IMG/VR virus record: IMGVR_UViG_3300044825_002288 | Location: 1-59,777 of that record | Direction: 5' to 3' (one strand) | DNA from: a virus | Lineage: Duplodnaviria; Caudoviricetes | DNA length: 59,777 nt | Shown here: one piece after another, positions 1 to 59,777 of the stretch | How positions within the stretch are numbered: position 1 is the first letter of the stretch | How the letters are laid out: every line of letters starts with the position of its first letter | Position numbers and translations under genes: made by a program | The notes under the pieces: model-generated | Seen by the model: only the letters and a program-made list of their open reading frames with translations | The model's database searches: none | Told to the model about the DNA's origin: nothing

Positions 1-62
1 GGGAGTCATCCACGGCGGTCATTAAGGCTACTGTCAAAACTGCTTTAACGATGGAGTAAATT

Positions 63-1217
63 ATGGCAGCAACTATTAACGGCGACGGCTTAATATCCCT
101 AGACGGTACACCATCAACTCAGGGTCGGGTGCGACTTGCTGAGGATACCGATAACGGGACTAACTATGTTGAGCTACAGGCGGCAACTAGTATTGCTTCT
201 AGTTTGACCTTTACTTTGCCTAACGCAGACGGCACTAGCGGTCAGGTATTACAGACCAATGGTTCAGGAGTACTGAGTTTTGCTACAGCCGCGTCAGCTA
301 ATTTCCAAGAGTTCACATCCTCTGGTACATGGACTAAGCCTTCAGGCGCAACATTTGTAATGGTTGAGGCGTGGGGTGCTGGTGGCGGTGGTGGTAGTGG
401 ATATAGGGGCGATGGATTAGGAATCCGTGGCGGCGGCGGTGGTGGTGGCGGCGGTGCTTTTACTCAAAGATTTTTTAAAGCCTCTGATCTTGGTGCAACA
501 GAAACCGTAACTATTGGCGCTGGTGGAACTGGAGGAACCGCTTCCACAGTAAATTGCAGCGCTGGTTGTGCGGCAACCGCTGGCGGTGATACAACTTTTG
601 GAAGTTGGCTAACTGCATTTGGTGGTGGTCGGGGTGGTGCTGGAACGGCTGGGGCAAATTCAGGAGGAGGTGGTGGTGGTGTATTAACTGCTGCTACAAC
701 TGCTAATGGAGGAGATCCATTTTCAAGACAGTGCGGCGCTACCACGGTTCAAGGCCAGTTTGGAGGCGGACTTGGACAAGCCGCAAGTCTTGGCAGACCG
801 TCAGGATGGGGTGGTGGTGGAGGCGGCTCTAATGGCGGTACTGGATCACCACAAGTGGGAGGATCTTCGTTTCAAGGCGGTCCCGGAGGCGGTTCAGGAG
901 GCGGACTAAACGCAGCTGGATGTGCTAGAGCAGGTTCTTCTGGAGGTGGAATTACTACAGCAGGCGGTAACGGAGCCGCTGGTGGTGCAGCCGCAGTTAA
1001 TGCTACTGCTAATGGGTCTAATGGAACCGCAGGTTCTGGAAGACAAGGTGCAGGAGGCGGTGGTTCTGGAGGGAATACTTCCGGCACAGGCGGAACCGGA
1101 GGAGCTGGGGGTCAGCCCGCAGGCGGTGGCGGTGGAGGTGGTGGCTCAACTAATGGTTCTAACTCCGGTGCTGGTGGAGCAGGTGGTGCAGGTCTTGTCC
1201 GTGTTTATACATGGTAG
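63..1217 (+). CDS. Gly-rich tail fibre/adhesin protein (A1)
   Basis: N-terminal fibre module (EDTDNGTNYV...TLP.ADGTSGQVLQTNGSG), then poly-Gly tracts with variable loops, ending [15 protein letters not shown] upstream. Confidence 0.8.
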   Translation: MAATINGDGLISLDGTPSTQGRVRLAEDTDNGTNYVELQAATSIASSLTFTLPNADGTSGQVLQTNGSGVLSFATAASANFQEFTSSGTWTKPSGATFVMVEAWGAGGGGGSGYRGDGLGIRGGGGGGGGGAFTQRFFKASDLGATETVTIGAGGTGGTASTVNCSAGCAATAGGDTTFGSWLTAFGGGRGGAGTAGANSGGGGGGVLTAATTANGGDPFSRQCGATTVQGQFGGGLGQAASLGRPSGWGGGGGGSNGGTGSPQVGGSSFQGGPGGGSGGGLNAAGCARAGSSGGGITTAGGNGAAGGAAAVNATANGSNGTAGSGRQGAGGGGSGGNTSGTGGTGGAGGQPAGGGGGGGGSTNGSNSGAGGAGGAGLVRVYTW

Positions 1218-1225
1218 GTGATCAA

Positions 1226-1465
1226 ATGAGATACGCAATTATTGAAAACGGAGTTGTGATCAATGTGGCCGAGGCAGACGCAGAGTTTGCCGCGCAACAG
1301 GGTTGGGTTGAGTGTCCAACCGCAGGCCCGGGATGGACTTATGCAAATGGAGTGTTTACAGCACCTCCTCCCGCTCCGATCCCAGAGCCTCCTCATGCCC
1401 CTACAAAAGAGCAGCTCATGGCTGAACTTGCAGCACTAACAGCAAAAATCCAAGCATTGGAGTAA
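1226..1465 (+). CDS. Small adhesin partner/chaperone-like protein, type X (MRYAIIENG...)
   Basis: ATG at 1226 after AGGTGA; directly follows the Gly-rich gene; near-identical copy at 59261-59500. Confidence 0.7.
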   Translation: MRYAIIENGVVINVAEADAEFAAQQGWVECPTAGPGWTYANGVFTAPPPAPIPEPPHAPTKEQLMAELAALTAKIQALE

Positions 1466-1468
1466 GAC

Positions 1469-2758
1469 ATGGCATCAATTATTAACGCATCATCGACCGG
1501 CTCTGGCGGTTTAATTAGCACTGCTGATGCCTCTGGTCAGTTAGAGCTTCAGGCAAACGGATCGACCAAACTAACGGTGACATCCTCTGGGGTGAGCATT
1601 ACCGGAGGTATTGCATCGCCTTTGGCCGTAACCGGAAACTCAACGGCTGGTGCTGAGATTCGATTACCGGAAGACACCGACAACGGCTCTAATTATGTGG
1701 CCCTGAAAGCAGCAGATAGCATTGCCAGTAATGTGACCTTCACCCTGCCAGCAGCCGATGGTACGAGCGGCCAAGTGCTTCAGACCAACGGATCTGGAAC
1801 GCTGAGTTTTGCTACACCGGCAGGTGCTAACTTCCAAGAATTTACATCCTCTGGAACTTATACCAAGCCCTCTGGCGCAACCTTTGTGCTTGTAGAGGCA
1901 TGGGCAGCGGGTGGTGGCGGAGGATCTGGTCAAAGATTTGCCGGAGGCGGAAATAGGTTTGGTGGAGCTGGTGGTGGTGGCGGTGCGTATGTTCAACGAT
2001 TATTTAAGGCTGCTTGTGTAGGAGCAACCGTAACCGTAACGATTGGCGCAGGCGGAGCAGGGGGAGCAGCACAAACAGTAAATACTTCAAATGGAAACAA
2101 TGGAGCTGCTGGCGGTAATACAACTTTTGGTTCGTTATTAACTGCTTATGGTGCTGGCGGTGGGGTTGGAGGACAAAGTAATACAGCCGGAGGTCACGGC
2201 GGCGGCGCATTAGCTAGTGGTGCTTGTGGTGGTCATCCGCGAGGAACCACAGGAGCTGTGTCATGTTCATGTGTTTGGGGTAATTTTGGTGGTGCGCTTG
2301 GTACTACTGTCACTGGTGGATCTAAAGCCGGTGGTTGGGGTGGTGCAAGCGGCGGGAGAACCACTATCGGTAATCCAGGAAATGCTGGTGGAGCAGCATT
2401 CCAAGGCGGCCCAGGCGGTGGTGCTGGTGGCGGCATAACTTGTGCTGATGCAAAACGAGCTGGCGGTGCTGGTGGAGGTAGTGTTTCAACATTATGTTGT
2501 GCGCGAGGCGGTGGTGGAGCCGGTGGTGCTGCTGCAGTTAATTCCTCAGGAAACGGTTCTGCTGGAACCGCAGGCTCTGGACGCCAAGGCGGTGGTGGCG
2601 GTGGATCAGGTGGTGAAGACAGCGGCACAGGCGGAACGGGTGGCGCAGGTGGTCAACCAGCCGGAGGTGGTGGTGGTGGTGGCGCTTCGACTAACGGATC
2701 AAATTCAGGCGCAGGTGGTGCCGGAGGCGCTGGTTTAGTTCGCGTCTACACTTGGTAA
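1469..2758 (+). CDS. Gly-rich tail fibre/adhesin protein (A2)
   Basis: Same architecture as A1 with a different N-terminus; [11 protein letters not shown]...GLVRVYTW body. Confidence 0.8.
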   Translation: MASIINASSTGSGGLISTADASGQLELQANGSTKLTVTSSGVSITGGIASPLAVTGNSTAGAEIRLPEDTDNGSNYVALKAADSIASNVTFTLPAADGTSGQVLQTNGSGTLSFATPAGANFQEFTSSGTYTKPSGATFVLVEAWAAGGGGGSGQRFAGGGNRFGGAGGGGGAYVQRLFKAACVGATVTVTIGAGGAGGAAQTVNTSNGNNGAAGGNTTFGSLLTAYGAGGGVGGQSNTAGGHGGGALASGACGGHPRGTTGAVSCSCVWGNFGGALGTTVTGGSKAGGWGGASGGRTTIGNPGNAGGAAFQGGPGGGAGGGITCADAKRAGGAGGGSVSTLCCARGGGGAGGAAAVNSSGNGSAGTAGSGRQGGGGGGSGGEDSGTGGTGGAGGQPAGGGGGGGASTNGSNSGAGGAGGAGLVRVYTW

Positions 2759-2767
2759 GGAATAGAC

Positions 2768-3127
2768 ATGAGATACGCAATCATTAAAGACGGCGTTGTT
2801 GAAAACATCGTAGAAGCCACGCCTGAAGTAGCAAGTGAAAACGGATGGGTTCAATGCCCTGAACACGATGATGAGCAAAACGCCATCAGTCCAAGATTCT
2901 TGTTTTCCAACAATAAATTTACCAAGCCTCCGAGAAACATAGAGGCTGAGTGGAACGCTGTCCGCGCCCAACGAAATGCTTTGTTAAGCCAGTCGGACTG
3001 GACGCAGGCATCTGATGTTCCGCAGGCAACAAAGGATAAATGGGCGGTGTATCGGCAAGCTTTGAGAAATATTCCTCAAACATTTTCCGACCCAAAAGAT
3101 GTGGTTTGGCCTACTAAACCGGAGTAA
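2768..3127 (+). CDS. Tail fibre assembly chaperone-like protein, type Y
   Basis: C-terminal WNAVRAQRNALLSQSDWTQ..D...W..YRQALR.IPQ...WP.KP is typical of phage tail assembly chaperone proteins; N-terminus is similar to type X. Confidence 0.8.
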   Translation: MRYAIIKDGVVENIVEATPEVASENGWVQCPEHDDEQNAISPRFLFSNNKFTKPPRNIEAEWNAVRAQRNALLSQSDWTQASDVPQATKDKWAVYRQALRNIPQTFSDPKDVVWPTKPE

Positions 3128-3130
3128 ATC

Positions 3131-3394
3131 ATGGCTAAAGACTTTCCTGATCTGACAGGCGATGGCAAGGTAACCCATGCTGATGTTCTGAAGGGCCGTG
3201 GCGTATTTAAAAAGGGCGGAAGCACGGACAAGTGGATTCAAAAGGCAATTTCTAAACCGGGTGCCTTAAAGAAACAATTGGGCGTTCCTGCCGACAAAAA
3301 GATTCCTGCCAAGACCCTAAATAAGGCTGCTAAGGCTCCGGGTAAGTTAGGTCAGCGGGCTAGACTCGCCAAGACACTGCGGGGTTTCGATTGA
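3131..3394 (+). CDS. Small basic protein (DLTGDGKVT loop + FKKGG + Lys-rich module)
   Basis: 87 aa ORF with RBS; the copy at 59504 differs mostly at synonymous sites, which supports coding. Confidence 0.8.
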   Translation: MAKDFPDLTGDGKVTHADVLKGRGVFKKGGSTDKWIQKAISKPGALKKQLGVPADKKIPAKTLNKAAKAPGKLGQRARLAKTLRGFD

Positions 3395-3661
3395 ATGGAA
3401 TGGCAAACCGTCATAAACATCGGCGGGGGTTCCCTCTTAGCCGCTCTAGGATGGTTTGCTAGAGAAATTTGGGACGCCGTGAAAGAGCTCCGCAGAGATA
3501 TGCACCGTATTGAACGAGATCTTCCCGACATCTATGCCAAAAAAGATGAGATGAGGGAGACCTTTAAAGAGGTGCGTCAGGATATGAATCAGGGATTCAA
3601 CAAAATTGAGTCCATGATTGGACAACTATTTGACAGGCTAAACAACAAAGCAGATCGGTAA
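3395..3661 (+). CDS. Putative membrane/coiled-coil protein in lysis region
   Basis: N-terminal hydrophobic helix followed by a heptad-like region. Confidence 0.65.
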   Translation: MEWQTVINIGGGSLLAALGWFAREIWDAVKELRRDMHRIERDLPDIYAKKDEMRETFKEVRQDMNQGFNKIESMIGQLFDRLNNKADR

Positions 3662-3725
3662 TGGGGTTGTGGACTTTTGCCTTTTTGGGTGTGTTGGTAA
3701 TTGTGCTTAGTTTTTCACTTGGAAT

Positions 3726-4148
3726 ATGGAGTTGGTGATGTTTGCAGACAAAGAGCTAAAACGAGCCAAAATCGACATAAAGGCAGAGTTAAATAGGCTT
3801 AATGCCCAACAAACCGCCAAAGAAGTCGCAGGAAAGTCAATTGGCCGATTCGGCCTTTTTTACATCACTCTGATCGTAATTATTGGCGTGGCGGCTAGCC
3901 TTCAGTTGGAAGAGGGCAAGATGGCCGCCGTAATGGGACTGCTGGGCGCCTCGCTTACAGCCCTGATCTCCATGATGAACGGGATTGCCGGGGCTACCCC
4001 AAAGCAAGAAAAACCCGAGTTTGAGATTATGAAGCAACTTATTGAGCATCTTGATCGGATGGCTGATCGTGACCCAATGACAGTCGATGTGGACGGAGAA
4101 AAGGTTACCGTCCGTAAAGGCGATAACGAAATTAAAACGGTGAGGTAA
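3726..4148 (+). CDS. Two-TM membrane protein (start may be 3738)
   Basis: Two hydrophobic segments; upstream of the holin-like gene. Confidence 0.6.
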   Translation: MELVMFADKELKRAKIDIKAELNRLNAQQTAKEVAGKSIGRFGLFYITLIVIIGVAASLQLEEGKMAAVMGLLGASLTALISMMNGIAGATPKQEKPEFEIMKQLIEHLDRMADRDPMTVDVDGEKVTVRKGDNEIKTVR

Positions 4149-4150
4149 TT

Positions 4151-4561
4151 ATGTTTCCTATAGCCGCTTTACTTGATGTTGGAATGAAAGTGCTGGATAA
4201 GGTCATGCCTGATCCGGCGGCCAAGGCTCAAGCCCAACTTGCCTTGATGGAAGCTAGTCAGAAGGGTGAGCTTGCCCAGCTTCAGGCTGATGTGAATGAG
4301 CAGATGGAGTTAACCAAGCGCCTTGAGGCCGACATGGCCTCGGATTCTTGGTTATCCAAAAACATCCGGCCAATGACATTGATATTCATTTTGATTGCTT
4401 ATTCTTTTTTTGCCGTTGGATCGGGAGTTAATTTTCAGGTCAATGAAAAATATGTGGAATTACTTGGTCAGTGGGGAATGTTGATTATGTCCTTTTATTT
4501 CGGCGGCAGAACGCTTGAAAAAATTATGGACATGAAATCAAAAAAGGAAGACAAGAAGTGA
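4151..4561 (+). CDS. Holin-like protein (GTA 3TM holin type)
   Basis: DSWLSKNIRP + TM segments + FYFGGRTLEK; adjacent to the endolysin. Confidence 0.75.
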   Translation: MFPIAALLDVGMKVLDKVMPDPAAKAQAQLALMEASQKGELAQLQADVNEQMELTKRLEADMASDSWLSKNIRPMTLIFILIAYSFFAVGSGVNFQVNEKYVELLGQWGMLIMSFYFGGRTLEKIMDMKSKKEDKK

Positions 4562-5007
4562 ACCCGCAAGACAAACTATCGGAGAACTTTACTTATGAAG
4601 AACTTACTCGCTCTGAAACAGCGGATCGTAACGGCTGGGAAAACATTCCTAACGAAGCTGAAATCGAAAATCTCCGCCGTCTGGCCGCGCTCCTCCAAGA
4701 AGTCAAAAAAGCGGTAGGCGGCAAACCGGTCATGATCAATTCGGCTTTTCGGTCGAAAAAGGTCAATGACGCCGTAGGATCGAAAGACACCTCCCAGCAT
4801 CGTTTGGGATGTGCTGCAGACATCCGAGTGCCGGGTATGCGGCCTCGGGAGGTGGTGGAGGCTTGTATCGCCGCCAAAGTGCCTTTTGACCAAATCATCC
4901 TTGAGTTTGATTCTTGGACTCATATCTCGGTGCCGAATACACCTCAGATGCAGGCTAGAGGCCAAAAGCTGATAATTGACAAACAGGGAACTAGGGCATT
5001 TTCATGA
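4558..5007 (+). CDS. Endolysin, peptidase M15A-type
   Basis: LSENFT..E, INSAFRS...N.AVG....SQH..G.AAD and W.HIS Zn-peptidase motifs. Confidence 0.85.
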   Translation: MNPQDKLSENFTYEELTRSETADRNGWENIPNEAEIENLRRLAALLQEVKKAVGGKPVMINSAFRSKKVNDAVGSKDTSQHRLGCAADIRVPGMRPREVVEACIAAKVPFDQIILEFDSWTHISVPNTPQMQARGQKLIIDKQGTRAFS

Positions 5008-5411
5008 GCACGGCCGTTAAATCTGACCCCTCTAAATGGAAGCGCATCGTCGCCTCGGTGAAAGCCTCGGGCAAGGGCGGCGCTCCGGGTCAGTGGTCGG
5101 CTCGGAAGGCTCAATTGGCCACCCAAAAGTACAAGTCCTCAGGCGGGGGCTATAAAGGGCCAAAAAAGGCCGATAACAGCCTCTCCCAGTGGAGCAAGCA
5201 GGAATGGGGTACCAAGTCTGGCAAGCCTTCTACGGTAGGTCCAAAAGCCACTGGGGAGCGGTATCTGCCCAAAAAGGCCATCCAAGGGCTTTCTTCGGCT
5301 GAATACGCCGCCACAACCCGCGCCAAGCGGGAAGGGAAGGCTGCCGGCAAACAGTTTGTCTCTCAGCCAAAAAGTATTGCTGAGAAAACCGCCAAATATA
5401 GGAGTTGGTGA
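5004..5411 (+). CDS. Basic conserved phage protein (DUF5872-like)
   Basis: GQWSARKAQL and ERYLPKKA motifs; Lys-rich. Confidence 0.65.
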   Translation: MSTAVKSDPSKWKRIVASVKASGKGGAPGQWSARKAQLATQKYKSSGGGYKGPKKADNSLSQWSKQEWGTKSGKPSTVGPKATGERYLPKKAIQGLSSAEYAATTRAKREGKAAGKQFVSQPKSIAEKTAKYRSW

Positions 5412-6046
5412 TGACAGTCGCCGCCGTAATGACCTATGACTCTTTGGTCAATGATATTTCGACTTATCTTGAGCGGACGGACACGGCCACCCTAGAGAAG
5501 ATCCCGACTTTCATTATGTTGGCCGAACAGGTTATTGCCTCAGAAATCAAGTTTTTGGGCAATCTGACGGTCCAGCAAAGCACTATGGTAGCCACCCAGC
5601 CAGTCATCGATAAGCCCGCTAGATGGCACAAAACGGTATCTATGAATGTGGTTGTGGCGGGGGAGCGCAGACCGGTCCTGCTTCGGAAGTACGAGTACCT
5701 CCGGGAGTACTGGCCGGACCCCACCCAAGTCGATGTGCCTAAGTTTTACTGCGACTATGACTATACCCATTGGTTAGTCGCCCCAAGCCCTGCCTCAAAT
5801 TACACCTTTGAGGTGCTTTATTACGAGCGGATTCAGCCCTTGGATTCCTCAAACCAAACCAATTGGTTCACGATTTATGCCCCCCAGGCCCTGCTCTACG
5901 GATCACTCCTGCAGGCCATGCCGTTTTTGAAAAACGACGATCGTATGCCTATGTGGCAGGCTCAGTACGACAAGATTATCAATACCTTGAAGACTGAAGA
6001 CCTCACCCGAATCGCCGATCGTCAATCAACAGTATTGGATTCATGA
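5411..6046 (+). CDS. Putative head-tail adaptor/tail tubular protein
   Basis: MTYDSL...I..YLER.D N-terminus and LLYGSLLQA.PFLK motif; first gene of the tail block. Confidence 0.6.
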   Translation: MTVAAVMTYDSLVNDISTYLERTDTATLEKIPTFIMLAEQVIASEIKFLGNLTVQQSTMVATQPVIDKPARWHKTVSMNVVVAGERRPVLLRKYEYLREYWPDPTQVDVPKFYCDYDYTHWLVAPSPASNYTFEVLYYERIQPLDSSNQTNWFTIYAPQALLYGSLLQAMPFLKNDDRMPMWQAQYDKIINTLKTEDLTRIADRQSTVLDS

Positions 6047-7287
6047 TGAGCTATAACTCGCCATTTACCGGTAATGTAATCCAGCCAACCGATGTGGCCT
6101 ATCGGGCCATTACGCTGTCTGCAAACCTTCAGCTTGAGTGGCCAATCAACGGTAACGCTACCAATGACTATGCCGCTAGGATCATGGATGTCACGGCAAC
6201 TGTGGGTAGCCTTACCCTTGAAATGCCGCCAGCCAATCAGGCATCCGTAGGTAACGATGCCCTGATCCGAAATGTCGGTCTAAATGCCTTTACCGTAGCT
6301 GACTACGATGGAACCACGATTGTCTCAATCGCCGCCGGTGAGGCTAAGTACATCTATATTGAAACCAACCCGGATGAGGCTGGTACTTGGGGTGTCATCG
6401 CCTTCGGTGTTGGAACATCAAACGCAGACGCCGGAACCTTGGCTGGATATGGGCTATTGGCGATCGCAAATACCCTAAATCAGTCTCACCCAGTAGCTAC
6501 TTATTCAAGCAACTTTACTTTAGATGATACCAACCGTGCTGAGTCGGTAGTTTGGACCGGTGGAGCTGGAACTCTAACTTTAACGCCTGCTGGAACACTA
6601 GGGAATAATTGGTTCGTACTGATCCGAAATAACGGAAGTGGAACTCTCACGATTGCCACCTCTGGCGGACAACTCATTGATTCGTCAACGACTTTAGATC
6701 TTCAGCCGACAGACTCATGCTTTGTCATTTCCTCAGGAACGGCGTTTTATAGCGTTGGCTTGGGTAGATCAACCCAGTTTAATTTCACTCAGCTTACAAA
6801 GGCGGTGACTACCGGAACCTATACTTTGACTCCGGTAGAGGCATCCAATGTCATTCAAAAGTACACCGGAACGCTGACCGGTAATGTCACAGTAGAGCTG
6901 CCTCAGACTATTCAGATTTATTACATCACCAATCAAACCGATGGAACCGGTGCAAATTACACCATCACCTTTACAACCGGTGTGCCTGGGTCCGGAACAG
7001 CAGTAATTCCTGCCGGGCAGCAAGCCATATTGCTTTGTGATTCTGTCAATTTATTAAATGCCTCAACCATTCTTGCCGGCATATCAAATATTCAGCTCGA
7101 TGATGGCACGGTTGGCGCTCCAAGCCTTGCATTCTCAAGCGAAGCCGACACCGGTATTTACCGTCCAGGTGCAGGTCAATTCGGAGTAACCGTATTGGGA
7201 ACCCAAAGATTTAGGGCGACTACTGCGGGTATTGTTGTGACCGGAACAGGAACCTTTTCAGGCGGTGTGCTTGGCGGGACTTTCTGA
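6043..7287 (+). CDS. Tail structural protein
   Basis: Beta-rich Thr/Gly composition, DGTVGAPSLAF..DTGIY fibre motif, C-terminal GGTF. Confidence 0.65.
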   Translation: MMSYNSPFTGNVIQPTDVAYRAITLSANLQLEWPINGNATNDYAARIMDVTATVGSLTLEMPPANQASVGNDALIRNVGLNAFTVADYDGTTIVSIAAGEAKYIYIETNPDEAGTWGVIAFGVGTSNADAGTLAGYGLLAIANTLNQSHPVATYSSNFTLDDTNRAESVVWTGGAGTLTLTPAGTLGNNWFVLIRNNGSGTLTIATSGGQLIDSSTTLDLQPTDSCFVISSGTAFYSVGLGRSTQFNFTQLTKAVTTGTYTLTPVEASNVIQKYTGTLTGNVTVELPQTIQIYYITNQTDGTGANYTITFTTGVPGSGTAVIPAGQQAILLCDSVNLLNASTILAGISNIQLDDGTVGAPSLAFSSEADTGIYRPGAGQFGVTVLGTQRFRATTAGIVVTGTGTFSGGVLGGTF

Positions 7288-9527
7288 TGACCCAAAAGGT
7301 TTTTGCTATCGATACCCTCGCTGGAATACAGCGGGACGGTACAGTATTTGATAAGCAGTTTTACAACGATGGCCGCTGGGTAAGGTTTCAGCGTGGCCGC
7401 CCCCGTAAGATCGGGGGATATCGTGTCATCTCTAATGAGCTAACAGGCCCATCGAGGGGTATTTGGGTCAACGCCCAAAATAACTTTAATTACATTTTCT
7501 CTGGTTATTCGGACGGACTTCAAGAGCTTGTCATTGACGATAACGGTGTGGGTGCTGGGGTGGTGAACTTCACGCTATCAGACTTCACCCCATCGGCATT
7601 AAATCTTTGGCAGTTTGATGGTTTTTACGATGTCGCTGGAGCAGGGGTTAGTTCGCTTGTCGCCCATCCAGGTCAAGACCTAGCGGCAATCGATAACACA
7701 ACAAACACCCCTGTTTTAATTGGTGACATCAACGGCACCACAATGAGTCAAATTGGTGTTTTTGATTTAAATGCAACCTTGGTAAATGGTTCGCCAAACA
7801 TAACTTTGGCCACGGCTAGCACTTTGGTTGGCGCTGGTCAGTCAGTGTCTGGAAACGGAATAGCGGCTAATACAACGGTAGTGTCTGTATCAGGCACAAC
7901 TGTAACGCTTTCACAAAACGCAACAATGTCAATTACCGATACAGTGACATTTAATAATAATGTATCGGTCTCCGGTGGTGTGGTCGTTTTGCATCCGTAT
8001 GTCTTTGTTTACGGAAACAATGGTCTTATAAGAAACTGCTCATCCGGAAACGCTCAGGATTGGGTCTCTGCAGATGCCAATGAGGTCAATGTAGCAACAG
8101 GCAAGATCGTTCAGGGTCTGCCAGTTCGTGGTGGTTCAAACTCTCCATCAGGGCTTTTTTGGTCAATTGACTCGCTAGTACGGGTATCTTACGCACCTCA
8201 ATCTTTGGGTATCCCAAATTCAGGAGATTTTGCTGCACCGACTTTTTGGCGGTACGACATTATCTCGTCCCAAACTTCAATTCTGTCATCTCAGTCGGTG
8301 ATTGAATATGACGGTGTTTATTACTGGTGCGGAGTAGACCGATTCTTGCTCTATAACGGTGTGGTCAAAGAGATTCCTAATCAGATGAATCAAAACTACT
8401 TCTTTGATAATCTGAACTACACCCAAAGACAAAAAGTTTGGGCAACGAAAGTTCCCCGATTTGGTGAGGTGTGGTGGTTCTATCCCAAGGGAAACTCAAC
8501 TGAGTGCAACGATGCCATCATCTATAACATCCGTGAAAACACTTGGTATGACGCTGGGACTGCTTTAGGCGCCCGTCGATCAGCAGGATACTTCTCTCAG
8601 GTTTTTGCTTACCCTGTTGAGGCTGATTGGGTAACTCTCCCGCAAGAAACAGTCTTGGTTGAGTCGATGAGCTATATCTTAGGTTTAGATAAGATTGGCT
8701 TGGACACCTATTACACAGAACTAAAAACCAATTTGCTTGTTACGGGAGCAGATATTCCGGCAAGCACCACCCTTACCGCCATACAGTCTAGCGGGGTTAA
8801 AACCCTAGGAACCTTGACGGCTGGATCGGGCTACACAGATGGAACTTATAACAATGTTCCATTTACTGGCGGTTCAGGTGCTGGAGCTACCGCACAAGAA
8901 ATCATAATAGTTGCCGGTCAAGTCATTTCGGTCACGCTTGGTGAGTATGGTGCTGCATATCAAATTGGCGACTCCCTGTCAGCGGATGATGCCGATCTTG
9001 GGGGTGGTGGAGGTGCTGGTTTTGCCATCGATGTAGATGCGCTTTATGTGATGGTTTTAAGCCTATCGAGCGCACCGACGGCTACTGACACCGCAGAATT
9101 AACTTTTTCAACCCCTGAGAATCGGATTGAGGTCTATCAGCACGAGATTGGGACTGACGCAATTAACGGCCAAAACATTACTGCAATTGAGTCTTATTTT
9201 GAGACCTCAGATCTTGGGTGGGTTGCCGGCGGCCCTTCCCAGCCATCAATGGACGGTGCGAATCGGTGGTTAAGGCTTGAGCGGATTGAGCCGGACTTTA
9301 TCCAAAACGGGCAGATGAGCGTAATCGTTACCGGACGGCCATACGCTCAGATTGAGGATCAAGACTCTAGCCCCTATGTCTTTGATCCGAACACCGGAAA
9401 GATTGATATGAAAGAGCAGCGCCGGGAACTACGGTTGCGGTTCATTTCTAATGTGGTCGGTGGCAACTATCAGCTGGGTCGTGTCATCCTTAACGCAGAT
9501 ATCGGCGATGTCCGAGGATACTCATGA
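7287..9527 (+). CDS. Putative tail nozzle/stabilisation protein with inserted beta domains
   Basis: 746 aa; DGRWVRFQRGRPRKIGG and FGEVWWFYP propeller-like motifs; located before the ejection genes. Confidence 0.6.
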   Translation: MTQKVFAIDTLAGIQRDGTVFDKQFYNDGRWVRFQRGRPRKIGGYRVISNELTGPSRGIWVNAQNNFNYIFSGYSDGLQELVIDDNGVGAGVVNFTLSDFTPSALNLWQFDGFYDVAGAGVSSLVAHPGQDLAAIDNTTNTPVLIGDINGTTMSQIGVFDLNATLVNGSPNITLATASTLVGAGQSVSGNGIAANTTVVSVSGTTVTLSQNATMSITDTVTFNNNVSVSGGVVVLHPYVFVYGNNGLIRNCSSGNAQDWVSADANEVNVATGKIVQGLPVRGGSNSPSGLFWSIDSLVRVSYAPQSLGIPNSGDFAAPTFWRYDIISSQTSILSSQSVIEYDGVYYWCGVDRFLLYNGVVKEIPNQMNQNYFFDNLNYTQRQKVWATKVPRFGEVWWFYPKGNSTECNDAIIYNIRENTWYDAGTALGARRSAGYFSQVFAYPVEADWVTLPQETVLVESMSYILGLDKIGLDTYYTELKTNLLVTGADIPASTTLTAIQSSGVKTLGTLTAGSGYTDGTYNNVPFTGGSGAGATAQEIIIVAGQVISVTLGEYGAAYQIGDSLSADDADLGGGGGAGFAIDVDALYVMVLSLSSAPTATDTAELTFSTPENRIEVYQHEIGTDAINGQNITAIESYFETSDLGWVAGGPSQPSMDGANRWLRLERIEPDFIQNGQMSVIVTGRPYAQIEDQDSSPYVFDPNTGKIDMKEQRRELRLRFISNVVGGNYQLGRVILNADIGDVRGYS

Positions 9528-9796
9528 GCACGCCTAAGAATCCTGTTGGTGGCCAGCCGCTGGTTTATGACCCGCGGTTTCATTCTTTTGAGTCTTGGGC
9601 GGCATTGATGTGCGAGCAATATGCCGCTCAACAGTTAGAGATTCCTAATCAGCTAACCGATTGGAAGTTATGGGGTGATGGATTAAAGGCTATTGATATC
9701 TTTACGAATGAGGCCATACCGTCAACGGAAAACTATGAAAATTGGTATGACTGGGCTGCAGCACTGCTCGCCGCAATAAATCCGAGGGTAGCGTAA
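9524..9796 (+). CDS. Hypothetical Trp-rich protein
   Basis: ATGA overlap with the upstream gene; fills the gap in the operon. Confidence 0.7.
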   Translation: MSTPKNPVGGQPLVYDPRFHSFESWAALMCEQYAAQQLEIPNQLTDWKLWGDGLKAIDIFTNEAIPSTENYENWYDWAAALLAAINPRVA

Positions 9797-9798
9797 AA

Positions 9799-12700
9799 AT
9801 GGTATACAACGCATCTCTAGCTAATTTTTTGGCATCTCAAGATGTTCCATATCAAGGGCCAGCCCTAACAAATGAGCAGATTGTTTCAGGTCTGCAGTCT
9901 TTTCCTGGCGCCACCGATGCAGAAATTGCCGCTGCGGCACAATACTTTGGTGTGTCTCCAACTCAGTTGGCTCAAGCCACCCAATTAAATCCACAAGATG
10001 TTCAGTCAAGGTTTGATGCAGCTGTAGCTACAAATCAAGACATTCAAAATAGAATTAACGAGGCTTATCGAAATATTGGAATTACATCAGCTGACCGCCC
10101 AGGCTCTGACTATTGGACATCTCAGCTTCAGTCAGGCGCCATACGCCCGGAAGACTTTACCCGTCAATTTTTAACAGCCGCTAGTGGTGTAACTGATCCA
10201 ACCTATGCCTCAAATGTAGCCCTTGCACAACAACAGCTTGGTGCTTTAAATCGAGCATACACAGAAGAAACTGGCTTATTGCATCAGGGAAGTCTTGGAA
10301 ATGTAACTGACCGAGATAATAGAACCTACGATACCGCCACAATCTTAAATCTTGCTAATCAAATTGCGCCAAATGTGGGCAGTTTGAGTGGCGGTATTTT
10401 TGCTACCCGGGGCGAAAGCGTTGGATTTGGTTTTGATGAGGCCAGTCGAATTCTAGGAAGGGAAGCTAACCCCGTTGATCAGGTAATTCTTGATATGGCA
10501 AGAAACCTGAATCAAATGGGGGTAACCGATCTTCGGCAAGTACAGGTTCGACCCACAATTGGTGACGCAAATGTTCAGTATCGAATGGATGAGTTTGGTC
10601 AGCCAACCGGATATTACATAGGCGGCGGTGGTGCCGAAGAAGGCTCATATTTAACGAGAAGCCTTACTCCAGAAGAAATAGCTCGGATAGAAACTCGAAC
10701 AGTAAATGATCTAGAGGGTGGAACGGTTACAGAACGGTTTATTCGTGGAATTCCAACAAGTTACTCTTTATACGCCGCAGATAGGTTGCTGGCTCAAAGT
10801 CCAATTAGCCCAGAGGGGCTGGCCTATCAAATAGGAAAAACCTACAGTGGTCCCGGAATGACGGGCTATCGGATCGTTATGAATCCAACGACCGGTACTC
10901 CGCAATTTACAACTTATGGCTCAGATACCGGCCAAGGCGCTCTAATTTCAGCAGCGCTGACTATGGCGTCGTTTATTCCTGGTGTTCAGCCTTTCGCTCA
11001 AGCAGCCGGAGCGCTTTGGGCAGCAAGCCAAGGAAACACCATTGGGGCTTTGGCATCATTGGCCGGAATGGGTGGCTATAACAATGTGTCTACTGCTTTA
11101 AATGTTGCCAACGCCGTAGATCGAGGCGATCTGTTAAGCGCTGCTACATCTTTGATGAGTAATTCTACTATTTCTAATTCGGTGGGAAATGTAACTTTAG
11201 ATGGAAACATTACTCTTCGAGATGTAGGAAATGCCGCAAATCTTGTTAATTCAATATCAACAGGAAATGTATCCGGCATGTTGTCTTCAGCTGGTGCGCT
11301 CACTAATAGCGCTGATTTGAATACGGCAGCTGCAGCAGTAAGAGTTATTACTGCTATTGAAAGTGGAAATATTGCCGGAGCGGTAAACGCCGCAGCTGGA
11401 CTAAACAACACTCTAAATGCTGCAAATAATTTGAACAACAGAGAGGTTGTGACAAACATAGCTTCTTCGGTAGCCGAAGGGGTAAATTCCGGAACGGACG
11501 AGGCAACCACATGGGGCTCAATTTATAACAGTGCCATAACCGCAGGGGCTTCAGAGCAAGAAGCAATTGATGCGGCTAATTTCATCAGCTCAACCAACGA
11601 ATCATCACTAACGCCAGTCAATGTATCAAGTACATCAGATACGGCACCAGCCGGATTTGAAACTGAAATTGAAGGCGTAACTCAAACCGGGCCGGATGAC
11701 TTTGCGGGGTTTGATCAAGCAGCCCGAGATACTGCCGAGCGGACTACTCTTAATATTGCCAATGATCAGGCTGATAGTTTAGAAGAGGCGGCAGCACTAG
11801 CAGGTGCTAGAGGATTTACAAGTTTTAACTACGCCGGCAACAACTATCAGGTCTCAGCAAGCACCGCAGAATTAGCAAGTCAGATTGCCTCAGCAGAAAT
11901 TGCTGCTCAGACAAATTTCTCTGATGCTTACAGAACTGCGCGGGAGTACCTTGGTCCGGGCAAAGTATTTGAGTGGAATGGTAATCAGTACAGCACAGAC
12001 ACAAGGGAGGAAAACCCATCCCTAGCGGCGGCCTCCGATCAGATTCGGGCGGCCAACATGGGTGTGGCTAACGGCCGTGGAACCTATGCTGGATACGATG
12101 AGAGCGCTGTAGACCAAGCACTGACATCTTTGGGAACCTTTGATGAGTTCATGCGGGCAACAACCGAAGATGGCCAAAAGATTGTTGTTGACGACAAGAT
12201 TAGCAAGGATTTAATTACCCCCTTGGTTCGGGTGTTTGGTCTCACAACCCGAGCCACCGGTGAGCTTGCCGAGAGTTTGGCAGGAAGTTTAGTGGCAATA
12301 AACGCATTGGATAAAGACAGTCCAATTTTAAAAGCCGCAACACAACTAAAAAATTCATCTGCCCACGCTGTTGGAAACGATATTGCTCAAGCTGAAAAGA
12401 ATGTGTTTGAGCGAGTAAGCGCGGCCAATGGTGCGATAGAAAAAGGTAAAGAGTTGTTCCGAGCAATGTGGGACAACCCCATAACAATATTTACTTTGCC
12501 GTTTAATGAAGGTGTTCAAGAGATTGTTCCTTTGCTTACCGGTGTTGGGGCGGCCAAATGGCTTGGTACGGTAGCAGGATTGGCAACAAGCGCAGGGGTA
12601 AATGCCGCAGAGGCCGCTGGCGCTAATTACAACGAAACAGTTTCTATGGCCAAGCGGTCTGGAATGTCTGATGAAGATGCCCATGCCGCAGGACAAAAGT

Positions 12701-14667
12701 CAGCCTTGGCAGCAGGCACGGTAGCCGCAGTTCTTGGCCCGGCTGCAGAACTTCCGTTTATTAAACGGGCCGCAGGAGACTTAGCATCAGAGGCGGCTGG
12801 TAGCGTCGTTAAAAGAGCGGTTGGGGCTGGAACCCGAGAGGCGGTAACTGAGTATCCGGAAGAGGCGTTGGCATCTATTGCATCGGACTATTTTGCAACT
12901 GGGACGGTAGATTTAAATAAGGCCCTGACTCAAGGAACCATTGCATCGGTAACCGCAGGCAAAACTGTAGGTGCATATTCAGTCGTTACAGATGTTATGG
13001 CCGATCGACCTGCTACAGATCAAATTCTGTCCTCAGGTGCGGTAACAGATACCCAGCGTCCGGTTGTAGATCAGACAATAACTACTGCTTTACAGAACAA
13101 TCAAAACTTGGCAGATGCTGGAAATCAGATTAGTTCAAGTCTAATTGAAGCTGGTATTAGCGAAGAGCAGGCAAACAATATTGCAAATACGGTTGTTGCA
13201 GAACAACTTATAAACAACATCCGGTCTGAGGGAACTGAGTTCAATATTGAGAACTTAAATCAGGCGGTGGGCGTAGACGCAAATGGTAACGCCGTGACTG
13301 TTGGAGATTTAATTGGTTCGTCAATAACTAACCGAGGCACTGAAACATTTATTACGCCAGATGTGGTTATTGGAACTAATGCTCAGGGCGGGGTGATGAC
13401 GCTCGGTGACTTAAGTACGGTACAAACCACCACAACCCCTACAGATGTTCAAACCGAAACAAGCACTGCAGGCGATGTTACAACCTCAGTTGATCCAAAT
13501 ACTGGTGCAACCACCACTATTAACACTAATGCTGAAACTAATGTAACGACTGAGACAACAACTCAGGGCAATACGGAAACAACAACGGTCACCGATCCAA
13601 ATGCAAACACGGCTACTCGCACAGAAACTAATGCCGAAACAAACACTCAGGTAACAACGACTAACGATGTCAATACAAATACGGTTACACAGACTACGGT
13701 TGATCCCAATACGAGCACTCAGGTTACTGTTGATACCAATACTAATACTACAACTCAGGTCACGACGGATAACAACACCAATACGCAAACAACCGTTCAC
13801 ACCGATCCGGTAAACAACACTCAGATTACAACTGTTGTTGATGGAAATACTGGTGAAATTATTGACGAAACAATCACGGAAGTGCCGGACGATTGGTCAC
13901 CGCCATCAATTGATGCTCCGCCAGTTACATCGACGACAACAACTCAGACAACGCGGCCAAGGGTGCAACAGCCTCGGCGAATTCCTCAGATGTTGGCAGC
14001 ACCAACAATTTTGAAGGAAACAGAATACATTTCCGATGATGACTTGACCTTTAAAGATCCATTTATTTCAAGCAAGGTCGGCCAAGAGAGATTTAAAGGA
14101 TCGCTTGATCCGTTTTTAGCCCAAGTGGAATCAGACCGTTTGGCGCAGGAATTTAATCAGTTGACACAACAGAATATTCGTGGGGGCGAAGATATGACGA
14201 ATTACTTTACCTACGGTGTCCCAATCGACATCGATCAGGTATTTCAAACAGTGCCAAGTTCCCTTGAAAATAAGGCTCCCGCAAACGATGAGGGCCCCAC
14301 CTTAATGGCTGCCGCCCGAGGCGGTTTGGCTACCCCCCTCATGGCGGCTGGGGGCTATGCCGGCGGCGGACTGCCCGTGGTGGCGCATTCGGGCAAGGCA
14401 AGGGTAGACTTCCGAGAGGGAGCGGCGGTTTCAGGGCCTGGGGACGGTCAGTCTGACGACATCCCCGCTATGCTTGCGGACGGAGAATTTGTGTTCCCGG
14501 CCGATGTGGTCGCCGCCCTAGGAAACGGGTCAACCAAGGCCGGATCGGAAAAACTTTACGACATGATGCACTCAATTAGAGCTCACCATCGATCAGCAAA
14601 ACCGAAGGATCTGCCACCCCCGGCAAAAAAGAATCCTTTGGATTATCTAAAGAAGGCTAGGAGATAA
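9799..14667 (+). CDS. Large multi-module internal virion/ejection-type protein
   Basis: 1622 aa; helical Ala/Gly segments, Thr-rich repeats, xxGG tags, C-terminal GPGDGQSDDIPAMLADGEFV domain. Confidence 0.65.
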   Translation: MVYNASLANFLASQDVPYQGPALTNEQIVSGLQSFPGATDAEIAAAAQYFGVSPTQLAQATQLNPQDVQSRFDAAVATNQDIQNRINEAYRNIGITSADRPGSDYWTSQLQSGAIRPEDFTRQFLTAASGVTDPTYASNVALAQQQLGALNRAYTEETGLLHQGSLGNVTDRDNRTYDTATILNLANQIAPNVGSLSGGIFATRGESVGFGFDEASRILGREANPVDQVILDMARNLNQMGVTDLRQVQVRPTIGDANVQYRMDEFGQPTGYYIGGGGAEEGSYLTRSLTPEEIARIETRTVNDLEGGTVTERFIRGIPTSYSLYAADRLLAQSPISPEGLAYQIGKTYSGPGMTGYRIVMNPTTGTPQFTTYGSDTGQGALISAALTMASFIPGVQPFAQAAGALWAASQGNTIGALASLAGMGGYNNVSTALNVANAVDRGDLLSAATSLMSNSTISNSVGNVTLDGNITLRDVGNAANLVNSISTGNVSGMLSSAGALTNSADLNTAAAAVRVITAIESGNIAGAVNAAAGLNNTLNAANNLNNREVVTNIASSVAEGVNSGTDEATTWGSIYNSAITAGASEQEAIDAANFISSTNESSLTPVNVSSTSDTAPAGFETEIEGVTQTGPDDFAGFDQAARDTAERTTLNIANDQADSLEEAAALAGARGFTSFNYAGNNYQVSASTAELASQIASAEIAAQTNFSDAYRTAREYLGPGKVFEWNGNQYSTDTREENPSLAAASDQIRAANMGVANGRGTYAGYDESAVDQALTSLGTFDEFMRATTEDGQKIVVDDKISKDLITPLVRVFGLTTRATGELAESLAGSLVAINALDKDSPILKAATQLKNSSAHAVGNDIAQAEKNVFERVSAANGAIEKGKELFRAMWDNPITIFTLPFNEGVQEIVPLLTGVGAAKWLGTVAGLATSAGVNAAEAAGANYNETVSMAKRSGMSDEDAHAAGQKSALAAGTVAAVLGPAAELPFIKRAAGDLASEAAGSVVKRAVGAGTREAVTEYPEEALASIASDYFATGTVDLNKALTQGTIASVTAGKTVGAYSVVTDVMADRPATDQILSSGAVTDTQRPVVDQTITTALQNNQNLADAGNQISSSLIEAGISEEQANNIANTVVAEQLINNIRSEGTEFNIENLNQAVGVDANGNAVTVGDLIGSSITNRGTETFITPDVVIGTNAQGGVMTLGDLSTVQTTTTPTDVQTETSTAGDVTTSVDPNTGATTTINTNAETNVTTETTTQGNTETTTVTDPNANTATRTETNAETNTQVTTTNDVNTNTVTQTTVDPNTSTQVTVDTNTNTTTQVTTDNNTNTQTTVHTDPVNNTQITTVVDGNTGEIIDETITEVPDDWSPPSIDAPPVTSTTTTQTTRPRVQQPRRIPQMLAAPTILKETEYISDDDLTFKDPFISSKVGQERFKGSLDPFLAQVESDRLAQEFNQLTQQNIRGGEDMTNYFTYGVPIDIDQVFQTVPSSLENKAPANDEGPTLMAAARGGLATPLMAAGGYAGGGLPVVAHSGKARVDFREGAAVSGPGDGQSDDIPAMLADGEFVFPADVVAALGNGSTKAGSEKLYDMMHSIRAHHRSAKPKDLPPPAKKNPLDYLKKARR
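13420..13960 (+). repeat. Thr/Asn-rich ~11-aa degenerate coding repeat (T.TTVDPNTNT-like)
   Basis: Visible in translation: TTSVDPNTGA, TTVTDPNANT, QTTVDPNTST, VTTDNNTNT, VHTDPVNNT, VVDGNTG. Confidence 0.8.
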
Positions 14668-14669
14668 GC

Positions 14670-15734
14670 ATGGCAATCACCCAAGGCTCCCCGTTACCTA
14701 ATATTACGCAGACGGAGACCCGCACCGATGTTGCGCCTGCGTATTACACCGACTACCTAACGGGGCTCTCAGAGGCCGCTAAAACGGCTATGGGGCGAAC
14801 TCCTGCAGAAGGGATAGCCGCCTACGACCCCCTACAGACGCAGGGCTACGGGATGATTCTTGGGGCGGCCACGGCCTATCAGCCGGGACTGACCGCCGCT
14901 GGGCAGACGGCCGCCACCGCTGCGGGAGGATTAAGGGGTTCCCGGATTGCTGAATTGATGGACCCCTATCAGAAGCAGGTCGTGGACGAGATGGCCCGCC
15001 TGCAGCAACAGAACCTACAGCAGTCGATTCTCCCCAGTCTGCGGGGCGCTTTCGTTGGCCGCGGAGACCTAGGAAGTCAAAGGTATGCCTCAGCCACGGG
15101 GCAGGCTTTAGCCAATATGCAGAGGAACCTGACCGGTCAGCAATATGGCGCCTTATCCGCTGGTTATCAGAACGCTCTAAAGGCCGCGATGGAGGAGCTA
15201 GACCTTCAGAATCGTGCCGCTCAGACCCAGGCCGCGATTGCCGGCAGGGAACAAGAATATGGCTTAACGGGTGCTGGAGCGCTAACCAAGGGCGGGGCGG
15301 AGCGTCAGGCTTATGAGCAGGCCAAGCTCGACTATCCCTTAAAACAAGCCACCTCTGCGGCCGCTTTGATGAGGGGATTTCAGATTCCAACGACCCAAAC
15401 ATCAACTTTTGTGGGACCGAAACCGGGCGCTTACTCTAAGTCGCCGCTTGAAAGCATAACCGGTGTGATGTCTGCGTTGGGATCAATCCGCGGCGGAAGC
15501 ACGGGCGATACCGCCTTAAGAGGAGCTTACAGCTTTTTGAGGAATTTATTACGAAATCAGGGTGGTTCAACGCCAACAGAGGGTGAACTTCAAGCTGATG
15601 AGGCAATTGATGAGCAGTATTGGAGAAGTCTTTTTGGCGGTGGTTCAAATACCAATTTTGACGATTTCTTTGAGGGCAGCACCTTAGAGTATAAGGCCGG
15701 TGGTCTTGCATCAATTAAGCCCAAGAAGGACTGA
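14670..15734 (+). CDS. Putative DNA transfer/pilot (ejection) protein
   Basis: Gln/Ala-rich helical protein with MDPYQKQVVD and GAF.G..LGS.R motifs; ends with a YKAGGL tag. Confidence 0.6.
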   Translation: MAITQGSPLPNITQTETRTDVAPAYYTDYLTGLSEAAKTAMGRTPAEGIAAYDPLQTQGYGMILGAATAYQPGLTAAGQTAATAAGGLRGSRIAELMDPYQKQVVDEMARLQQQNLQQSILPSLRGAFVGRGDLGSQRYASATGQALANMQRNLTGQQYGALSAGYQNALKAAMEELDLQNRAAQTQAAIAGREQEYGLTGAGALTKGGAERQAYEQAKLDYPLKQATSAAALMRGFQIPTTQTSTFVGPKPGAYSKSPLESITGVMSALGSIRGGSTGDTALRGAYSFLRNLLRNQGGSTPTEGELQADEAIDEQYWRSLFGGGSNTNFDDFFEGSTLEYKAGGLASIKPKKD

Positions 15735-15736
15735 TC

Positions 15737-17356
15737 ATGGCCGAAAAGATTGCGGGAGGATTTTTACCGGGTAGTGACCCGGAGGCCATGCAGGCAAACC
15801 TAGCCTATCAGCAGGCATTGGCTCGGATGCAGACTGCCCTCGAAGCCCGTCAAAACAGGATGTTTGATCCCACCCTGCTTGCAATAGCAGAAGGGATGTT
15901 AGGGCCGACACAAACCGGAAGTTTTGGAGAGGCTATTGGACGAACGGCAAAAAGCGTCCGTGAGTCTCAAGCTCAACAGGAAAAAGAAGAGCGGGATATC
16001 GCTCAAGCACAGCTTGGTTTGGCCGCATCTGGTATTGAGATGGAGCGCCTGAAAGGCCGTGAGCGTATAGCCAGAGAAATGTTTGGTCCGGCAGTTGGAG
16101 GTGCTTTGCCGACAAGCACGGGTGGCGGAGCATTGCCGACCACAACGGGTCCATTATCAAGTCCTCGCGCCCCCGCTGGCTTTGATACATCAATGGGCGT
16201 GAGAACCATGCCTCCAAATGCCGATATTGAAAATCGTCGGAATCAATTTATCAGGGCTGCAATGGCCAAGGGCGCAGATCCAGCAGACATTCTTAAGGAT
16301 TTGGCAAAATTTGATCAGGATCGGTTTATAAAGTCTGAGTCTGGAATTCAAGATCTTGGGTCTGGTTTGTTTTATCACACCAGCACCAAACTTGAGCCCA
16401 AGCAAGTTTACATAAGCGAAAACGAGGTTAGAACAATAAATGTAACCCCAGGCCAAGCAGCAAAACTTGATGAATTGGCAATGTCGGATGATAAACAAGC
16501 AGAGTACTACGATTATTTAAACAAAATAATGAGAGCTCCTGCGTCGGCTCGACCAAAGATTGATAAAACTACCCCAGAGGGTGGAGAGCGGCCACCAACA
16601 AGCCCAGCCGAAGCTGCTAACCGAGCCAGGATGCAAACCGTTGAGGAGCAGGCTCAGGATCTGAACTACCGTAAAGAGCGTGGCACCCTATCAGCAAAAG
16701 AACAGTCCGATGAGGCCAAGAATTGGTATCAGCGCGGTAGTGACGCTAGCAGCTTAAGAGATAACTATCGGATTCTAAAAGGAATTTTTGATCCAAGGAA
16801 CAAGTATTCACAAGTCTTAACTGGTGTATTTGAAAAAGGCGATACCAAATCTCAAATTGGACGCTTAATTGAGGAAGGCATTGTTGGAGAGGCGTTAAAG
16901 AATTCAATTAGAGATATTGCGACAAAAGCAGGACTTCCTGAGCAGGCTATAACTCAGTTGCAGGTTGCCGTTGGACTTATGTCTGACATTAAATTAAAAG
17001 CTAGCCGTATTATGGAAGGTCAAGGTACGGTGACTGAGGCCGAGCGTCGATTGATTGCAGAGTCTGTTATCAATGTTACGGATACACCAAGAACGATCTT
17101 GGCTAAGGCTGAATATCTTGATGCTCGGGCAAAATTTGAAGACGATAGAGCTAGGATGTTGAGAGACTTCAGGGATGATCGTCGTGACTACAACGACTTT
17201 GTCCGAAGCGCGGAATACAAGAAGCTGAAAAAAGATTACGAAGATAGTTTAGAAAAAATTGTTGAGCGTCGGCTTGGAGTAAAACTTCCACCACGAGATA
17301 CAGGTGGACGAGATAACGCTGGCGCCGCATCGCGTTTGCCTGAAAGCGTGAGGTAA
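15737..17356 (+). CDS. Putative ejection protein
   Basis: Helical 539 aa with GQGTVTEAER motif; lies between the pilot and transglycosylase genes. Confidence 0.55.
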   Translation: MAEKIAGGFLPGSDPEAMQANLAYQQALARMQTALEARQNRMFDPTLLAIAEGMLGPTQTGSFGEAIGRTAKSVRESQAQQEKEERDIAQAQLGLAASGIEMERLKGRERIAREMFGPAVGGALPTSTGGGALPTTTGPLSSPRAPAGFDTSMGVRTMPPNADIENRRNQFIRAAMAKGADPADILKDLAKFDQDRFIKSESGIQDLGSGLFYHTSTKLEPKQVYISENEVRTINVTPGQAAKLDELAMSDDKQAEYYDYLNKIMRAPASARPKIDKTTPEGGERPPTSPAEAANRARMQTVEEQAQDLNYRKERGTLSAKEQSDEAKNWYQRGSDASSLRDNYRILKGIFDPRNKYSQVLTGVFEKGDTKSQIGRLIEEGIVGEALKNSIRDIATKAGLPEQAITQLQVAVGLMSDIKLKASRIMEGQGTVTEAERRLIAESVINVTDTPRTILAKAEYLDARAKFEDDRARMLRDFRDDRRDYNDFVRSAEYKKLKKDYEDSLEKIVERRLGVKLPPRDTGGRDNAGAASRLPESVR

Positions 17357-17358
17357 TA

Positions 17359-18753
17359 ATGAACCTATCGTTTTATGAATCTCTGTCGGCAGATCAAAAG
17401 AATCTAGCTAATCAAATTGCAGAGCGGGCAAAGGCTCTCGGCATCCCGCCTGAGTTTGCAGTAGCCATTGCTTATCAGGAGAGCAGATTAAATCCCAAGG
17501 TAGGTCCGGGCTCGGTCGGTGAAATTGGTCTCATGCAGGTGCGCCCAGAAACGGGCAAAGAGTTGGGGTTCTCGGCTCAAGACTTAAGAGATCCAAATAA
17601 AAATATTGATGCTGGTCTTGCTTACCTAAAAAAGTCTTTAGAGCTGAGTGGTGGGGATACCCGTTTGGCGGCGGCAGGTTATAACGCTGGCGTTAATCAC
17701 CCCTTCTTTTCTAACGACAAGGCCAAGCTGCCGGATACAACGGTTAAGTATCTTGAAAGCCTAAAAGGCTTCGGTGCCTTTACCGGTCCCCAAGTGGGTG
17801 TGGAAGAAGGCGGTGAGGAAGAGATTCCCAAGGAAACGCGAAGGACGACTGAAGACATTGAACAGGGTCGTGCTGAGACAGCCGGTGCCATGTTGGGCGG
17901 CGGGGCGGGCACAGCCTTAACCGCGGCTCGGGTAGCCGCACCGGTTGTCGCTCCTGTTGCTCGGGGAGCGGCTGCCCTTGCAAGCAAGGTCATGAGTCCC
18001 GCTGCTCGACAGGCCGCAGAGTTAGTTGCTGGCCAAAGACCTATTGGACCAACTGCGCCGACTGCCATGCCTACCCCATCAGCTGGGATGCCTGCGGCCG
18101 GAGCGCCAACCCCTCCCCGGGCAACCGGGCCGGGATCAGCGGTAGTCAATTACGCCAAAGCCTTTGGATTACCTGATATTGAAGCTGGTAGGGCTACGAG
18201 CATGAGCGCGGAACCCGGCGGGGCTTGGGACCTGTTAAATCGGCGGCAGCAGGCTTTAAGCAACATCTCTCAGCGTTTTCCAAGCGAGCGGTACATTGAA
18301 AACCCCCGTTTTGGCGGCCTGATGACCCCTGATCAAGGTCCTGGCCCTAGGGCATCCTTCGTAAGCCAGCCAGGAGGCTTGCAACCGCTACCGCCACGGG
18401 CTCCAGTTCCAACCGCACCGGTCGGGGCACTTGAGCAGGTGAAGGGTATTTTCATGAATATGCTCGGCCCGAATACTGTTGGCAGGGCGGCGATCCGATA
18501 TGCAGCTCCGCCCTTGGCTGGGATGCAAATTGGCAAAGAGGTCGGAACCCTGCTGACTGAGGGTGGCCGGGAGGAACCGGATTACACCAAGATGGCTCTG
18601 TCTGGTCTGAGTGCTTTGGGTGCCGGGATGTCCTTATTCCCCGTTACGGCCCCGATCGGTATCCCTTTGGCAATCGGAGCGCCCCTGACTCAGGCTTATC
18701 GGGAAAAAATGCAGGGCGCACTACCCACTACAACTGAGGTAGTCGCCCCCTAA
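17359..18753 (+). CDS. Virion-associated lytic transglycosylase (SLT domain) with Pro/Ala-rich tail
   Basis: AYQES, GLMQV, NIDAG..YL and AAGYNAG SLT motifs. Confidence 0.85.
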   Translation: MNLSFYESLSADQKNLANQIAERAKALGIPPEFAVAIAYQESRLNPKVGPGSVGEIGLMQVRPETGKELGFSAQDLRDPNKNIDAGLAYLKKSLELSGGDTRLAAAGYNAGVNHPFFSNDKAKLPDTTVKYLESLKGFGAFTGPQVGVEEGGEEEIPKETRRTTEDIEQGRAETAGAMLGGGAGTALTAARVAAPVVAPVARGAAALASKVMSPAARQAAELVAGQRPIGPTAPTAMPTPSAGMPAAGAPTPPRATGPGSAVVNYAKAFGLPDIEAGRATSMSAEPGGAWDLLNRRQQALSNISQRFPSERYIENPRFGGLMTPDQGPGPRASFVSQPGGLQPLPPRAPVPTAPVGALEQVKGIFMNMLGPNTVGRAAIRYAAPPLAGMQIGKEVGTLLTEGGREEPDYTKMALSGLSALGAGMSLFPVTAPIGIPLAIGAPLTQAYREKMQGALPTTTEVVAP

Positions 18754-18799
18754 GTATCTCCTCAGAAGGTAAGCGGATTCCTTCCCGCCCCTTCTTTTC

Positions 18800-18823
18800 A
18801 CCCAGGTACGCCTGGGTTTTTTT
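18800..18823 (+). terminator. Rho-independent terminator ending the late operon
   Basis: ACCCAGG-TACG-CCTGGGT followed by a T run, at the point of gene convergence. Confidence 0.85.
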
Positions 18824-19079
18824 ATTTAATACCGTGAAACTGCTCTACCGCCCGGACAAAGGTGGTTACCCGGTCCAATAGGGCATCTCCGTTTTCGGTG
18901 AGCTTTATGCTCATCATGAAATCAAGAATCTGATCTTCGGACATGGGCTTGCGTTGGGCCAAGGCAAAGGCAGACATCTTTTGCCCAAACTCCAAGATGT
19001 CCACATCGTTTGCATAAAACCCGTTCGGGTCTCGGTTGTCGCATTGCAAAAATACCTGCTTGATGTCCTCCGGATTCAT
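18822..19079 (-). CDS. Hypothetical protein (MNPEDIKQ...)
   Basis: GGAGGA RBS before the ATG at 19079; overlaps the stop of the upstream minus-strand gene. Confidence 0.65.
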   Translation of the reverse strand: MNPEDIKQVFLQCDNRDPNGFYANDVDILEFGQKMSAFALAQRKPMSEDQILDFMMSIKLTENGDALLDRVTTFVRAVEQFHGIK

Positions 19080-19438
19080 TTGCCCTCCTCCGATAGCTTT
19101 TGCCGGCCGGACTCGGTAATCCTCCAAACTGCCCCATAGCGGCCGCTTTTAAGCCTTTGGCGGTCTCCTGAGTCTTCCACATACCCATGCCTATAAAGCG
19201 TCACCCGCATGGGTCTGTAGGAGTTGCCTTCAATCCCAAGTTGGTTTTGACCAAACTCATCGGTCATCCCTTGGGGAAGCTGACGGAATTCTTTCAGCAA
19301 GTCCAAAGTTCGGGCATTGAACTTAGGCGCTGCTGATGCCGCCGAGGCTCGGCTTGTGTCCGAGTGCCTCTGGTGCGGGGGGTATGCCGCATTGAAGTCT
19401 ATAGCGATCTGCATACGCTCCTCCTTACTTGTGGTCAT
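19076..19438 (-). CDS. Winged-helix-like DNA-binding protein
   Basis: SDTSRASA...TDE...NSYRP.RV.L...G.VEDSG..R...SGR...VW pattern, common in phages. Confidence 0.6.
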   Translation of the reverse strand: MTTSKEERMQIAIDFNAAYPPHQRHSDTSRASAASAAPKFNARTLDLLKEFRQLPQGMTDEFGQNQLGIEGNSYRPMRVTLYRHGYVEDSGDRQRLKSGRYGAVWRITESGRQKLSEEGK

Positions 19439-20198
19439 TTTTCAACTGCCAAAACCGCAAAAGTTTGGTGAACATCATCCATCCTTTGTGTAATTCATCG
19501 TCAGACCATTCTTTAACCACTACAAGGCCCGGAACATTACGAGAAACAAACACATTTGCACATCGACCAAAAAACATATTTAACCCCATACGATATGCCG
19601 CCAACTGCATAAGATGCTCGTCATATCCCTCAACTTTCTCAGGATCGGTAAATTCCTTGGTTTTGATATCCAAGATAATCCCGACTGAAGAGTCATCGAT
19701 GCTTTTGGCATACATGTCGCACTTGCCACCGAAGCCCATGTCATGAGCGAAGGCTTGCTCGCAGACCCAGTTTTGCGCTCCGAACTCTTTTGCTAAAACC
19801 TTTTCTACTCCCGCCACATGCTCAGTATGGGAGTAGTCTTTTTGGCCCTCGTAATACTGTTGGATTGCTGCGTGGATCTTGGTTCCCTCATCAGCTGCCG
19901 CACGACCCTGCTCTTTTGAGTCTTCCATAATCCGCTCAAGGTAAGACTCTTCTGTCTCCCCCTCCCGGCGTGGAAGGGTCAATGAAGCAAATAAGACCTG
20001 CTGCATCTTCCACTTTTCAAGCCCAGGCTTTGCCGCCACCCCAAGGATGGTCGTGACCGATGGAACTAAATTGTGCTTACGGGCGTCCCGCAGGGTGGTA
20101 TTGCGGATCTTTCCGTTTGCTCCCTCAACCTGATACATGGGCTCACCCGTGCGGGTGTACCAATGCCCTGCCTCAGCCGTGTATGTCGATACCTTCAT
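19425..20198 (-). CDS. PD-(D/E)XK exonuclease-like protein
   Basis: PSVTTIL, GTKIH, GGKCD, LDIKT and QLAAY motifs. Confidence 0.8.
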   Translation of the reverse strand: MKVSTYTAEAGHWYTRTGEPMYQVEGANGKIRNTTLRDARKHNLVPSVTTILGVAAKPGLEKWKMQQVLFASLTLPRREGETEESYLERIMEDSKEQGRAAADEGTKIHAAIQQYYEGQKDYSHTEHVAGVEKVLAKEFGAQNWVCEQAFAHDMGFGGKCDMYAKSIDDSSVGIILDIKTKEFTDPEKVEGYDEHLMQLAAYRMGLNMFFGRCANVFVSRNVPGLVVVKEWSDDELHKGWMMFTKLLRFWQLKNDHK

Positions 20199-20418
20199 TT
20201 TTCACCTCCGTAAAGTGTTTCATCAAGTTGTGCTTCTCAATAAACGATTCCAAGTCGATCTTTACATTGCCCTTTTGGGCAAAAACATTAAGAATCATTT
20301 GAAGTATTAAGCACACTTCCTTTGCGGTGATGTCATCGGATGGGGAAAATAGAAACGATCGGTTGTTTAATTGAAAGTTGAGACTACAAACCTCAACCAA
20401 TGTGGGTTGTTCGTCCAT
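20173..20418 (-). CDS. Hypothetical protein
   Basis: GGGGAG RBS; in the leftward operon. Confidence 0.6.
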   Translation of the reverse strand: MDEQPTLVEVCSLNFQLNNRSFLFSPSDDITAKEVCLILQMILNVFAQKGNVKIDLESFIEKHNLMKHFTEVKNEGIDIHG

Positions 20419-20426
20419 GTCTCCCC

Positions 20427-21035
20427 CTAAAACGGCCGAGTTTCGTCAAGACCGGAAGTATCAAATTCAGGCGGCTCTTTGATCACCTTCCACTCAGGGG
20501 CTGACATGATGTCGGCTTTTAACTTCTCGGAGAAAGAATCGAACATCTCCATGTCCGGATTCTCAATATCAAAGATTTGAAGCGGATTAAAACCCTCAGG
20601 TAACCCTGCCTCTTTGATTGACTTCATGACTGGGTTGATGGCTTCAATCTTTGAGTAGGTTTTTCCGTTGGACTCTGCCCTTGTAACGGTAAGCATCGCC
20701 CACGCCCCGAGGATGTTTTTAAGTTCAAACCCTCGAAGCTCTTGGGCCGTAAACTCTTTGCCTCGCCACATCTGAAGATCTTTGCGAAGGTTAGACTTAT
20801 CAGCCAAGGTGCAGTTGTAACTCTTGGAAATCGATAGCGGTCGGCCATCGGAGGTAACTAAGGGGCGTCCATTGTCATCCTCCCCATGAACCTCAAACTG
20901 GATCATGACAGTCGGTTGGTACTTATCTTGAAACCCCTTTTGCGTGCCTTTATCGACAATCCGATAGCACCGGGCTAGGTGCATCCCCGCGGGGACGCCA
21001 ATGAAATCACTTGAGTCTTTAACGATTAACGGCAT
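20427..21035 (-). CDS. Putative ssDNA-binding/recombination protein
   Basis: G.HLARCY..VD.GTQ and LRKDL..WRG..F motifs; acidic C-terminus ending PF; adjacent to the exonuclease. Confidence 0.6.
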   Translation of the reverse strand: MPLIVKDSSDFIGVPAGMHLARCYRIVDKGTQKGFQDKYQPTVMIQFEVHGEDDNGRPLVTSDGRPLSISKSYNCTLADKSNLRKDLQMWRGKEFTAQELRGFELKNILGAWAMLTVTRAESNGKTYSKIEAINPVMKSIKEAGLPEGFNPLQIFDIENPDMEMFDSFSEKLKADIMSAPEWKVIKEPPEFDTSGLDETRPF

Positions 21036-21178
21036 TTTTTTTCCTTTCCTAAGCCACATTCGTAGCGAATAACTTCCCAATCTTCCTCAGTAGCCACCCC
21101 GGCTTTTGCCCGGGCAATGGCCTCCTCGCACCTTTGCATCCTCTCCAGCATCAACTCATGAACCCATGCTTCTTCCAT
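21026..21178 (-). CDS. Small hypothetical protein, first gene of the leftward operon
   Basis: AGGAAGGA RBS before the ATG at 21178. Confidence 0.55.
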   Translation of the reverse strand: MEEAWVHELMLERMQRCEEAIARAKAGVATEEDWEVIRYECGLGKEKKCR

Positions 21179-21212
21179 GCTTTCCTTCCTTTCCTGTTGG
21201 TACAACACCCTA

Positions 21213-21241
21213 ACCATAGCAAATATAAGTTCAACTTACAA
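21213..21241 (-). promoter_or_regulatory. Leftward sigma70-like promoter TTGTAA-N17-TATGGT
   Basis: AT-rich divergent intergenic region; 17-bp spacer. Confidence 0.55.
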
Positions 21242-21246
21242 GATAC

Positions 21247-21274
21247 TTGCAATTTCAAATTAAATAATTATGAT
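21247..21274 (+). promoter_or_regulatory. Rightward sigma70-like promoter TTGCAA-N16-TATGAT
   Basis: Precedes the GAGGAGG RBS of the Cro-like gene. Confidence 0.55.
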
Positions 21275-21297
21275 CTTATATTTATGAGGAGGACATC

Positions 21298-21507
21298 ATG
21301 ACCCTGCAGGAATACTTTGCCGATAAGAAAAGGGGCGCCAGAGTGGCTTTGGCTCAGGATCTTGGGATCACCCAGGTATGGTTAAGCCAGCTGATTTCAG
21401 GCCGTCAGGTCTGCTCGCCGGAACTGGCTTTGAAGATTGAAAAGCTCACGGAAGGGGCCGTTACCCGCATGGACTTGCGGCCGGATCTCTTTGGAGAAGT
21501 CGCATGA
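21298..21507 (+). CDS. Cro/YdaS-like HTH regulator
   Basis: LAQDLGITQVWLSQLISG...IEKLTEGAVTRMDLRPDLF. Confidence 0.85.
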   Translation: MTLQEYFADKKRGARVALAQDLGITQVWLSQLISGRQVCSPELALKIEKLTEGAVTRMDLRPDLFGEVA

Positions 21508-22151
21508 TTTGGTACAAATTTTTCCTTGGCGACTATATCCGGGACACCCACCATTTGGCTGATGCCGAGGACTTGGCATACCGCCGATTGATTGATATGT
21601 ACTACATGTCGGAGGGTCCCATCCCACTTGATACCAAATTGGTTTCCCGCAAGATCAGGCTTGATGAGGACATAGTGGTTTTGGTACTCAATGAGTTCTT
21701 CGATAAGACCCCGGAGGGCTATCGGAACGCCCGATGCGATAAGGAAATCATGAAATATCAACATCAGGTGAGCATGAATAGGCAGTCGGCGGCCAAAGGC
21801 GGGAGGCCGAAGAAAACCGAATTGAAAACCGAATCGAAACCGAACCATATCCCTAATCAGAAGTCAGATATCAGAAAAAACATAAAAACCACATCGTCGG
21901 CAGAGCCGACTCGGTTCGAGGATTTTTGGTCTGCATGGCCAACATCCAAACGCAAGGTTGGGAAAGCCGCCTGCGAAAAGAAGTGGGTCAAGCAGGGATT
22001 GGATGAGGTTGCCGATCGGATCATCGGCCATGTCACCAGCATGAAAGGGACAGAGCAATGGCAGACCGGATTTGAGCCTGCCCCCCTGACCTACATCAAC
22101 CAAAAAAGGTGGCAAGACGAGACTCCGCAGGTTGTCAGGAGAGTCAAGTGA
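21504..22151 (+). CDS. YdaU/DUF1376-family replication initiator-like protein
   Basis: WYKFFLGDYIRDTHHL...AYRRLIDMYY N-terminus; FEDFWSAWP...KVGK and P.TYINQKRW.DE C-terminus. Confidence 0.85.
   Translation: MIWYKFFLGDYIRDTHHLADAEDLAYRRLIDMYYMSEGPIPLDTKLVSRKIRLDEDIVVLVLNEFFDKTPEGYRNARCDKEIMKYQHQVSMNRQSAAKGGRPKKTELKTESKPNHIPNQKSDIRKNIKTTSSAEPTRFEDFWSAWPTSKRKVGKAACEKKWVKQGLDEVADRIIGHVTSMKGTEQWQTGFEPAPLTYINQKRWQDETPQVVRRVK
21814..21844 (+). repeat. Three AAACCGAA direct repeats inside the initiator gene (candidate ori iterons)
   Basis: Copies at 21814, 21826 and 21837, followed by an A-rich stretch; lambdoid origins lie inside the initiator gene. Confidence 0.6.
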
Positions 22152-22495
22152 TCGGCCATATGCCTCTAATTCGCATCAGAATGGCCCGTAAGGCTCCCAA
22201 AGCGGTGTGGGTATGGGTAGGTATGGGCAGGGATTTTTGGGCCTCGCATTGGGAAGAATTTTCAGACCTCTATGACCACCCCGAAGTGGTGATTGAGGCC
22301 AAGGACAACCCGAAGTTCTTGGACCTGCGGTTTATGAAAAACCTCCAAGTCCATGTCGATGGGAATGAATCGACTGCCCGGATCTTGGATGTGCATGTTG
22401 CCTGCCTCAAAGCTGGGGCGAAGGATGTCTTCACCTTCCATAAGGGTGAGTTGATTTGGGATAAGGGGGAGGACTATGCACCTACTAAAGGCTGA
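22148..22495 (+). CDS. Hypothetical protein
   Basis: GTGA overlap with the initiator stop; fills the gap to the helicase. Confidence 0.6.
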   Translation: MIGHMPLIRIRMARKAPKAVWVWVGMGRDFWASHWEEFSDLYDHPEVVIEAKDNPKFLDLRFMKNLQVHVDGNESTARILDVHVACLKAGAKDVFTFHKGELIWDKGEDYAPTKG

Positions 22496-23426
22496 TGACA
22501 TTGACTTCAATGCCTACCTGAAGGAGACCGAGGCGTCGGTAAAGGTTCGGGAGGCGGCGGTCTACCTCGATGAAATTGTGCAGGACACCATTTCAGGGGT
22601 AAAAGAAAGCCCGATCCTTTTGCCGTGGACTAAGACACACCAAGACTTTTCCTACCGGCCGGGGGAGGTGACGCTTTATGCCGGGTCTAACGGTGGTGGT
22701 AAATCTTTGATCACCGGACAGATTGCTCTAAGCCTGATCCGTCAGGGGCAAAAGATCTGTATCGCCTCCTTTGAGATGAAACCCAAGCGGAGCCTTGAGC
22801 GGATGCTCAGGCAATTCTCAGGCGAGAACATCCATAAGCCCAGGTTTATGGAAAAAGAGAAGTACATCCAGGGCTTGGTCTGGCGGTTGAAGTCTTTTTC
22901 CCAAAATCGGCTTTGGTTTTACGACCAACAGGGTACGACCTCAGCTGCCCAAGTCATTGCCGTATCGAGGTATTGCGCCAAGGAGCTTGGTGTAACCCAT
23001 ATGTTTATCGACTCCCTGATGAAGTGCGTTCAGGGGGAAGACGACTATAACGGGCAGAAATGGTTTATCGATGAGCTTTGTGCATTGGCCCGAGACCACA
23101 ACATCCATATCCACCTAATCCACCACATCCGAAAGCTGGCCAACGAAGAGTCAACGCCAAACAAACACGATGTCAAGGGGACGGGAGCGATCGCAGACCA
23201 AGTGGACAATGTGTTCTTGGTTTGGAGAAACAAAAAGAAAGAGCATCAGATGTCAGCTGGAGCTGCGGTAGATCCGATGACTGCAGACGCCATGTTGATG
23301 TGCGAAAAACAGAGAAACGGCGAAACTGAGGATTGGTATTCCCTTTGGTTTCATCGAGACTCCCAGCAGTTTGTTGAAAGTCATGATGCGATAGCGATGA
23401 GTTTTGATGAAAAAGGCAATTTCTGA
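22476..23426 (+). CDS. SF4 (DnaB/T7 gp4-like) helicase domain protein
   Basis: RPGEVTLYAGSNGGGKS Walker A, SFEM, FIDSL, IHHIRK, KGTGAI.DQVDN and KQRNG motifs. Confidence 0.85.
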   Translation: MHLLKADDIDFNAYLKETEASVKVREAAVYLDEIVQDTISGVKESPILLPWTKTHQDFSYRPGEVTLYAGSNGGGKSLITGQIALSLIRQGQKICIASFEMKPKRSLERMLRQFSGENIHKPRFMEKEKYIQGLVWRLKSFSQNRLWFYDQQGTTSAAQVIAVSRYCAKELGVTHMFIDSLMKCVQGEDDYNGQKWFIDELCALARDHNIHIHLIHHIRKLANEESTPNKHDVKGTGAIADQVDNVFLVWRNKKKEHQMSAGAAVDPMTADAMLMCEKQRNGETEDWYSLWFHRDSQQFVESHDAIAMSFDEKGNF

Positions 23427-23649
23427 AGGCGGCTTGGATGAAAAGCTCAAAAATTGGAAAGAAGGCCAAGGTGACGATGAAAGCAGACACCGACACCTCG
23501 TCCGCTGGGTCATTCGGATGCGTATCGAAGACCGAGACAAAGCACACAAGTGGCTTCAGGGTTGGAACGAAAAACATCCCGGCTCTATTTTGGAATCCGA
23601 TGTCATATCCCAATGGCAAAAAGGTAATAAAGGCGAGGGTTGGAAATGA
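23404..23649 (+). CDS. Hypothetical protein (start uncertain)
   Basis: HRHLVRWVI...QWQKGNKG pattern; fills the gap between helicase and RusA. Confidence 0.55.
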   Translation: MMKKAISEGGLDEKLKNWKEGQGDDESRHRHLVRWVIRMRIEDRDKAHKWLQGWNEKHPGSILESDVISQWQKGNKGEGWK

Positions 23650-23993
23650 TTGAGTTGACGCTGCCTTGGCCACCATCGGTTAATCACTATTGGAGGTCAT
23701 ACCGCGGCATGGTGGTAATCAGCGAAGCCGGCCGCAAGTATCGGAAAGCTGTGGGAGAGCAGGTTTTCTTGCAGACCCGCGGGAAGTCAACGGTCGGAAA
23801 GTTAAAGGTGGTCATCGAAGCCTGGCGTCCGGATAACCGTAGGCGGGATCTCGATAACTTATTGAAAGCTGTCTTGGACTCAATGGGCCATGCGGGGCTT
23901 TACATTGATGACTCACTAATTGTGGATCTGAGAATTTATTGGGCGCCAGACATAGCTGGCATGTTGAAAATCAAGATTGAGGAATTGAATTGA
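23646..23993 (+). CDS. rusA: RusA-like Holliday junction resolvase
   Basis: LPWPPSVNHYWR...PDNRRRDLDNLLKAVLDS...DDS. Confidence 0.9.
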   Translation: MIELTLPWPPSVNHYWRSYRGMVVISEAGRKYRKAVGEQVFLQTRGKSTVGKLKVVIEAWRPDNRRRDLDNLLKAVLDSMGHAGLYIDDSLIVDLRIYWAPDIAGMLKIKIEELN

Positions 23994-24196
23994 AAAAGAC
24001 GACTTGTTGGGCAATCAAGCTAAAGCACGGAAAGTTTGTGCAGCACCCCTTGGACATGAAGTATTGGGAGGCTGAGAGGACTATGACCTTTCGCACCCGT
24101 AAGTTCGCTCAGGAATGGTTGGACGGAAATCCGTTTTGGAAAGGAAGAGGCGAGGTTATGAAAGTCACGATAACAGTCAGAGGAGAAGGCGAATGA
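23990..24196 (+). CDS. Hypothetical protein
   Basis: TTGA overlap with rusA; GAGG RBS. Confidence 0.55.
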   Translation: MKKTTCWAIKLKHGKFVQHPLDMKYWEAERTMTFRTRKFAQEWLDGNPFWKGRGEVMKVTITVRGEGE

Positions 24197-24525
24197 GTCA
24201 GGACAGAGATCCACATAAGGCGGTCGATTACATCTTTGATAACGCAGGTAACTTTGCAAAGGCAAAAGCGGAACGGATTTATCTTGAGGAGTTCCGCAAG
24301 TCTAAGAAGGCTTTGCTGATGAAGCGCAGTCTTGAGGAAACGATCGGGGCTCAGGAGCGCGAGGCATACGCCCATGAGGAATACAGGGCGATCCTTGAAG
24401 GCTTAAGAAGTGCAATCGAGATTGAAGAAAAACTTCGTTGGGAACTTATTTCTGCTCAAACTCGGGTTGATATTTGGAGATCAGAGCAAGCAAACCTGCG
24501 GTTAGAGGGAAAGGTGACGCTATGA
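24193..24525 (+). CDS. Conserved phage coiled-coil protein
   Basis: AKAKAERIYLEEFRKSKKALLM...AQEREAYAH; RBS AGGAG. Confidence 0.7.
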   Translation: MSQDRDPHKAVDYIFDNAGNFAKAKAERIYLEEFRKSKKALLMKRSLEETIGAQEREAYAHEEYRAILEGLRSAIEIEEKLRWELISAQTRVDIWRSEQANLRLEGKVTL

Positions 24526-24749
24526 CCCAACCAGTCATCAGCGTGGGTGACTGGGTTTTGGTTTGCGAGACAGGCGAAAAAGGACAAGTCCTCGATGTAT
24601 TTGATGATGGTGAAAGATTTTTAATCAGCATTCCGAAAAATGATAAATGGCCATATCCAAGAAGAGCGCATGTGATGATCGAAAAGATCCGAAAGATTCG
24701 TCCCCCAAAGGAAGAGGGGCCGAAGTGGGAACAACCGACACTTTTTTAG
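24522..24749 (+). CDS. Small SH3/KOW-like hypothetical protein
   Basis: VGDWVLV..TGEKGQV; ATGA overlap. Confidence 0.55.
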   Translation: MTQPVISVGDWVLVCETGEKGQVLDVFDDGERFLISIPKNDKWPYPRRAHVMIEKIRKIRPPKEEGPKWEQPTLF

Positions 24750-24757
24750 GAGGAGCT

Positions 24758-24961
24758 ATGAAAGACCTTTTAGATTTAAAAAAGATTTGGGAATGGATTG
24801 TGACTCGGTGGAAAGAATCATTTGGTTGGATTGTCATTTGCATCATCGCTTTCATATTCGGGATGCAATGGCAACAAAAGGAAACTACAGACGATTGCAG
24901 GATCATGGGGTCGTTCAGAGATAACACCCAGGCGTATTCGTGTCAGGTTAGGGTTCGATAG
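24758..24961 (+). CDS. Small membrane protein
   Basis: [11 protein letters not shown]; one TM helix. Confidence 0.6.
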   Translation: MKDLLDLKKIWEWIVTRWKESFGWIVICIIAFIFGMQWQQKETTDDCRIMGSFRDNTQAYSCQVRVR

Positions 24962-24969
24962 GAGCAATC

Positions 24970-25161
24970 ATGAAAAAAGTAGAAGACGGCGCAGATCTTG
25001 GTGGGCATGTAGTTGCGTTGAATAGCCTGATGACGCAATTAAATAAAGAGGCAAGGCAAACCTATAAGCCTAATTATCAGGCGATTGCCAACATCGCAAG
25101 CTCAATGAAGATGCACGCAACGGTTATCGAGAGCTCAATGAAGCGGGAGCTTAAACAATGA
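24970..25161 (+). CDS. Hypothetical protein
   Basis: AGGAG RBS; in the operon. Confidence 0.6.
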   Translation: MKKVEDGADLGGHVVALNSLMTQLNKEARQTYKPNYQAIANIASSMKMHATVIESSMKRELKQ

Positions 25162-25490
25162 AAAAGCTACTGATTGCCTTGATGTTCATTCCAGCTATGG
25201 CCCGGGCTGAGTTCCTAACCGGAAACGATCTCTTTATGAAACTCACCGGAGATCTCGGAGACAGGATGTATGCCCTTGGGTATGTCGTTGGAATCTACGA
25301 TGTCAATGTTCATGTGACGATCTGCCCGCGGGTGGAAAGCACCATAACGGCCGGCCAAGTAAAAGACATCGCCCTTCAGCACCTAACTAATAACCCGGGG
25401 CAACGACACCGAAACGCTGAAGCCTTGGTCAGAGAATCTCTTGCTAAGGTTTGGCCATGCCAAAACAGGGGCTCAAGGAATCCGGTATGA
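25158..25490 (+). CDS. Secreted Rap1a/Tai-like immunity-family protein
   Basis: Signal peptide (MKKLLIAL...ARA), TGNDL, GYVVG..D, CP, T.GQV.DI, NP..RH..A, WPC. Confidence 0.7.
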   Translation: MKKLLIALMFIPAMARAEFLTGNDLFMKLTGDLGDRMYALGYVVGIYDVNVHVTICPRVESTITAGQVKDIALQHLTNNPGQRHRNAEALVRESLAKVWPCQNRGSRNPV

Positions 25491-25684
25491 CCAAGAGAAG
25501 CCAAAAGCAGCGGGTGCTATACCGCTTAATCAAGACCGGCAAGATCACAACTGCTCAAGCGGAAAAGATGAGGATTGATCGGTTGTCCTCAGCGATTCAT
25601 CGCCTGAGGGCTGAGGGTTACAAAATTGACTCAATTCGAGAGGCCGATGGGACGACCTACTACAGACTGCGAGACATCTTATGA
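25487..25684 (+). CDS. Small winged-HTH protein
   Basis: SQKQRVL..L...GKIT...A...I.RLSSAIHRLR.EGY.I. Confidence 0.7.
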   Translation: MTKRSQKQRVLYRLIKTGKITTAQAEKMRIDRLSSAIHRLRAEGYKIDSIREADGTTYYRLRDIL

Positions 25685-25890
25685 AATATGTATTGATCGC
25701 TTTGCTTGTCGCCATCCTCGGGGTGTTAATTGAGAGTCGCTTAAATGACCAGTACCAGCTCGGATACCAGGAAGGGGTTAAGACTGCGTTAAAGACTAAC
25801 CCGCCCTCTGAGGAGCTTGAGCTGGCCTGCGTAGGGCTGTGGATTGGGGAGCAGAATCGAAAATATTGGCACAAGGAAGCAAGCCGATGA
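25681..25890 (+). CDS. Small membrane-anchored hypothetical protein
   Basis: N-terminal TM helix; ATGA overlaps on both sides. Confidence 0.6.
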   Translation: MKYVLIALLVAILGVLIESRLNDQYQLGYQEGVKTALKTNPPSEELELACVGLWIGEQNRKYWHKEASR

Positions 25891-27407
25891 AATATTTGTC
25901 CGTGTGCTCAGGTATTGAGGCAGCCACCTCGGCTTGGCACCACATGGGATGGGAGCCGGTGGCGTTCTCTGAAATTGAGCCATTCCCATCAGCCGTGCTT
26001 AAGCATCACTACCCGAATGTGCCGAACCTGGGCGATATGACTAAATTTAAGGAGTGGAATCTTGGATCAATTGACCTTCTTGTCGGAGGAACCCCCTGTC
26101 AGTCCTTCTCAGTCGCCGGACTCAGAAAAGGATTGGACGATCCGCGTGGCAACCTCATGCTCACCTTTGGTGCCATTGCTCGCCACTTCGCTCCCCGTTG
26201 GTTGGTTTGGGAGAATGTCCCTGGGGTCTTGTCGTCAAACGGAGGACGGGACTTTGGTACCTTCCTCGGAATGTTGGGAGAACTCGGGTATGGGTTCGCC
26301 TACAGAGTTCTTGACGCTCAGTACTTCGGAGTGGCCCAAAGACGCCGCCGTGTGTTCGTTGTCGGATGTCTTGGAAACTGGCGAGCTGCCGCAGCGGTTC
26401 TTTTTGAGCTCGCAAGCATGTCAGGGAATCCTCCGCCGAGCAGAGAAAAGGGGCAAGGAGTTACCCCCGGCTCTCCACCAGGCCCTCAGTACGGTGGCTC
26501 AAACGCAGAGTGTGCCGATACCGTCACAAGCAAATGGGCAAAAGGATCAGGAGGACCCTCAGGAAATGAGGGAGGATTATTCGTAGCCCAACCGGTCGGT
26601 CTGCCTGAGGTCATGTCCACCTTGTTGTCATCGACTGCCGGGGTATCCCGCCCCGGTAATGCGGCTACAGAGCATGAGACCTATATTCCGATGGCTTACC
26701 GGAAATCTAAGCGAGCTCATACCCAAGACGATGATGAGACATGGGTAGATGATGGGATTGCCAATACCGTCAACCTATTCGATCAAGGCGATACGCGCAC
26801 TACCCATGCCGTAGTTCAACCGATTCCGTTAGATTCCATGAACATCTTCCGAAGCCCGGAGGCAGACGCTTCAACAGGTTGTGGATTGGGGGAGGAGGGA
26901 GAGGCGATGTTTACCCTTACCAAAACAAACCATCACGCTGTAGCTCAACCCTTGAACATTTATGGTGGTAACAAGCGATCTGACAGGCCGGAGGGCGGGT
27001 TTTATGTCCGGATGAATGAGGACACAAGCAAAACCTTGGACGCCACTTCAGGGTTAAATCCGACTGCCAATCAGGGCGGGACTGCGGTGATGCAGCCGGT
27101 TGTCTTTCAGGAAACTGCCGATCCATTGACCGCTTGTTTTGCCAAACATCACGGCGCAAGCGGCGGGAAAGACAGCATTCCGCACAATCATGTTATGCAG
27201 TCGATGGCTGTGCGCCGCCTCACCCCGCGGGAATGTGAGCGGCTTCAAGGCTTTTCCGATGACCACACCCTGATCCCGTGGCGGGGCAAGGATGCCTCCC
27301 AATGCCCGGATGGCCCTCGATACAAGGCTTTAGGCAACTCTATGGCGGTTCCGGTCATGGCTTGGATCGGGGAGCGGATAAGGATGGTCTGTGAACTACA
27401 GAAATAA
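25887..27407 (+). CDS. DNA (cytosine-5) methyltransferase with a long variable region
   Basis: Motifs I (SVCSGIEA), IV (GGTPCQ), VI (ENV), VIII (QRRRRVF), IX (RRLTPRECERLQGF) and X (YKALGNS). Confidence 0.92.
   Translation: MKYLSVCSGIEAATSAWHHMGWEPVAFSEIEPFPSAVLKHHYPNVPNLGDMTKFKEWNLGSIDLLVGGTPCQSFSVAGLRKGLDDPRGNLMLTFGAIARHFAPRWLVWENVPGVLSSNGGRDFGTFLGMLGELGYGFAYRVLDAQYFGVAQRRRRVFVVGCLGNWRAAAAVLFELASMSGNPPPSREKGQGVTPGSPPGPQYGGSNAECADTVTSKWAKGSGGPSGNEGGLFVAQPVGLPEVMSTLLSSTAGVSRPGNAATEHETYIPMAYRKSKRAHTQDDDETWVDDGIANTVNLFDQGDTRTTHAVVQPIPLDSMNIFRSPEADASTGCGLGEEGEAMFTLTKTNHHAVAQPLNIYGGNKRSDRPEGGFYVRMNEDTSKTLDATSGLNPTANQGGTAVMQPVVFQETADPLTACFAKHHGASGGKDSIPHNHVMQSMAVRRLTPRECERLQGFSDDHTLIPWRGKDASQCPDGPRYKALGNSMAVPVMAWIGERIRMVCELQK
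26062..26586 (+). CDS. Nested alternative-frame ORF within the C5 MTase (beta-polypeptide-like)
   Basis: AAGGAG 7 nt before a TTG start; SLSDVLE...PQRFFLS..AC.GILRRAEKRGKELP motif. Confidence 0.5.
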   Translation: MDQLTFLSEEPPVSPSQSPDSEKDWTIRVATSCSPLVPLLATSLPVGWFGRMSLGSCRQTEDGTLVPSSECWENSGMGSPTEFLTLSTSEWPKDAAVCSLSDVLETGELPQRFFLSSQACQGILRRAEKRGKELPPALHQALSTVAQTQSVPIPSQANGQKDQEDPQEMREDYS

Positions 27408-27687
27408 GACCCTTTTAGAGATCGTCCGGGAGTCTCCCTGCCAGCTCTGCGGGGCCCAAGACGGGACGGTGGTGGCTGCCCACTCCAACCAGCAGCGGGA
27501 CGGCAAGGGAACGGCCATAAAGGCCCACGACTACCGGATAGCCGCCCTGTGCTACTCCTGCCATATGGAGCTGGATCAAGGCTCTAAGATGAGCAAGGAG
27601 GACCGGCAGGACCTATGGGAAATGGCGCACCGCAAAACGGTGGGGTGGTTGTTTGAGTCCGGGAGGCTAAAGGTAATACCTGAGTAA
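27391..27687 (+). CDS. Zn-binding YbcO/DUF1364-like putative nuclease
   Basis: CQLCG...TVVAAHSN...GKG...K..D...AALCYSCH..LD. Confidence 0.7.
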   Translation: MNYRNKTLLEIVRESPCQLCGAQDGTVVAAHSNQQRDGKGTAIKAHDYRIAALCYSCHMELDQGSKMSKEDRQDLWEMAHRKTVGWLFESGRLKVIPE

Positions 27688-27710
27688 AAAGTAGGGGATA
27701 TTAAAATATT

Positions 27711-27739
27711 TTGACATTTCTTAAATTTGGACTTATAGT
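27711..27739 (+). promoter_or_regulatory. Near-consensus sigma70 promoter TTGACA-N17-TATAGT
   Basis: Perfect -35, 5/6 -10, AT-rich upstream element; precedes a run of small ORFs. Confidence 0.85.
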
Positions 27740-27783
27740 TTCTCTACGGTCATCGTGATCGTTTAGGAAAGGATAGGAAAGAA

Positions 27784-28080
27784 ATGAACACTACTGACAT
27801 CATCACCTCTGACATTGATCGCTTAGGTCTTCTCTTGGCTGAGATCGATCGTTTGTCCAAAGAAGCAGAATCAATCAAAGACAATCTCAAAGACATTGCG
27901 ATTCTCCCTGAGGGTCAACATGAGTTCATCGGCAATCTGTTTCGGGCTTTAGTCGTTGAGGCAGATCGTAAAGTTGTGAACTACAAAAAACTCTTTGCCG
28001 ATCTTCAGATCACAGAAGAAGTGGTTGCCAAGTACACCAAGACCACGCCCGTTATTTCTGTCAAAACCACCGCACGATAA
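27784..28080 (+). CDS. Hypothetical (early-type) protein
   Basis: AGGA RBS; first gene after the strong promoter. Confidence 0.7.
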   Translation: MNTTDIITSDIDRLGLLLAEIDRLSKEAESIKDNLKDIAILPEGQHEFIGNLFRALVVEADRKVVNYKKLFADLQITEEVVAKYTKTTPVISVKTTAR

Positions 28081-28090
28081 GGAGATGATG

Positions 28091-28324
28091 ATGAAACTGA
28101 TCAACACTCAATCGGTTCAGATGACAATCAAGTTTCGGGGCAAACAGATTCCAAAAACCGAAACCAAATACACCTATCAGACTGATGATGGTGCGGTTCT
28201 GACCTTTATGGCATCTCCTAAAAAGGCATGGACTTGGGATCTTTATAAGGATGAGTCCAACGAAAAGGGCCTTGCCCAAAGCACAAAAATCATTGATCAA
28301 CACATTCAAAATTTGGGAGCGTAA
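28091..28324 (+). CDS. Hypothetical protein
   Basis: TAAGGAG RBS; tandem ATGs at 28085-28091. Confidence 0.65.
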   Translation: MKLINTQSVQMTIKFRGKQIPKTETKYTYQTDDGAVLTFMASPKKAWTWDLYKDESNEKGLAQSTKIIDQHIQNLGA

Positions 28325-28326
28325 TC

Positions 28327-28509
28327 ATGGCATTCAAAATTGCAACTTGCAGATCTAAAGTTCCATCAATCCTCTCCCCAACTAAGCAAGAGATTGCGGT
28401 GGGGGAAAAGATGGAGTTTTTAAAGATTTACTTTCATAACGGGGAGCATTGGCTCAAATTGAAAGATGGGAAGACTGTTCCATCGGTATTTTTTAATTTG
28501 GAGGGTTGA
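28327..28509 (+). CDS. Hypothetical protein
   Basis: GGGAG RBS; tight packing. Confidence 0.55.
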   Translation: MAFKIATCRSKVPSILSPTKQEIAVGEKMEFLKIYFHNGEHWLKLKDGKTVPSVFFNLEG

Positions 28510-28511
28510 TC

Positions 28512-28682
28512 ATGGCATGGGTACAAGTAGCCTTAGGTTGGAATGTAATTGAGTTTGTGGGCTTCACCTCAGCCAAGCAGGTGGCTTGGTTTGAGGAGAA
28601 GTTTGAGGCGCAAGATGAGGCCGAGAGGCTTAACGAAACCGCCCCTGAGGGGGTCTTTTATGGATGGGAAAAAAACAGATGA
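28512..28682 (+). CDS. Hypothetical protein, 56 aa (MAWVQVALG...; absent from the ORF track)
   Basis: GGAGG RBS; its stop overlaps the next ATG (ATGA at 28679). Confidence 0.55.
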   Translation: MAWVQVALGWNVIEFVGFTSAKQVAWFEEKFEAQDEAERLNETAPEGVFYGWEKNR

Positions 28683-28885
28683 GCAATATCATCAAAATGC
28701 ACCGTCCGGTGGAATACCACCAAGCGGCCAATATCATGGCCAATGGCCACTTAGGCGGTTTCGCTGAGTCCTTGGCCCTGACTTGGTTTAGGGCTGATCC
28801 GACCAACCGGGAAAAGATTCAGGCCACTTGGCCCGATCTATTTGTCCGGGCTTTTGAAATCTTTGAACTGAGGGATAAGAAATGA
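28679..28885 (+). CDS. Hypothetical protein
   Basis: GGFAESLA..W..AD..N..K....WPDLF motif, common in small phage proteins. Confidence 0.65.
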   Translation: MSNIIKMHRPVEYHQAANIMANGHLGGFAESLALTWFRADPTNREKIQATWPDLFVRAFEIFELRDKK

Positions 28886-29100
28886 TTCTTGCTTATTGCG
28901 ACTATCTGTCTCACATTATTCAAAAGAACCTAAAGAAGAATGATGTGGAGGGCTTTATCGATACCGTGGGTAAGGTCCAATTTGACCTAAACCCGGACGG
29001 GTCCTACCGATCGACCAAGAAGACTCTAAGCGTAGTGGATAAGCACGGGACGGCCTACACGATCACCATAGAGGAAAACCGCAATGACAACCCGGTGTAA
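28882..29100 (+). CDS. Hypothetical protein
   Basis: ATGA overlap with the upstream gene. Confidence 0.6.
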   Translation: MILAYCDYLSHIIQKNLKKNDVEGFIDTVGKVQFDLNPDGSYRSTKKTLSVVDKHGTAYTITIEENRNDNPV

Positions 29101-29194
29101 AGAGAGGAAAATGCTAACTATGGAAAAGCTCTTCAAGTAAGAGCAAATTGAAACCGAACTGAAACCGAATTGGTTTAATGAAATGTAGTCGGCA

Positions 29195-29346
29195 CCCCGG
29201 AGCCGTTAAATTCGGGGACCAATACGCATGGGTGCTACCAACAGTCGTCCGGTCCCCACCGGGGTAGTGCCCAGTCGTATGGGGCAGGGAACTAAAGAAT
29301 TCCGGCAATGTGGGGTTCGGTTGTTCGTACACAACCTGCCCCGCCA
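29195..29346 (+). ncRNA. Candidate structured RNA (tandem hairpins) in intergenic gap
   Basis: Stems CCCCGGA/TTCGGGG, ATACG..TGGGTGCTACC/GGTAGTGCCCA..CGTAT and GGGGCAGG/CCTGCCCC. Confidence 0.4.
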
Positions 29347-29370
29347 AGTCATAGATGGCAAGGAAAATAG

Positions 29371-29856
29371 TTGAGTCTGATCGTAGTCCCGATAAGCACG
29401 ACAGAGGCTAACCGATTTGTGGAGAGCTTCCACCGGCACAATAAGCCCGTGCAGGGAGCAAAGTTTTCGATCGGAGCCTCGGATGGAGATCGGTTGGTAG
29501 GGGTGGCGATTGTTGGAAACCCGGTATCGGCCACCCTGATGGACGGATATACCGTGGAAGTTACCCGGGTCTGCGTCTTGGATGACGCCCCAAAAAACAC
29601 CTGCTCTTTTTTGTATGGCCGGTGTTGGCGGGTTTGGCAGATGATGGGTGGCCGCCGAATGGTGACTTACACCCTGCAGACCGAGAGCGGCTCCAGTCTC
29701 CGCGGCGCCGGATGGAAAATAGTCGGTGAGGTCAAACCCCATGACCGATGGGCAGAGAAATCGAGGCGTGATGGAATGAGCAGGGAATGGCAACCGATCT
29801 ATGGTCAGATGAAGTTTAGGTGGGAGGCGGTGGCAGAAAAAGGGGATAGCCCTTAA
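29371..29856 (+). CDS. XF1762-family (Mom/GNAT-related) protein
   Basis: EAN.FV...HRH.KP, LVGVAIVG.PV, EVTRVC, N.CSFLYG and TYTL..ESG.SLR.AGW motifs. Confidence 0.7.
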   Translation: MSLIVVPISTTEANRFVESFHRHNKPVQGAKFSIGASDGDRLVGVAIVGNPVSATLMDGYTVEVTRVCVLDDAPKNTCSFLYGRCWRVWQMMGGRRMVTYTLQTESGSSLRGAGWKIVGEVKPHDRWAEKSRRDGMSREWQPIYGQMKFRWEAVAEKGDSP

Positions 29857-29893
29857 ACTCGCTCAATTAACCAATTCGATTGGACTAAGGGTC

Positions 29894-30457
29894 ATGCCTG
29901 AAACTCGAAAGAAACAAACTGAAACCGAATCGGAATCCAAGTCGGTTTCGGATCAAGAGCCGCCGCAAAAATTCCCCATTGGCCGCCCAACAAAATACGA
30001 TCCTAAGTTAGCCGCAGATATTTGTGTCCGTATCTCCAATGGAGAACCATTAAGGCAGATATGTATGGATGAAGGTATGCCGGTACAGAGCACGGTATAT
30101 CTTTGGCTGTCCCGCTTTTCTGAGTTTTCGGAGATGTACACAAAAGCGAGGGAAGATCAGGCAGATACTTTGGCCGATGAGATCCAAGCTATTGCTGATG
30201 ATATGCCCCTGCAGAAGGTGGATAAGGACGGTGGCACCTCATTTGACTCGGCCTATATCCAATGGATGCGCCTGCGGGTGGACGCCAGGAAGTGGGTGGC
30301 TGCCAAGCTAAAGCCGAGGAAATATGGCGATCGGGTAGAGCTGGCTGGAGATAAAGATAACCCGCTCAAAATTGAAGCATCGATCGAAGCCAAAGGATTG
30401 TTTAACAACTTGCTGACGGCTATGGAGGCCAAAAAGCAGGTAAACCAAGAAAGGTAA
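29894..30457 (+). CDS. terS: Terminase small subunit
   Basis: GRPTKY....A..IC.RI..GE.LR.IC, Y..ARE.QAD.LADEI..IAD and RLRVDARKW.AAKLKP.KYGD motifs. Confidence 0.88.
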   Translation: MPETRKKQTETESESKSVSDQEPPQKFPIGRPTKYDPKLAADICVRISNGEPLRQICMDEGMPVQSTVYLWLSRFSEFSEMYTKAREDQADTLADEIQAIADDMPLQKVDKDGGTSFDSAYIQWMRLRVDARKWVAAKLKPRKYGDRVELAGDKDNPLKIEASIEAKGLFNNLLTAMEAKKQVNQER

Positions 30458-30460
30458 ATC

Positions 30461-30976
30461 ATGTCTACACCAAGACTACCACCACCAGAACTGGCACCGG
30501 AATCAGTTAGTGATGATCAGATTCGAGCATATTTGAGCTCAAACCCAGGGCTTTCTGACAGAGACATCGCTAAGGCGATGGACCAATACGGGGTCTCGGT
30601 AAGCCAGATGGCGAGAGCTACAGGTGGAAATTTAGAAGAAATAGGAAATCGGTATCGGCAGGCGTCTGCAGCTGATGCAGCGGCAATCAGCCCGACTCCG
30701 GCCCCAAGGGTGACCGATGAGGAAAAAGTGATTGCGGGCATTGAGGGATTCCGCCCGATGGAGGTTAGGTCTCCGGAAGTTGGGATGCCGAATGAAAAGA
30801 GGATTGGAGCCTATGTTCCGCGCATCCGTGGCGGAGAACCGAGACAGCCGGAGTATTTTCTTCCGATGGCGGCTTTGGACCCCCTTTCATCTGCACGGAC
30901 AACGCTGTCTGCCTCAAGCCCGCGGGCCTATAAAAAGGGCGGGGCGGTGAAAAAGATGTCAAAGGGTAAGTGGTAA
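30461..30976 (+). CDS. Hypothetical protein inserted between terS and terL, with a C-terminal YKKGG tag
   Basis: N-terminal module homologous to the N-terminus of 9799-14667. Confidence 0.7.
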   Translation: MSTPRLPPPELAPESVSDDQIRAYLSSNPGLSDRDIAKAMDQYGVSVSQMARATGGNLEEIGNRYRQASAADAAAISPTPAPRVTDEEKVIAGIEGFRPMEVRSPEVGMPNEKRIGAYVPRIRGGEPRQPEYFLPMAALDPLSSARTTLSASSPRAYKKGGAVKKMSKGKW

Positions 30977-30980
30977 GTGC

Positions 30981-32399
30981 TTGGAAGAGATTCTTGAGAT
31001 CCTTAAAGATCCAAAGACTCAGGCCAAGTTCGACCAGCTTAAGCCTGAGGATCAGATCGCCTGGGCATGGCGGGCTAACTGGATCGCTAAGGCTCACATC
31101 TATCAGGTTGTCCCAACTGGGGACTGGTGGTCTATCTGGCTTATGTTGGCCGGCCGGGGTGCGGGCAAGACTCGAACGGCTGCAGAGCAGGTCGGTTGGT
31201 GGGCTTGGACTGAGCCGGGGACCAGATGGCTCGTTGGAGCCCCAACTTCCTCAGATGTTCGTGCCACTTGCTTTGAAGGAGACTCGGGCCTCCTATCAGT
31301 TATACCCAGTGCACTTGTGGCAGATTACAACCGCGCATTCCACGAGCTTAAATTGACCAATGGCAGCCTGATCAAGGGCATCCCAGCGTCTGAGCCTGAG
31401 CGCTTCCGGGGGCCGCAGTTTCACGGGGCGTGGTGCGATGAGCTGGCCGCCTGGGACTACCTCGATGAGGCGTGGGATCAGATCATGTTCTCCGTCCGCC
31501 TGGGCAAAAAGACCAAGATCATCTGCACGACTACCCCGCGGCCGAAGGACCTGATCATCGATCTAGTCGGCCGGGACGGGGATGATGTAATTGTCCGGAC
31601 AGCCTCAACCTACGACAACCTAGTCAACCTCTCGACTAACTTCCAAAAGCAGATCCTGCAGTACGAAGGCACCAAGATCGGCAGGCAGGAGATCTACGCC
31701 GAGATCATTGACCCCGAGGAGTCAGGGATCGTAAAGCGGGAGATGTTCAAGCTCTGGCCGGCGGAGAAAGCCTTCCCGAAGTTTGAGTACATCATCCAGT
31801 CCTACGACTGCGCCTATACCGAGAAGACGATCAACGATCCCACGGCGTGCATTACTTGGGGGGTCTTCAAGCCCTTGGACGGCGCTATGGCGGTCATGGT
31901 CATCGACTGCTGGCAGGACAGGCTTCAGTACCCGGATCTCCGCCCCAAGGTCATTGAGGAGTATGAAACCGTCTACGGGGAGGGCAAGGAGCGAAAGCGG
32001 GTGGACCTAATCCTAGTGGAAGACAAGAGCTCAGGGATCAGCCTGATCCAAGACCTGCAGCGGGCTCACCTGCCTGTCCGAGCCTACAACCCGGGGAATG
32101 CCGATAAGGTCCAGCGGCTAAACATCGTGTCCAACATCATCGCCAGGGGGCGGGTTTGGATACCGGAGAGCTCAGTCCGAAAGGGCTATGTCCGGGATTG
32201 GGCGGAGCCCTTTGTCTCCCAAATCTGCTCATTCCCGGAGTCTACGCATGATGACTTTGTGGATGCCTGCACCCAAGCGCTGCGGTTCCTTAGAGACTCG
32301 GGCTGGCTTGAGATCGATCCCCCTCGGGAGGATTACTACGATGAGGAAGATGCCATCGATGCCGGACTCAGAAAGCGGGAGAATCCGTATGCAGTCTGA
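30981..32399 (+). CDS. terL: Terminase large subunit
   Basis: AGRGAGKT Walker A, WCDE Walker B, TTTPRP, and nuclease motifs QSYDCA and HDDFVDA. Confidence 0.93.
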   Translation: MEEILEILKDPKTQAKFDQLKPEDQIAWAWRANWIAKAHIYQVVPTGDWWSIWLMLAGRGAGKTRTAAEQVGWWAWTEPGTRWLVGAPTSSDVRATCFEGDSGLLSVIPSALVADYNRAFHELKLTNGSLIKGIPASEPERFRGPQFHGAWCDELAAWDYLDEAWDQIMFSVRLGKKTKIICTTTPRPKDLIIDLVGRDGDDVIVRTASTYDNLVNLSTNFQKQILQYEGTKIGRQEIYAEIIDPEESGIVKREMFKLWPAEKAFPKFEYIIQSYDCAYTEKTINDPTACITWGVFKPLDGAMAVMVIDCWQDRLQYPDLRPKVIEEYETVYGEGKERKRVDLILVEDKSSGISLIQDLQRAHLPVRAYNPGNADKVQRLNIVSNIIARGRVWIPESSVRKGYVRDWAEPFVSQICSFPESTHDDFVDACTQALRFLRDSGWLEIDPPREDYYDEEDAIDAGLRKRENPYAV

Positions 32400-32449
32400 G
32401 TGGCGGGTAATCCAACAAGGCATGACAATCCCGTTGATGGAGGAACGCA

Positions 32450-35400
32450 ATGGGTAGGATGCAGGGTGTAAAAGAGGGCGTCGGCGCACTGAGCAGGGCC
32501 GTCAAGAGGTCTTCTAAGCCAAGAGAGGCAGAGCCGATCAGCCAGGGCGCACTGAGCTCAATCCGATCGGCGGGGCAGAATGCTTTCAAGGAGCAGGCGC
32601 CAGCCCGTGAGGCAACAGAGGCCGAGATCCAAGAGGGGCTAGCGAAGCTGCCGCCACGCTCAAAGAAGGCGGCCACAGAGTTTGGCTTGTATCACCCCGT
32701 CGGCGGTAGCCTAAAGTTATCCCGACCCGTAAGTGGGATGTATGCAACGACTGTCCCCGATCCGATGTTTAATCCACCGAAGATCGGCATCATTACCCCG
32801 GAGCAGTTGGTCAAAGAAGAGGCCGCCCTATTCCCGTTAGTTGGTGATCGTGCTGCCGCAGGGCGTTATCTGACCCATATTGGCGAAAATGAGTTAGAAA
32901 TTCCGGTAAGACTAACCGGCGGCCCCCGCTACATGGATGCTAATTACAACCCCAATGCCCCTGAAGAGTCAGCAGCTTGGGAATCTGCATCAAACCGTAT
33001 TACCGCCCTCGGTAGGCAGGCTGCTCAAGCGGGTGAAGGGGGAAGACCCGTTTACGGCGTCTATACCGCAGGATCGGCAATCAATACCGACTTCAACATC
33101 ATGGGCGCCAATGCGTTACTGCAGCAGTTGCCATTTAGCGAAATCAGTAAAAAAGCAATAAAAGAATTTGATCGGGCGATGAAAGAGGGATCAAAAACAT
33201 CTCCACCAATACCGGATTGGCCAGGCATTATGAGTCCAGAGGCTCAGGCCATGATCTTGGACAAAAGCAACGGTATCGTCCGGACTAAATTATTTGAGGT
33301 CATGGGTAAGGAAAACTTTCAGTCAATGGGTTTTCCGGATGTGGCGGCCACCCGCAAGTCAATCATTGAGCCTGAGTTATTGGATGTCCCGACCAATGAG
33401 GCAGGCTATCGAATTGCGAAGATTGACACCACGGGGCGCATTATTGAGAACCCGTTAATTCCGTCCGACTATCCGGTTGCAATGGCAGGGCAAGTGGCTG
33501 GCCGTTTAGACCTGCCAGCGGATTACAAAGATGTTTGGCAATCCTACTTTGACGCTCGACGCTTACATGGAAAGCCAGAGTCCGGAGACTATCGTTCGTT
33601 TTCCCTGTCGCATCCAATTCAATATGCAGATGATGAGTGGCTCAATCGGCTGATGGAAAGTCGTTACCAGCTCGAGCAACGGTTAAAAGAGGGCAAGGCG
33701 GAGGGCGGATTCGTAGAAAGTCCAGAAGGTATCCCGCCAATAATTACTGAGTTAGAACAAGGATTTAAAGAAGGCGGCGCTGTCCATATGCGGGACGGCG
33801 GCAACCCTGAGTTTGAGGGGTTCTTTGAGACCGGCCAAGCACCCGACTCTGTTCGTGCCTCTGATGAAATCTTGGTGGGTCGCGGAGTTCGGCGTAAGCG
33901 TCCGCAAGTCGGGGAAATCTTTGAGACCCCAGCGTATGCGGTAAAAAGCGGATTAGGAGCATTAGGGTCAGCTGCCAAAGGAGCAGCCCAGGCTACGGTT
34001 GGAACGCCAGGGGACATTGAGATGATTGGTCGTGGCATCGGCCAAGCCATCAGTCCACAAGCTGGTGAGGACAGATTAGATGCTTTCTTGCGTGGCATGG
34101 AAGCCGAGACCTATCTCCCAACAACCGAGAACATTAAGACAAAGATTGATCCATACCTAGAGCGCTTTGGCGTTCCCCCTGCGATGGGGCAGTTTGAAAC
34201 TTTGGGTGAGTTTGCTGGAATTCCGATCTCGGTCAGCGCGGTTAAGCGTGGGGCAGAGGCGGTTAAGGATGCGGTGCAGGCAATACCGCAGACCTTGGCC
34301 ACCCCACCTGTCGGGGCAATAGATCTTGGTGGCAAGCCTGAGAAACTCTCAGTCAACCAGCTGATTGCCAAACTTGAGGCCGGCGAGGACCTGACCCCGG
34401 AGCAGAGACAAAAGGCTGAGTATTCCAAGACTCAGAAGGAAAAGTACGCCCAAGCCAACATCGCCCGCCAAGCGAAAGAGCCCGCCCCGAAAGAGGAGAA
34501 GGTAAAGGTTCCCGCTAATGAGCTGGGCTTTTATTCATCGGTAGAGAAGGGTCTAGCCAACACAACCCGGACAGAGGGATCTGGCCAAGACTTTATCAAC
34601 GACATCATGAAGGCCAACCCCAGCTCAGGTGAGCTTGAGGGAACCGGCATCATTGATTGGCTAAAGACCAAAGATAAGGTGACCAAAGAGGAGGTACAGA
34701 ACTACCTTGATGGCCACAAGATTGAGATTGAAGAAACAGTCCGGGGCACGATCCTATCTCGTGAAGAAAGGCAAAAGCTAAGAGAGCTTGAGCGAGCCAT
34801 ATCAAAAGGCTGGTACGACATCCCGCAGGAGGATTTGGATTGGTATGAAGCAACGAAATTGAAGCTTCAAACATTTAAAGAGCCAAAGCATGAGCGGGAA
34901 AGTTTGATGCTTCCAGGTGGGAAAAATTATAAAGAGATTGTACTAACCTTACCAAATCAGCCGGTCAACCAATACGATCAATATGTTCGAGTACTCAATA
35001 CCAAATATGGTGAAGGGTTTGATAGAGATCTTATAGATCCATCAGAAAAACAAAAATTAACCGACCTTTGGAATAAAAGTCAGTCTCCAGAGGGCTCAAT
35101 AGATTTGACTTTCAGATCTTCTCATTTTCCGGAGAAGAATATTCTTGCTCATATGCGTATACAAGATATGACTTTGGGCGGCAAGAAGACTTTGGTCATT
35201 GAGGAAATTCAATCGGATTGGCATCAACAAGGCCGAAAGTTGGGTTATGGCCAAGGCGATGAAATGCCCGCTGATGATCCTGACTCATTGCTGATGCTTT
35301 ACAAGGATCGGATGACTCAAGATCAAATAAATTACATAAATGATTTTGATAAACGATTTACGGATGCAACTCCTGAAGGGCAAGAGAAACTTTATGATGA

Positions 35401-36223
35401 GTTTGAAGATTGGAGAAAAACTCAAAGGCTGATTGGTGGTGGTGTTCCTGATGCCCCGTTTAAGAAAGATTGGTATCAATTAGCTATCCGCCGGCTTATG
35501 AAGTACGCCGCAGACAACGACTATGACCAAATCGCCTTGGTCGGACCCGAGGAACAGATCCGCCGTGGAAGTCTTGGAACCTATGTTGATGGCCTGACCT
35601 TTGAAAAGAATAAGGACGGTTCTATCAAATTGTTAGCTGAAAAGGATCAGTCAGTAATTTTAGATAAGACCGTGAAGCCCGAAGACCTTGAGTTATATGT
35701 CGGCAAGAGCGTGGCCAAGAAGATTCTGAGCACCAAAGATGCTGATGGAACCCTATCGGGAGATGACCTGATGATCGGTGGTGAGGGGATGCGCCAGTAC
35801 TATGGCCGCACTTACCCAGACTCAATCAACCGGATCGGCAAGAAATATAACGCCAATATTGAGAAGCGGGAACACATAATCAAAGAGTTTACTTCAGGCG
35901 ATGTAGAACTTTTGCATACTGGTGAATACGATAGACATGGCAAAGGAGTAATTGCTTACGGTGTCAGAGACCCCGAAACAGACGAATATATTGCCTATGA
36001 GTATGACTTTGAGAAGGCTCTAAAAGAAGCGAATAAGAAAGCACCCAAGACCTCAATGTGGTTCATGGACTTGCCCGCAGACCTAAAGTCCGATGTAAAG
36101 ATCGGTCAGTCGTTTAAAGAAGGCGGCGTGGTCACTAAGGACAACAAACTCAGAGAATGGCACATGAGAAAAATGGCCCGCGGTGGTTTGGTTCAAAAGC
36201 TAATTGCCGCACAAAAAAAGTAA
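32450..36223 (+). CDS. Large multi-domain (polyvalent-type) protein between terL and portal
   Basis: 1257 aa; C-terminal domain with GFYS, LPGG.NY.E, SHF, IEEIQSDWHQ and PDAPFK motifs; internal and terminal xxGG tags. Confidence 0.65.
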   Translation: MGRMQGVKEGVGALSRAVKRSSKPREAEPISQGALSSIRSAGQNAFKEQAPAREATEAEIQEGLAKLPPRSKKAATEFGLYHPVGGSLKLSRPVSGMYATTVPDPMFNPPKIGIITPEQLVKEEAALFPLVGDRAAAGRYLTHIGENELEIPVRLTGGPRYMDANYNPNAPEESAAWESASNRITALGRQAAQAGEGGRPVYGVYTAGSAINTDFNIMGANALLQQLPFSEISKKAIKEFDRAMKEGSKTSPPIPDWPGIMSPEAQAMILDKSNGIVRTKLFEVMGKENFQSMGFPDVAATRKSIIEPELLDVPTNEAGYRIAKIDTTGRIIENPLIPSDYPVAMAGQVAGRLDLPADYKDVWQSYFDARRLHGKPESGDYRSFSLSHPIQYADDEWLNRLMESRYQLEQRLKEGKAEGGFVESPEGIPPIITELEQGFKEGGAVHMRDGGNPEFEGFFETGQAPDSVRASDEILVGRGVRRKRPQVGEIFETPAYAVKSGLGALGSAAKGAAQATVGTPGDIEMIGRGIGQAISPQAGEDRLDAFLRGMEAETYLPTTENIKTKIDPYLERFGVPPAMGQFETLGEFAGIPISVSAVKRGAEAVKDAVQAIPQTLATPPVGAIDLGGKPEKLSVNQLIAKLEAGEDLTPEQRQKAEYSKTQKEKYAQANIARQAKEPAPKEEKVKVPANELGFYSSVEKGLANTTRTEGSGQDFINDIMKANPSSGELEGTGIIDWLKTKDKVTKEEVQNYLDGHKIEIEETVRGTILSREERQKLRELERAISKGWYDIPQEDLDWYEATKLKLQTFKEPKHERESLMLPGGKNYKEIVLTLPNQPVNQYDQYVRVLNTKYGEGFDRDLIDPSEKQKLTDLWNKSQSPEGSIDLTFRSSHFPEKNILAHMRIQDMTLGGKKTLVIEEIQSDWHQQGRKLGYGQGDEMPADDPDSLLMLYKDRMTQDQINYINDFDKRFTDATPEGQEKLYDEFEDWRKTQRLIGGGVPDAPFKKDWYQLAIRRLMKYAADNDYDQIALVGPEEQIRRGSLGTYVDGLTFEKNKDGSIKLLAEKDQSVILDKTVKPEDLELYVGKSVAKKILSTKDADGTLSGDDLMIGGEGMRQYYGRTYPDSINRIGKKYNANIEKREHIIKEFTSGDVELLHTGEYDRHGKGVIAYGVRDPETDEYIAYEYDFEKALKEANKKAPKTSMWFMDLPADLKSDVKIGQSFKEGGVVTKDNKLREWHMRKMARGGLVQKLIAAQKK

Positions 36224-36235
36224 GGAATAGAGAAA

Positions 36236-38794
36236 ATGGCAGAAGAATTTCCGATTGACCCTGAATTTAATCGCTTCGTTCCGGGGATTCCTGACCCTGC
36301 CACGGGCATGACAGAGACTCCTGAGGGGGATGTGCAGGTAGAAATGCCGGAACTGGTGGAGGCTGAGATTGAAGAGCTTCCTGATGGCTCTGCTGTGGTC
36401 AAAATGCCAACCAAAGGGCCGATGGATAACGAGGATTTCTACGGAAACCTTGCCGATACTGACGACATCGACTCATTCGACCTGCAGAAACTGGCCCTGA
36501 AGTACCAAGACCTGATCAAAAAGGACAAGGAAAGCCGCAAAAAGCGCGATGAGCAGTACGAAGAGGGCATCCGCAGGACAGGTTTAGGCAATGACGCCCC
36601 TGGTGGAGCGCAGTTTACTGGCGCATCCAAGGTGGTTCACCCCGTTATGGCTGAGGCTTGCGTGGATTTTGCCGCCCGAGCCATCCGGGAGATGTTCCCG
36701 CCCGATGGTCCTACCCGGATCAAGATCCTCGGTGATGTGGATGACGAAAAAGTCACCATTGCGGAGCGCAAACGGGATTGGATGAACTGGCAGTTGACCG
36801 AGCAGATTGAGGAATTCAGGGATGAAGAGGAGCAAATGCTGACTCAGCTGCCCCTCGGAGGCTCTCAATACATCAAACTTTGGTACGACGACAGAAAAAA
36901 ACGCCCCTGTGCAGAGTTCCTGCCTATCGATAATGTACTTCTTCCCTTTGCCGCAGGCAATTTCTATACCGCCCAGCGGGTCACCGAGATCCAAGACATT
37001 ACGCAGTACGAATTCAAGCGCCGGATCAATGCAGGGCTCTACAAAGACATCAGCCTGATCCGGGCAACGGCCTATCCTGAGGAAACCGCCCCTGAAAAGG
37101 CCAACTACAAGGTTGAGGGTAAGGAGCCGGACGAGAATGAAGACGGTGTCCGGCGGGTTTATCACATCTACGCCTTCCTAGAGATTGAGGAAGACAAGTA
37201 CACCAAGGGTGAGATGGCTCCTTACATCCTGATGGTCGATGAATTGGAGAACGAAGTCGTCGGTCTTTACCGAAATTGGGAAGAAGGCGACGAATCCATG
37301 ACCAAGCTGGACTGGATTGTGGAGTTCAAATTCATCCCGTGGCGAGGCGCTTACGCAGTTGGCCTCCCACACCTCATTGGAGGCTTGGCAGCGGCTCTTA
37401 CGGGCTCCCTGCGGGCCCTACTAGATTCTGCCCACATCAACAACGCCGCTACTCTCTTGAAGCTGAAGGGCGCGAAGGTGTCTGGGCAGAGCCAACAGGT
37501 GGAAATCACCCAGGTCTCGGAGATTGAAGCAGCTCCGGGGGTGGATGATGTCCGGAAACTAGCCATGCCGATGCCGTTTAACCCGCCAAGCCCTGTCTTG
37601 ATGGAGCTTTTGGGGTGGCTAACCAATGCCGCCAAGGGCGTGGTGACAACGGCCGAGGAAAAGATTGCCGATGTGGGTCAAAACACCCCGGTTGGCACGA
37701 CTCAAGCCTTAATTGAGCAGGGAGCGGCAGTATTTTCCTCAATCCATGCCCGTCTGCATGAGAGCCAGCGGCGCGTCCTGATGATCTTGGGACGGATCAA
37801 CCGCTGGTACATGGACGACATGAAAAAAGGCGATGTTGTGGCCGCCTTGGAGATCAGCCGGGAGGATTTTGAGCGCAATACCGATGTCATTCCGGTCTCT
37901 GACCCTCATATCTTCTCGGAAACCCAGCGGATGGCTCAGACCCAAGCGGTTATGGCCATCATGCAGCAGAATCCAGACCTTTTTAACCGCCGGGCGGTTA
38001 TTTCTCGGTTTCTAAAGCAGATCAAGGTGCCTGGGGTCAACGAACTCATGACCGATGTGCCGCCGCCGGAGAAGATGGACCCGGCCAATGAGAATGTGGC
38101 TATGTCGATCGGGCAGATGGCTTATGCCTATCCCGAACAAGATCACCTAGCTCATATTCAGAGCCACCTAGACTTTGCCCGAGATCCGGTATTCGGGGCT
38201 AACCCACTGATTGCGCCTCAGTTCATCGCAAAGGCGATGGAGCATGTAAAGCAGCACATCGTCCTTTGGTACTTAAACCGAGCCAAGGGTTATGTAAACA
38301 AAGCCTTGGGTGGTCAGCCGCATGAAAACTACGCGATGGTCGCCAATCCCAAGGACATCGATAAGCTCTACGCTATGGCAGCGCAACATATCCAAATGGA
38401 TACGGAGCAGACCTTGCAGGGCATTCTGCCGGTCATCCAGCAGATGATCCAAGTCAACCAGCAGTTCAAGCCCCAACCGCAGATGACCGCGGAGACCAAG
38501 GTGCTCTTGGATACCTCAATGGCCGAGACTCAGCGCCGTGCCGCCCGTGATGAGGCCGAGATGCAGCTCAAGGACCGGGAGATGGCCGCCGACATTGAGC
38601 GCGAGATGGCCAGACTGCAGGCAGATTACGACCTCGCTATGGAAGAGCAGAAATATAAGTATGCGATCGCTATGGGCGATATGGATATGAAGGAACGCAT
38701 CGAGTCGGCACGGCTAACCCGTGATGCGGCCCGGTTGAAGTTAGACCGGGATAAGACCGCCATTGAACTAACCAAAGGAGCTTCAAATGTCTGA
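36236..38794 (+). CDS. Portal protein
   Basis: 852 aa; GASKVVHP..AEACVDF.A.A and PVGTT.ALIEQG..VFSSIH.RLH motifs; coiled-coil C-terminus; follows the terminase. Confidence 0.85.
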   Translation: MAEEFPIDPEFNRFVPGIPDPATGMTETPEGDVQVEMPELVEAEIEELPDGSAVVKMPTKGPMDNEDFYGNLADTDDIDSFDLQKLALKYQDLIKKDKESRKKRDEQYEEGIRRTGLGNDAPGGAQFTGASKVVHPVMAEACVDFAARAIREMFPPDGPTRIKILGDVDDEKVTIAERKRDWMNWQLTEQIEEFRDEEEQMLTQLPLGGSQYIKLWYDDRKKRPCAEFLPIDNVLLPFAAGNFYTAQRVTEIQDITQYEFKRRINAGLYKDISLIRATAYPEETAPEKANYKVEGKEPDENEDGVRRVYHIYAFLEIEEDKYTKGEMAPYILMVDELENEVVGLYRNWEEGDESMTKLDWIVEFKFIPWRGAYAVGLPHLIGGLAAALTGSLRALLDSAHINNAATLLKLKGAKVSGQSQQVEITQVSEIEAAPGVDDVRKLAMPMPFNPPSPVLMELLGWLTNAAKGVVTTAEEKIADVGQNTPVGTTQALIEQGAAVFSSIHARLHESQRRVLMILGRINRWYMDDMKKGDVVAALEISREDFERNTDVIPVSDPHIFSETQRMAQTQAVMAIMQQNPDLFNRRAVISRFLKQIKVPGVNELMTDVPPPEKMDPANENVAMSIGQMAYAYPEQDHLAHIQSHLDFARDPVFGANPLIAPQFIAKAMEHVKQHIVLWYLNRAKGYVNKALGGQPHENYAMVANPKDIDKLYAMAAQHIQMDTEQTLQGILPVIQQMIQVNQQFKPQPQMTAETKVLLDTSMAETQRRAARDEAEMQLKDREMAADIEREMARLQADYDLAMEEQKYKYAIAMGDMDMKERIESARLTRDAARLKLDRDKTAIELTKGASNV

Positions 38795-38954
38795 TTACGA
38801 CAAAGAGCAGCAGTCTGAGATGGTCAATTACCACGCCCGCCTGGCTATGGGTGTGCCTCTTGATGGCACAAGCCTAAAGCCCACGGGGCAGAAAACCAAT
38901 TCGGATACCAAATCGGAACCAAAAGGGGGGCTAGCACAAGCTGAGAAAAAATGA
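38787..38954 (+). CDS. Small hypothetical protein, 55 aa (MSDYDKEQQ...; absent from the ORF track)
   Basis: AAGGAG RBS; its stop overlaps the next ATG. Confidence 0.6.
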   Translation: MSDYDKEQQSEMVNYHARLAMGVPLDGTSLKPTGQKTNSDTKSEPKGGLAQAEKK

Positions 38955-39133
38955 ACACAACTGCAGACCTGATCAGCGCTATTAAGACTAGGCAGGCTGA
39001 AATAGCCGCGTCCCTTGCCGGCGGTACGGCAACGAGCTGGGAGTCTTATCAGCGTTTGGTCGGACAACACCAAGGACTTCAAGAGTCCCTGGACATCTTA
39101 AACAGCTTATTAAAGGAAGACGATGAAGATTAA
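38951..39133 (+). CDS. Conserved small head-module protein
   Basis: LAGG.A.SWESYQRLVG..QGL pattern; sits just upstream of the GroES-like gene. Confidence 0.7.
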   Translation: MNTTADLISAIKTRQAEIAASLAGGTATSWESYQRLVGQHQGLQESLDILNSLLKEDDED

Positions 39134-39551
39134 CGAACCGGTAGCGTTTAGCGACGCTGAGTTGGCTTGGGCATTTCCGAGCGTAGACCCCGGTGCAAAA
39201 CCTCTTGGCGCCCGCATTTTGGTTCAACTGCGTCGCGCAAAAAAGAAGGCTACAAGCGCTGGGATTATCTTGGTCCAAGAGACTAAAGAGACCGAGAAGT
39301 GGAACAACATGGTGGCCAAAGTCGTGGAAATTGGCCCGTTGGCGTTCAAAAAGCGAGACACGATGGAGCCGTGGCCTGAGGGGTCATGGTGCGAAGTGGG
39401 CGACTTTTTGCGCGTTCCCAAGTGGGGTGGAGATCGTTGGGAGATTGAAGTTCCCGGCGAGGAAGATCCGGCTTTGTTTATGGTCATTAACGACCATGAA
39501 GTCATTGCCAAGCTCACTTGCAATCCACTTGAAATGAAAGCCTTCGTATAG
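39123..39551 (+). CDS. groES: Co-chaperonin GroES-like protein
   Basis: KPLGARILVQ...TSAGIILV...AKVVEIGP...VGD. Confidence 0.8.
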   Translation: MKINEPVAFSDAELAWAFPSVDPGAKPLGARILVQLRRAKKKATSAGIILVQETKETEKWNNMVAKVVEIGPLAFKKRDTMEPWPEGSWCEVGDFLRVPKWGGDRWEIEVPGEEDPALFMVINDHEVIAKLTCNPLEMKAFV

Positions 39552-39560
39552 GGGTAAACC

Positions 39561-40526
39561 ATGAGTGAAGAAACCAAAAAGGAAATTGAGGACATCAAGG
39601 TGTCCGAAGAGAAAGACGGCACCGTCACGGTAGAGGTGCCTGATAGCCTGATTGCGGTTGAGGGCGAAGAGCAAAAAGAGCCGGTTAAGGCCGAGGCCGT
39701 AGAAGACGATGACGCAGACCAGCCGGATGACACAGACGCCGTCCGAGAGGCTCGCCGCGCCCGTCGCAAGGCCAAAAAGGAGTACATCAAGCAAGTCCAG
39801 GTAGAGAAGGATCAAAGGCTGATCGCCCAAGACCGTCTGATTCAGGACCTGCAAAACCGCCTGGCGATGGTTGAGAAAAACGCCAAAGAAGACCAAATGG
39901 CCAAGATCAGGAAGGCCATTGAGGACGAGGAAGCAAGACTTCGCTTTGCCAAAATCCGCCTAAAAGAGGCCACCGAGCGGGCTGATGGGGCGGCAGCGGT
40001 AAGCGCCCAAGAGATCCTTTTGTCGGCCAATGATCGACTGGCGAAACTTGAGGGGTTCAAGCGGCAGGCCGAGCAACAAGCTCAATCCTACGAGCCAACC
40101 TCCGACCCGGCCGTCCAAAGGTACTCCGACCGTTGGATGAAAAAGAACCCTTGGTATAAACCTGATGGCAGTGACGAACGAAGTCTTCTTGCCAAGCGGA
40201 TTGATGCCCAGCTCGCCAAGGAGGGTTGGAACCCTGCTAGCCAGCTTTATTGGAACGAGCTTGACGCAAGATTTGAGGCAGAGTTGCAGGAAGAAGAAAA
40301 CGATGCCTATACTGAGCCCACTTACGAGACTCCAAGAAAGAGAGGTCCTAAGAGCGTTGTGACAGGGAGCGAAAGAGAAGTCGGTGGCGGTTCAAGCCAA
40401 AACACCTTTTCTCTATCCGCAGAACAAGTACGAGCAATGAAAGACGCAGGTTTTTGGGACGATAAGTCCAAGCGTAACAAGATGATTGCTCGATATGCCC
40501 GCGAAGCACGCCAAAATAGGAGCTAA
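39561..40526 (+). CDS. Putative scaffolding protein
   Basis: Acidic N-terminus, long coiled coil, W.KKNPWY motif; upstream of the capsid genes. Confidence 0.65.
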   Translation: MSEETKKEIEDIKVSEEKDGTVTVEVPDSLIAVEGEEQKEPVKAEAVEDDDADQPDDTDAVREARRARRKAKKEYIKQVQVEKDQRLIAQDRLIQDLQNRLAMVEKNAKEDQMAKIRKAIEDEEARLRFAKIRLKEATERADGAAAVSAQEILLSANDRLAKLEGFKRQAEQQAQSYEPTSDPAVQRYSDRWMKKNPWYKPDGSDERSLLAKRIDAQLAKEGWNPASQLYWNELDARFEAELQEEENDAYTEPTYETPRKRGPKSVVTGSEREVGGGSSQNTFSLSAEQVRAMKDAGFWDDKSKRNKMIARYAREARQNRS

Positions 40527-40528
40527 AC

Positions 40529-41065
40529 ATGGATTCTCGACTCAAAAAATCTGTTTCTTCCGGATCACGCGAAACTCGCGCAAGCGAGGACGCAAGCCGT
40601 AGGCCACCGGAGGATATGTTCGTGTCATCTGAAGAGCGTCGAAAGATGTGGAAGGATGAATTCACACCCGAAGCATTGCCAAAGGCCCCCGATATCCCCG
40701 GGTGGCATGTCTGTTGGCTTTCAACCACTAATAGTTACGACAGTATCGATAAGCGATTGCGCCTTGGATATGTTCCGGTTAGCGCCGATGAAATCCAAGG
40801 GTTCGAGAATTATCGCGTAAAGTCTGGCGAACACATTGGTTATGTCGCATGTAACGAAATGTTGTTATTCAAGATTCCTGAAGAGGTTTATCAGGAAATC
40901 ATGACCCACTTCCACCACGATCAACCTTTAGAGGAAGCAAACAAGATCAAGGTGCAGGCGGAGCAGCAGGTCGGACGAGACAGTTCAGGTCGTAGACTTG
41001 GACAGGTTGAGGGCGAGGGACTAGGCGACATTGACAAACCCCTACCCGCGCCGGTTTTCCAGTGA
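40529..41065 (+). CDS. Conserved head-module protein
   Basis: LP.APDIPGWHVCWLS...R.RLGY.PV...L.KIP. Confidence 0.7.
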   Translation: MDSRLKKSVSSGSRETRASEDASRRPPEDMFVSSEERRKMWKDEFTPEALPKAPDIPGWHVCWLSTTNSYDSIDKRLRLGYVPVSADEIQGFENYRVKSGEHIGYVACNEMLLFKIPEEVYQEIMTHFHHDQPLEEANKIKVQAEQQVGRDSSGRRLGQVEGEGLGDIDKPLPAPVFQ

Positions 41066-41098
41066 GGGGAGGATTTATCAACCATTAAGGAGTAAGAA

Positions 41099-41698
41099 AT
41101 GAGTGCAACCTCTGCTCCGTTTGGACTGCGCCCCGCGTTCCACCCCTCTGGTCTGGATCGTGCGTTCGCTCTTGCAAACGGAATTCAAGCGGTTTCGACC
41201 TCTGGAAATGTCTCTGCTGGCTACGCCAACAACATTCTCAAAGGTCAACCGGTCAAGATGAACACCTCTGGATGGATCGAAGTCGCCGGCACCGGTGATG
41301 CGTTCCTTGGCGCCTTTGCCGGCGTTGAGTGGACCGATGCCACTGGTCGTCGTCGTGTAAGCAACTACTGGCCCGCCAACGAGTCATTCCAAGTCGGTTC
41401 CGTGATTGCTTATTTTTATCAAGATCCGCAGATTGTTTATGAGATCCAGGTAGATGGTTCCCTGTCTCAGACCGCAATCGGTGATGAGTTTGATCTCACG
41501 AATACGACTGCTGGCTCCACCACCACTGGTCTGTCGCAGGCTACCCTTGGTACCTCGGCCGCTGGTTCTGGTAACGCCAAACAGTGTCGTGTCATCGACA
41601 TAGCCCCCTACCCAGATAATGCGTGGGGAGATGCGTACACGATTGTACGAGTGCAAATCAGCGAGTCGCAGTACGCAGGTACTGTCAACGCAATCTAA
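41099..41698 (+). CDS. Capsid cement/decoration-like protein
   Basis: APFGLRP N-terminus, GAFAGVEWTD and DP..VYEIQ motifs; immediately before the MCP; strong RBS. Confidence 0.65.
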   Translation: MSATSAPFGLRPAFHPSGLDRAFALANGIQAVSTSGNVSAGYANNILKGQPVKMNTSGWIEVAGTGDAFLGAFAGVEWTDATGRRRVSNYWPANESFQVGSVIAYFYQDPQIVYEIQVDGSLSQTAIGDEFDLTNTTAGSTTTGLSQATLGTSAAGSGNAKQCRVIDIAPYPDNAWGDAYTIVRVQISESQYAGTVNAI

Positions 41699-41711
41699 GG
41701 AGGGCAGATAA

Positions 41712-42626
41712 ATGGCAGCCCCGATGCGCAGTACCGACTTTAGAAGCATAGTTGAGCCAATCCTCAATGAATGCTTCGACGGAGTCTATGATCAGCGTAC
41801 CGACGAGTGGTCGCGTGTTTTCACCGAGCAACAAGGTATCCCCCGTAACTACCACGAAGAGCCGGTCCTGTATGGATTTGGCGCAGCACCTCAACTGCCT
41901 GATGGAACTCCGGTTACCTATCAGCAGGGCGGTGTGCTCTTCCTCAAGCGCTATGTTTACAGTGTGTATGGCCTGGCCTTCGCACTGACCAAAGTGCTTG
42001 TTGAAGACGGCGACCACATCCGTATTGGTCAGGTGTATGCCCGCCATCTCGCTCAGTCCCTGATCGAGACCAAGGAGACCCTGTCCGCCAATGTGCTCAA
42101 CCGTGCGTTCAACTCCGCTTACCCCGGTGGCGACGGCGTTCAGCTGAACTCCGCTTCGCACCCGATCGTAAACGGTACATTCAGCAACCTGCTGACCACG
42201 CCCGCTAACCTGTCGCAGACCTCGCTTGAGCAGATGCTCATTCAGATCCGCCAGGCAGTGGACAACAACGGCAAGAAGATCCGTCTGGTTCCCCGCCAAC
42301 TGGTGGTGGCCCCGGGCAATGTCTTCCAAGCTGAAGTTCTGCTGAAGTCAGTTCTGCGTTCTGGTACGGCAGACAACGACATCAACCCGATCAAGTCAAT
42401 TGGCTTGCTCGACGAGGGTGCCGCAGTTCTGTCGCGTCTGACTTCCTCCACCGCATGGTGGGTGCAGACCGACGCTCCGGAAGGCATGAAGCTGATGATG
42501 CGTCGTGGCCTTGAGAAGACGATGGAAGGTGACTTTGAAACCGACACCATGCGTTACAAGGCAACCGAGCGTTACGATGTTGGCTTTACAGACCCCCGTG
42601 CTATGTACGGCACACCTGGAGTCTAA
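41712..42626 (+). CDS. Major capsid protein (Mu gpT-like, HK97 fold)
   Basis: 304 aa; GFG.A, YGLAFALT..L.ED, GGDG..L.SA.HP and Y.ATERY..G..DPR..YG motifs; strong codon bias. Confidence 0.85.
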   Translation: MAAPMRSTDFRSIVEPILNECFDGVYDQRTDEWSRVFTEQQGIPRNYHEEPVLYGFGAAPQLPDGTPVTYQQGGVLFLKRYVYSVYGLAFALTKVLVEDGDHIRIGQVYARHLAQSLIETKETLSANVLNRAFNSAYPGGDGVQLNSASHPIVNGTFSNLLTTPANLSQTSLEQMLIQIRQAVDNNGKKIRLVPRQLVVAPGNVFQAEVLLKSVLRSGTADNDINPIKSIGLLDEGAAVLSRLTSSTAWWVQTDAPEGMKLMMRRGLEKTMEGDFETDTMRYKATERYDVGFTDPRAMYGTPGV

Positions 42627-42635
42627 GCAGTAAAA

Positions 42636-42662
42636 CCCTCACCGGAGAAATCCGGTGGGGGG
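42636..42662 (+). other. Strong hairpin right after the MCP stop (no U-tract)
   Basis: CCCTCACCGGA-GAAA-TCCGGTGGGGG. Confidence 0.7.
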
Positions 42663-42665
42663 ATG

Positions 42666-42724
42666 TTCTAGGATTTTTAGCCTTACTGACTGGCCTAGCA
42701 GACTTAGTAGAGACAGTAAGGCAA
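42666..42724 (+). ncRNA. Pseudoknotted RNA element, likely the Mu-gpT-DE motif
   Basis: GCCTTACTG (42680-88) pairs with CAGTAAGGC (42714-22); loop CCTAG (42694-98) pairs with upstream CTAGG (42668-72); lies directly downstream of a gpT-like MCP. Confidence 0.6.
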
Positions 42725-42746
42725 TGTGCTACTACACGAGGACAAT

Positions 42747-43349
42747 ATGGCTCAAACGACCTTTTCCGGCCCAGTTAAATCCAATAACGGGTTTATCAGC
42801 GGCACTGCTGCCGATCCGATTTCGGTAACTTCGGCTCAAAACATCACCAGCTCTTACGGCACTACATCCGCAACGACTGGCGATACCCGACTCGTCTATA
42901 ACCGTCTGGATTTCACCAGCACGGGCTCTGGCGAGACTCTGCGTGCCTTTAGTCGCGTAAGCGGTGCTAATGCAGCAACCGGCGGCACGATCAATGGCGC
43001 CCACATCTCACTGTCGGTCAACACTGGCGGTTCGATCTCTGGCGCTGCTAATGCAATCCGCGCAACTTTGGGCGGCACTGCAACCACCCCGGGCGGTACG
43101 CTGGCTGTTCTTCAGCTGGACACCGACTACAGCACCAATGTGACGCTCGGTGCAGAATCTTCATTTATCCGTGTAACCGATAGCGGCACACAGACCGGTG
43201 AAGTGCAGTCGATGATCAACATTACCTCTGGTCCTGCAGCAACGGTTGCTCCGACGGCATCAGCAGTCGGTACGGTGTCAAAGGCAATTAAAGTTCGTAT
43301 CGCTGGAACTGATTACTATGTTCCTGCCTACGCAACCTTTACACCTTAA
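42747..43349 (+). CDS. Putative capsid-associated fibre/decoration protein
   Basis: MAQTTFSGPV N-terminus; beta-rich; GAGG RBS. Confidence 0.65.
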   Translation: MAQTTFSGPVKSNNGFISGTAADPISVTSAQNITSSYGTTSATTGDTRLVYNRLDFTSTGSGETLRAFSRVSGANAATGGTINGAHISLSVNTGGSISGAANAIRATLGGTATTPGGTLAVLQLDTDYSTNVTLGAESSFIRVTDSGTQTGEVQSMINITSGPAATVAPTASAVGTVSKAIKVRIAGTDYYVPAYATFTP

Positions 43350-43528
43350 TGCAGATAACTAAGGAATTTTTGCAGGCTGAGATCCAAAAAATGATCGATC
43401 AGCGAAATCGTGCACATGAAATAGCGGTGGCATCACAGGCCGCTATTGATGTCATGGATGCCTTGATCGCTCGTTTGGAAATGCCTGAATCAACCGAATC
43501 TAAGGAGCCAGAAAATGGGTCAGTTTAA
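43349..43528 (+). CDS. Small helical protein, 59 aa (MQITKEFLQ...; absent from the ORF track)
   Basis: TAATG coupling to the upstream gene; fills the gap. Confidence 0.6.
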   Translation: MQITKEFLQAEIQKMIDQRNRAHEIAVASQAAIDVMDALIARLEMPESTESKEPENGSV

Positions 43529-44423
43529 GCCGATGGTCAAAATGATGACCACAGAGCCGTCTATTGAGTTAAAGCTCAAAAAAGGCGGAAAAGTAGAAAA
43601 GAAAATGCAAATGGGCGGTGCCCTAGCACCTACCGCTACACCGATGCCAGCAGGTATGCCTGCCCGCGGCGGTATGGCCGGTGCAGCCTCCCCGATGCGT
43701 CCCCCCCTGTCCGCTCGCCGTCGCATGATGCGTGGAGCGCCTGCAGGCCCCGTAGGCCGTGCCGCTGCCATGATGAAAGAGGGCGGCGAGGCTGAGGAGT
43801 CAATGAAAGAGCATAAGGCTGAAGCCAAGGCTACGGCTGATGTTGCCAAGAAGCTCAAAGAGCATGCCGGCAAACCCGCATCTAAAGCCCATAAGGGCTT
43901 AAAGACCGGCGGTGTTGTCAAAGGCCAAGGTGGTTATGCCACCGGTGGTGTGGTCTACGGTCAAGGCGGCTACAAGCACGGCGGCAAGGTTAAGAAGTAC
44001 GCCAAGGGCGGAATCATTACCGAGCAAGAAGGTTCGCGTGATGCAGGACCCTACAAAAACACCAAGATGGTGACCACCAAGCCCGATCATTCGCCTGCCA
44101 AAACAGGTGGCGTGAAGCTGGGTAACGGCGGTGGCTACAAGAAAGGTGGTGCCGCAAAAAAGTATGCTAAGGGTGGGGCGGTAAATGACTCAGGCAAGGC
44201 TGAAAGCATGCCGCAGGGTCATAAAAAACCGTCTGCACCCGTAAGCATTACTGAGCTTTCCGGAACATTCAAAAAGGGTGGCATCGTCCCAACGCCCGCT
44301 CAAAAGCGAGCTCAGGACGCATTTAAGAAAGAAAATGCCCCTGCAATGAAGGCTGCTAAATCTAAAGATGTTGAGATTTACAGCAAGTACGGGAAGAAAA
44401 TGCGAAGCGGCGGTATGTGCTAA
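43515..44423 (+). CDS. Basic disordered protein with 11 [MLYF]xxGG repeats
   Basis: LKKGG, MQMGG, MKEGG, LKTGG, YATGG, YKHGG, YAKGG, YKKGG, YAKGG, FKKGG, MRSGG. Confidence 0.8.
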   Translation: MGQFKPMVKMMTTEPSIELKLKKGGKVEKKMQMGGALAPTATPMPAGMPARGGMAGAASPMRPPLSARRRMMRGAPAGPVGRAAAMMKEGGEAEESMKEHKAEAKATADVAKKLKEHAGKPASKAHKGLKTGGVVKGQGGYATGGVVYGQGGYKHGGKVKKYAKGGIITEQEGSRDAGPYKNTKMVTTKPDHSPAKTGGVKLGNGGGYKKGGAAKKYAKGGAVNDSGKAESMPQGHKKPSAPVSITELSGTFKKGGIVPTPAQKRAQDAFKKENAPAMKAAKSKDVEIYSKYGKKMRSGGMC

Positions 44424-44428
44424 ATAAG

Positions 44429-44454
44429 GCGGGGGCTTTAAGCCCCTGCTTTTT
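44429..44454 (+). terminator. Rho-independent terminator
   Basis: GCGGGGGCT..AGCCCCTGC stem followed by TTTTT. Confidence 0.75.
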
Positions 44455-44466
44455 AAGGAACATAAT

Positions 44467-44772
44467 ATGAAAGTTCAAATTGTTTCTAAAACTGGCTCGG
44501 GGTCAACGACTGCGCTTGTTATGAATACAAACACAAACCCATTTAATGTGGGTTTTGGTGTATTGGTTACTGGCACGGTCAACTATACGGTTGAGCATTC
44601 ATTTGATGACCCCGCAGTTGGATTTACGACATGGTTTCCGCATCCGACAATTGATGGAGAGGCAGCCAATACGGATGGCAACTATGCCTTTCCTGTAACC
44701 GGTATTCGTTTAACTGTGAATTCTGGCGGCGGCACTGCCACGCTTAAACTAATTCAAGCTGGAATTGCGTAA
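44467..44772 (+). CDS. Small beta-sandwich virion protein
   Basis: YTVEHSFDD and NYAFPVTGIRL motifs. Confidence 0.65.
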   Translation: MKVQIVSKTGSGSTTALVMNTNTNPFNVGFGVLVTGTVNYTVEHSFDDPAVGFTTWFPHPTIDGEAANTDGNYAFPVTGIRLTVNSGGGTATLKLIQAGIA

Positions 44773-45011
44773 TGGCTTACATAGGCTACACCGGGGTTGC
44801 CAATCAGGCGCAAACCACTCCGGGGTGTGCCTTAGGAGTCGTTGCCGATGCCAATAATGGGTATGGGGACGATGTTGGTGGAGATGGGGTGGTAGACACA
44901 TATTCATGTCTTGTGCCTCCAGTTCCGCCTGAAACTTGTTACATATTGATGGAAAACTCTGGCTATGTCTTACAAGAAGACGATAGCAAAATTTATCTTG
45001 AGGTGTGCTGA
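44772..45011 (+). CDS. Small virion protein with a C-terminal ILMENSGYVLQED..I.LE motif
   Basis: TAATG and TGATG coupling to neighbouring genes. Confidence 0.6.
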   Translation: MAYIGYTGVANQAQTTPGCALGVVADANNGYGDDVGGDGVVDTYSCLVPPVPPETCYILMENSGYVLQEDDSKIYLEVC

Positions 45012-46012
45012 TGGCTGATCAGAAAATTTCCGCAATGCCCTCAGCGGCGACGCTAGACGGGACAGAGATTACGCCTATCGTTCAAAGCGGAGTAAATAAA
45101 CAAGTAACGACTGCTAACTATGTGTCTGAGGTTCTTGATGTTAATCCCGTCTTGACGACCCAAGGCGGCACAAACATTACATCTTATACGCTTGGCGATA
45201 CGCTCTACGCATCGGCTACCGATACACTGGCAAAGTTGGCTGGCAACACCACGGCAGTCAAAAAGTTTTTAGCCCAAACCGGGACAGGCTCTGTTTCCAC
45301 CGCACCGTCTTGGGAGCTGCTTGATCCATCTGACATCAATACTCAGTACGGAGCGTTTCATTACGATAATGGATCAACGCTAACGGCACAGTTACAAAAT
45401 AACAATGTCACCTCCATGTCGGTGGCAAGCACTACAGATTTTGCATCGTCTGGAAATGTGTTGATTGGAGATGAGGTCATAACCTACACAGGAAAGACAC
45501 CCACAACTCTTACGGGTTTGACCCGGGGTGTTGCTGGAACTAGTGCTGCAACCCACGCAAATGGCTCTGCGGTTACCTCAGCTCAGATCGCCGCAGCAAA
45601 TACCGCAACATTAGTTCGATTAAATATTACTGACTTCTCAAACGGTGTGACGGTAGCCAGCGAAACTGATATTACTTTTGCAATAGGTGGGGTTTACAAC
45701 ATTCAGTTTAGCGTTCAGTTACTGAATGCATCAAATGCAAACGATAATGCAGCGCTGTGGTTTGCTCAGAATGGAACAAACATTGTTGACTCAAGCAGCA
45801 TTGCCACAACGATTAAAAAAGACGGATCTATTGTTGGTGCAAGCATCGTTGCGGCCAACATTTATGTAAGTGTAAATCCAGGGGATGTAGTAAGAATGTA
45901 TTGGTCAACCACAACGGGAAATTCAATCTTGGTGACCTACCCTCAAAGCCTTGCAAATCCAGTTCGGCCAGCATCGCCTGCGGTTATTCTTACCGTGAAT
46001 CAGGTGTCGTAA
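45011..46012 (+). CDS. Fibre/spike-like virion protein
   Basis: ADQKISAMP docking motif, GGTN.TSYT.GD fibre repeat, C1q/BclA-like C-terminus (GVYNIQFSVQL). Confidence 0.65.
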   Translation: MADQKISAMPSAATLDGTEITPIVQSGVNKQVTTANYVSEVLDVNPVLTTQGGTNITSYTLGDTLYASATDTLAKLAGNTTAVKKFLAQTGTGSVSTAPSWELLDPSDINTQYGAFHYDNGSTLTAQLQNNNVTSMSVASTTDFASSGNVLIGDEVITYTGKTPTTLTGLTRGVAGTSAATHANGSAVTSAQIAAANTATLVRLNITDFSNGVTVASETDITFAIGGVYNIQFSVQLLNASNANDNAALWFAQNGTNIVDSSSIATTIKKDGSIVGASIVAANIYVSVNPGDVVRMYWSTTTGNSILVTYPQSLANPVRPASPAVILTVNQVS

Positions 46013-46419
46013 TGCCAGCTAAATCTAAAGCTCAGTTTAGGTTTATGAAGGCTGCCGAATACAGCCCGAAGTTTGCCAAGAAGGTTGGAATCAAGCCCTC
46101 AGTTGCGGCCGAGTTTACTGAGGCCAATGTCAAGAAAAAGGCTTATGCCGAGCTGCCTGAGAAGATGAAAAAAGGCGGTCAGGTTAATTTAGCCGTTGGC
46201 CGAGGAGAAAAACTGCCTGTGTCCCAAGGTGCTGGTTTAACAGCCAAGGGTCGCGCTAAGTACAACCGGGAAACGGGTTCAAAGTTAAAAGCGCCGCAAC
46301 CGCAAGGTGGGTCGCGTAGAGATTCATTTTGCGCGAGGATGGGCGCAATAGCAGAAAAGAGTGAGCGCGGTAGTCGTTCCCGTGCTTCCATGAAACGCTG
46401 GAATTGTCCGGGGTGGTAA
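46012..46419 (+). CDS. Basic two-module protein (PAKSKAQ module + MKKGG + DUF6321-like module)
   Basis: GLTAKGRAKYN...LKAP...RRDSFCARM...RWNC. Confidence 0.7.
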   Translation: MPAKSKAQFRFMKAAEYSPKFAKKVGIKPSVAAEFTEANVKKKAYAELPEKMKKGGQVNLAVGRGEKLPVSQGAGLTAKGRAKYNRETGSKLKAPQPQGGSRRDSFCARMGAIAEKSERGSRSRASMKRWNCPGW

Positions 46420-47493
46420 ATGGCGTACTCAGGAACCGTTTCAACCACGGTCATCAATGTTCAAACCATGATCGATCATGGGGCTCGGCGGTGCGGGAAA
46501 CTCGCTGAAGAGCTCACATCCGAGCAGGTCTTATCTGCCCGGGAGTCGTTGTATTTTGCCCTGTCAGCCCTAGCAAATAAGGGAATTAACTATTGGGCAA
46601 TCAATAAGAAGGTTTTTGGTCTGAAGGCCGATCAGTACATCTACACCATGCCGTTAGGGTGTATTGATGTCCTGAATGTCCTTTACCGGACCCTAAACCG
46701 TCCGAGCGGCGATTACGCCACCAGCGCAGGGGGGAATGTCAGCTTTGTCGCAGACTCCGATATTGACACTATATGTCAGCAAACCTCAGCCAACGGAAAC
46801 ATTTCCGTCTTCTATGGCACTGACAATCCTATTTACGCCGGTTCTATTGGCATCCTGCCTTATGTTGCAGGGGGCGGTACTGCTACTTGGAATATCATCT
46901 ATGAGTATTCGGTTGACGGAAGTACCTGGCGCACGCTTGAGGACCTGGGGCAAATAGTCGTTACCGATAATGAATGGATTTGGACGGATGTCGATCCCGG
47001 CCAAACCGTTGAGTATTACCGTGTCCGAGCCTACTCTGGCACGACTCTTGCGCTGCGGGAGTGGTATGTCGGCAATAACGCCCGCCTGATTCAGATGGCC
47101 CGCCTAAACCGCGATGACTATACCAACCTGCCGAATCAGAACTTTACGGCCAATCAGCCCTATCAGTTTTGGTTTGATCGTACGATCCCGCAGCCGACCA
47201 TGTACCTTTGGCCGGTGCCAAACGATCCGTTTATTCAGATGACGGTTTGGTATTCCCGGCAGATCATGGATGTGGGAGCCTTGACCGATGAGCTTGAGGT
47301 TCCCCAAAGATGGTATGAGGCGGTCGTCTTCATGCTTGCCCACCGTATGGCCTTGGAGATGCCAAATGTGGCCCCGGATCGGATTGCCTACTTGGAGAAG
47401 ATGTCCGATCGGTATATCTATGAGGCCGAGCAGGAAGAGCGTGACAAGTCGCCGATCTACTTCGCACCAAATATTGCGGTTTACACAAAATAA
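46420..47493 (+). CDS. Head-tail connector/adaptor-like protein with an inserted beta-sandwich
   Basis: SARESL...L..LANKGIN.W, LNRDDY.NLPN, P.Q.WFDR, LWPVP and VPQRW.EA motifs. Confidence 0.65.
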   Translation: MAYSGTVSTTVINVQTMIDHGARRCGKLAEELTSEQVLSARESLYFALSALANKGINYWAINKKVFGLKADQYIYTMPLGCIDVLNVLYRTLNRPSGDYATSAGGNVSFVADSDIDTICQQTSANGNISVFYGTDNPIYAGSIGILPYVAGGGTATWNIIYEYSVDGSTWRTLEDLGQIVVTDNEWIWTDVDPGQTVEYYRVRAYSGTTLALREWYVGNNARLIQMARLNRDDYTNLPNQNFTANQPYQFWFDRTIPQPTMYLWPVPNDPFIQMTVWYSRQIMDVGALTDELEVPQRWYEAVVFMLAHRMALEMPNVAPDRIAYLEKMSDRYIYEAEQEERDKSPIYFAPNIAVYTK

Positions 47494-47834
47494 TGCCTAG
47501 ATTCCTAGACACCCGCGCCCTAACATCTGTAGCCATCGGTGTATGTGATCGATGCAAGATGAAACGCGCCTATGTCAATCTAGGCCCCGATCCTAACTTC
47601 CCAGGATTGCGCGTATGCGATCAAGGATGCAAGGATCAATTTGACCCCTACAGGCTGCCGGCTCGGAAGACTGAGCGAATTAACCTTCGCTTTCCCCGCC
47701 CAGATGTAAGTGTCGCCAATGTCCAACCGGCCTTGCAGACCGGGGGTTATGGCCAGTTCCTGATATCGACACAGGACAACCAAAATATCCCGGAAAACGA
47801 TGGCAACCTCGATGTAATTAGCCCGAGCCCATAA
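47493..47834 (+). CDS. Cys-containing (CDRC...C...C) head-completion-region protein
   Basis: AIGVCDRC...LRVC...C.D..DP...LRFPRPD. Confidence 0.65.
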   Translation: MPRFLDTRALTSVAIGVCDRCKMKRAYVNLGPDPNFPGLRVCDQGCKDQFDPYRLPARKTERINLRFPRPDVSVANVQPALQTGGYGQFLISTQDNQNIPENDGNLDVISPSP

Positions 47835-50233
47835 TGCCTTCAGCACAAGTCACCATTACCCAATTACCTGCCGCCGGTCCAATTCAAGGGACTGAGGCGG
47901 TACCTATCGTCCAAAACGGTCAGACCGTACAGACCACAACGGGGGCTATTGCCGCCTCCCCGAGTCAGACTCAGACCTTTATTACGGTCAACCAAGAGCC
48001 GAGCCTGATCAATAGTCGGGCCTTGTCTGTCGGATCGGGGTTAAGCCTCACCGATGGCGGAGCTCAATCGACTATGCAGATTGGCCTCGCTGGAGCGGTA
48101 GCGAGCCTTTTCTCCTCTACTTTGGGGCTGCAGTCCAAAACTAACGCCTCAACAATGGTCGGGCGCACGATTACAGGCTCCACAGGGGTCTCGGTTTCTG
48201 ACGGCAATGGCATTGCAGGAAACCCAACGATCGGCCTTACAGGGGCCGTAGGATCGCTTGCAGGGCTTGCCGGAACCGGTGTCCTAGGGATTGTTGGGGG
48301 AAGCAGTGTCACCGCCCTAGAAATTACGGGAACGACTAATGAGATTGATGTAGCCAACGGAACCGGACCCGGAAACCCGACTATTGGGATTTCGGACAAC
48401 CCGCGGATACCAGGCACCGGGGCGATGCTGATCCCTAACGGGACAACCGCTCAACAGATCTATGGCCCGGATGGGCAGATTCGATACAACACTCAGACTC
48501 AGTATTTTGAGGGCTTGATTGGTGGTGCTTGGACTAACGCTTTAGGCTCATCCGGCATCAGTGGATTTTCCGGCTTTAGCGGATTTTCCGGAATTTCAGG
48601 ATTTTCCGGATTCTCAGGCATTTCCGGTTTTTCTGGCTTTTCTGGACTTAGCGGTATATCGAGTACCTTTTACCCATACCGCACTAATACGGGAAGCACC
48701 TCAGGGGACCCCGGATCAGGCAAGCTACTTTGGAATAACGGAACCCAAACAAGCGCAACACAAATCAATGTCAATCACATAACGGACGATGGCGTTGATA
48801 TTGATGTCTTTTTGGCCCTGCTTGCCGAAACTGAAAACTTCATCATTCAGGATCAAGCTAATAGCGGAAACTTCCAAAAGTGGCTGATCAACGGGGCGCC
48901 ATCGAATGCAGGTAATTACTGGACGATTCCTTGTACGCTTGTTGACTCCGGTGGAACTGGAACCTCAGGGTTTGCAGATAACCTTGAAGTCATCCTTGCG
49001 GTCGTAAACGGTATTAGCGGATTCTCTGGCACTTCCGGATTTAGCGGATTCTCGGGCTTTAGCGGAATTTCAGGCTTTAGCGGATTCTCAGGTTTTAGCG
49101 GAGAGAGCGGCTATTCAGGTTTTTCAGGAATTAGCGGATTTTCCGGTGATAGCGGAATCAGTGGATTTTCTGGAATTTCCGGTTTTTCGGGCGAATCAGG
49201 ATTCAGCGGATACTCAGGCAGTGGCGTTTCGGGTTTTAGCGGCGAGTCTGGTTTTTCGGGATTTTCTGGTGAATCAGGTTTTTCGGGAGCTAGCGGATTT
49301 TCCGGCATCAGTGGATTTTCTGGCGATAGCGGAATTAGCGGATTTTCGGGATTTAGCGGAGAGTCTGGATTCTCAGGATTTTCGGGTTATTCGGGGCTTG
49401 ATGGCATAGCTCAAAGCGGCACTTCGGGATTCTCAGGATTTAGTGGCCAATCAGGATTTTCTGGATTTTCAGGAACTAGTGGATTTTCGGGCCAATCGGG
49501 AACTTCAGGATTTTCAGGCGCAGTTGGATCGGCATCAACTTTTTATCCATATCTAGCGAAAACAACATCACAAAGCGGTGATCCAGGTGTTGGATTTTTG
49601 TTGTGGAACAACGCAACTCAATCAAGCGCCACGCAAATCAATGTAAGCCATGAAGATGACGATGGAGTTGATGTTGATATTTTCTTGGCTTTAATTAAGC
49701 AAACTCAACGATTTACAATTCAAAGCAGAACATCGAGTGCTAATTATCAAGTTTGGGAAGTCAACGGAACCCCAAATAATGTAAATCCTGGCTTATCAAA
49801 TAGTTACTGGGAATTCCCGGTCAGTCTTGTAACCTCAACTTACAGCTTTGCAAATAACGATCCAATTATTTTTGCAATTACAGCTGGTCTTAGTGGCTTT
49901 TCCGGAACTTCAGGATTTTCAGGGTTTTCCGGTTTCAGCGGAATCTCAGGGTTTAGTGGAATTAGCGGATTTAGCGGAACTTCAGGTTTTTCGGGAACTT
50001 CGGGGTTTTCAGGTTTTTCCGGCATTAGCGGCTTCTCGGGCTTCAGTGGCACATCGGGATTTTCGGGTGCGCCGCCGACGACAATTTCTGTCGCTACGAC
50101 TTCTACGACGCCGGTCTACCCCGTCCTAGTGGCCGGCACGACCGGAAGCCAAAGTGCCTTGACGGACTCTGACTTGAGCTATAACGCAACAACCAATGCC
50201 TTCTTATCAGGTGTGGTGGGCGGAACCTTCTGA
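47834..50233 (+). CDS. Fibre protein with (Gly-X-Ser)n blocks and two repeated globular domains
   Basis: Three SGFSGISG... blocks alternate with two homologous STFYPY...GDPG.G.LLWNN.TQ.SATQINV.H..DDGVD domains. Confidence 0.8.
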   Translation: MPSAQVTITQLPAAGPIQGTEAVPIVQNGQTVQTTTGAIAASPSQTQTFITVNQEPSLINSRALSVGSGLSLTDGGAQSTMQIGLAGAVASLFSSTLGLQSKTNASTMVGRTITGSTGVSVSDGNGIAGNPTIGLTGAVGSLAGLAGTGVLGIVGGSSVTALEITGTTNEIDVANGTGPGNPTIGISDNPRIPGTGAMLIPNGTTAQQIYGPDGQIRYNTQTQYFEGLIGGAWTNALGSSGISGFSGFSGFSGISGFSGFSGISGFSGFSGLSGISSTFYPYRTNTGSTSGDPGSGKLLWNNGTQTSATQINVNHITDDGVDIDVFLALLAETENFIIQDQANSGNFQKWLINGAPSNAGNYWTIPCTLVDSGGTGTSGFADNLEVILAVVNGISGFSGTSGFSGFSGFSGISGFSGFSGFSGESGYSGFSGISGFSGDSGISGFSGISGFSGESGFSGYSGSGVSGFSGESGFSGFSGESGFSGASGFSGISGFSGDSGISGFSGFSGESGFSGFSGYSGLDGIAQSGTSGFSGFSGQSGFSGFSGTSGFSGQSGTSGFSGAVGSASTFYPYLAKTTSQSGDPGVGFLLWNNATQSSATQINVSHEDDDGVDVDIFLALIKQTQRFTIQSRTSSANYQVWEVNGTPNNVNPGLSNSYWEFPVSLVTSTYSFANNDPIIFAITAGLSGFSGTSGFSGFSGFSGISGFSGISGFSGTSGFSGTSGFSGFSGISGFSGFSGTSGFSGAPPTTISVATTSTTPVYPVLVAGTTGSQSALTDSDLSYNATTNAFLSGVVGGTF
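48548..50070 (+). repeat. 9-nt-period coding repeats (SG[F/I/T/E/Y]) in three blocks: ~48550-48660, ~49010-49520, ~49885-50070
   Basis: Direct reading of the DNA and translation. Confidence 0.9.
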
Positions 50234-51681
50234 TGAAGTATTCAATCGTCATCCCAACCTACAACCACTGTGATGACCTGCTGCGGCCGTGTCTTGAGTC
50301 CGTCTTTAAGCATTCCGTTATGTCCGAGGTGGAGATAATCGTATCGGCTAATGGATGCACGGATAACACCCGCTGGTATTTAGAGTCTCTGAAAAATCAG
50401 TTTGATCGGGTTGGGTTTGGGGATCACTTCAAGGTCTTATGGAGCGATGTCCCCTTGGGGTATCCAGTCGCCAACAATGTGGCCATCCGCCATGCGACAG
50501 CTGACCGGATTGTCCTTCTGAATAACGACTGCATCCTCTTGGACCAAGAGCGCGGAACTTGGCTAAAGATGCTGAATTCCGCCTTTGAAGACGAGAAGTG
50601 CGGGATCTCAGCCGTCTTAAAGGCCCATTCAGAGATTACCGGCCGGGACTTTGCGGTGTTTTTCTGCGTGATGATCGACCGTAAGGTCTTTGAGACCGTT
50701 GGCTTACTGAATCCGGAGTTTGGGGCAGGTGGGTGCGAGGACATTGAGTTTTGCTTAGAGACTGAAAACGCCGGATTTAAGGTGATTCAGTGTGAAAATC
50801 AGGGCTGGAACGGCCAAACCAACACCGGAGCCTTCCCGATTTATCACAAGGGCGAGGGTACGGTTCACGATTCGGTCTTGGTAAAGGATTGGAAGTCCGC
50901 TTTTTTCCAAAACCAGCTTAAATTGGCCGAAAAACATAACCCTGAATGGGCCAAAAACGCCCACAGACAGGCTAAAGACCATCAAATCAGGTCATCCCTT
51001 GCCTGGATGTGCGAAAACGGCCCTGAAGCCAAGGAATTGTTCGATGAGGTGATCGTCGGGAATGTCTATGGAGCCTCTGAAGAGTCCATGCGTGGCCGAG
51101 AGGTCATCGATATCGGGGCTAATATGGGCACCTTTTCAATCTTGGCCGCTAGCCTTGGGGCTAGGAAGGTCATAGCGATTGAGCCGGTGACCCCGACCTT
51201 TGATGTCCTGATTAAAAATGTATGGAAGTCGGGTTCAGATGTCATCAAGCCGCAGAAGGCCGTGGTTTCTGACCGTGCCGGGGAGTATGTGCGGATAGGG
51301 CTACAGCAAAAAACGGGCCATAACAGCCTTTATGGCGTCCAAGAAGACTTTGAAGAGGTCTATTCCGTCACCCTAAATAACCTCTTAGACATGGTCGATG
51401 GCAGCAATGTCTTCCTTAAGATGGACTGCGAGGGTGCTGAGTACGACATCCTGATGAACGCCTCAGAAGAGGACATGGAGCGGATCACCACGATCGCCCT
51501 AGAGGTTCACGGAGATCTGCACCCCAAATATCGGGGCATCGAGGTAATAGAGAAGAAATTAGAGTCCTTCGGGTTTACCCTTAAAGACCGCAAACATATT
51601 GGTGCTTGGGATCTAGGCTCTCAGGGAGAGATGATCAACTACCGAGACTTGGGCAGGACTAACGAGATATGGACAAGATAG
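50233..51681 (+). CDS. GT2 glycosyltransferase fused to a FkbM-family methyltransferase
   Basis: YSIVIPTYN, LLNND and G.EDIEFC motifs; then IDIGANMG.FS, IEP and LKMDCEGAEYDIL. Confidence 0.88.
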   Translation: MKYSIVIPTYNHCDDLLRPCLESVFKHSVMSEVEIIVSANGCTDNTRWYLESLKNQFDRVGFGDHFKVLWSDVPLGYPVANNVAIRHATADRIVLLNNDCILLDQERGTWLKMLNSAFEDEKCGISAVLKAHSEITGRDFAVFFCVMIDRKVFETVGLLNPEFGAGGCEDIEFCLETENAGFKVIQCENQGWNGQTNTGAFPIYHKGEGTVHDSVLVKDWKSAFFQNQLKLAEKHNPEWAKNAHRQAKDHQIRSSLAWMCENGPEAKELFDEVIVGNVYGASEESMRGREVIDIGANMGTFSILAASLGARKVIAIEPVTPTFDVLIKNVWKSGSDVIKPQKAVVSDRAGEYVRIGLQQKTGHNSLYGVQEDFEEVYSVTLNNLLDMVDGSNVFLKMDCEGAEYDILMNASEEDMERITTIALEVHGDLHPKYRGIEVIEKKLESFGFTLKDRKHIGAWDLGSQGEMINYRDLGRTNEIWTR

Positions 51682-52637
51682 TTCTCTGCTCAATATCTAC
51701 CCGGGGGCGATATCACACGACCTTGCCTATAGCCCTAATGGCGGTGGCCAATCAGACACGGCCGGTCGATAAGCTGGTCATTTTTGACGATAACGACAGT
51801 CCTGAGGATCTTCGGGAGCATCCTGTTTATAAAAACCTATTCTGCATCTTGAACCAAAAGGGAATTAAGTGGGAATGGCTTTTTGCCGGGAAGAAGGGTC
51901 AGCACCATAATCATCAGATCGCCAACAACATGGGCTATGACTGGGTTTGGAGAGTCGATGATGATGCTATCCCTGAGCCAACTACTTTGGAAGTTCTTGT
52001 TAGCCATATTGCAGATGATGTAGGGGCTATTGGCGGGGCAATTCTTATGCCTGGCCGGCCGTTCGATACATCCAAGTCAACCGGGCTACTAGAGAAGATT
52101 GATTCTGAGGCGAACCTTCAGTGGGCTGAGATTAAGCATTTGACCGAGGTTGATCACCTGCACTGCTCATTTTTATACCGAGCTGGGGTGGTGGACTATA
52201 ACCTCGGACTTTCTCGGGTGGCCCACCGGGAAGAGACTATGTTTACCTATTCTTTAAAGAAGAAGGGTTACAGAGTGCTTGCCGTCCCCGGGGCTACGAC
52301 TTGGCACCTAAAGGCTGAGGGCGGGATTCGGATGGAGAAAAACGCTGAACTTTATGCTCATGATGAGCGGATATTCCAAAACTTCCTAAAGCTCAGAGAC
52401 AACACCGTGGTGGTGCTAAACGGGGGTATGGGCGATCATATTGTTTTCACGCACCTGTTGCCGGAAATTAAGAATCCAGCTGTTTTTGGATGCTATCCCG
52501 AGATTATTCCGGGTAGATCGATTGCTGAGGCGCAACAGATGCTAGGTGATATTGAGCCGTACAGTATTTATAAAAAGATGCACCAATGGGGTTGGAAAGA
52601 TAGTTTGGAGAAGGCTTACCGCAAGATGTACCTATGA
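51669..52637 (+). CDS. GT2-like glycosyltransferase with a C-terminal GT9-like N-lobe fragment
   Basis: VIFDD, WRVDDD and HREET motifs; then GGMGDHIVF. Confidence 0.75.
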   Translation: MDKIVLCSISTRGRYHTTLPIALMAVANQTRPVDKLVIFDDNDSPEDLREHPVYKNLFCILNQKGIKWEWLFAGKKGQHHNHQIANNMGYDWVWRVDDDAIPEPTTLEVLVSHIADDVGAIGGAILMPGRPFDTSKSTGLLEKIDSEANLQWAEIKHLTEVDHLHCSFLYRAGVVDYNLGLSRVAHREETMFTYSLKKKGYRVLAVPGATTWHLKAEGGIRMEKNAELYAHDERIFQNFLKLRDNTVVVLNGGMGDHIVFTHLLPEIKNPAVFGCYPEIIPGRSIAEAQQMLGDIEPYSIYKKMHQWGWKDSLEKAYRKMYL

Positions 52638-53083
52638 TTTTGATAGCACCATATGCGAAAAAACTTAGAACCGGAAAGCGTAACCCAAAAGACTACCCAT
52701 ATTGGAGCGAGCTTTTAGAGATGATTGACGAGCCGGTCGTGCAGATCGGCATAGATGGAGAAGAGGCTTTAGTTGAGGATTTTAGGAAAAACCTACCAAT
52801 AGCAGAATTAAGGAGTTTGATTAAGCAATGCAAGACATGGATTGGATGCGACAGTTTCTTTCAGCACCTAGCCTGGGACGAGAAAAAGCCCGGGATAGTG
52901 CTTTGGTCGGTGTCCGATCCGCTGATCTTCGGTCACCCGGAGAATATAAATCTTCTCAAAGATCGGTCTTGCTTGGCGGAAAACCAATTTCTGTGGTGGG
53001 AGATGGTAGAACACAAAAGCGAGAAGTTTGTGGAGCCGAAGGTGGTTTACCAACACTTGAAGGAACTTTTAATTAAGAGGTAG
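52634..53083 (+). CDS. GT9 (heptosyltransferase-like) C-terminal domain protein
   Basis: ILIAP...K.YPYW..L, VVQIG, IGCDSFFQHLA...KPGIVLW...P..FGH..N. Confidence 0.75.
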   Translation: MILIAPYAKKLRTGKRNPKDYPYWSELLEMIDEPVVQIGIDGEEALVEDFRKNLPIAELRSLIKQCKTWIGCDSFFQHLAWDEKKPGIVLWSVSDPLIFGHPENINLLKDRSCLAENQFLWWEMVEHKSEKFVEPKVVYQHLKELLIKR

Positions 53084-53085
53084 AA

Positions 53086-53655
53086 ATGGCACAAGCAGGC
53101 TATACCCCAATATCGCTATATCACAGTACTACGGCAACGAATGTACCTAGCAACGCAAACTTGGTTGCAGGTGAGTTGGCGCTCAACATTGCCAACAACG
53201 ATATGTCGATGTACATGGAGAATGCGTCCGGCACGGTAAAACTGTTTTTCAATAACCCTGCTGCCCTAAAGTACCCAACGGCAGACGGCACTAATGGTCA
53301 GGCAATTACGACCAACGGCGCAGGGGTCTTGAGCTGGACGACGATTACCAGCGGCGCAACGATTAGCAATGACACCTCAAGCTCAACCGACTACTACCCG
53401 TCGTTTCTGCAAGCTACAACCGGTTCGGCTCTTAATATCTATACCAGTAACGCAAAGCTACTTTATAAGCCAAGCACCGGTGAGTTGAAAGCCTCAGAGC
53501 TGGTGGCCTCAAACGGACTTTTGGTAAATAGCACCACGGTATCGGCAAGTTACACCATCGCCTCAGGAACCAATGCTCTGTCGGTTGGGCCGGTAACTGT
53601 GGCTTCAGGTCAAAGCGTGACCGTATCTTCTGGCCAGCGTTGGCTTGTACTGTAA
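53086..53655 (+). CDS. Short tail fibre/adaptor protein
   Basis: VP..ANL..GELALN N-terminal motif; C-terminal NAL.VGPVTVASG.SVTV.SG.RW. Confidence 0.65.
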   Translation: MAQAGYTPISLYHSTTATNVPSNANLVAGELALNIANNDMSMYMENASGTVKLFFNNPAALKYPTADGTNGQAITTNGAGVLSWTTITSGATISNDTSSSTDYYPSFLQATTGSALNIYTSNAKLLYKPSTGELKASELVASNGLLVNSTTVSASYTIASGTNALSVGPVTVASGQSVTVSSGQRWLVL

Positions 53656-53664
53656 GGAGCAGAC

Positions 53665-54285
53665 ATGAGTACGATTGCAGCAGGAACCACATCCGGTAGC
53701 GCGTTAGTTAATACCGGGGATACAACCGGTAATTTGGTGTTTCAGACCAATGGCACGACGACAGCCTTAACGCTGAATACATCGCAAAACGCATCTTTTG
53801 TTGGCACGGTGACGGCAGTTGGCGGCGTTGCGGTTAGCGGGACATCGAGCGGCCCAGCAGATGTAAAAATTTATGAGGATACGGACAATGGCACAAACTA
53901 TGTGTCACTGACCGTTCCGGCTTCTCTTGCATCAAATGTGACCTGCACTTTGCCGTCAACAACATCGACTCTTGGGTACATCAACCTTCCGGCGGTAGGA
54001 ACGAAAACAGGTTCTTACACCCTCGCAGTTGGTGATGTTGGTAAATATGTTCAAGTAGGTTCTGGTGGGTCGATTACTATACCTGATGCAACATTTGCAG
54101 AGGGTGATGCAATATCAATATTTAATAACACCACTGGCAACATTACGATCACCTGCACAATTACAACCGCTTACATCGCTGGAACGGACGCCGATAAAGC
54201 ATCAGTAACTTTAGCCACTCGCGGCGTAGCAACAATTTTATTTATTAGCGGCACTGTTTGCGTAATTACGGGGAATGTGTCGTGA
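53665..54285 (+). CDS. Fibre subunit
   Basis: Shares the EDTDNGTNYV.L...ASNVT.TLP module with the Gly-rich genes; YTL...D.GK and ITGNVS C-terminal domain. Confidence 0.65.
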   Translation: MSTIAAGTTSGSALVNTGDTTGNLVFQTNGTTTALTLNTSQNASFVGTVTAVGGVAVSGTSSGPADVKIYEDTDNGTNYVSLTVPASLASNVTCTLPSTTSTLGYINLPAVGTKTGSYTLAVGDVGKYVQVGSGGSITIPDATFAEGDAISIFNNTTGNITITCTITTAYIAGTDADKASVTLATRGVATILFISGTVCVITGNVS

Positions 54286-55205
54286 GCGGAATTATGCTTT
54301 CATTTGTTGGAGCATCTGGAAAACTACCTCTAGATGTTGAGGCTCTAATTGTGGCTGGTGGCGGTGGCGGTGGGTGGGCAGGCGGTGGCGGTGGTGGAGG
54401 TGGATACAGAACAAGTAGTGCTACTTTATTAGCAAATACTAACTACACGGTTACAGTTGGAGCTGGCGGGGGAGGTGGATTTTGCGTTGGATTTGGCCCT
54501 AGAGGAGCTAGTGGATCAAATTCAGTTTTTAATACGACAACTTCAGCAGGCGGTGGAGGTGGTGGCGGTAGAGGGTATCCAGGTTACCCTTGTTGCATTC
54601 GCGCTGGAGCAAATGGTGGCTCCGGCGGAGGAGCAGCAACAAGTAATTGTTCGTGGTCTGGCGGAACAGGAAACACTCCAACGCAAAGTCCATCGCAAGG
54701 AAATAATGGTGGCAATAATGCAACAACTTGTAGAACTGGAGCCGGCGGAGGCGGTGGGGCAGGCGGTGCTGGATCTAATGGAGGAACATTTTCCGGAGGA
54801 AATGGTGGATCTGGATCTACATCAAATATATCTGGTTCTTGCGTAACTTATGCCGGTGGCGGTGGCGGCGGTGTTATTGCTTTTCCAACAGTGTCAACAA
54901 CAACATCTGGAACAGGAGGTTCCGGCGGAGGAGGCAATGGAGCGGCAACAAGCGGTTCTGGTAATGGCTCTAATGGCACAGCAAATCGTGGGGGTGGCGC
55001 AGGCGGTGGAATTCAATGGAACAATTCAGGGTCTCCAGTTAATAGCAATGGAGGAAACGGGGGATCAGGAGTTGTAATTCTTAAATATCCAAGCGTTTAT
55101 TCGATTTCAAATCCTGGTGGAGGTCTTACTTTTTCAACTACAACATCAGGTGCAAATAAAATTAGTACATTTACTGCCGGCACTGGCAATGTTTCGTGGA
55201 GTTAG
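54282..55205 (+). CDS. Gly-rich adhesin-like protein (third type)
   Basis: GTGA overlap; LIVAGGGGGG...Y.VTVGAGG...GGSGVVILKYP glycine-rich domain. Confidence 0.8.
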   Translation: MSGIMLSFVGASGKLPLDVEALIVAGGGGGGWAGGGGGGGGYRTSSATLLANTNYTVTVGAGGGGGFCVGFGPRGASGSNSVFNTTTSAGGGGGGGRGYPGYPCCIRAGANGGSGGGAATSNCSWSGGTGNTPTQSPSQGNNGGNNATTCRTGAGGGGGAGGAGSNGGTFSGGNGGSGSTSNISGSCVTYAGGGGGGVIAFPTVSTTTSGTGGSGGGGNGAATSGSGNGSNGTANRGGGAGGGIQWNNSGSPVNSNGGNGGSGVVILKYPSVYSISNPGGGLTFSTTTSGANKISTFTAGTGNVSWS

Positions 55206-55207
55206 CA

Positions 55208-55594
55208 ATGGCTCATTACGCATTTCTTGATAAAAATAATATTGTAGTTGAAGTTATTGTCGGAAAAGAAGAGAACGAAGACGGAATTGATTGGGAAAAG
55301 CACTATGAAAATTTTCGTGGTTTAGCGTGCAAAAGAACTTCATATAACACCCAAAAAGGAATCCATAAATTAGGAGGAATTCCTTTTAGAAAAAATTATG
55401 CTTGTATTGGATATAAATATGATGCTGAAAAAGATGCTTTTATCCCCCCAAAGCCTTTTAATTCGTGGGTTTTAGATGAAACAATTGGAGGTTGGATTCC
55501 ACCTGTTGCAATTCCAAGCGATCATGAACAAGGAAATCCACCCAAAATTTATATTTGGGATGAACCAACAACTTCTTGGAAAATAGTGGAGTAA
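55208..55594 (+). CDS. Partner of the Gly-rich protein (MAHYA...; RKNYA.IGY.YD...DAFIPPKP)
   Basis: Directly follows the Gly-rich gene; N-terminus resembles the MRYAII partners. Confidence 0.7.
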   Translation: MAHYAFLDKNNIVVEVIVGKEENEDGIDWEKHYENFRGLACKRTSYNTQKGIHKLGGIPFRKNYACIGYKYDAEKDAFIPPKPFNSWVLDETIGGWIPPVAIPSDHEQGNPPKIYIWDEPTTSWKIVE

Positions 55595-55596
55595 TT

Positions 55597-56292
55597 ATGG
55601 GCAAGAAAAAAGTATGTAAGGCCGCCGAACAGGTAAAAGAAGTTGTGCAAAACACACAACTAAATGTTGCCTTTCACTTTCCTTGCCCAATCTACCTGAT
55701 TGAGCGTCCAGACTTCTTAGAAGCCGTCAATAAGGTTTCAGAAGAATCTTTGGAGAAACAGCGCAAAGAACACAAGATTGACGAAATCTATCCTGTTTTA
55801 ATGAGCGAAAACTTTTACGCTGATGAGCGGGTTCAACCTTTTGCCCAATTCGTAGCCGCTACCGCATGGAATATCCTCAACGAGCAGGGATATGCCATGC
55901 AGGACAAGGTGACCTCCTACATGGAGATGTGGACTCAGGAACACCATAAACAGTCCTCTATGGAGCAGCATACACACGGGTACGGATCTCAGATCGTAGG
56001 CTTTTATTTCCTTGAGGTTCCTGAGAACTCCTCTCGGGTGGTCTTTTATGACCCACGGGCAGGAAAGGTTCAGATCGATCTACCTGAGACCGATGCCTCT
56101 CAGGCTACCGTGGCAAGCAAGATGATCAACTTTGAGCCAAAACCGGGGCTGATGATTTTTACTAACGCTTGGCTAGCCCACGCATTTACCCGCCACGCCG
56201 CCGATAAACCGATCAAGTTTGTGCATTTCAATCTGTCGGTTCAGATGGCCCAGCCGGTTCAGGCGCCTATGCCCGCAGCGGAGATCGTATGA
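55597..56292 (+). CDS. Putative 2OG-Fe(II) oxygenase (TIGR02466-like)
   Basis: FPCPIY, HTH...IVGFYFL..P, F.DPR, PKPG...F..WL.H and FN motifs. Confidence 0.75.
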   Translation: MGKKKVCKAAEQVKEVVQNTQLNVAFHFPCPIYLIERPDFLEAVNKVSEESLEKQRKEHKIDEIYPVLMSENFYADERVQPFAQFVAATAWNILNEQGYAMQDKVTSYMEMWTQEHHKQSSMEQHTHGYGSQIVGFYFLEVPENSSRVVFYDPRAGKVQIDLPETDASQATVASKMINFEPKPGLMIFTNAWLAHAFTRHAADKPIKFVHFNLSVQMAQPVQAPMPAAEIV

Positions 56293-56546
56293 ACAAGTAC
56301 TCAATCCGCTTTAACAAAACCCGTGGTCAGCCCGGTCGAGGCACGATGGATCATGTTTGGCGTGTGTTTGAAAACGGCAAAGAATACTTATTTAAGAACT
56401 TAGATATTTCAGTTCCCATCAAAAGTGAAAAAGATGAGAACGGTGTGGATTACAACATTTGTTGTACGGGGTACTTAGAGATTGACCGGGAGTCATCCAC
56501 GGCGGTCATTAAGGCTACTGTCAAAACTGCTTTAACGATGGAGTAA
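56289..56546 (+). CDS. Hypothetical protein
   Basis: ATGA overlap; its 3' end is repeated at window positions 1-59. Confidence 0.7.
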   Translation: MNKYSIRFNKTRGQPGRGTMDHVWRVFENGKEYLFKNLDISVPIKSEKDENGVDYNICCTGYLEIDRESSTAVIKATVKTALTME

Positions 56547-56549
56547 ATT

Positions 56550-57713
56550 ATGGCAGCAACTATTAACGGCGACGGACTGATAACGCTTGACGGTACATCA
56601 ACCACTCAGGGTCGAGTAAGACTTGCTGAGGATACCGACAACGGTACTAACTATGTCGAATTACAGGCGGCAGCCAATATTGCATCAAATGTGACCTTTA
56701 CCTTGCCTAGCGCAGACGGCACAAGTGGTCAGGTACTTCAGACGAATGGCTCAGGAGTTCTGAGTTTCGCTACAGCTGCCGGTGCCAACTTACAAGAATT
56801 TACCTCTTCAGGAACCTACACCAAACCCTCTGGTGCAACCTTTGTGCTTGTAGAGGCATGGGCAGGGGGTGGTGGTGGTTCCTCTGGTCGTCGAGGAGTT
56901 AATGGTGGTAAATCTGGCGGAGCAGGCGGTGGTGGCGGTGCTTATGTTCAACGACTTTTTAAAGCAGCGTGTGTAGGCTCAACAGAAACTGTAACTGTTG
57001 GTGCTGGTGGATCTGGTGGCGCAGCAAGAACAACAAATAATACTAATGGCGCAACAGGCGCAATTGGAGGAAATACTACATTTGGTTCTTTATTAACTGC
57101 CTACGGAGGTGGTTTTGGTTGTGGCGGTCAGCAAAATTCTGGGACATCAGGCGGTGGCGGCGGCGGGTCTTTGGGTCAGGGTGGGCAAAACTGTGGTGGT
57201 GAACCAATTAGTAGAAATTGTGGTACGAATACAACTGCCTTTGGACAATTTGGTGGTGCTAATGGTGGGGTAGCTCCTAGCGCATCAAATGGACGGCCTA
57301 GTGGATGGGGTGGCGGCGGTGGTGGTGGTAGTGCTTCAGCCGGTAACGCTGGTAACGGTGGGTCTTCTTTTCAAGGTGGCCCAGGAGGTGGCGCAGGAGG
57401 TGGAACTGCAACTTGTTTGTCATTCGGTGGAGGGCCGGGAGGTGGAATAGCGTGTGGTAGCGGAGGTGGCGGAGCTGGCGGTGCTGCCGCAGCAAGTCCA
57501 ACTTCTAATGGTGGAAATGGAACCGCTGGATCTGGTCGTCGTGGTGGCGGTGGTGGTGGAGCTGGTGGATATACATCAGGCACAGGCGGAACCGGAGGAG
57601 CAGGTGGTCAACCCGGCGGAGGTGGAGGCGGAGGTGGTGCTTCAATAAATTGCCACAACTCGGGTGCAGGTGGTGCCGGAGGCGCTGGTTTAGTTCGCGT
57701 CTACACTTGGTAA
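56550..57713 (+). CDS. Gly-rich tail fibre/adhesin protein (B1)
   Basis: A1-type N-terminus, A2-type TYTK/FKAACVG segment and A2-type 3' end. Confidence 0.8.
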   Translation: MAATINGDGLITLDGTSTTQGRVRLAEDTDNGTNYVELQAAANIASNVTFTLPSADGTSGQVLQTNGSGVLSFATAAGANLQEFTSSGTYTKPSGATFVLVEAWAGGGGGSSGRRGVNGGKSGGAGGGGGAYVQRLFKAACVGSTETVTVGAGGSGGAARTTNNTNGATGAIGGNTTFGSLLTAYGGGFGCGGQQNSGTSGGGGGGSLGQGGQNCGGEPISRNCGTNTTAFGQFGGANGGVAPSASNGRPSGWGGGGGGGSASAGNAGNGGSSFQGGPGGGAGGGTATCLSFGGGPGGGIACGSGGGGAGGAAAASPTSNGGNGTAGSGRRGGGGGGAGGYTSGTGGTGGAGGQPGGGGGGGGASINCHNSGAGGAGGAGLVRVYTW

Positions 57714-57722
57714 GGAATAGAC

Positions 57723-58082
57723 ATGAGATACGCAATCATTAAAGACGGCGTTGTTGAAAACATCGTAGAAGCCACGCCTGAAGTAGCAAGTGAAAACGGA
57801 TGGGTTGAATGCCCTGAATATGATGATGAGCAAAACGCCATCGGTTCAAGATTCTTGTTTTCCAACAATAAATTTACTAAGCCTCCGAGAAACATAGAGG
57901 CTGAGTGGAACGCTGTCCGCGCCCAACGAAATGCTTTGTTAAGCCAGTCGGATTGGACGCAGGCATCTGATGTTCCGCAGGCAACAAAGGATAAATGGGC
58001 TGTGTATCGACAAGCCCTAAGAGATATTCCTCAAACATTTTCAGATCCAAAAGATGTGGTCTGGCCTACTAAACCGGAGTAA
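57723..58082 (+). CDS. Tail fibre assembly chaperone-like protein, type Y
   Basis: Differs from 2768-3127 at 4 residues. Confidence 0.8.
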   Translation: MRYAIIKDGVVENIVEATPEVASENGWVECPEYDDEQNAIGSRFLFSNNKFTKPPRNIEAEWNAVRAQRNALLSQSDWTQASDVPQATKDKWAVYRQALRDIPQTFSDPKDVVWPTKPE

Positions 58083-58085
58083 GAC

Positions 58086-59252
58086 ATGCCATCAACCATA
58101 AACTCAACAACCACCGGATCTGGTGGACTTATTACGACCGGAGATAGCTCTAATCAACTAGAGCTTCAGACCGGGGGTACTACTCGACTAACTTTAAACT
58201 CATCAGGTGCTATCGGTGTTGGGTCTACCCCATCGTATGGAACATCAGGTCAAGTATTGACATCTGGCGGCTCTGGTGCTGCACCGACATGGGCAGCCGC
58301 CGCTTCAGCTAATTTCCAAGAGTTCACATCCTCTGGTACATGGACTAAACCATCCGGTGCAACATTTGTGATGGTCGAAGCATGGGGTGCAGGAGGTGGA
58401 GGTGCATCTGGTCGCAGAGCAGCCGCTTGTAATATTCGAGGCGGTGGGGGCGGTGGAGGTGGAGGTGCGTATCGTTACAAACTTTTTAAAGCCTCTGATC
58501 TTGGAGCTACCGTTACGGTAACCATCGGTGCAGGTGGTGCTGGCGGAGCGGCAATAACTGCAAATTGCACTGACGGCAATCTTGGAACCGGTGGAGGCGA
58601 TTCATCTTTTGGTTCGCATTTAGTTTCTTATGGTGGTGGCGGTGCAGCTCAAGGTGGAGGCTCAGCTAACGCACAAGGTGGTGGAGGTGGTGGTGTTTTA
58701 AGTGTCGGTGTGCCTGGTGCTTGCAGTAATAGCGGCATAGGAGGCGCTCCGTGGCTAGCGGCAACGAGTATTCGTGCGCAAGGGTTTGGTGGGGGTCAAG
58801 GACAAAATGGAGCTAGTGTAGCACAAACTGCAGCTGGTGCATGGGGTCAAGCATCAGGTTTTGGCGGCGGTGGTGGCGCACAAGGACTGGGTAGTTCAAC
58901 GAATATTAACGCTAAGGGTGGTTCATCTGCTTTTGGTGGGGGCGGGGGTGGTAGTGGTGGTCATATGACCAGTGATAACACTCTTTACAATGGCACAGAC
59001 GGTGGATCTCAGACAGGCACCGGTGGTGGGGGTGGAGCTGGTGGTACAGGACAAGGCACCGCAGGTACCGCAGGTACTTCAAACTTTTTTGGTGGCGGCG
59101 GCGGTTCTTATGGAAATACAGCAGCAGCCGGGGCCGGTGGAGCCGGAGGTATTGCAGGCGGTGGTGGTGGAGGTGGCGGCTCAACCAATGGATTTAATTC
59201 AGGCGCAGGCGGAGCAGGCGGCGCAGGTCTTGTCCGTGTCTATACATGGTAG
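58086..59252 (+). CDS. Gly-rich tail fibre/adhesin protein (B2)
   Basis: A2-like extreme N-terminus, A1-type TWTK/FKASDLG segment and A1-type 3' end. Confidence 0.8.
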
Positions 59253-59260
59253 GTGATCAA

Positions 59261-59500
59261 ATGAGATACGCAATTATTGAAAACGGAGTTGTGATCAATG
59301 TGGCCGAGGCAGACGCAGAGTTTGCCGTGCAACAGGGTTGGGTTGAATGTCCAACCGCAGGCCCGGGATGGACTTATGCAAATGGAGTGTTTACAGCACC
59401 TCCTCCTGCTCCAATCCCAGAGCCTCCTCCTGCTCCGACTAAAGAGCAGCTTATGGCTGAACTTGCAGCACTAACAGCAAAAATCCAAGCACTGGAGTAA
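59261..59500 (+). CDS. Adhesin partner, type X
   Basis: Differs from 1226-1465 at 2 residues. Confidence 0.7.
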   Translation: MRYAIIENGVVINVAEADAEFAVQQGWVECPTAGPGWTYANGVFTAPPPAPIPEPPPAPTKEQLMAELAALTAKIQALE

Positions 59501-59503
59501 GAC

Positions 59504-59767
59504 ATGGATAAAGACTTTCCTGATCTAACAGGCGATGGTAAGGTAACCCGAGCTGATGTTCTCAAGGGCCGTGGCGTATTCAAAAAGGGCGGCAGCACTG
59601 ACAAATGGATTCAGAAAGCCATTTCTAAACCGGGTGCCTTAAAAAAACAATTGGGCGTTCCTGCCGACAAAAAGATTCCTGCCAAGACCCTAAATAAGGC
59701 CGCCAAGGCTCCGGGGAAACTAGGCCAGCGAGCTCGACTCGCCAAGACATTGCGGGGTTTCGATTGA
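59504..59767 (+). CDS. Small basic protein (allele of 3131-3394)
   Basis: 2 aa differences and many synonymous changes. Confidence 0.8.
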   Translation: MDKDFPDLTGDGKVTRADVLKGRGVFKKGGSTDKWIQKAISKPGALKKQLGVPADKKIPAKTLNKAAKAPGKLGQRARLAKTLRGFD

Positions 59768-59777
59768 ATGGAATGGC

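Follow-up and report, generated by a model that had tools for sequence, protein, structure and literature searches.

The window analysed here, the whole of a 59,777-bp virus contig and record, carries four glycine-rich fibre genes, each with its own small partner gene, arranged as two cassettes of which A begins at base 1 and B finishes at the final base of the contig (Table 1). All eight cassette genes lie on the plus strand and the N-terminal anchors of the fibres follow position; in terms of anchor, body and partner types, cassette A reads N1-W-X, N2-Y-Y and cassette B reads N1-Y-Y, N2'-W-X, so that gene calls and exact matches confirm the four-gene layout with swapped partners given in a preliminary description of this DNA. 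The genes belong to a fibre module that has a collagen-type fibre on one side and the lysis genes on the other, and a third, similar unit upstream of cassette B scores 65.6 bits for Gly_rich_2 and has a partner, Z, that matches phrog_7759 and phrog_14370.

Table 1. Features of the two cassettes and their flanks (window coordinates)
Feature	Position	Strand	Remarks
85-aa gene, 3' end (19 codons and stop)	1..62	+	Contig start falls inside gene
Fibre A1: N1 anchor (MAATINGDG start), W-type body, 384 aa	63..1217	+	Gly_rich_2, 28.5 bits
Partner X, 79 aa from MRYAII	1226..1465	+	ORF open from 1211 too
Fibre A2: N2 anchor (start MASIINASSTGSGG), Y-type body, 429 aa	1469..2758	+	Gly_rich_2, 36.8 bits
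Partner Y, 119 aa, predicted tail-fibre assembly chaperone	2768..3127	+	Phage_tail_APC, 73.8 bits vs 26.6
87-aa gene, copy A, closes variable locus	3131..3394	+	90.9% identity to 59491-59777
88-aa gene, first shared-core gene past locus	3395..3661	+	First 10 nt equal contig's last 10 nt
Third similar unit: anchor-like ORF (206 aa), overlapping Gly_rich_2 ORF (315 aa), partner Z (132 aa)	53665..55594	+	
2OG-Fe(II) oxygenase (238 aa) and 85-aa gene, left flank	55576..56546	+	Pfam 2OG-FeII_Oxy_5
Fibre B1: N1 anchor, Y-type body, 387 aa	56550..57713	+	Gly_rich_2, 34.4 bits
Partner Y, copy B	57723..58082	+	Phage_tail_APC, 75.6 bits
Fibre B2: N2' anchor, W-type body, 388 aa	58086..59252	+	Gly_rich_2, 43.0 bits
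Partner X, copy B	59261..59500 (ORF from 59246)	+	59154-59507, 93.5% nt identity to 1119-1472
87-aa gene, copy B	59504..59767	+	
88-aa gene copy, first 10 nt	59768..59777	+	Contig end falls inside gene

All four fibres exceed the 24.3-bit Pfam cut-off for Gly_rich_2 (PF21722), and A1 also matches phrog_863 ('tail'). The AF2 model of A1 (pLDDT 78.6, with residues 1-55 at low confidence) was matched by Foldseek to Bxb1 gp33 (9d93_Qa; E 7.7e-11; TM 0.44 on the query and 0.70 on the target) and to the Pam3 fibre (7ypx_A; E 7.8e-5), and to the glycine-rich domains of ALK/LTK at E values of 0.04-0.4 only; phmmer linked the fibre family to its solved members (the Bxb1 gp33/Pam3 entry) at E 6.1e-7, the value for B2 against 9d93_Qa, and 2.2e-4. 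On profile and modelled fold, the fibres are polyglycine-type domains of the Gly_rich_2 family, like Bxb1 gp33, with a putative role in binding a receptor or the host surface. Among 21 aligned fibres, all but 10 of the invariant columns past position 105 are glycine, and blocks of conserved glycine alternate with unconserved stretches. Partner Y starts 10 nt past the fibre stop codon, matches phrog_4912 (tail fiber assembly) and, judged by its sequence, is a member of the Phage_tail_APC chaperone family (PF16778); the partners would act as chaperones. For partner X, no Pfam family was found at E <= 0.01, Phage_tail_APC included; its PHROGs (14370 and 22737) carry no functional annotation, and its atlas neighbours are viral clusters only. 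The N-terminal ~50-55 aa of X and Y are 45% identical (E 1e-15), X lacks the C-terminal APC part of Y, and copy A of X is 98% identical to 59246-59500.

The cassettes resemble one another in blocks. By blastn, the N1 region (1-532) is 79% identical over 537 nt, the early body of A1 and B2 87.7% over 106 nt, the Y region 90.7% over 567 nt and the X region 93.5% over 354 nt, and the short early-body block, the 3' end and the partner are swapped between positions. Exact matches pair 294-337 with 58305-58348 (44 nt), 1877-1907 with 56835-56865 (31 nt), 2711-2851 with 57666-57806 (141 nt), where the 3' ends of A2 and B1 run into Y, and 1206-1292 with 59241-59327 (87 nt), where those of A1 and B2 run into X. 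As had been described, the first body segment goes with the partner within the window: TWTK/VMVEAWG/FKASDLG is found in A1 and B2, with X, and TYTK/VLVEAWA/FKAACVG in A2 and B1, together with the same 3' end into Y. In an alignment of the four genes with 139 quartet-informative sites, 13 of the first 16 group the genes by position (A1+B1 against A2+B2), whereas swapped sites (A1+B2 against A2+B1) occur at columns ~340-500 and dominate the last 69 columns, with 10 of 12 informative sites; a runs test on the quartet sites counted 73 runs, fewer than the 88.7 +/- 5.5 of 10,000 shuffles (p = 0.003). Module swapping between A and B is real and beyond chance, and this test upholds the proposal that the four genes are patchworks. 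The weakest part of that proposal was a mid-body common to A1 and B1: the motifs quoted for it are present, but the informative sites of columns 801-1200 divide into 22 by position, 14 swapped and 12 by cassette, and nucleotide identity there is 30-65% for every gene pair. The further claim that body termini co-evolve with their partners was not supported, since the last 18 residues are the same in all four fibres, the X-linked and Y-linked 3' ends differ over the last 18 codons by synonymous changes only, which argues for linkage and not co-adaptation, and among 24 fibres from outside the window there are 8 whose early-body type does not go with the type of the partner. In the closest relative, L009, for example, an X-type partner stands downstream of a TYTK/FKAACVG fibre.

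Both contig ends cut through genes, each of which is intact at the other copy, and the frame of 1..62, which closes on RESSTAVIKATVKTALTME and a stop codon, matches the end of 56289-56546. Positions 1-88 are exactly 56488-56575 (88/88 nt) and 59751-59777 are exactly 3378-3404 (27/27 nt), with A-B homology running from base 1 to the last base. The 88/88 identity of the left flank, set against 76-91% in sliding windows over the adjoining N1 region, is more in line with a shared core than with an old duplicate. The ends do not form direct terminal repeats, the end regions being 79-93% identical; positions 1-88 have their match inside the contig, 3.3 kb before its end, and IMG/VR classes the record as linear and without end repeats. 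CheckV rates it '100% complete', a score that cannot tell 56.4 kb from 59.8 kb. The small terminase is of Sf6 type and the large terminase of T4 type, a combination that belongs to headful packagers with circularly permuted genomes.

The 2OG protein retrieved 80 IMG/VR loci, and in 59 of them the sequence continues for 1500 nt or more past the 2OG/85-aa pair on its downstream side. The first non-fibre homologue there comes from the window's first 15 kb in 28 of the 59, is another gene in 4 and was not detected in 27. In L011, L040, L052 and L074, the 2OG and 85-aa genes are followed by the 140-aa, 135-aa, adaptor (58-78% identity), 414-aa and 746-aa genes. GenBank entry MW202545.1, whose annotation gives a complete circle of 57,457 bp, matches 27 of the 78 window proteins (MCP 89%, TerL 68% and portal 64% identical) and runs collinear with the window once the window's end is joined to its start, in the shared order adaptor-like 2, collagen-type fibre, fibre, small genes, endolysin, adaptor, 414-aa and 746-aa. 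Relatives thus join the genes at the window's end directly to those at its start, which makes the contig ends neighbours on a circle. The locus itself is allelic among near relatives: L009, with left-flank 2OG and 85-aa proteins 98% and 99% identical to those of the window and yet a different cassette, has the 85-aa gene, a single N1 fibre, an X-type partner and then the 87-aa gene (83% aa identity), and L011 has no fibre unit at all. Two other assemblies show the same behaviour as the window contig, namely, metagenome contig Ga0214919_10000479 (68,272 bp), in which the 85-aa gene occurs twice, 55.8 kb apart, in copies 80-92% identical, and record G002, the head of which matches its tail over 351 nt at 84.6%.

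With A and B at the contig ends, both flanking genes truncated and the relatives wrapping round, one locus in two strain versions is the simplest account. We consider it probable that A and B are strain alleles of one two-fibre locus, assembled twice, in a circularly permuted genome of ~56.4 kb; they would lie on different molecules, with the four units phased as printed. As part of this reading as a whole, the phage is probably an uncultured freshwater, podovirus-like, headful-packaging one with a circle of ~56.4 kb. A single hypervariable host-recognition locus would then lie between the 85-aa gene and the 87/88-aa genes and consist of two tandem units, each a fibre gene with a small assembly-chaperone gene, and each fibre would combine a position-specific anchor (N1 in gene 1, N2 in gene 2), a Gly_rich_2 receptor-binding domain and an invariant C-terminal strand. 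In a sample with several strains, sharing a core and differing at the locus, the assembler would have circled the genome once and printed the locus twice, A at the start and B at the end. Both versions would hold the same two unit types (W+X and Y+Y) in opposite order behind fixed anchors, with body centres diverged nearly past nucleotide alignment. Anchors, binding domains and chaperones would be re-sorted when co-infecting relatives undergo homologous recombination at three short conserved anchor sites (the anchor/body junction, the 3' end encoding the invariant 18 residues, and the partner 5' end, MRYAII). Homologous recombination at conserved anchors, already put forward in the preliminary description, is the natural mechanism for blocks that change partners; of the interpretation offered there, mosaic exchange at anchors is retained, but exchange between tandem paralogues of one genome is not, given the position of the cassettes, and neither is terminus co-evolution.

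Sequencing runs X1-X3 hold the phage; X1 and X3 derive from one sample, and X2 and X3 do not differ in size. Logan contigs (fragmented, built with k = 31), aligned to the B side, cover 56546-56861 and 56836-57695 of B1 and 58319-59252 of B2 with no differences, and one spanning 57985-58334 with one difference ties the 3' part of B-type Y to N2'; another departs from B1 at 57168 into sequence absent from the window. The runs share 0.90-0.91 of the words of window positions 1-7000, and A is therefore present too; taken together, the coverage of B, the A words and the contig leaving B1 show at least three versions in one sample. This may be the source sample itself and is thus not independent support. 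Each of the three runs with the phage contains both A and B, none having a single version, which counts against the two-strain reading, as do the end overlaps of 88 and 27 nt, which misfit the single k-mer size of a simple bubble, and the existence of a true local duplication in L266, where the 2OG and 85-aa genes occur twice, 5.6 kb apart.

Because of the 141- and 87-nt exact repeats between A and B, which lie at the joints of fibre end and partner start, the printed unit order depends on the assembler's resolution. There may be one locus in several strains with the printed versions mis-phased by a strain switch at these repeats, for example, from a one-fibre (N1-W body-X-87 aa) and a three-fibre haplotype, in which case the four units would be real and the reciprocal swap would not. 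The one-fibre layout is precisely that of L009, Logan contigs end within the shared words of 31 and 44 nt, and further variants exist in the population. We nevertheless regard mis-phasing as unlikely: 87 nt are spanned by 150-nt reads or k > 87 and 141 nt by read pairs, so that such repeats are usually phased, and the 57985-58334 contig, with its one difference, links B-type Y to N2'.

Also improbable is an old, diverged tandem duplication of the entire locus in one genome with four fibres, the contig having broken at the joint; the order would be 85-aa, B, 87-aa, remnant joint, A, 87-aa, 88-aa, and the exchange would have occurred between true paralogues. The contig starts and ends exactly at the outer edges of the 88-nt and 27-nt exact repeats, and assemblers tend to halt at repeat edges with two different continuations. 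The constant company of A and B in the runs, the varying number of fibre units among relatives, the tandem 2OG/85-aa genes of L266 and a length of 59.8 kb within the relatives' size range (57.5 kb for MW202545.1; 62.1 kb for two DTR records) likewise agree with a duplication. Such an event, however, needs fragments of both flanking genes to have been copied, along with a joint absent from all records, and a non-functional 85-aa remnant to have stayed 88/88 identical beside functional neighbours at 76-91%; among the relatives, none carries a second 87-aa gene or four such fibres at the locus, and direct self-closure predicts an identical end overlap, of which IMG/VR found none. We see only a slim chance that the window represents a ~60-kb podovirus in which four polyglycine-type fibres in two diverged tandem cassettes form a built-in combinatorial host-range array; if true, both binding-domain types would be carried on both virion anchors and diversity would be kept by inter-copy exchange.

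Programmed variation within one genome, by site-specific inversion or a shufflon or by a diversity-generating retroelement, is very improbable: the presence of alternative fibre ends, each with its chaperone, is reminiscent of the Mu G and P1 C segments, but the genes are co-directional, Pfam searches of the 78 ORFs of at least 50 aa (34 at E <= 0.01 and 44 at E <= 0.001) gave no recombinase, integrase, invertase or reverse transcriptase, in keeping with the earlier remark on invertase and reverse transcriptase, and inverted repeats of at least 16 nt amounted to none in 1-3700 and one 16-nt pair at 88% in 56000-59777. An invertible fibre segment of the Mu Gin/G, P1 Cin/C or shufflon kind was rejected on these grounds, and a retroelement on a search by reverse transcriptase family only.

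Several known systems resemble the locus as read here, that is, as one locus in several strains. In P2, Mu, P1 and lambdoid phages, a C-terminal fibre module travels with a downstream chaperone gene (Tfa/Phage_tail_APC), and alternative modules, including the invertible S-U/S'-U', give alternative host ranges. The window shares with these a Phage_tail_APC member, Y, but differs from the Mu/P1 switch in lacking an invertase and inverted repeats, and its variation would lie between population genomes, not within one. Gp33 of mycobacteriophage Bxb1, the 'tail wing brush' (9D93), and the fibre of cyanophage Pam3 (7YPX/7YFW) belong by sequence and fold to the same domain family as the window fibres, although they come from other phage types and hosts and the N-terminal anchors are unrelated; both have been described as polyproline-II/polyglycine helical bundles resembling S16 gp38 (PMC13243192). 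The long-tail-fibre tip adhesins gp37/gp38 of T-even phages have glycine-rich motifs (GRM) and hypervariable segments (HVS) (Trojet et al. 2011; PMC3157838), and the window fibres are like gp38 in having conserved glycine motifs between hypervariable segments and a small conserved C-terminal motif. They do not fall within gp38 itself: no GP38 Pfam family was found at E <= 0.01 and S16 gp38 (6F45) is not among the fold matches listed, and whereas T-even gp38 is a separate cap protein of a myovirus, the fibre domain of the window is fused to its own virion anchor and has a separate downstream chaperone, in a podovirus-like phage. Metaviromic islands are hypervariable host-recognition regions in otherwise conserved phage populations (Mizuno et al. 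2014; PMC3909814). Their defining measure is read under-recruitment, and the likeness to the window, judged from contigs, would be one of a divergent fibre locus between co-occurring strains with near-identical flanks (88/88 and 27/27 nt, and 98-99% for the flank genes of L009). The swapping described here is modular fibre exchange at conserved anchors, an already-known kind of phage host-range variation.

Its Pfam and PHROGs matches show the window to be a tailed phage, and it carries glycosyltransferases and a series of glycine-rich fibre genes in addition to the genes listed in the table. In IMG/VR the 59,777-bp record is listed as linear and has a CheckV completeness value of 100; greedy ORF calling yielded 78 ORFs of 50 aa or longer, 68 on the plus strand. 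The sequencing runs with most of its words (X1 to X3) are freshwater metagenomes. Three glycosyltransferase-type genes (50233-53083), one fused to an FkbM methyltransferase domain, sit within the fibre module directly after the collagen-repeat fibre and may modify fibres or host surface sugars. The early region encodes a Rap1a-type immunity protein (Pfam, 50.4 bits) and a YdaS-type HTH protein (25158-25490 and 21298-21507), and a C-5 cytosine methylase lies at 25839-27407.

Coordinates of the two fibre cassettes and of landmark genes in the window
Feature	Coordinates	Cassette or basis
Fibre A1	63-1217	Cassette A
Partner X	1211/1226-1465	Cassette A
Fibre A2	1469-2758	Cassette A
Partner Y	2768-3127	Cassette A
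87-aa gene	3131-3394	Cassette A
SU10-type adaptor	5405-6046	Pfam/PHROGs
Internal virion protein with SLT domain	17359-18753	Pfam/PHROGs
Sf6-type small terminase and T4-type large terminase	29894-32399	Pfam/PHROGs
Capsid protein	41712-42626	Pfam/PHROGs
Collagen-repeat fibre	47834-50233	Pfam/PHROGs
Fibre B1	56550-57713	Cassette B
Partner Y	57723-58082	Cassette B
Fibre B2	58086-59252	Cassette B
Partner X	59246/59261-59500	Cassette B
87-aa gene	59504-59767	Cassette B

We suggest that the cassettes at the two ends of the contig are probably two strain versions of one locus, in a unit of about 56.4 kb around which the assembler circled before passing through the second version; that a single genome seems to carry two cassettes is most likely a product of assembly. 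The preliminary description had taken A and B for tandem paralogues of a single genome, and this is opposed by the identical flank, the truncated flank genes and the allelic relatives. Homology between A and B runs from the first base of the contig to the last. Bases 1 to 62 hold the final 19 codons and the stop codon of an 85-aa gene, complete in front of B, and the final 10 bases are the start of an 88-aa gene, complete behind A; both contig ends thus fall within copies of the sequence that flanks the locus. On the left this flank matches at 88 of 88 nt, and the adjoining N1 region (the N-terminal anchor of the first fibre) is 76-91% identical in sliding windows and 79% over 1-532. Sf6-type terminases belong to headful packagers, whose circularly permuted genomes assemble as circles.

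Gene order in relatives shows the two contig ends to be neighbours on such a circle. We surveyed 80 IMG/VR loci around relatives of the 2OG-Fe(II) oxygenase (2OG), of which 59 had at least 1,500 nt downstream of the 2OG/85-aa pair. The first non-fibre homologue downstream was a gene from the window's first 15 kb, on the same strand, in 28 of the 59, and another gene in four (L027, L050, L059 and L070), three of which continue to a window-start gene; in the other 27, no non-fibre homologue of window proteins was detected downstream of the pair. L011, which has no fibre at the locus, reads 2OG, 85-aa, 140-aa, 135-aa (78%), adaptor (78%) and 414-aa; L040, L052 and L074 have a similar order, these four are the relatives with the most similar structural genes, and in L074 a single contig extends from the 46179 homologue to the homologue of 9524-9796. 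GenBank MW202545.1, whose annotation gives a complete circular genome of 57,457 bp, is collinear with the window once the two window ends are joined, and 27 of the 78 window proteins find a match in it. Its capsid protein is 89%, its portal 64% and its large terminase 68% identical, and its fibre genes are followed by small genes, an endolysin, the adaptor (57%) and homologues of the 414-aa and 746-aa genes. Its 2OG/85-aa pair lies at 4771-5636, in the early region and not in the fibre module, so the pair (window 55576-56546) is a mobile module, and synteny found through it has to be weighed by the identity of the neighbours. Copies of the pair keep 70-98% identity in phages with structural proteins at only 25-45%, among them the large records G001 and G002, which proved to be distant relatives.

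Further support for one locus comes from its variation among near relatives. In L009 the 2OG protein is 98% and the 85-aa gene 99% identical, and the locus holds a single N1 fibre, an X-type partner and an 87-aa gene (83%). The 68,272-bp metagenome contig Ga0214919_10000479 (loci L245 and L253) has the 85-aa gene twice, 55.8 kb apart; its two passes agree at 80-92% where they can be aligned and fail to align over about 3.7 kb. This is another contig in which the assembly went round a circle more than once by way of a different strain. A run-round of the same kind is seen in G002, whose head (1-351) matches its own tail at 84.6% over 351 nt. One contig of the Logan k-mer resource tracks B1 to 57168 and then enters sequence absent from the window, and hence the runs holding the phage contain more than two versions.

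It is unlikely, in our judgment, that there is one locus in several strains whose units are printed in an order that matches no true haplotype. Exact repeats of 141 and 87 nt are common to A and B where a fibre ends and its partner starts, and the same sequence would be used by a one-fibre haplotype like that of L009 together with a three-fibre haplotype; because these repeats had to be resolved, the succession of units on a molecule depends on the assembler. However, a Logan contig matching 57985-58334 with one difference joins the B-type 3' part of Y to N2', the anchor of B2. The four units themselves (N1-W body-X, N2-Y body-Y, N1-Y body-Y and N2'-W body-X, W and Y bodies being of TWTK and TYTK type) are fixed by unique sequence on either side of the shorter shared words.

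About equally improbable is that one genome carries the whole locus twice, as a diverged tandem duplication at whose joint the contig broke. It would account for contig ends that lie right at the outer edges of two exact repeats, of 88 and 27 nt, a feature left unexplained by a simple two-arm bubble with one k, and for the co-occurrence of A and B in three of three holder runs, although these runs amount to one sample, which may be the source sample, plus a likely duplicate. Relatives, too, carry local duplications: in L266 the 2OG and 85-aa genes are present twice (734-1665 and 6324-7237), 5.6 kb apart on one 21.7-kb metagenome contig, which may be a true tandem duplication of the module. Among Logan contigs placed on 52000-59777, none bridges the 85-aa gene into A or B into the 88-aa gene; the pieces, from four runs, are 0.3-2 kb long and broken at shared 31-nt and 44-nt words. 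In X2 the B pieces have depths of 6.4-12.7 against 15-18.8 for the core, contig depth being a measure that cannot rank parts of the stretch. In exact-word scans of IMG/VR, from which the window's own record may have been excluded, a 27-mer at the 85-aa/N1 joint was found only in the contig of L009 and a 39-mer of the X 3' end in no other contig; the 27-mer was also absent from the metagenome contigs scanned. Returning to two strain versions of one locus, we propose that a diverged "repeat" spanning a viral contig from first to last base be read first as a circle assembled past its start via a second strain, of which this phage group offers three examples.

The sequence observations of the preliminary description were confirmed as a whole, and its interpretation was supported in part. 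The gene coordinates bear out the fibre-partner order of both cassettes; 294-337 is exactly identical to 58305-58348, and the identical 3' end of A2 and B1 running into Y is the 141-nt exact run. The 87-nt run covers the A1/B2 3' end into X, and 1877-1907 matches 56835-56865 exactly. In sliding windows over the four-gene alignment, A1 pairs with B1 in the N-terminal third (76-91%), A1 with B2 (85-92%) and A2 with B1 (82-92%) at columns ~360-420, all pairs fall to 30-65% in the centre, and the last ~80 columns again pair A1 with B2 (82%) and A2 with B1 (78%). The 139 quartet-informative sites divide into 48 by position, 64 swapped and 27 by cassette, and their order along the gene is clustered (73 runs; shuffled order, 88.7 +/- 5.5; p = 0.003). 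The mid-body similarity claimed for A1 and B1 is weak (columns 801-1200: 22 by position, 14 swapped, 12 by cassette). Gene 1 always has anchor N1 and gene 2 an N2-type anchor, the first ~30 residues being common to A2, B2 and the second fibre of L009. Mosaic blocks are real, and a patchwork of many pieces is not required: most simply, A and B hold two old unit types, W-X and Y-Y, whose order behind the fixed anchors is reversed between them and whose centres are hypervariable.

All four fibres score 28.5-43 bits for Gly_rich_2 in Pfam (cut-off, 24.3) and match Bxb1 gp33, the "tail wing brush" (PDB 9D93), by sequence (E values of 6.1e-7 and 2.2e-4). An AlphaFold2 model of A1 (21 relatives; pLDDT 78.6, residues 1-55 of low confidence) matches 9d93_Qa (E 7.7e-11, TM 0.70 on target), the cyanophage Pam3 fibre 7ypx_A (E 7.8e-5) and, weakly, ALK/LTK glycine-rich domains. 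According to PMC13243192, gp33 and the Pam3 fibre are polyproline-II/polyglycine helical bundles akin to the S16 gp38 adhesin. Partner Y is a Phage_tail_APC chaperone by Pfam (73.8 and 75.6 bits); partner X matched no Pfam family, shares its N-terminal ~50 residues with Y (45% identity, E 1e-15), ends in a short conserved helix-like tail and has phrog_14370 in common with a third partner, Z (55196-55594). Family and position suggest receptor binding by the fibres and chaperone action by the partners; co-folding of A1 residues 78-384 with X scored 0.00, which speaks neither for nor against binding. Many unrelated fibre types (loci L191-L215, e.g., L196:3001-3063 and L202:3001-3060), with ends such as ...FRLYGIANS and ...INIAYI, are followed by a 90-100% identical copy of the final 20-25 residues of X (...KEQLMAELAALTAKIQALE), whereas the N-terminal half of the partner varies. 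The pattern looks like that of a modular chaperone with a common C-terminal helix. A third unit of the same fibre-partner kind looks split (53665-55594): a 206-aa ORF with an anchor-like N terminus and an ...EDTDNGTNYV...TLPS motif, a 315-aa Gly_rich_2 ORF in another frame overlapping it by 28 nt, and Z (132 aa, phrog_7759). A fibre gene with a programmed or a disabling frameshift could explain this, as could a fibre made in two parts.

Each fibre most likely consists of a position-specific virion anchor, a ~40-residue block opening the binding domain, a ~240-residue centre, different in each gene, made up of glycine blocks and variable stretches, and an invariant C-terminal strand. The opening block occurs in two types, TWTK/VMVEAWG/FKASDLG and TYTK/VLVEAWA/FKAACVG. 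Three short stretches conserved in DNA bound the parts: the anchor/body junction (the 44-nt identity from 294), the fibre 3' end encoding the invariant last 18 residues, and the ATGAGATACGCAAT start common to X and Y. Homologous recombination at these stretches between coinfecting relatives would re-sort anchors, binding domains and chaperones. A programmed switch was rejected: the cassette genes are all codirectional, no inverted repeats of note were found in them, and, as the preliminary description had stated for invertase and reverse transcriptase, recombinase, integrase and reverse transcriptase were not found on the 78 ORFs. The suggested coevolution of body termini with the cognate partner was not supported. 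All four fibres end in the same 18 residues, and X-linked and Y-linked 3' ends differ there at synonymous sites only, which points to shared descent of a DNA segment and not to protein coadaptation. Across the fetched loci, 118 distinct ORFs directly precede an X-, Y- or Z-like gene, and 24 of them had a T[WY]TKP motif and a partner match starting within the partner's first 10 residues; their pairings were W with X in 16, Y-type with X in 4, W with Y in 4 and Y-type with Y in none, so the rule is broken in 8 of 24, including L009. No fetched locus exceeded 82% to any 150-nt bin of A or B, and the two cassettes are therefore each other's closest relatives among these loci; in gathering them, the fibre alignment picked out low-complexity glycine patterns and yielded only six loci, and Y and X queries worked better. 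In L009, the nearest relative as judged by flank genes, the 87-aa gene is followed by a very different lysis cassette (12596-14036), and the mosaic zone thus reaches beyond the fibres.

Modular exchange of fibre parts and chaperones is familiar from the fibre-Tfa modules of P2/Mu-type phages. The locus documents a two-gene host-recognition system in an uncultured freshwater podovirus, in which fixed virion anchors, polyglycine-type domains and two chaperone types would be re-sorted between co-occurring strains at a few short anchors, and it provides defined break points for fibre-swap experiments. The T-even gp37/gp38 system shows the same mode of exchange as that proposed here, with exchanges in or near conserved glycine-rich motifs (PMC3157838), and metaviromic islands (PMC3909814) are likewise hypervariable host-recognition loci. 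The window holds modular fibre/chaperone exchange at a hypervariable host-recognition locus, which is of a known kind and not a new mechanism; particular to it are the Gly_rich_2 domain family, whose solved members to date are from Bxb1 and Pam3, the fixed anchor pair and the two chaperone types with a common N-terminal domain, and the gp38-style design of conserved glycine motifs and variable loops is extended to fibre-fused Gly_rich_2 domains.
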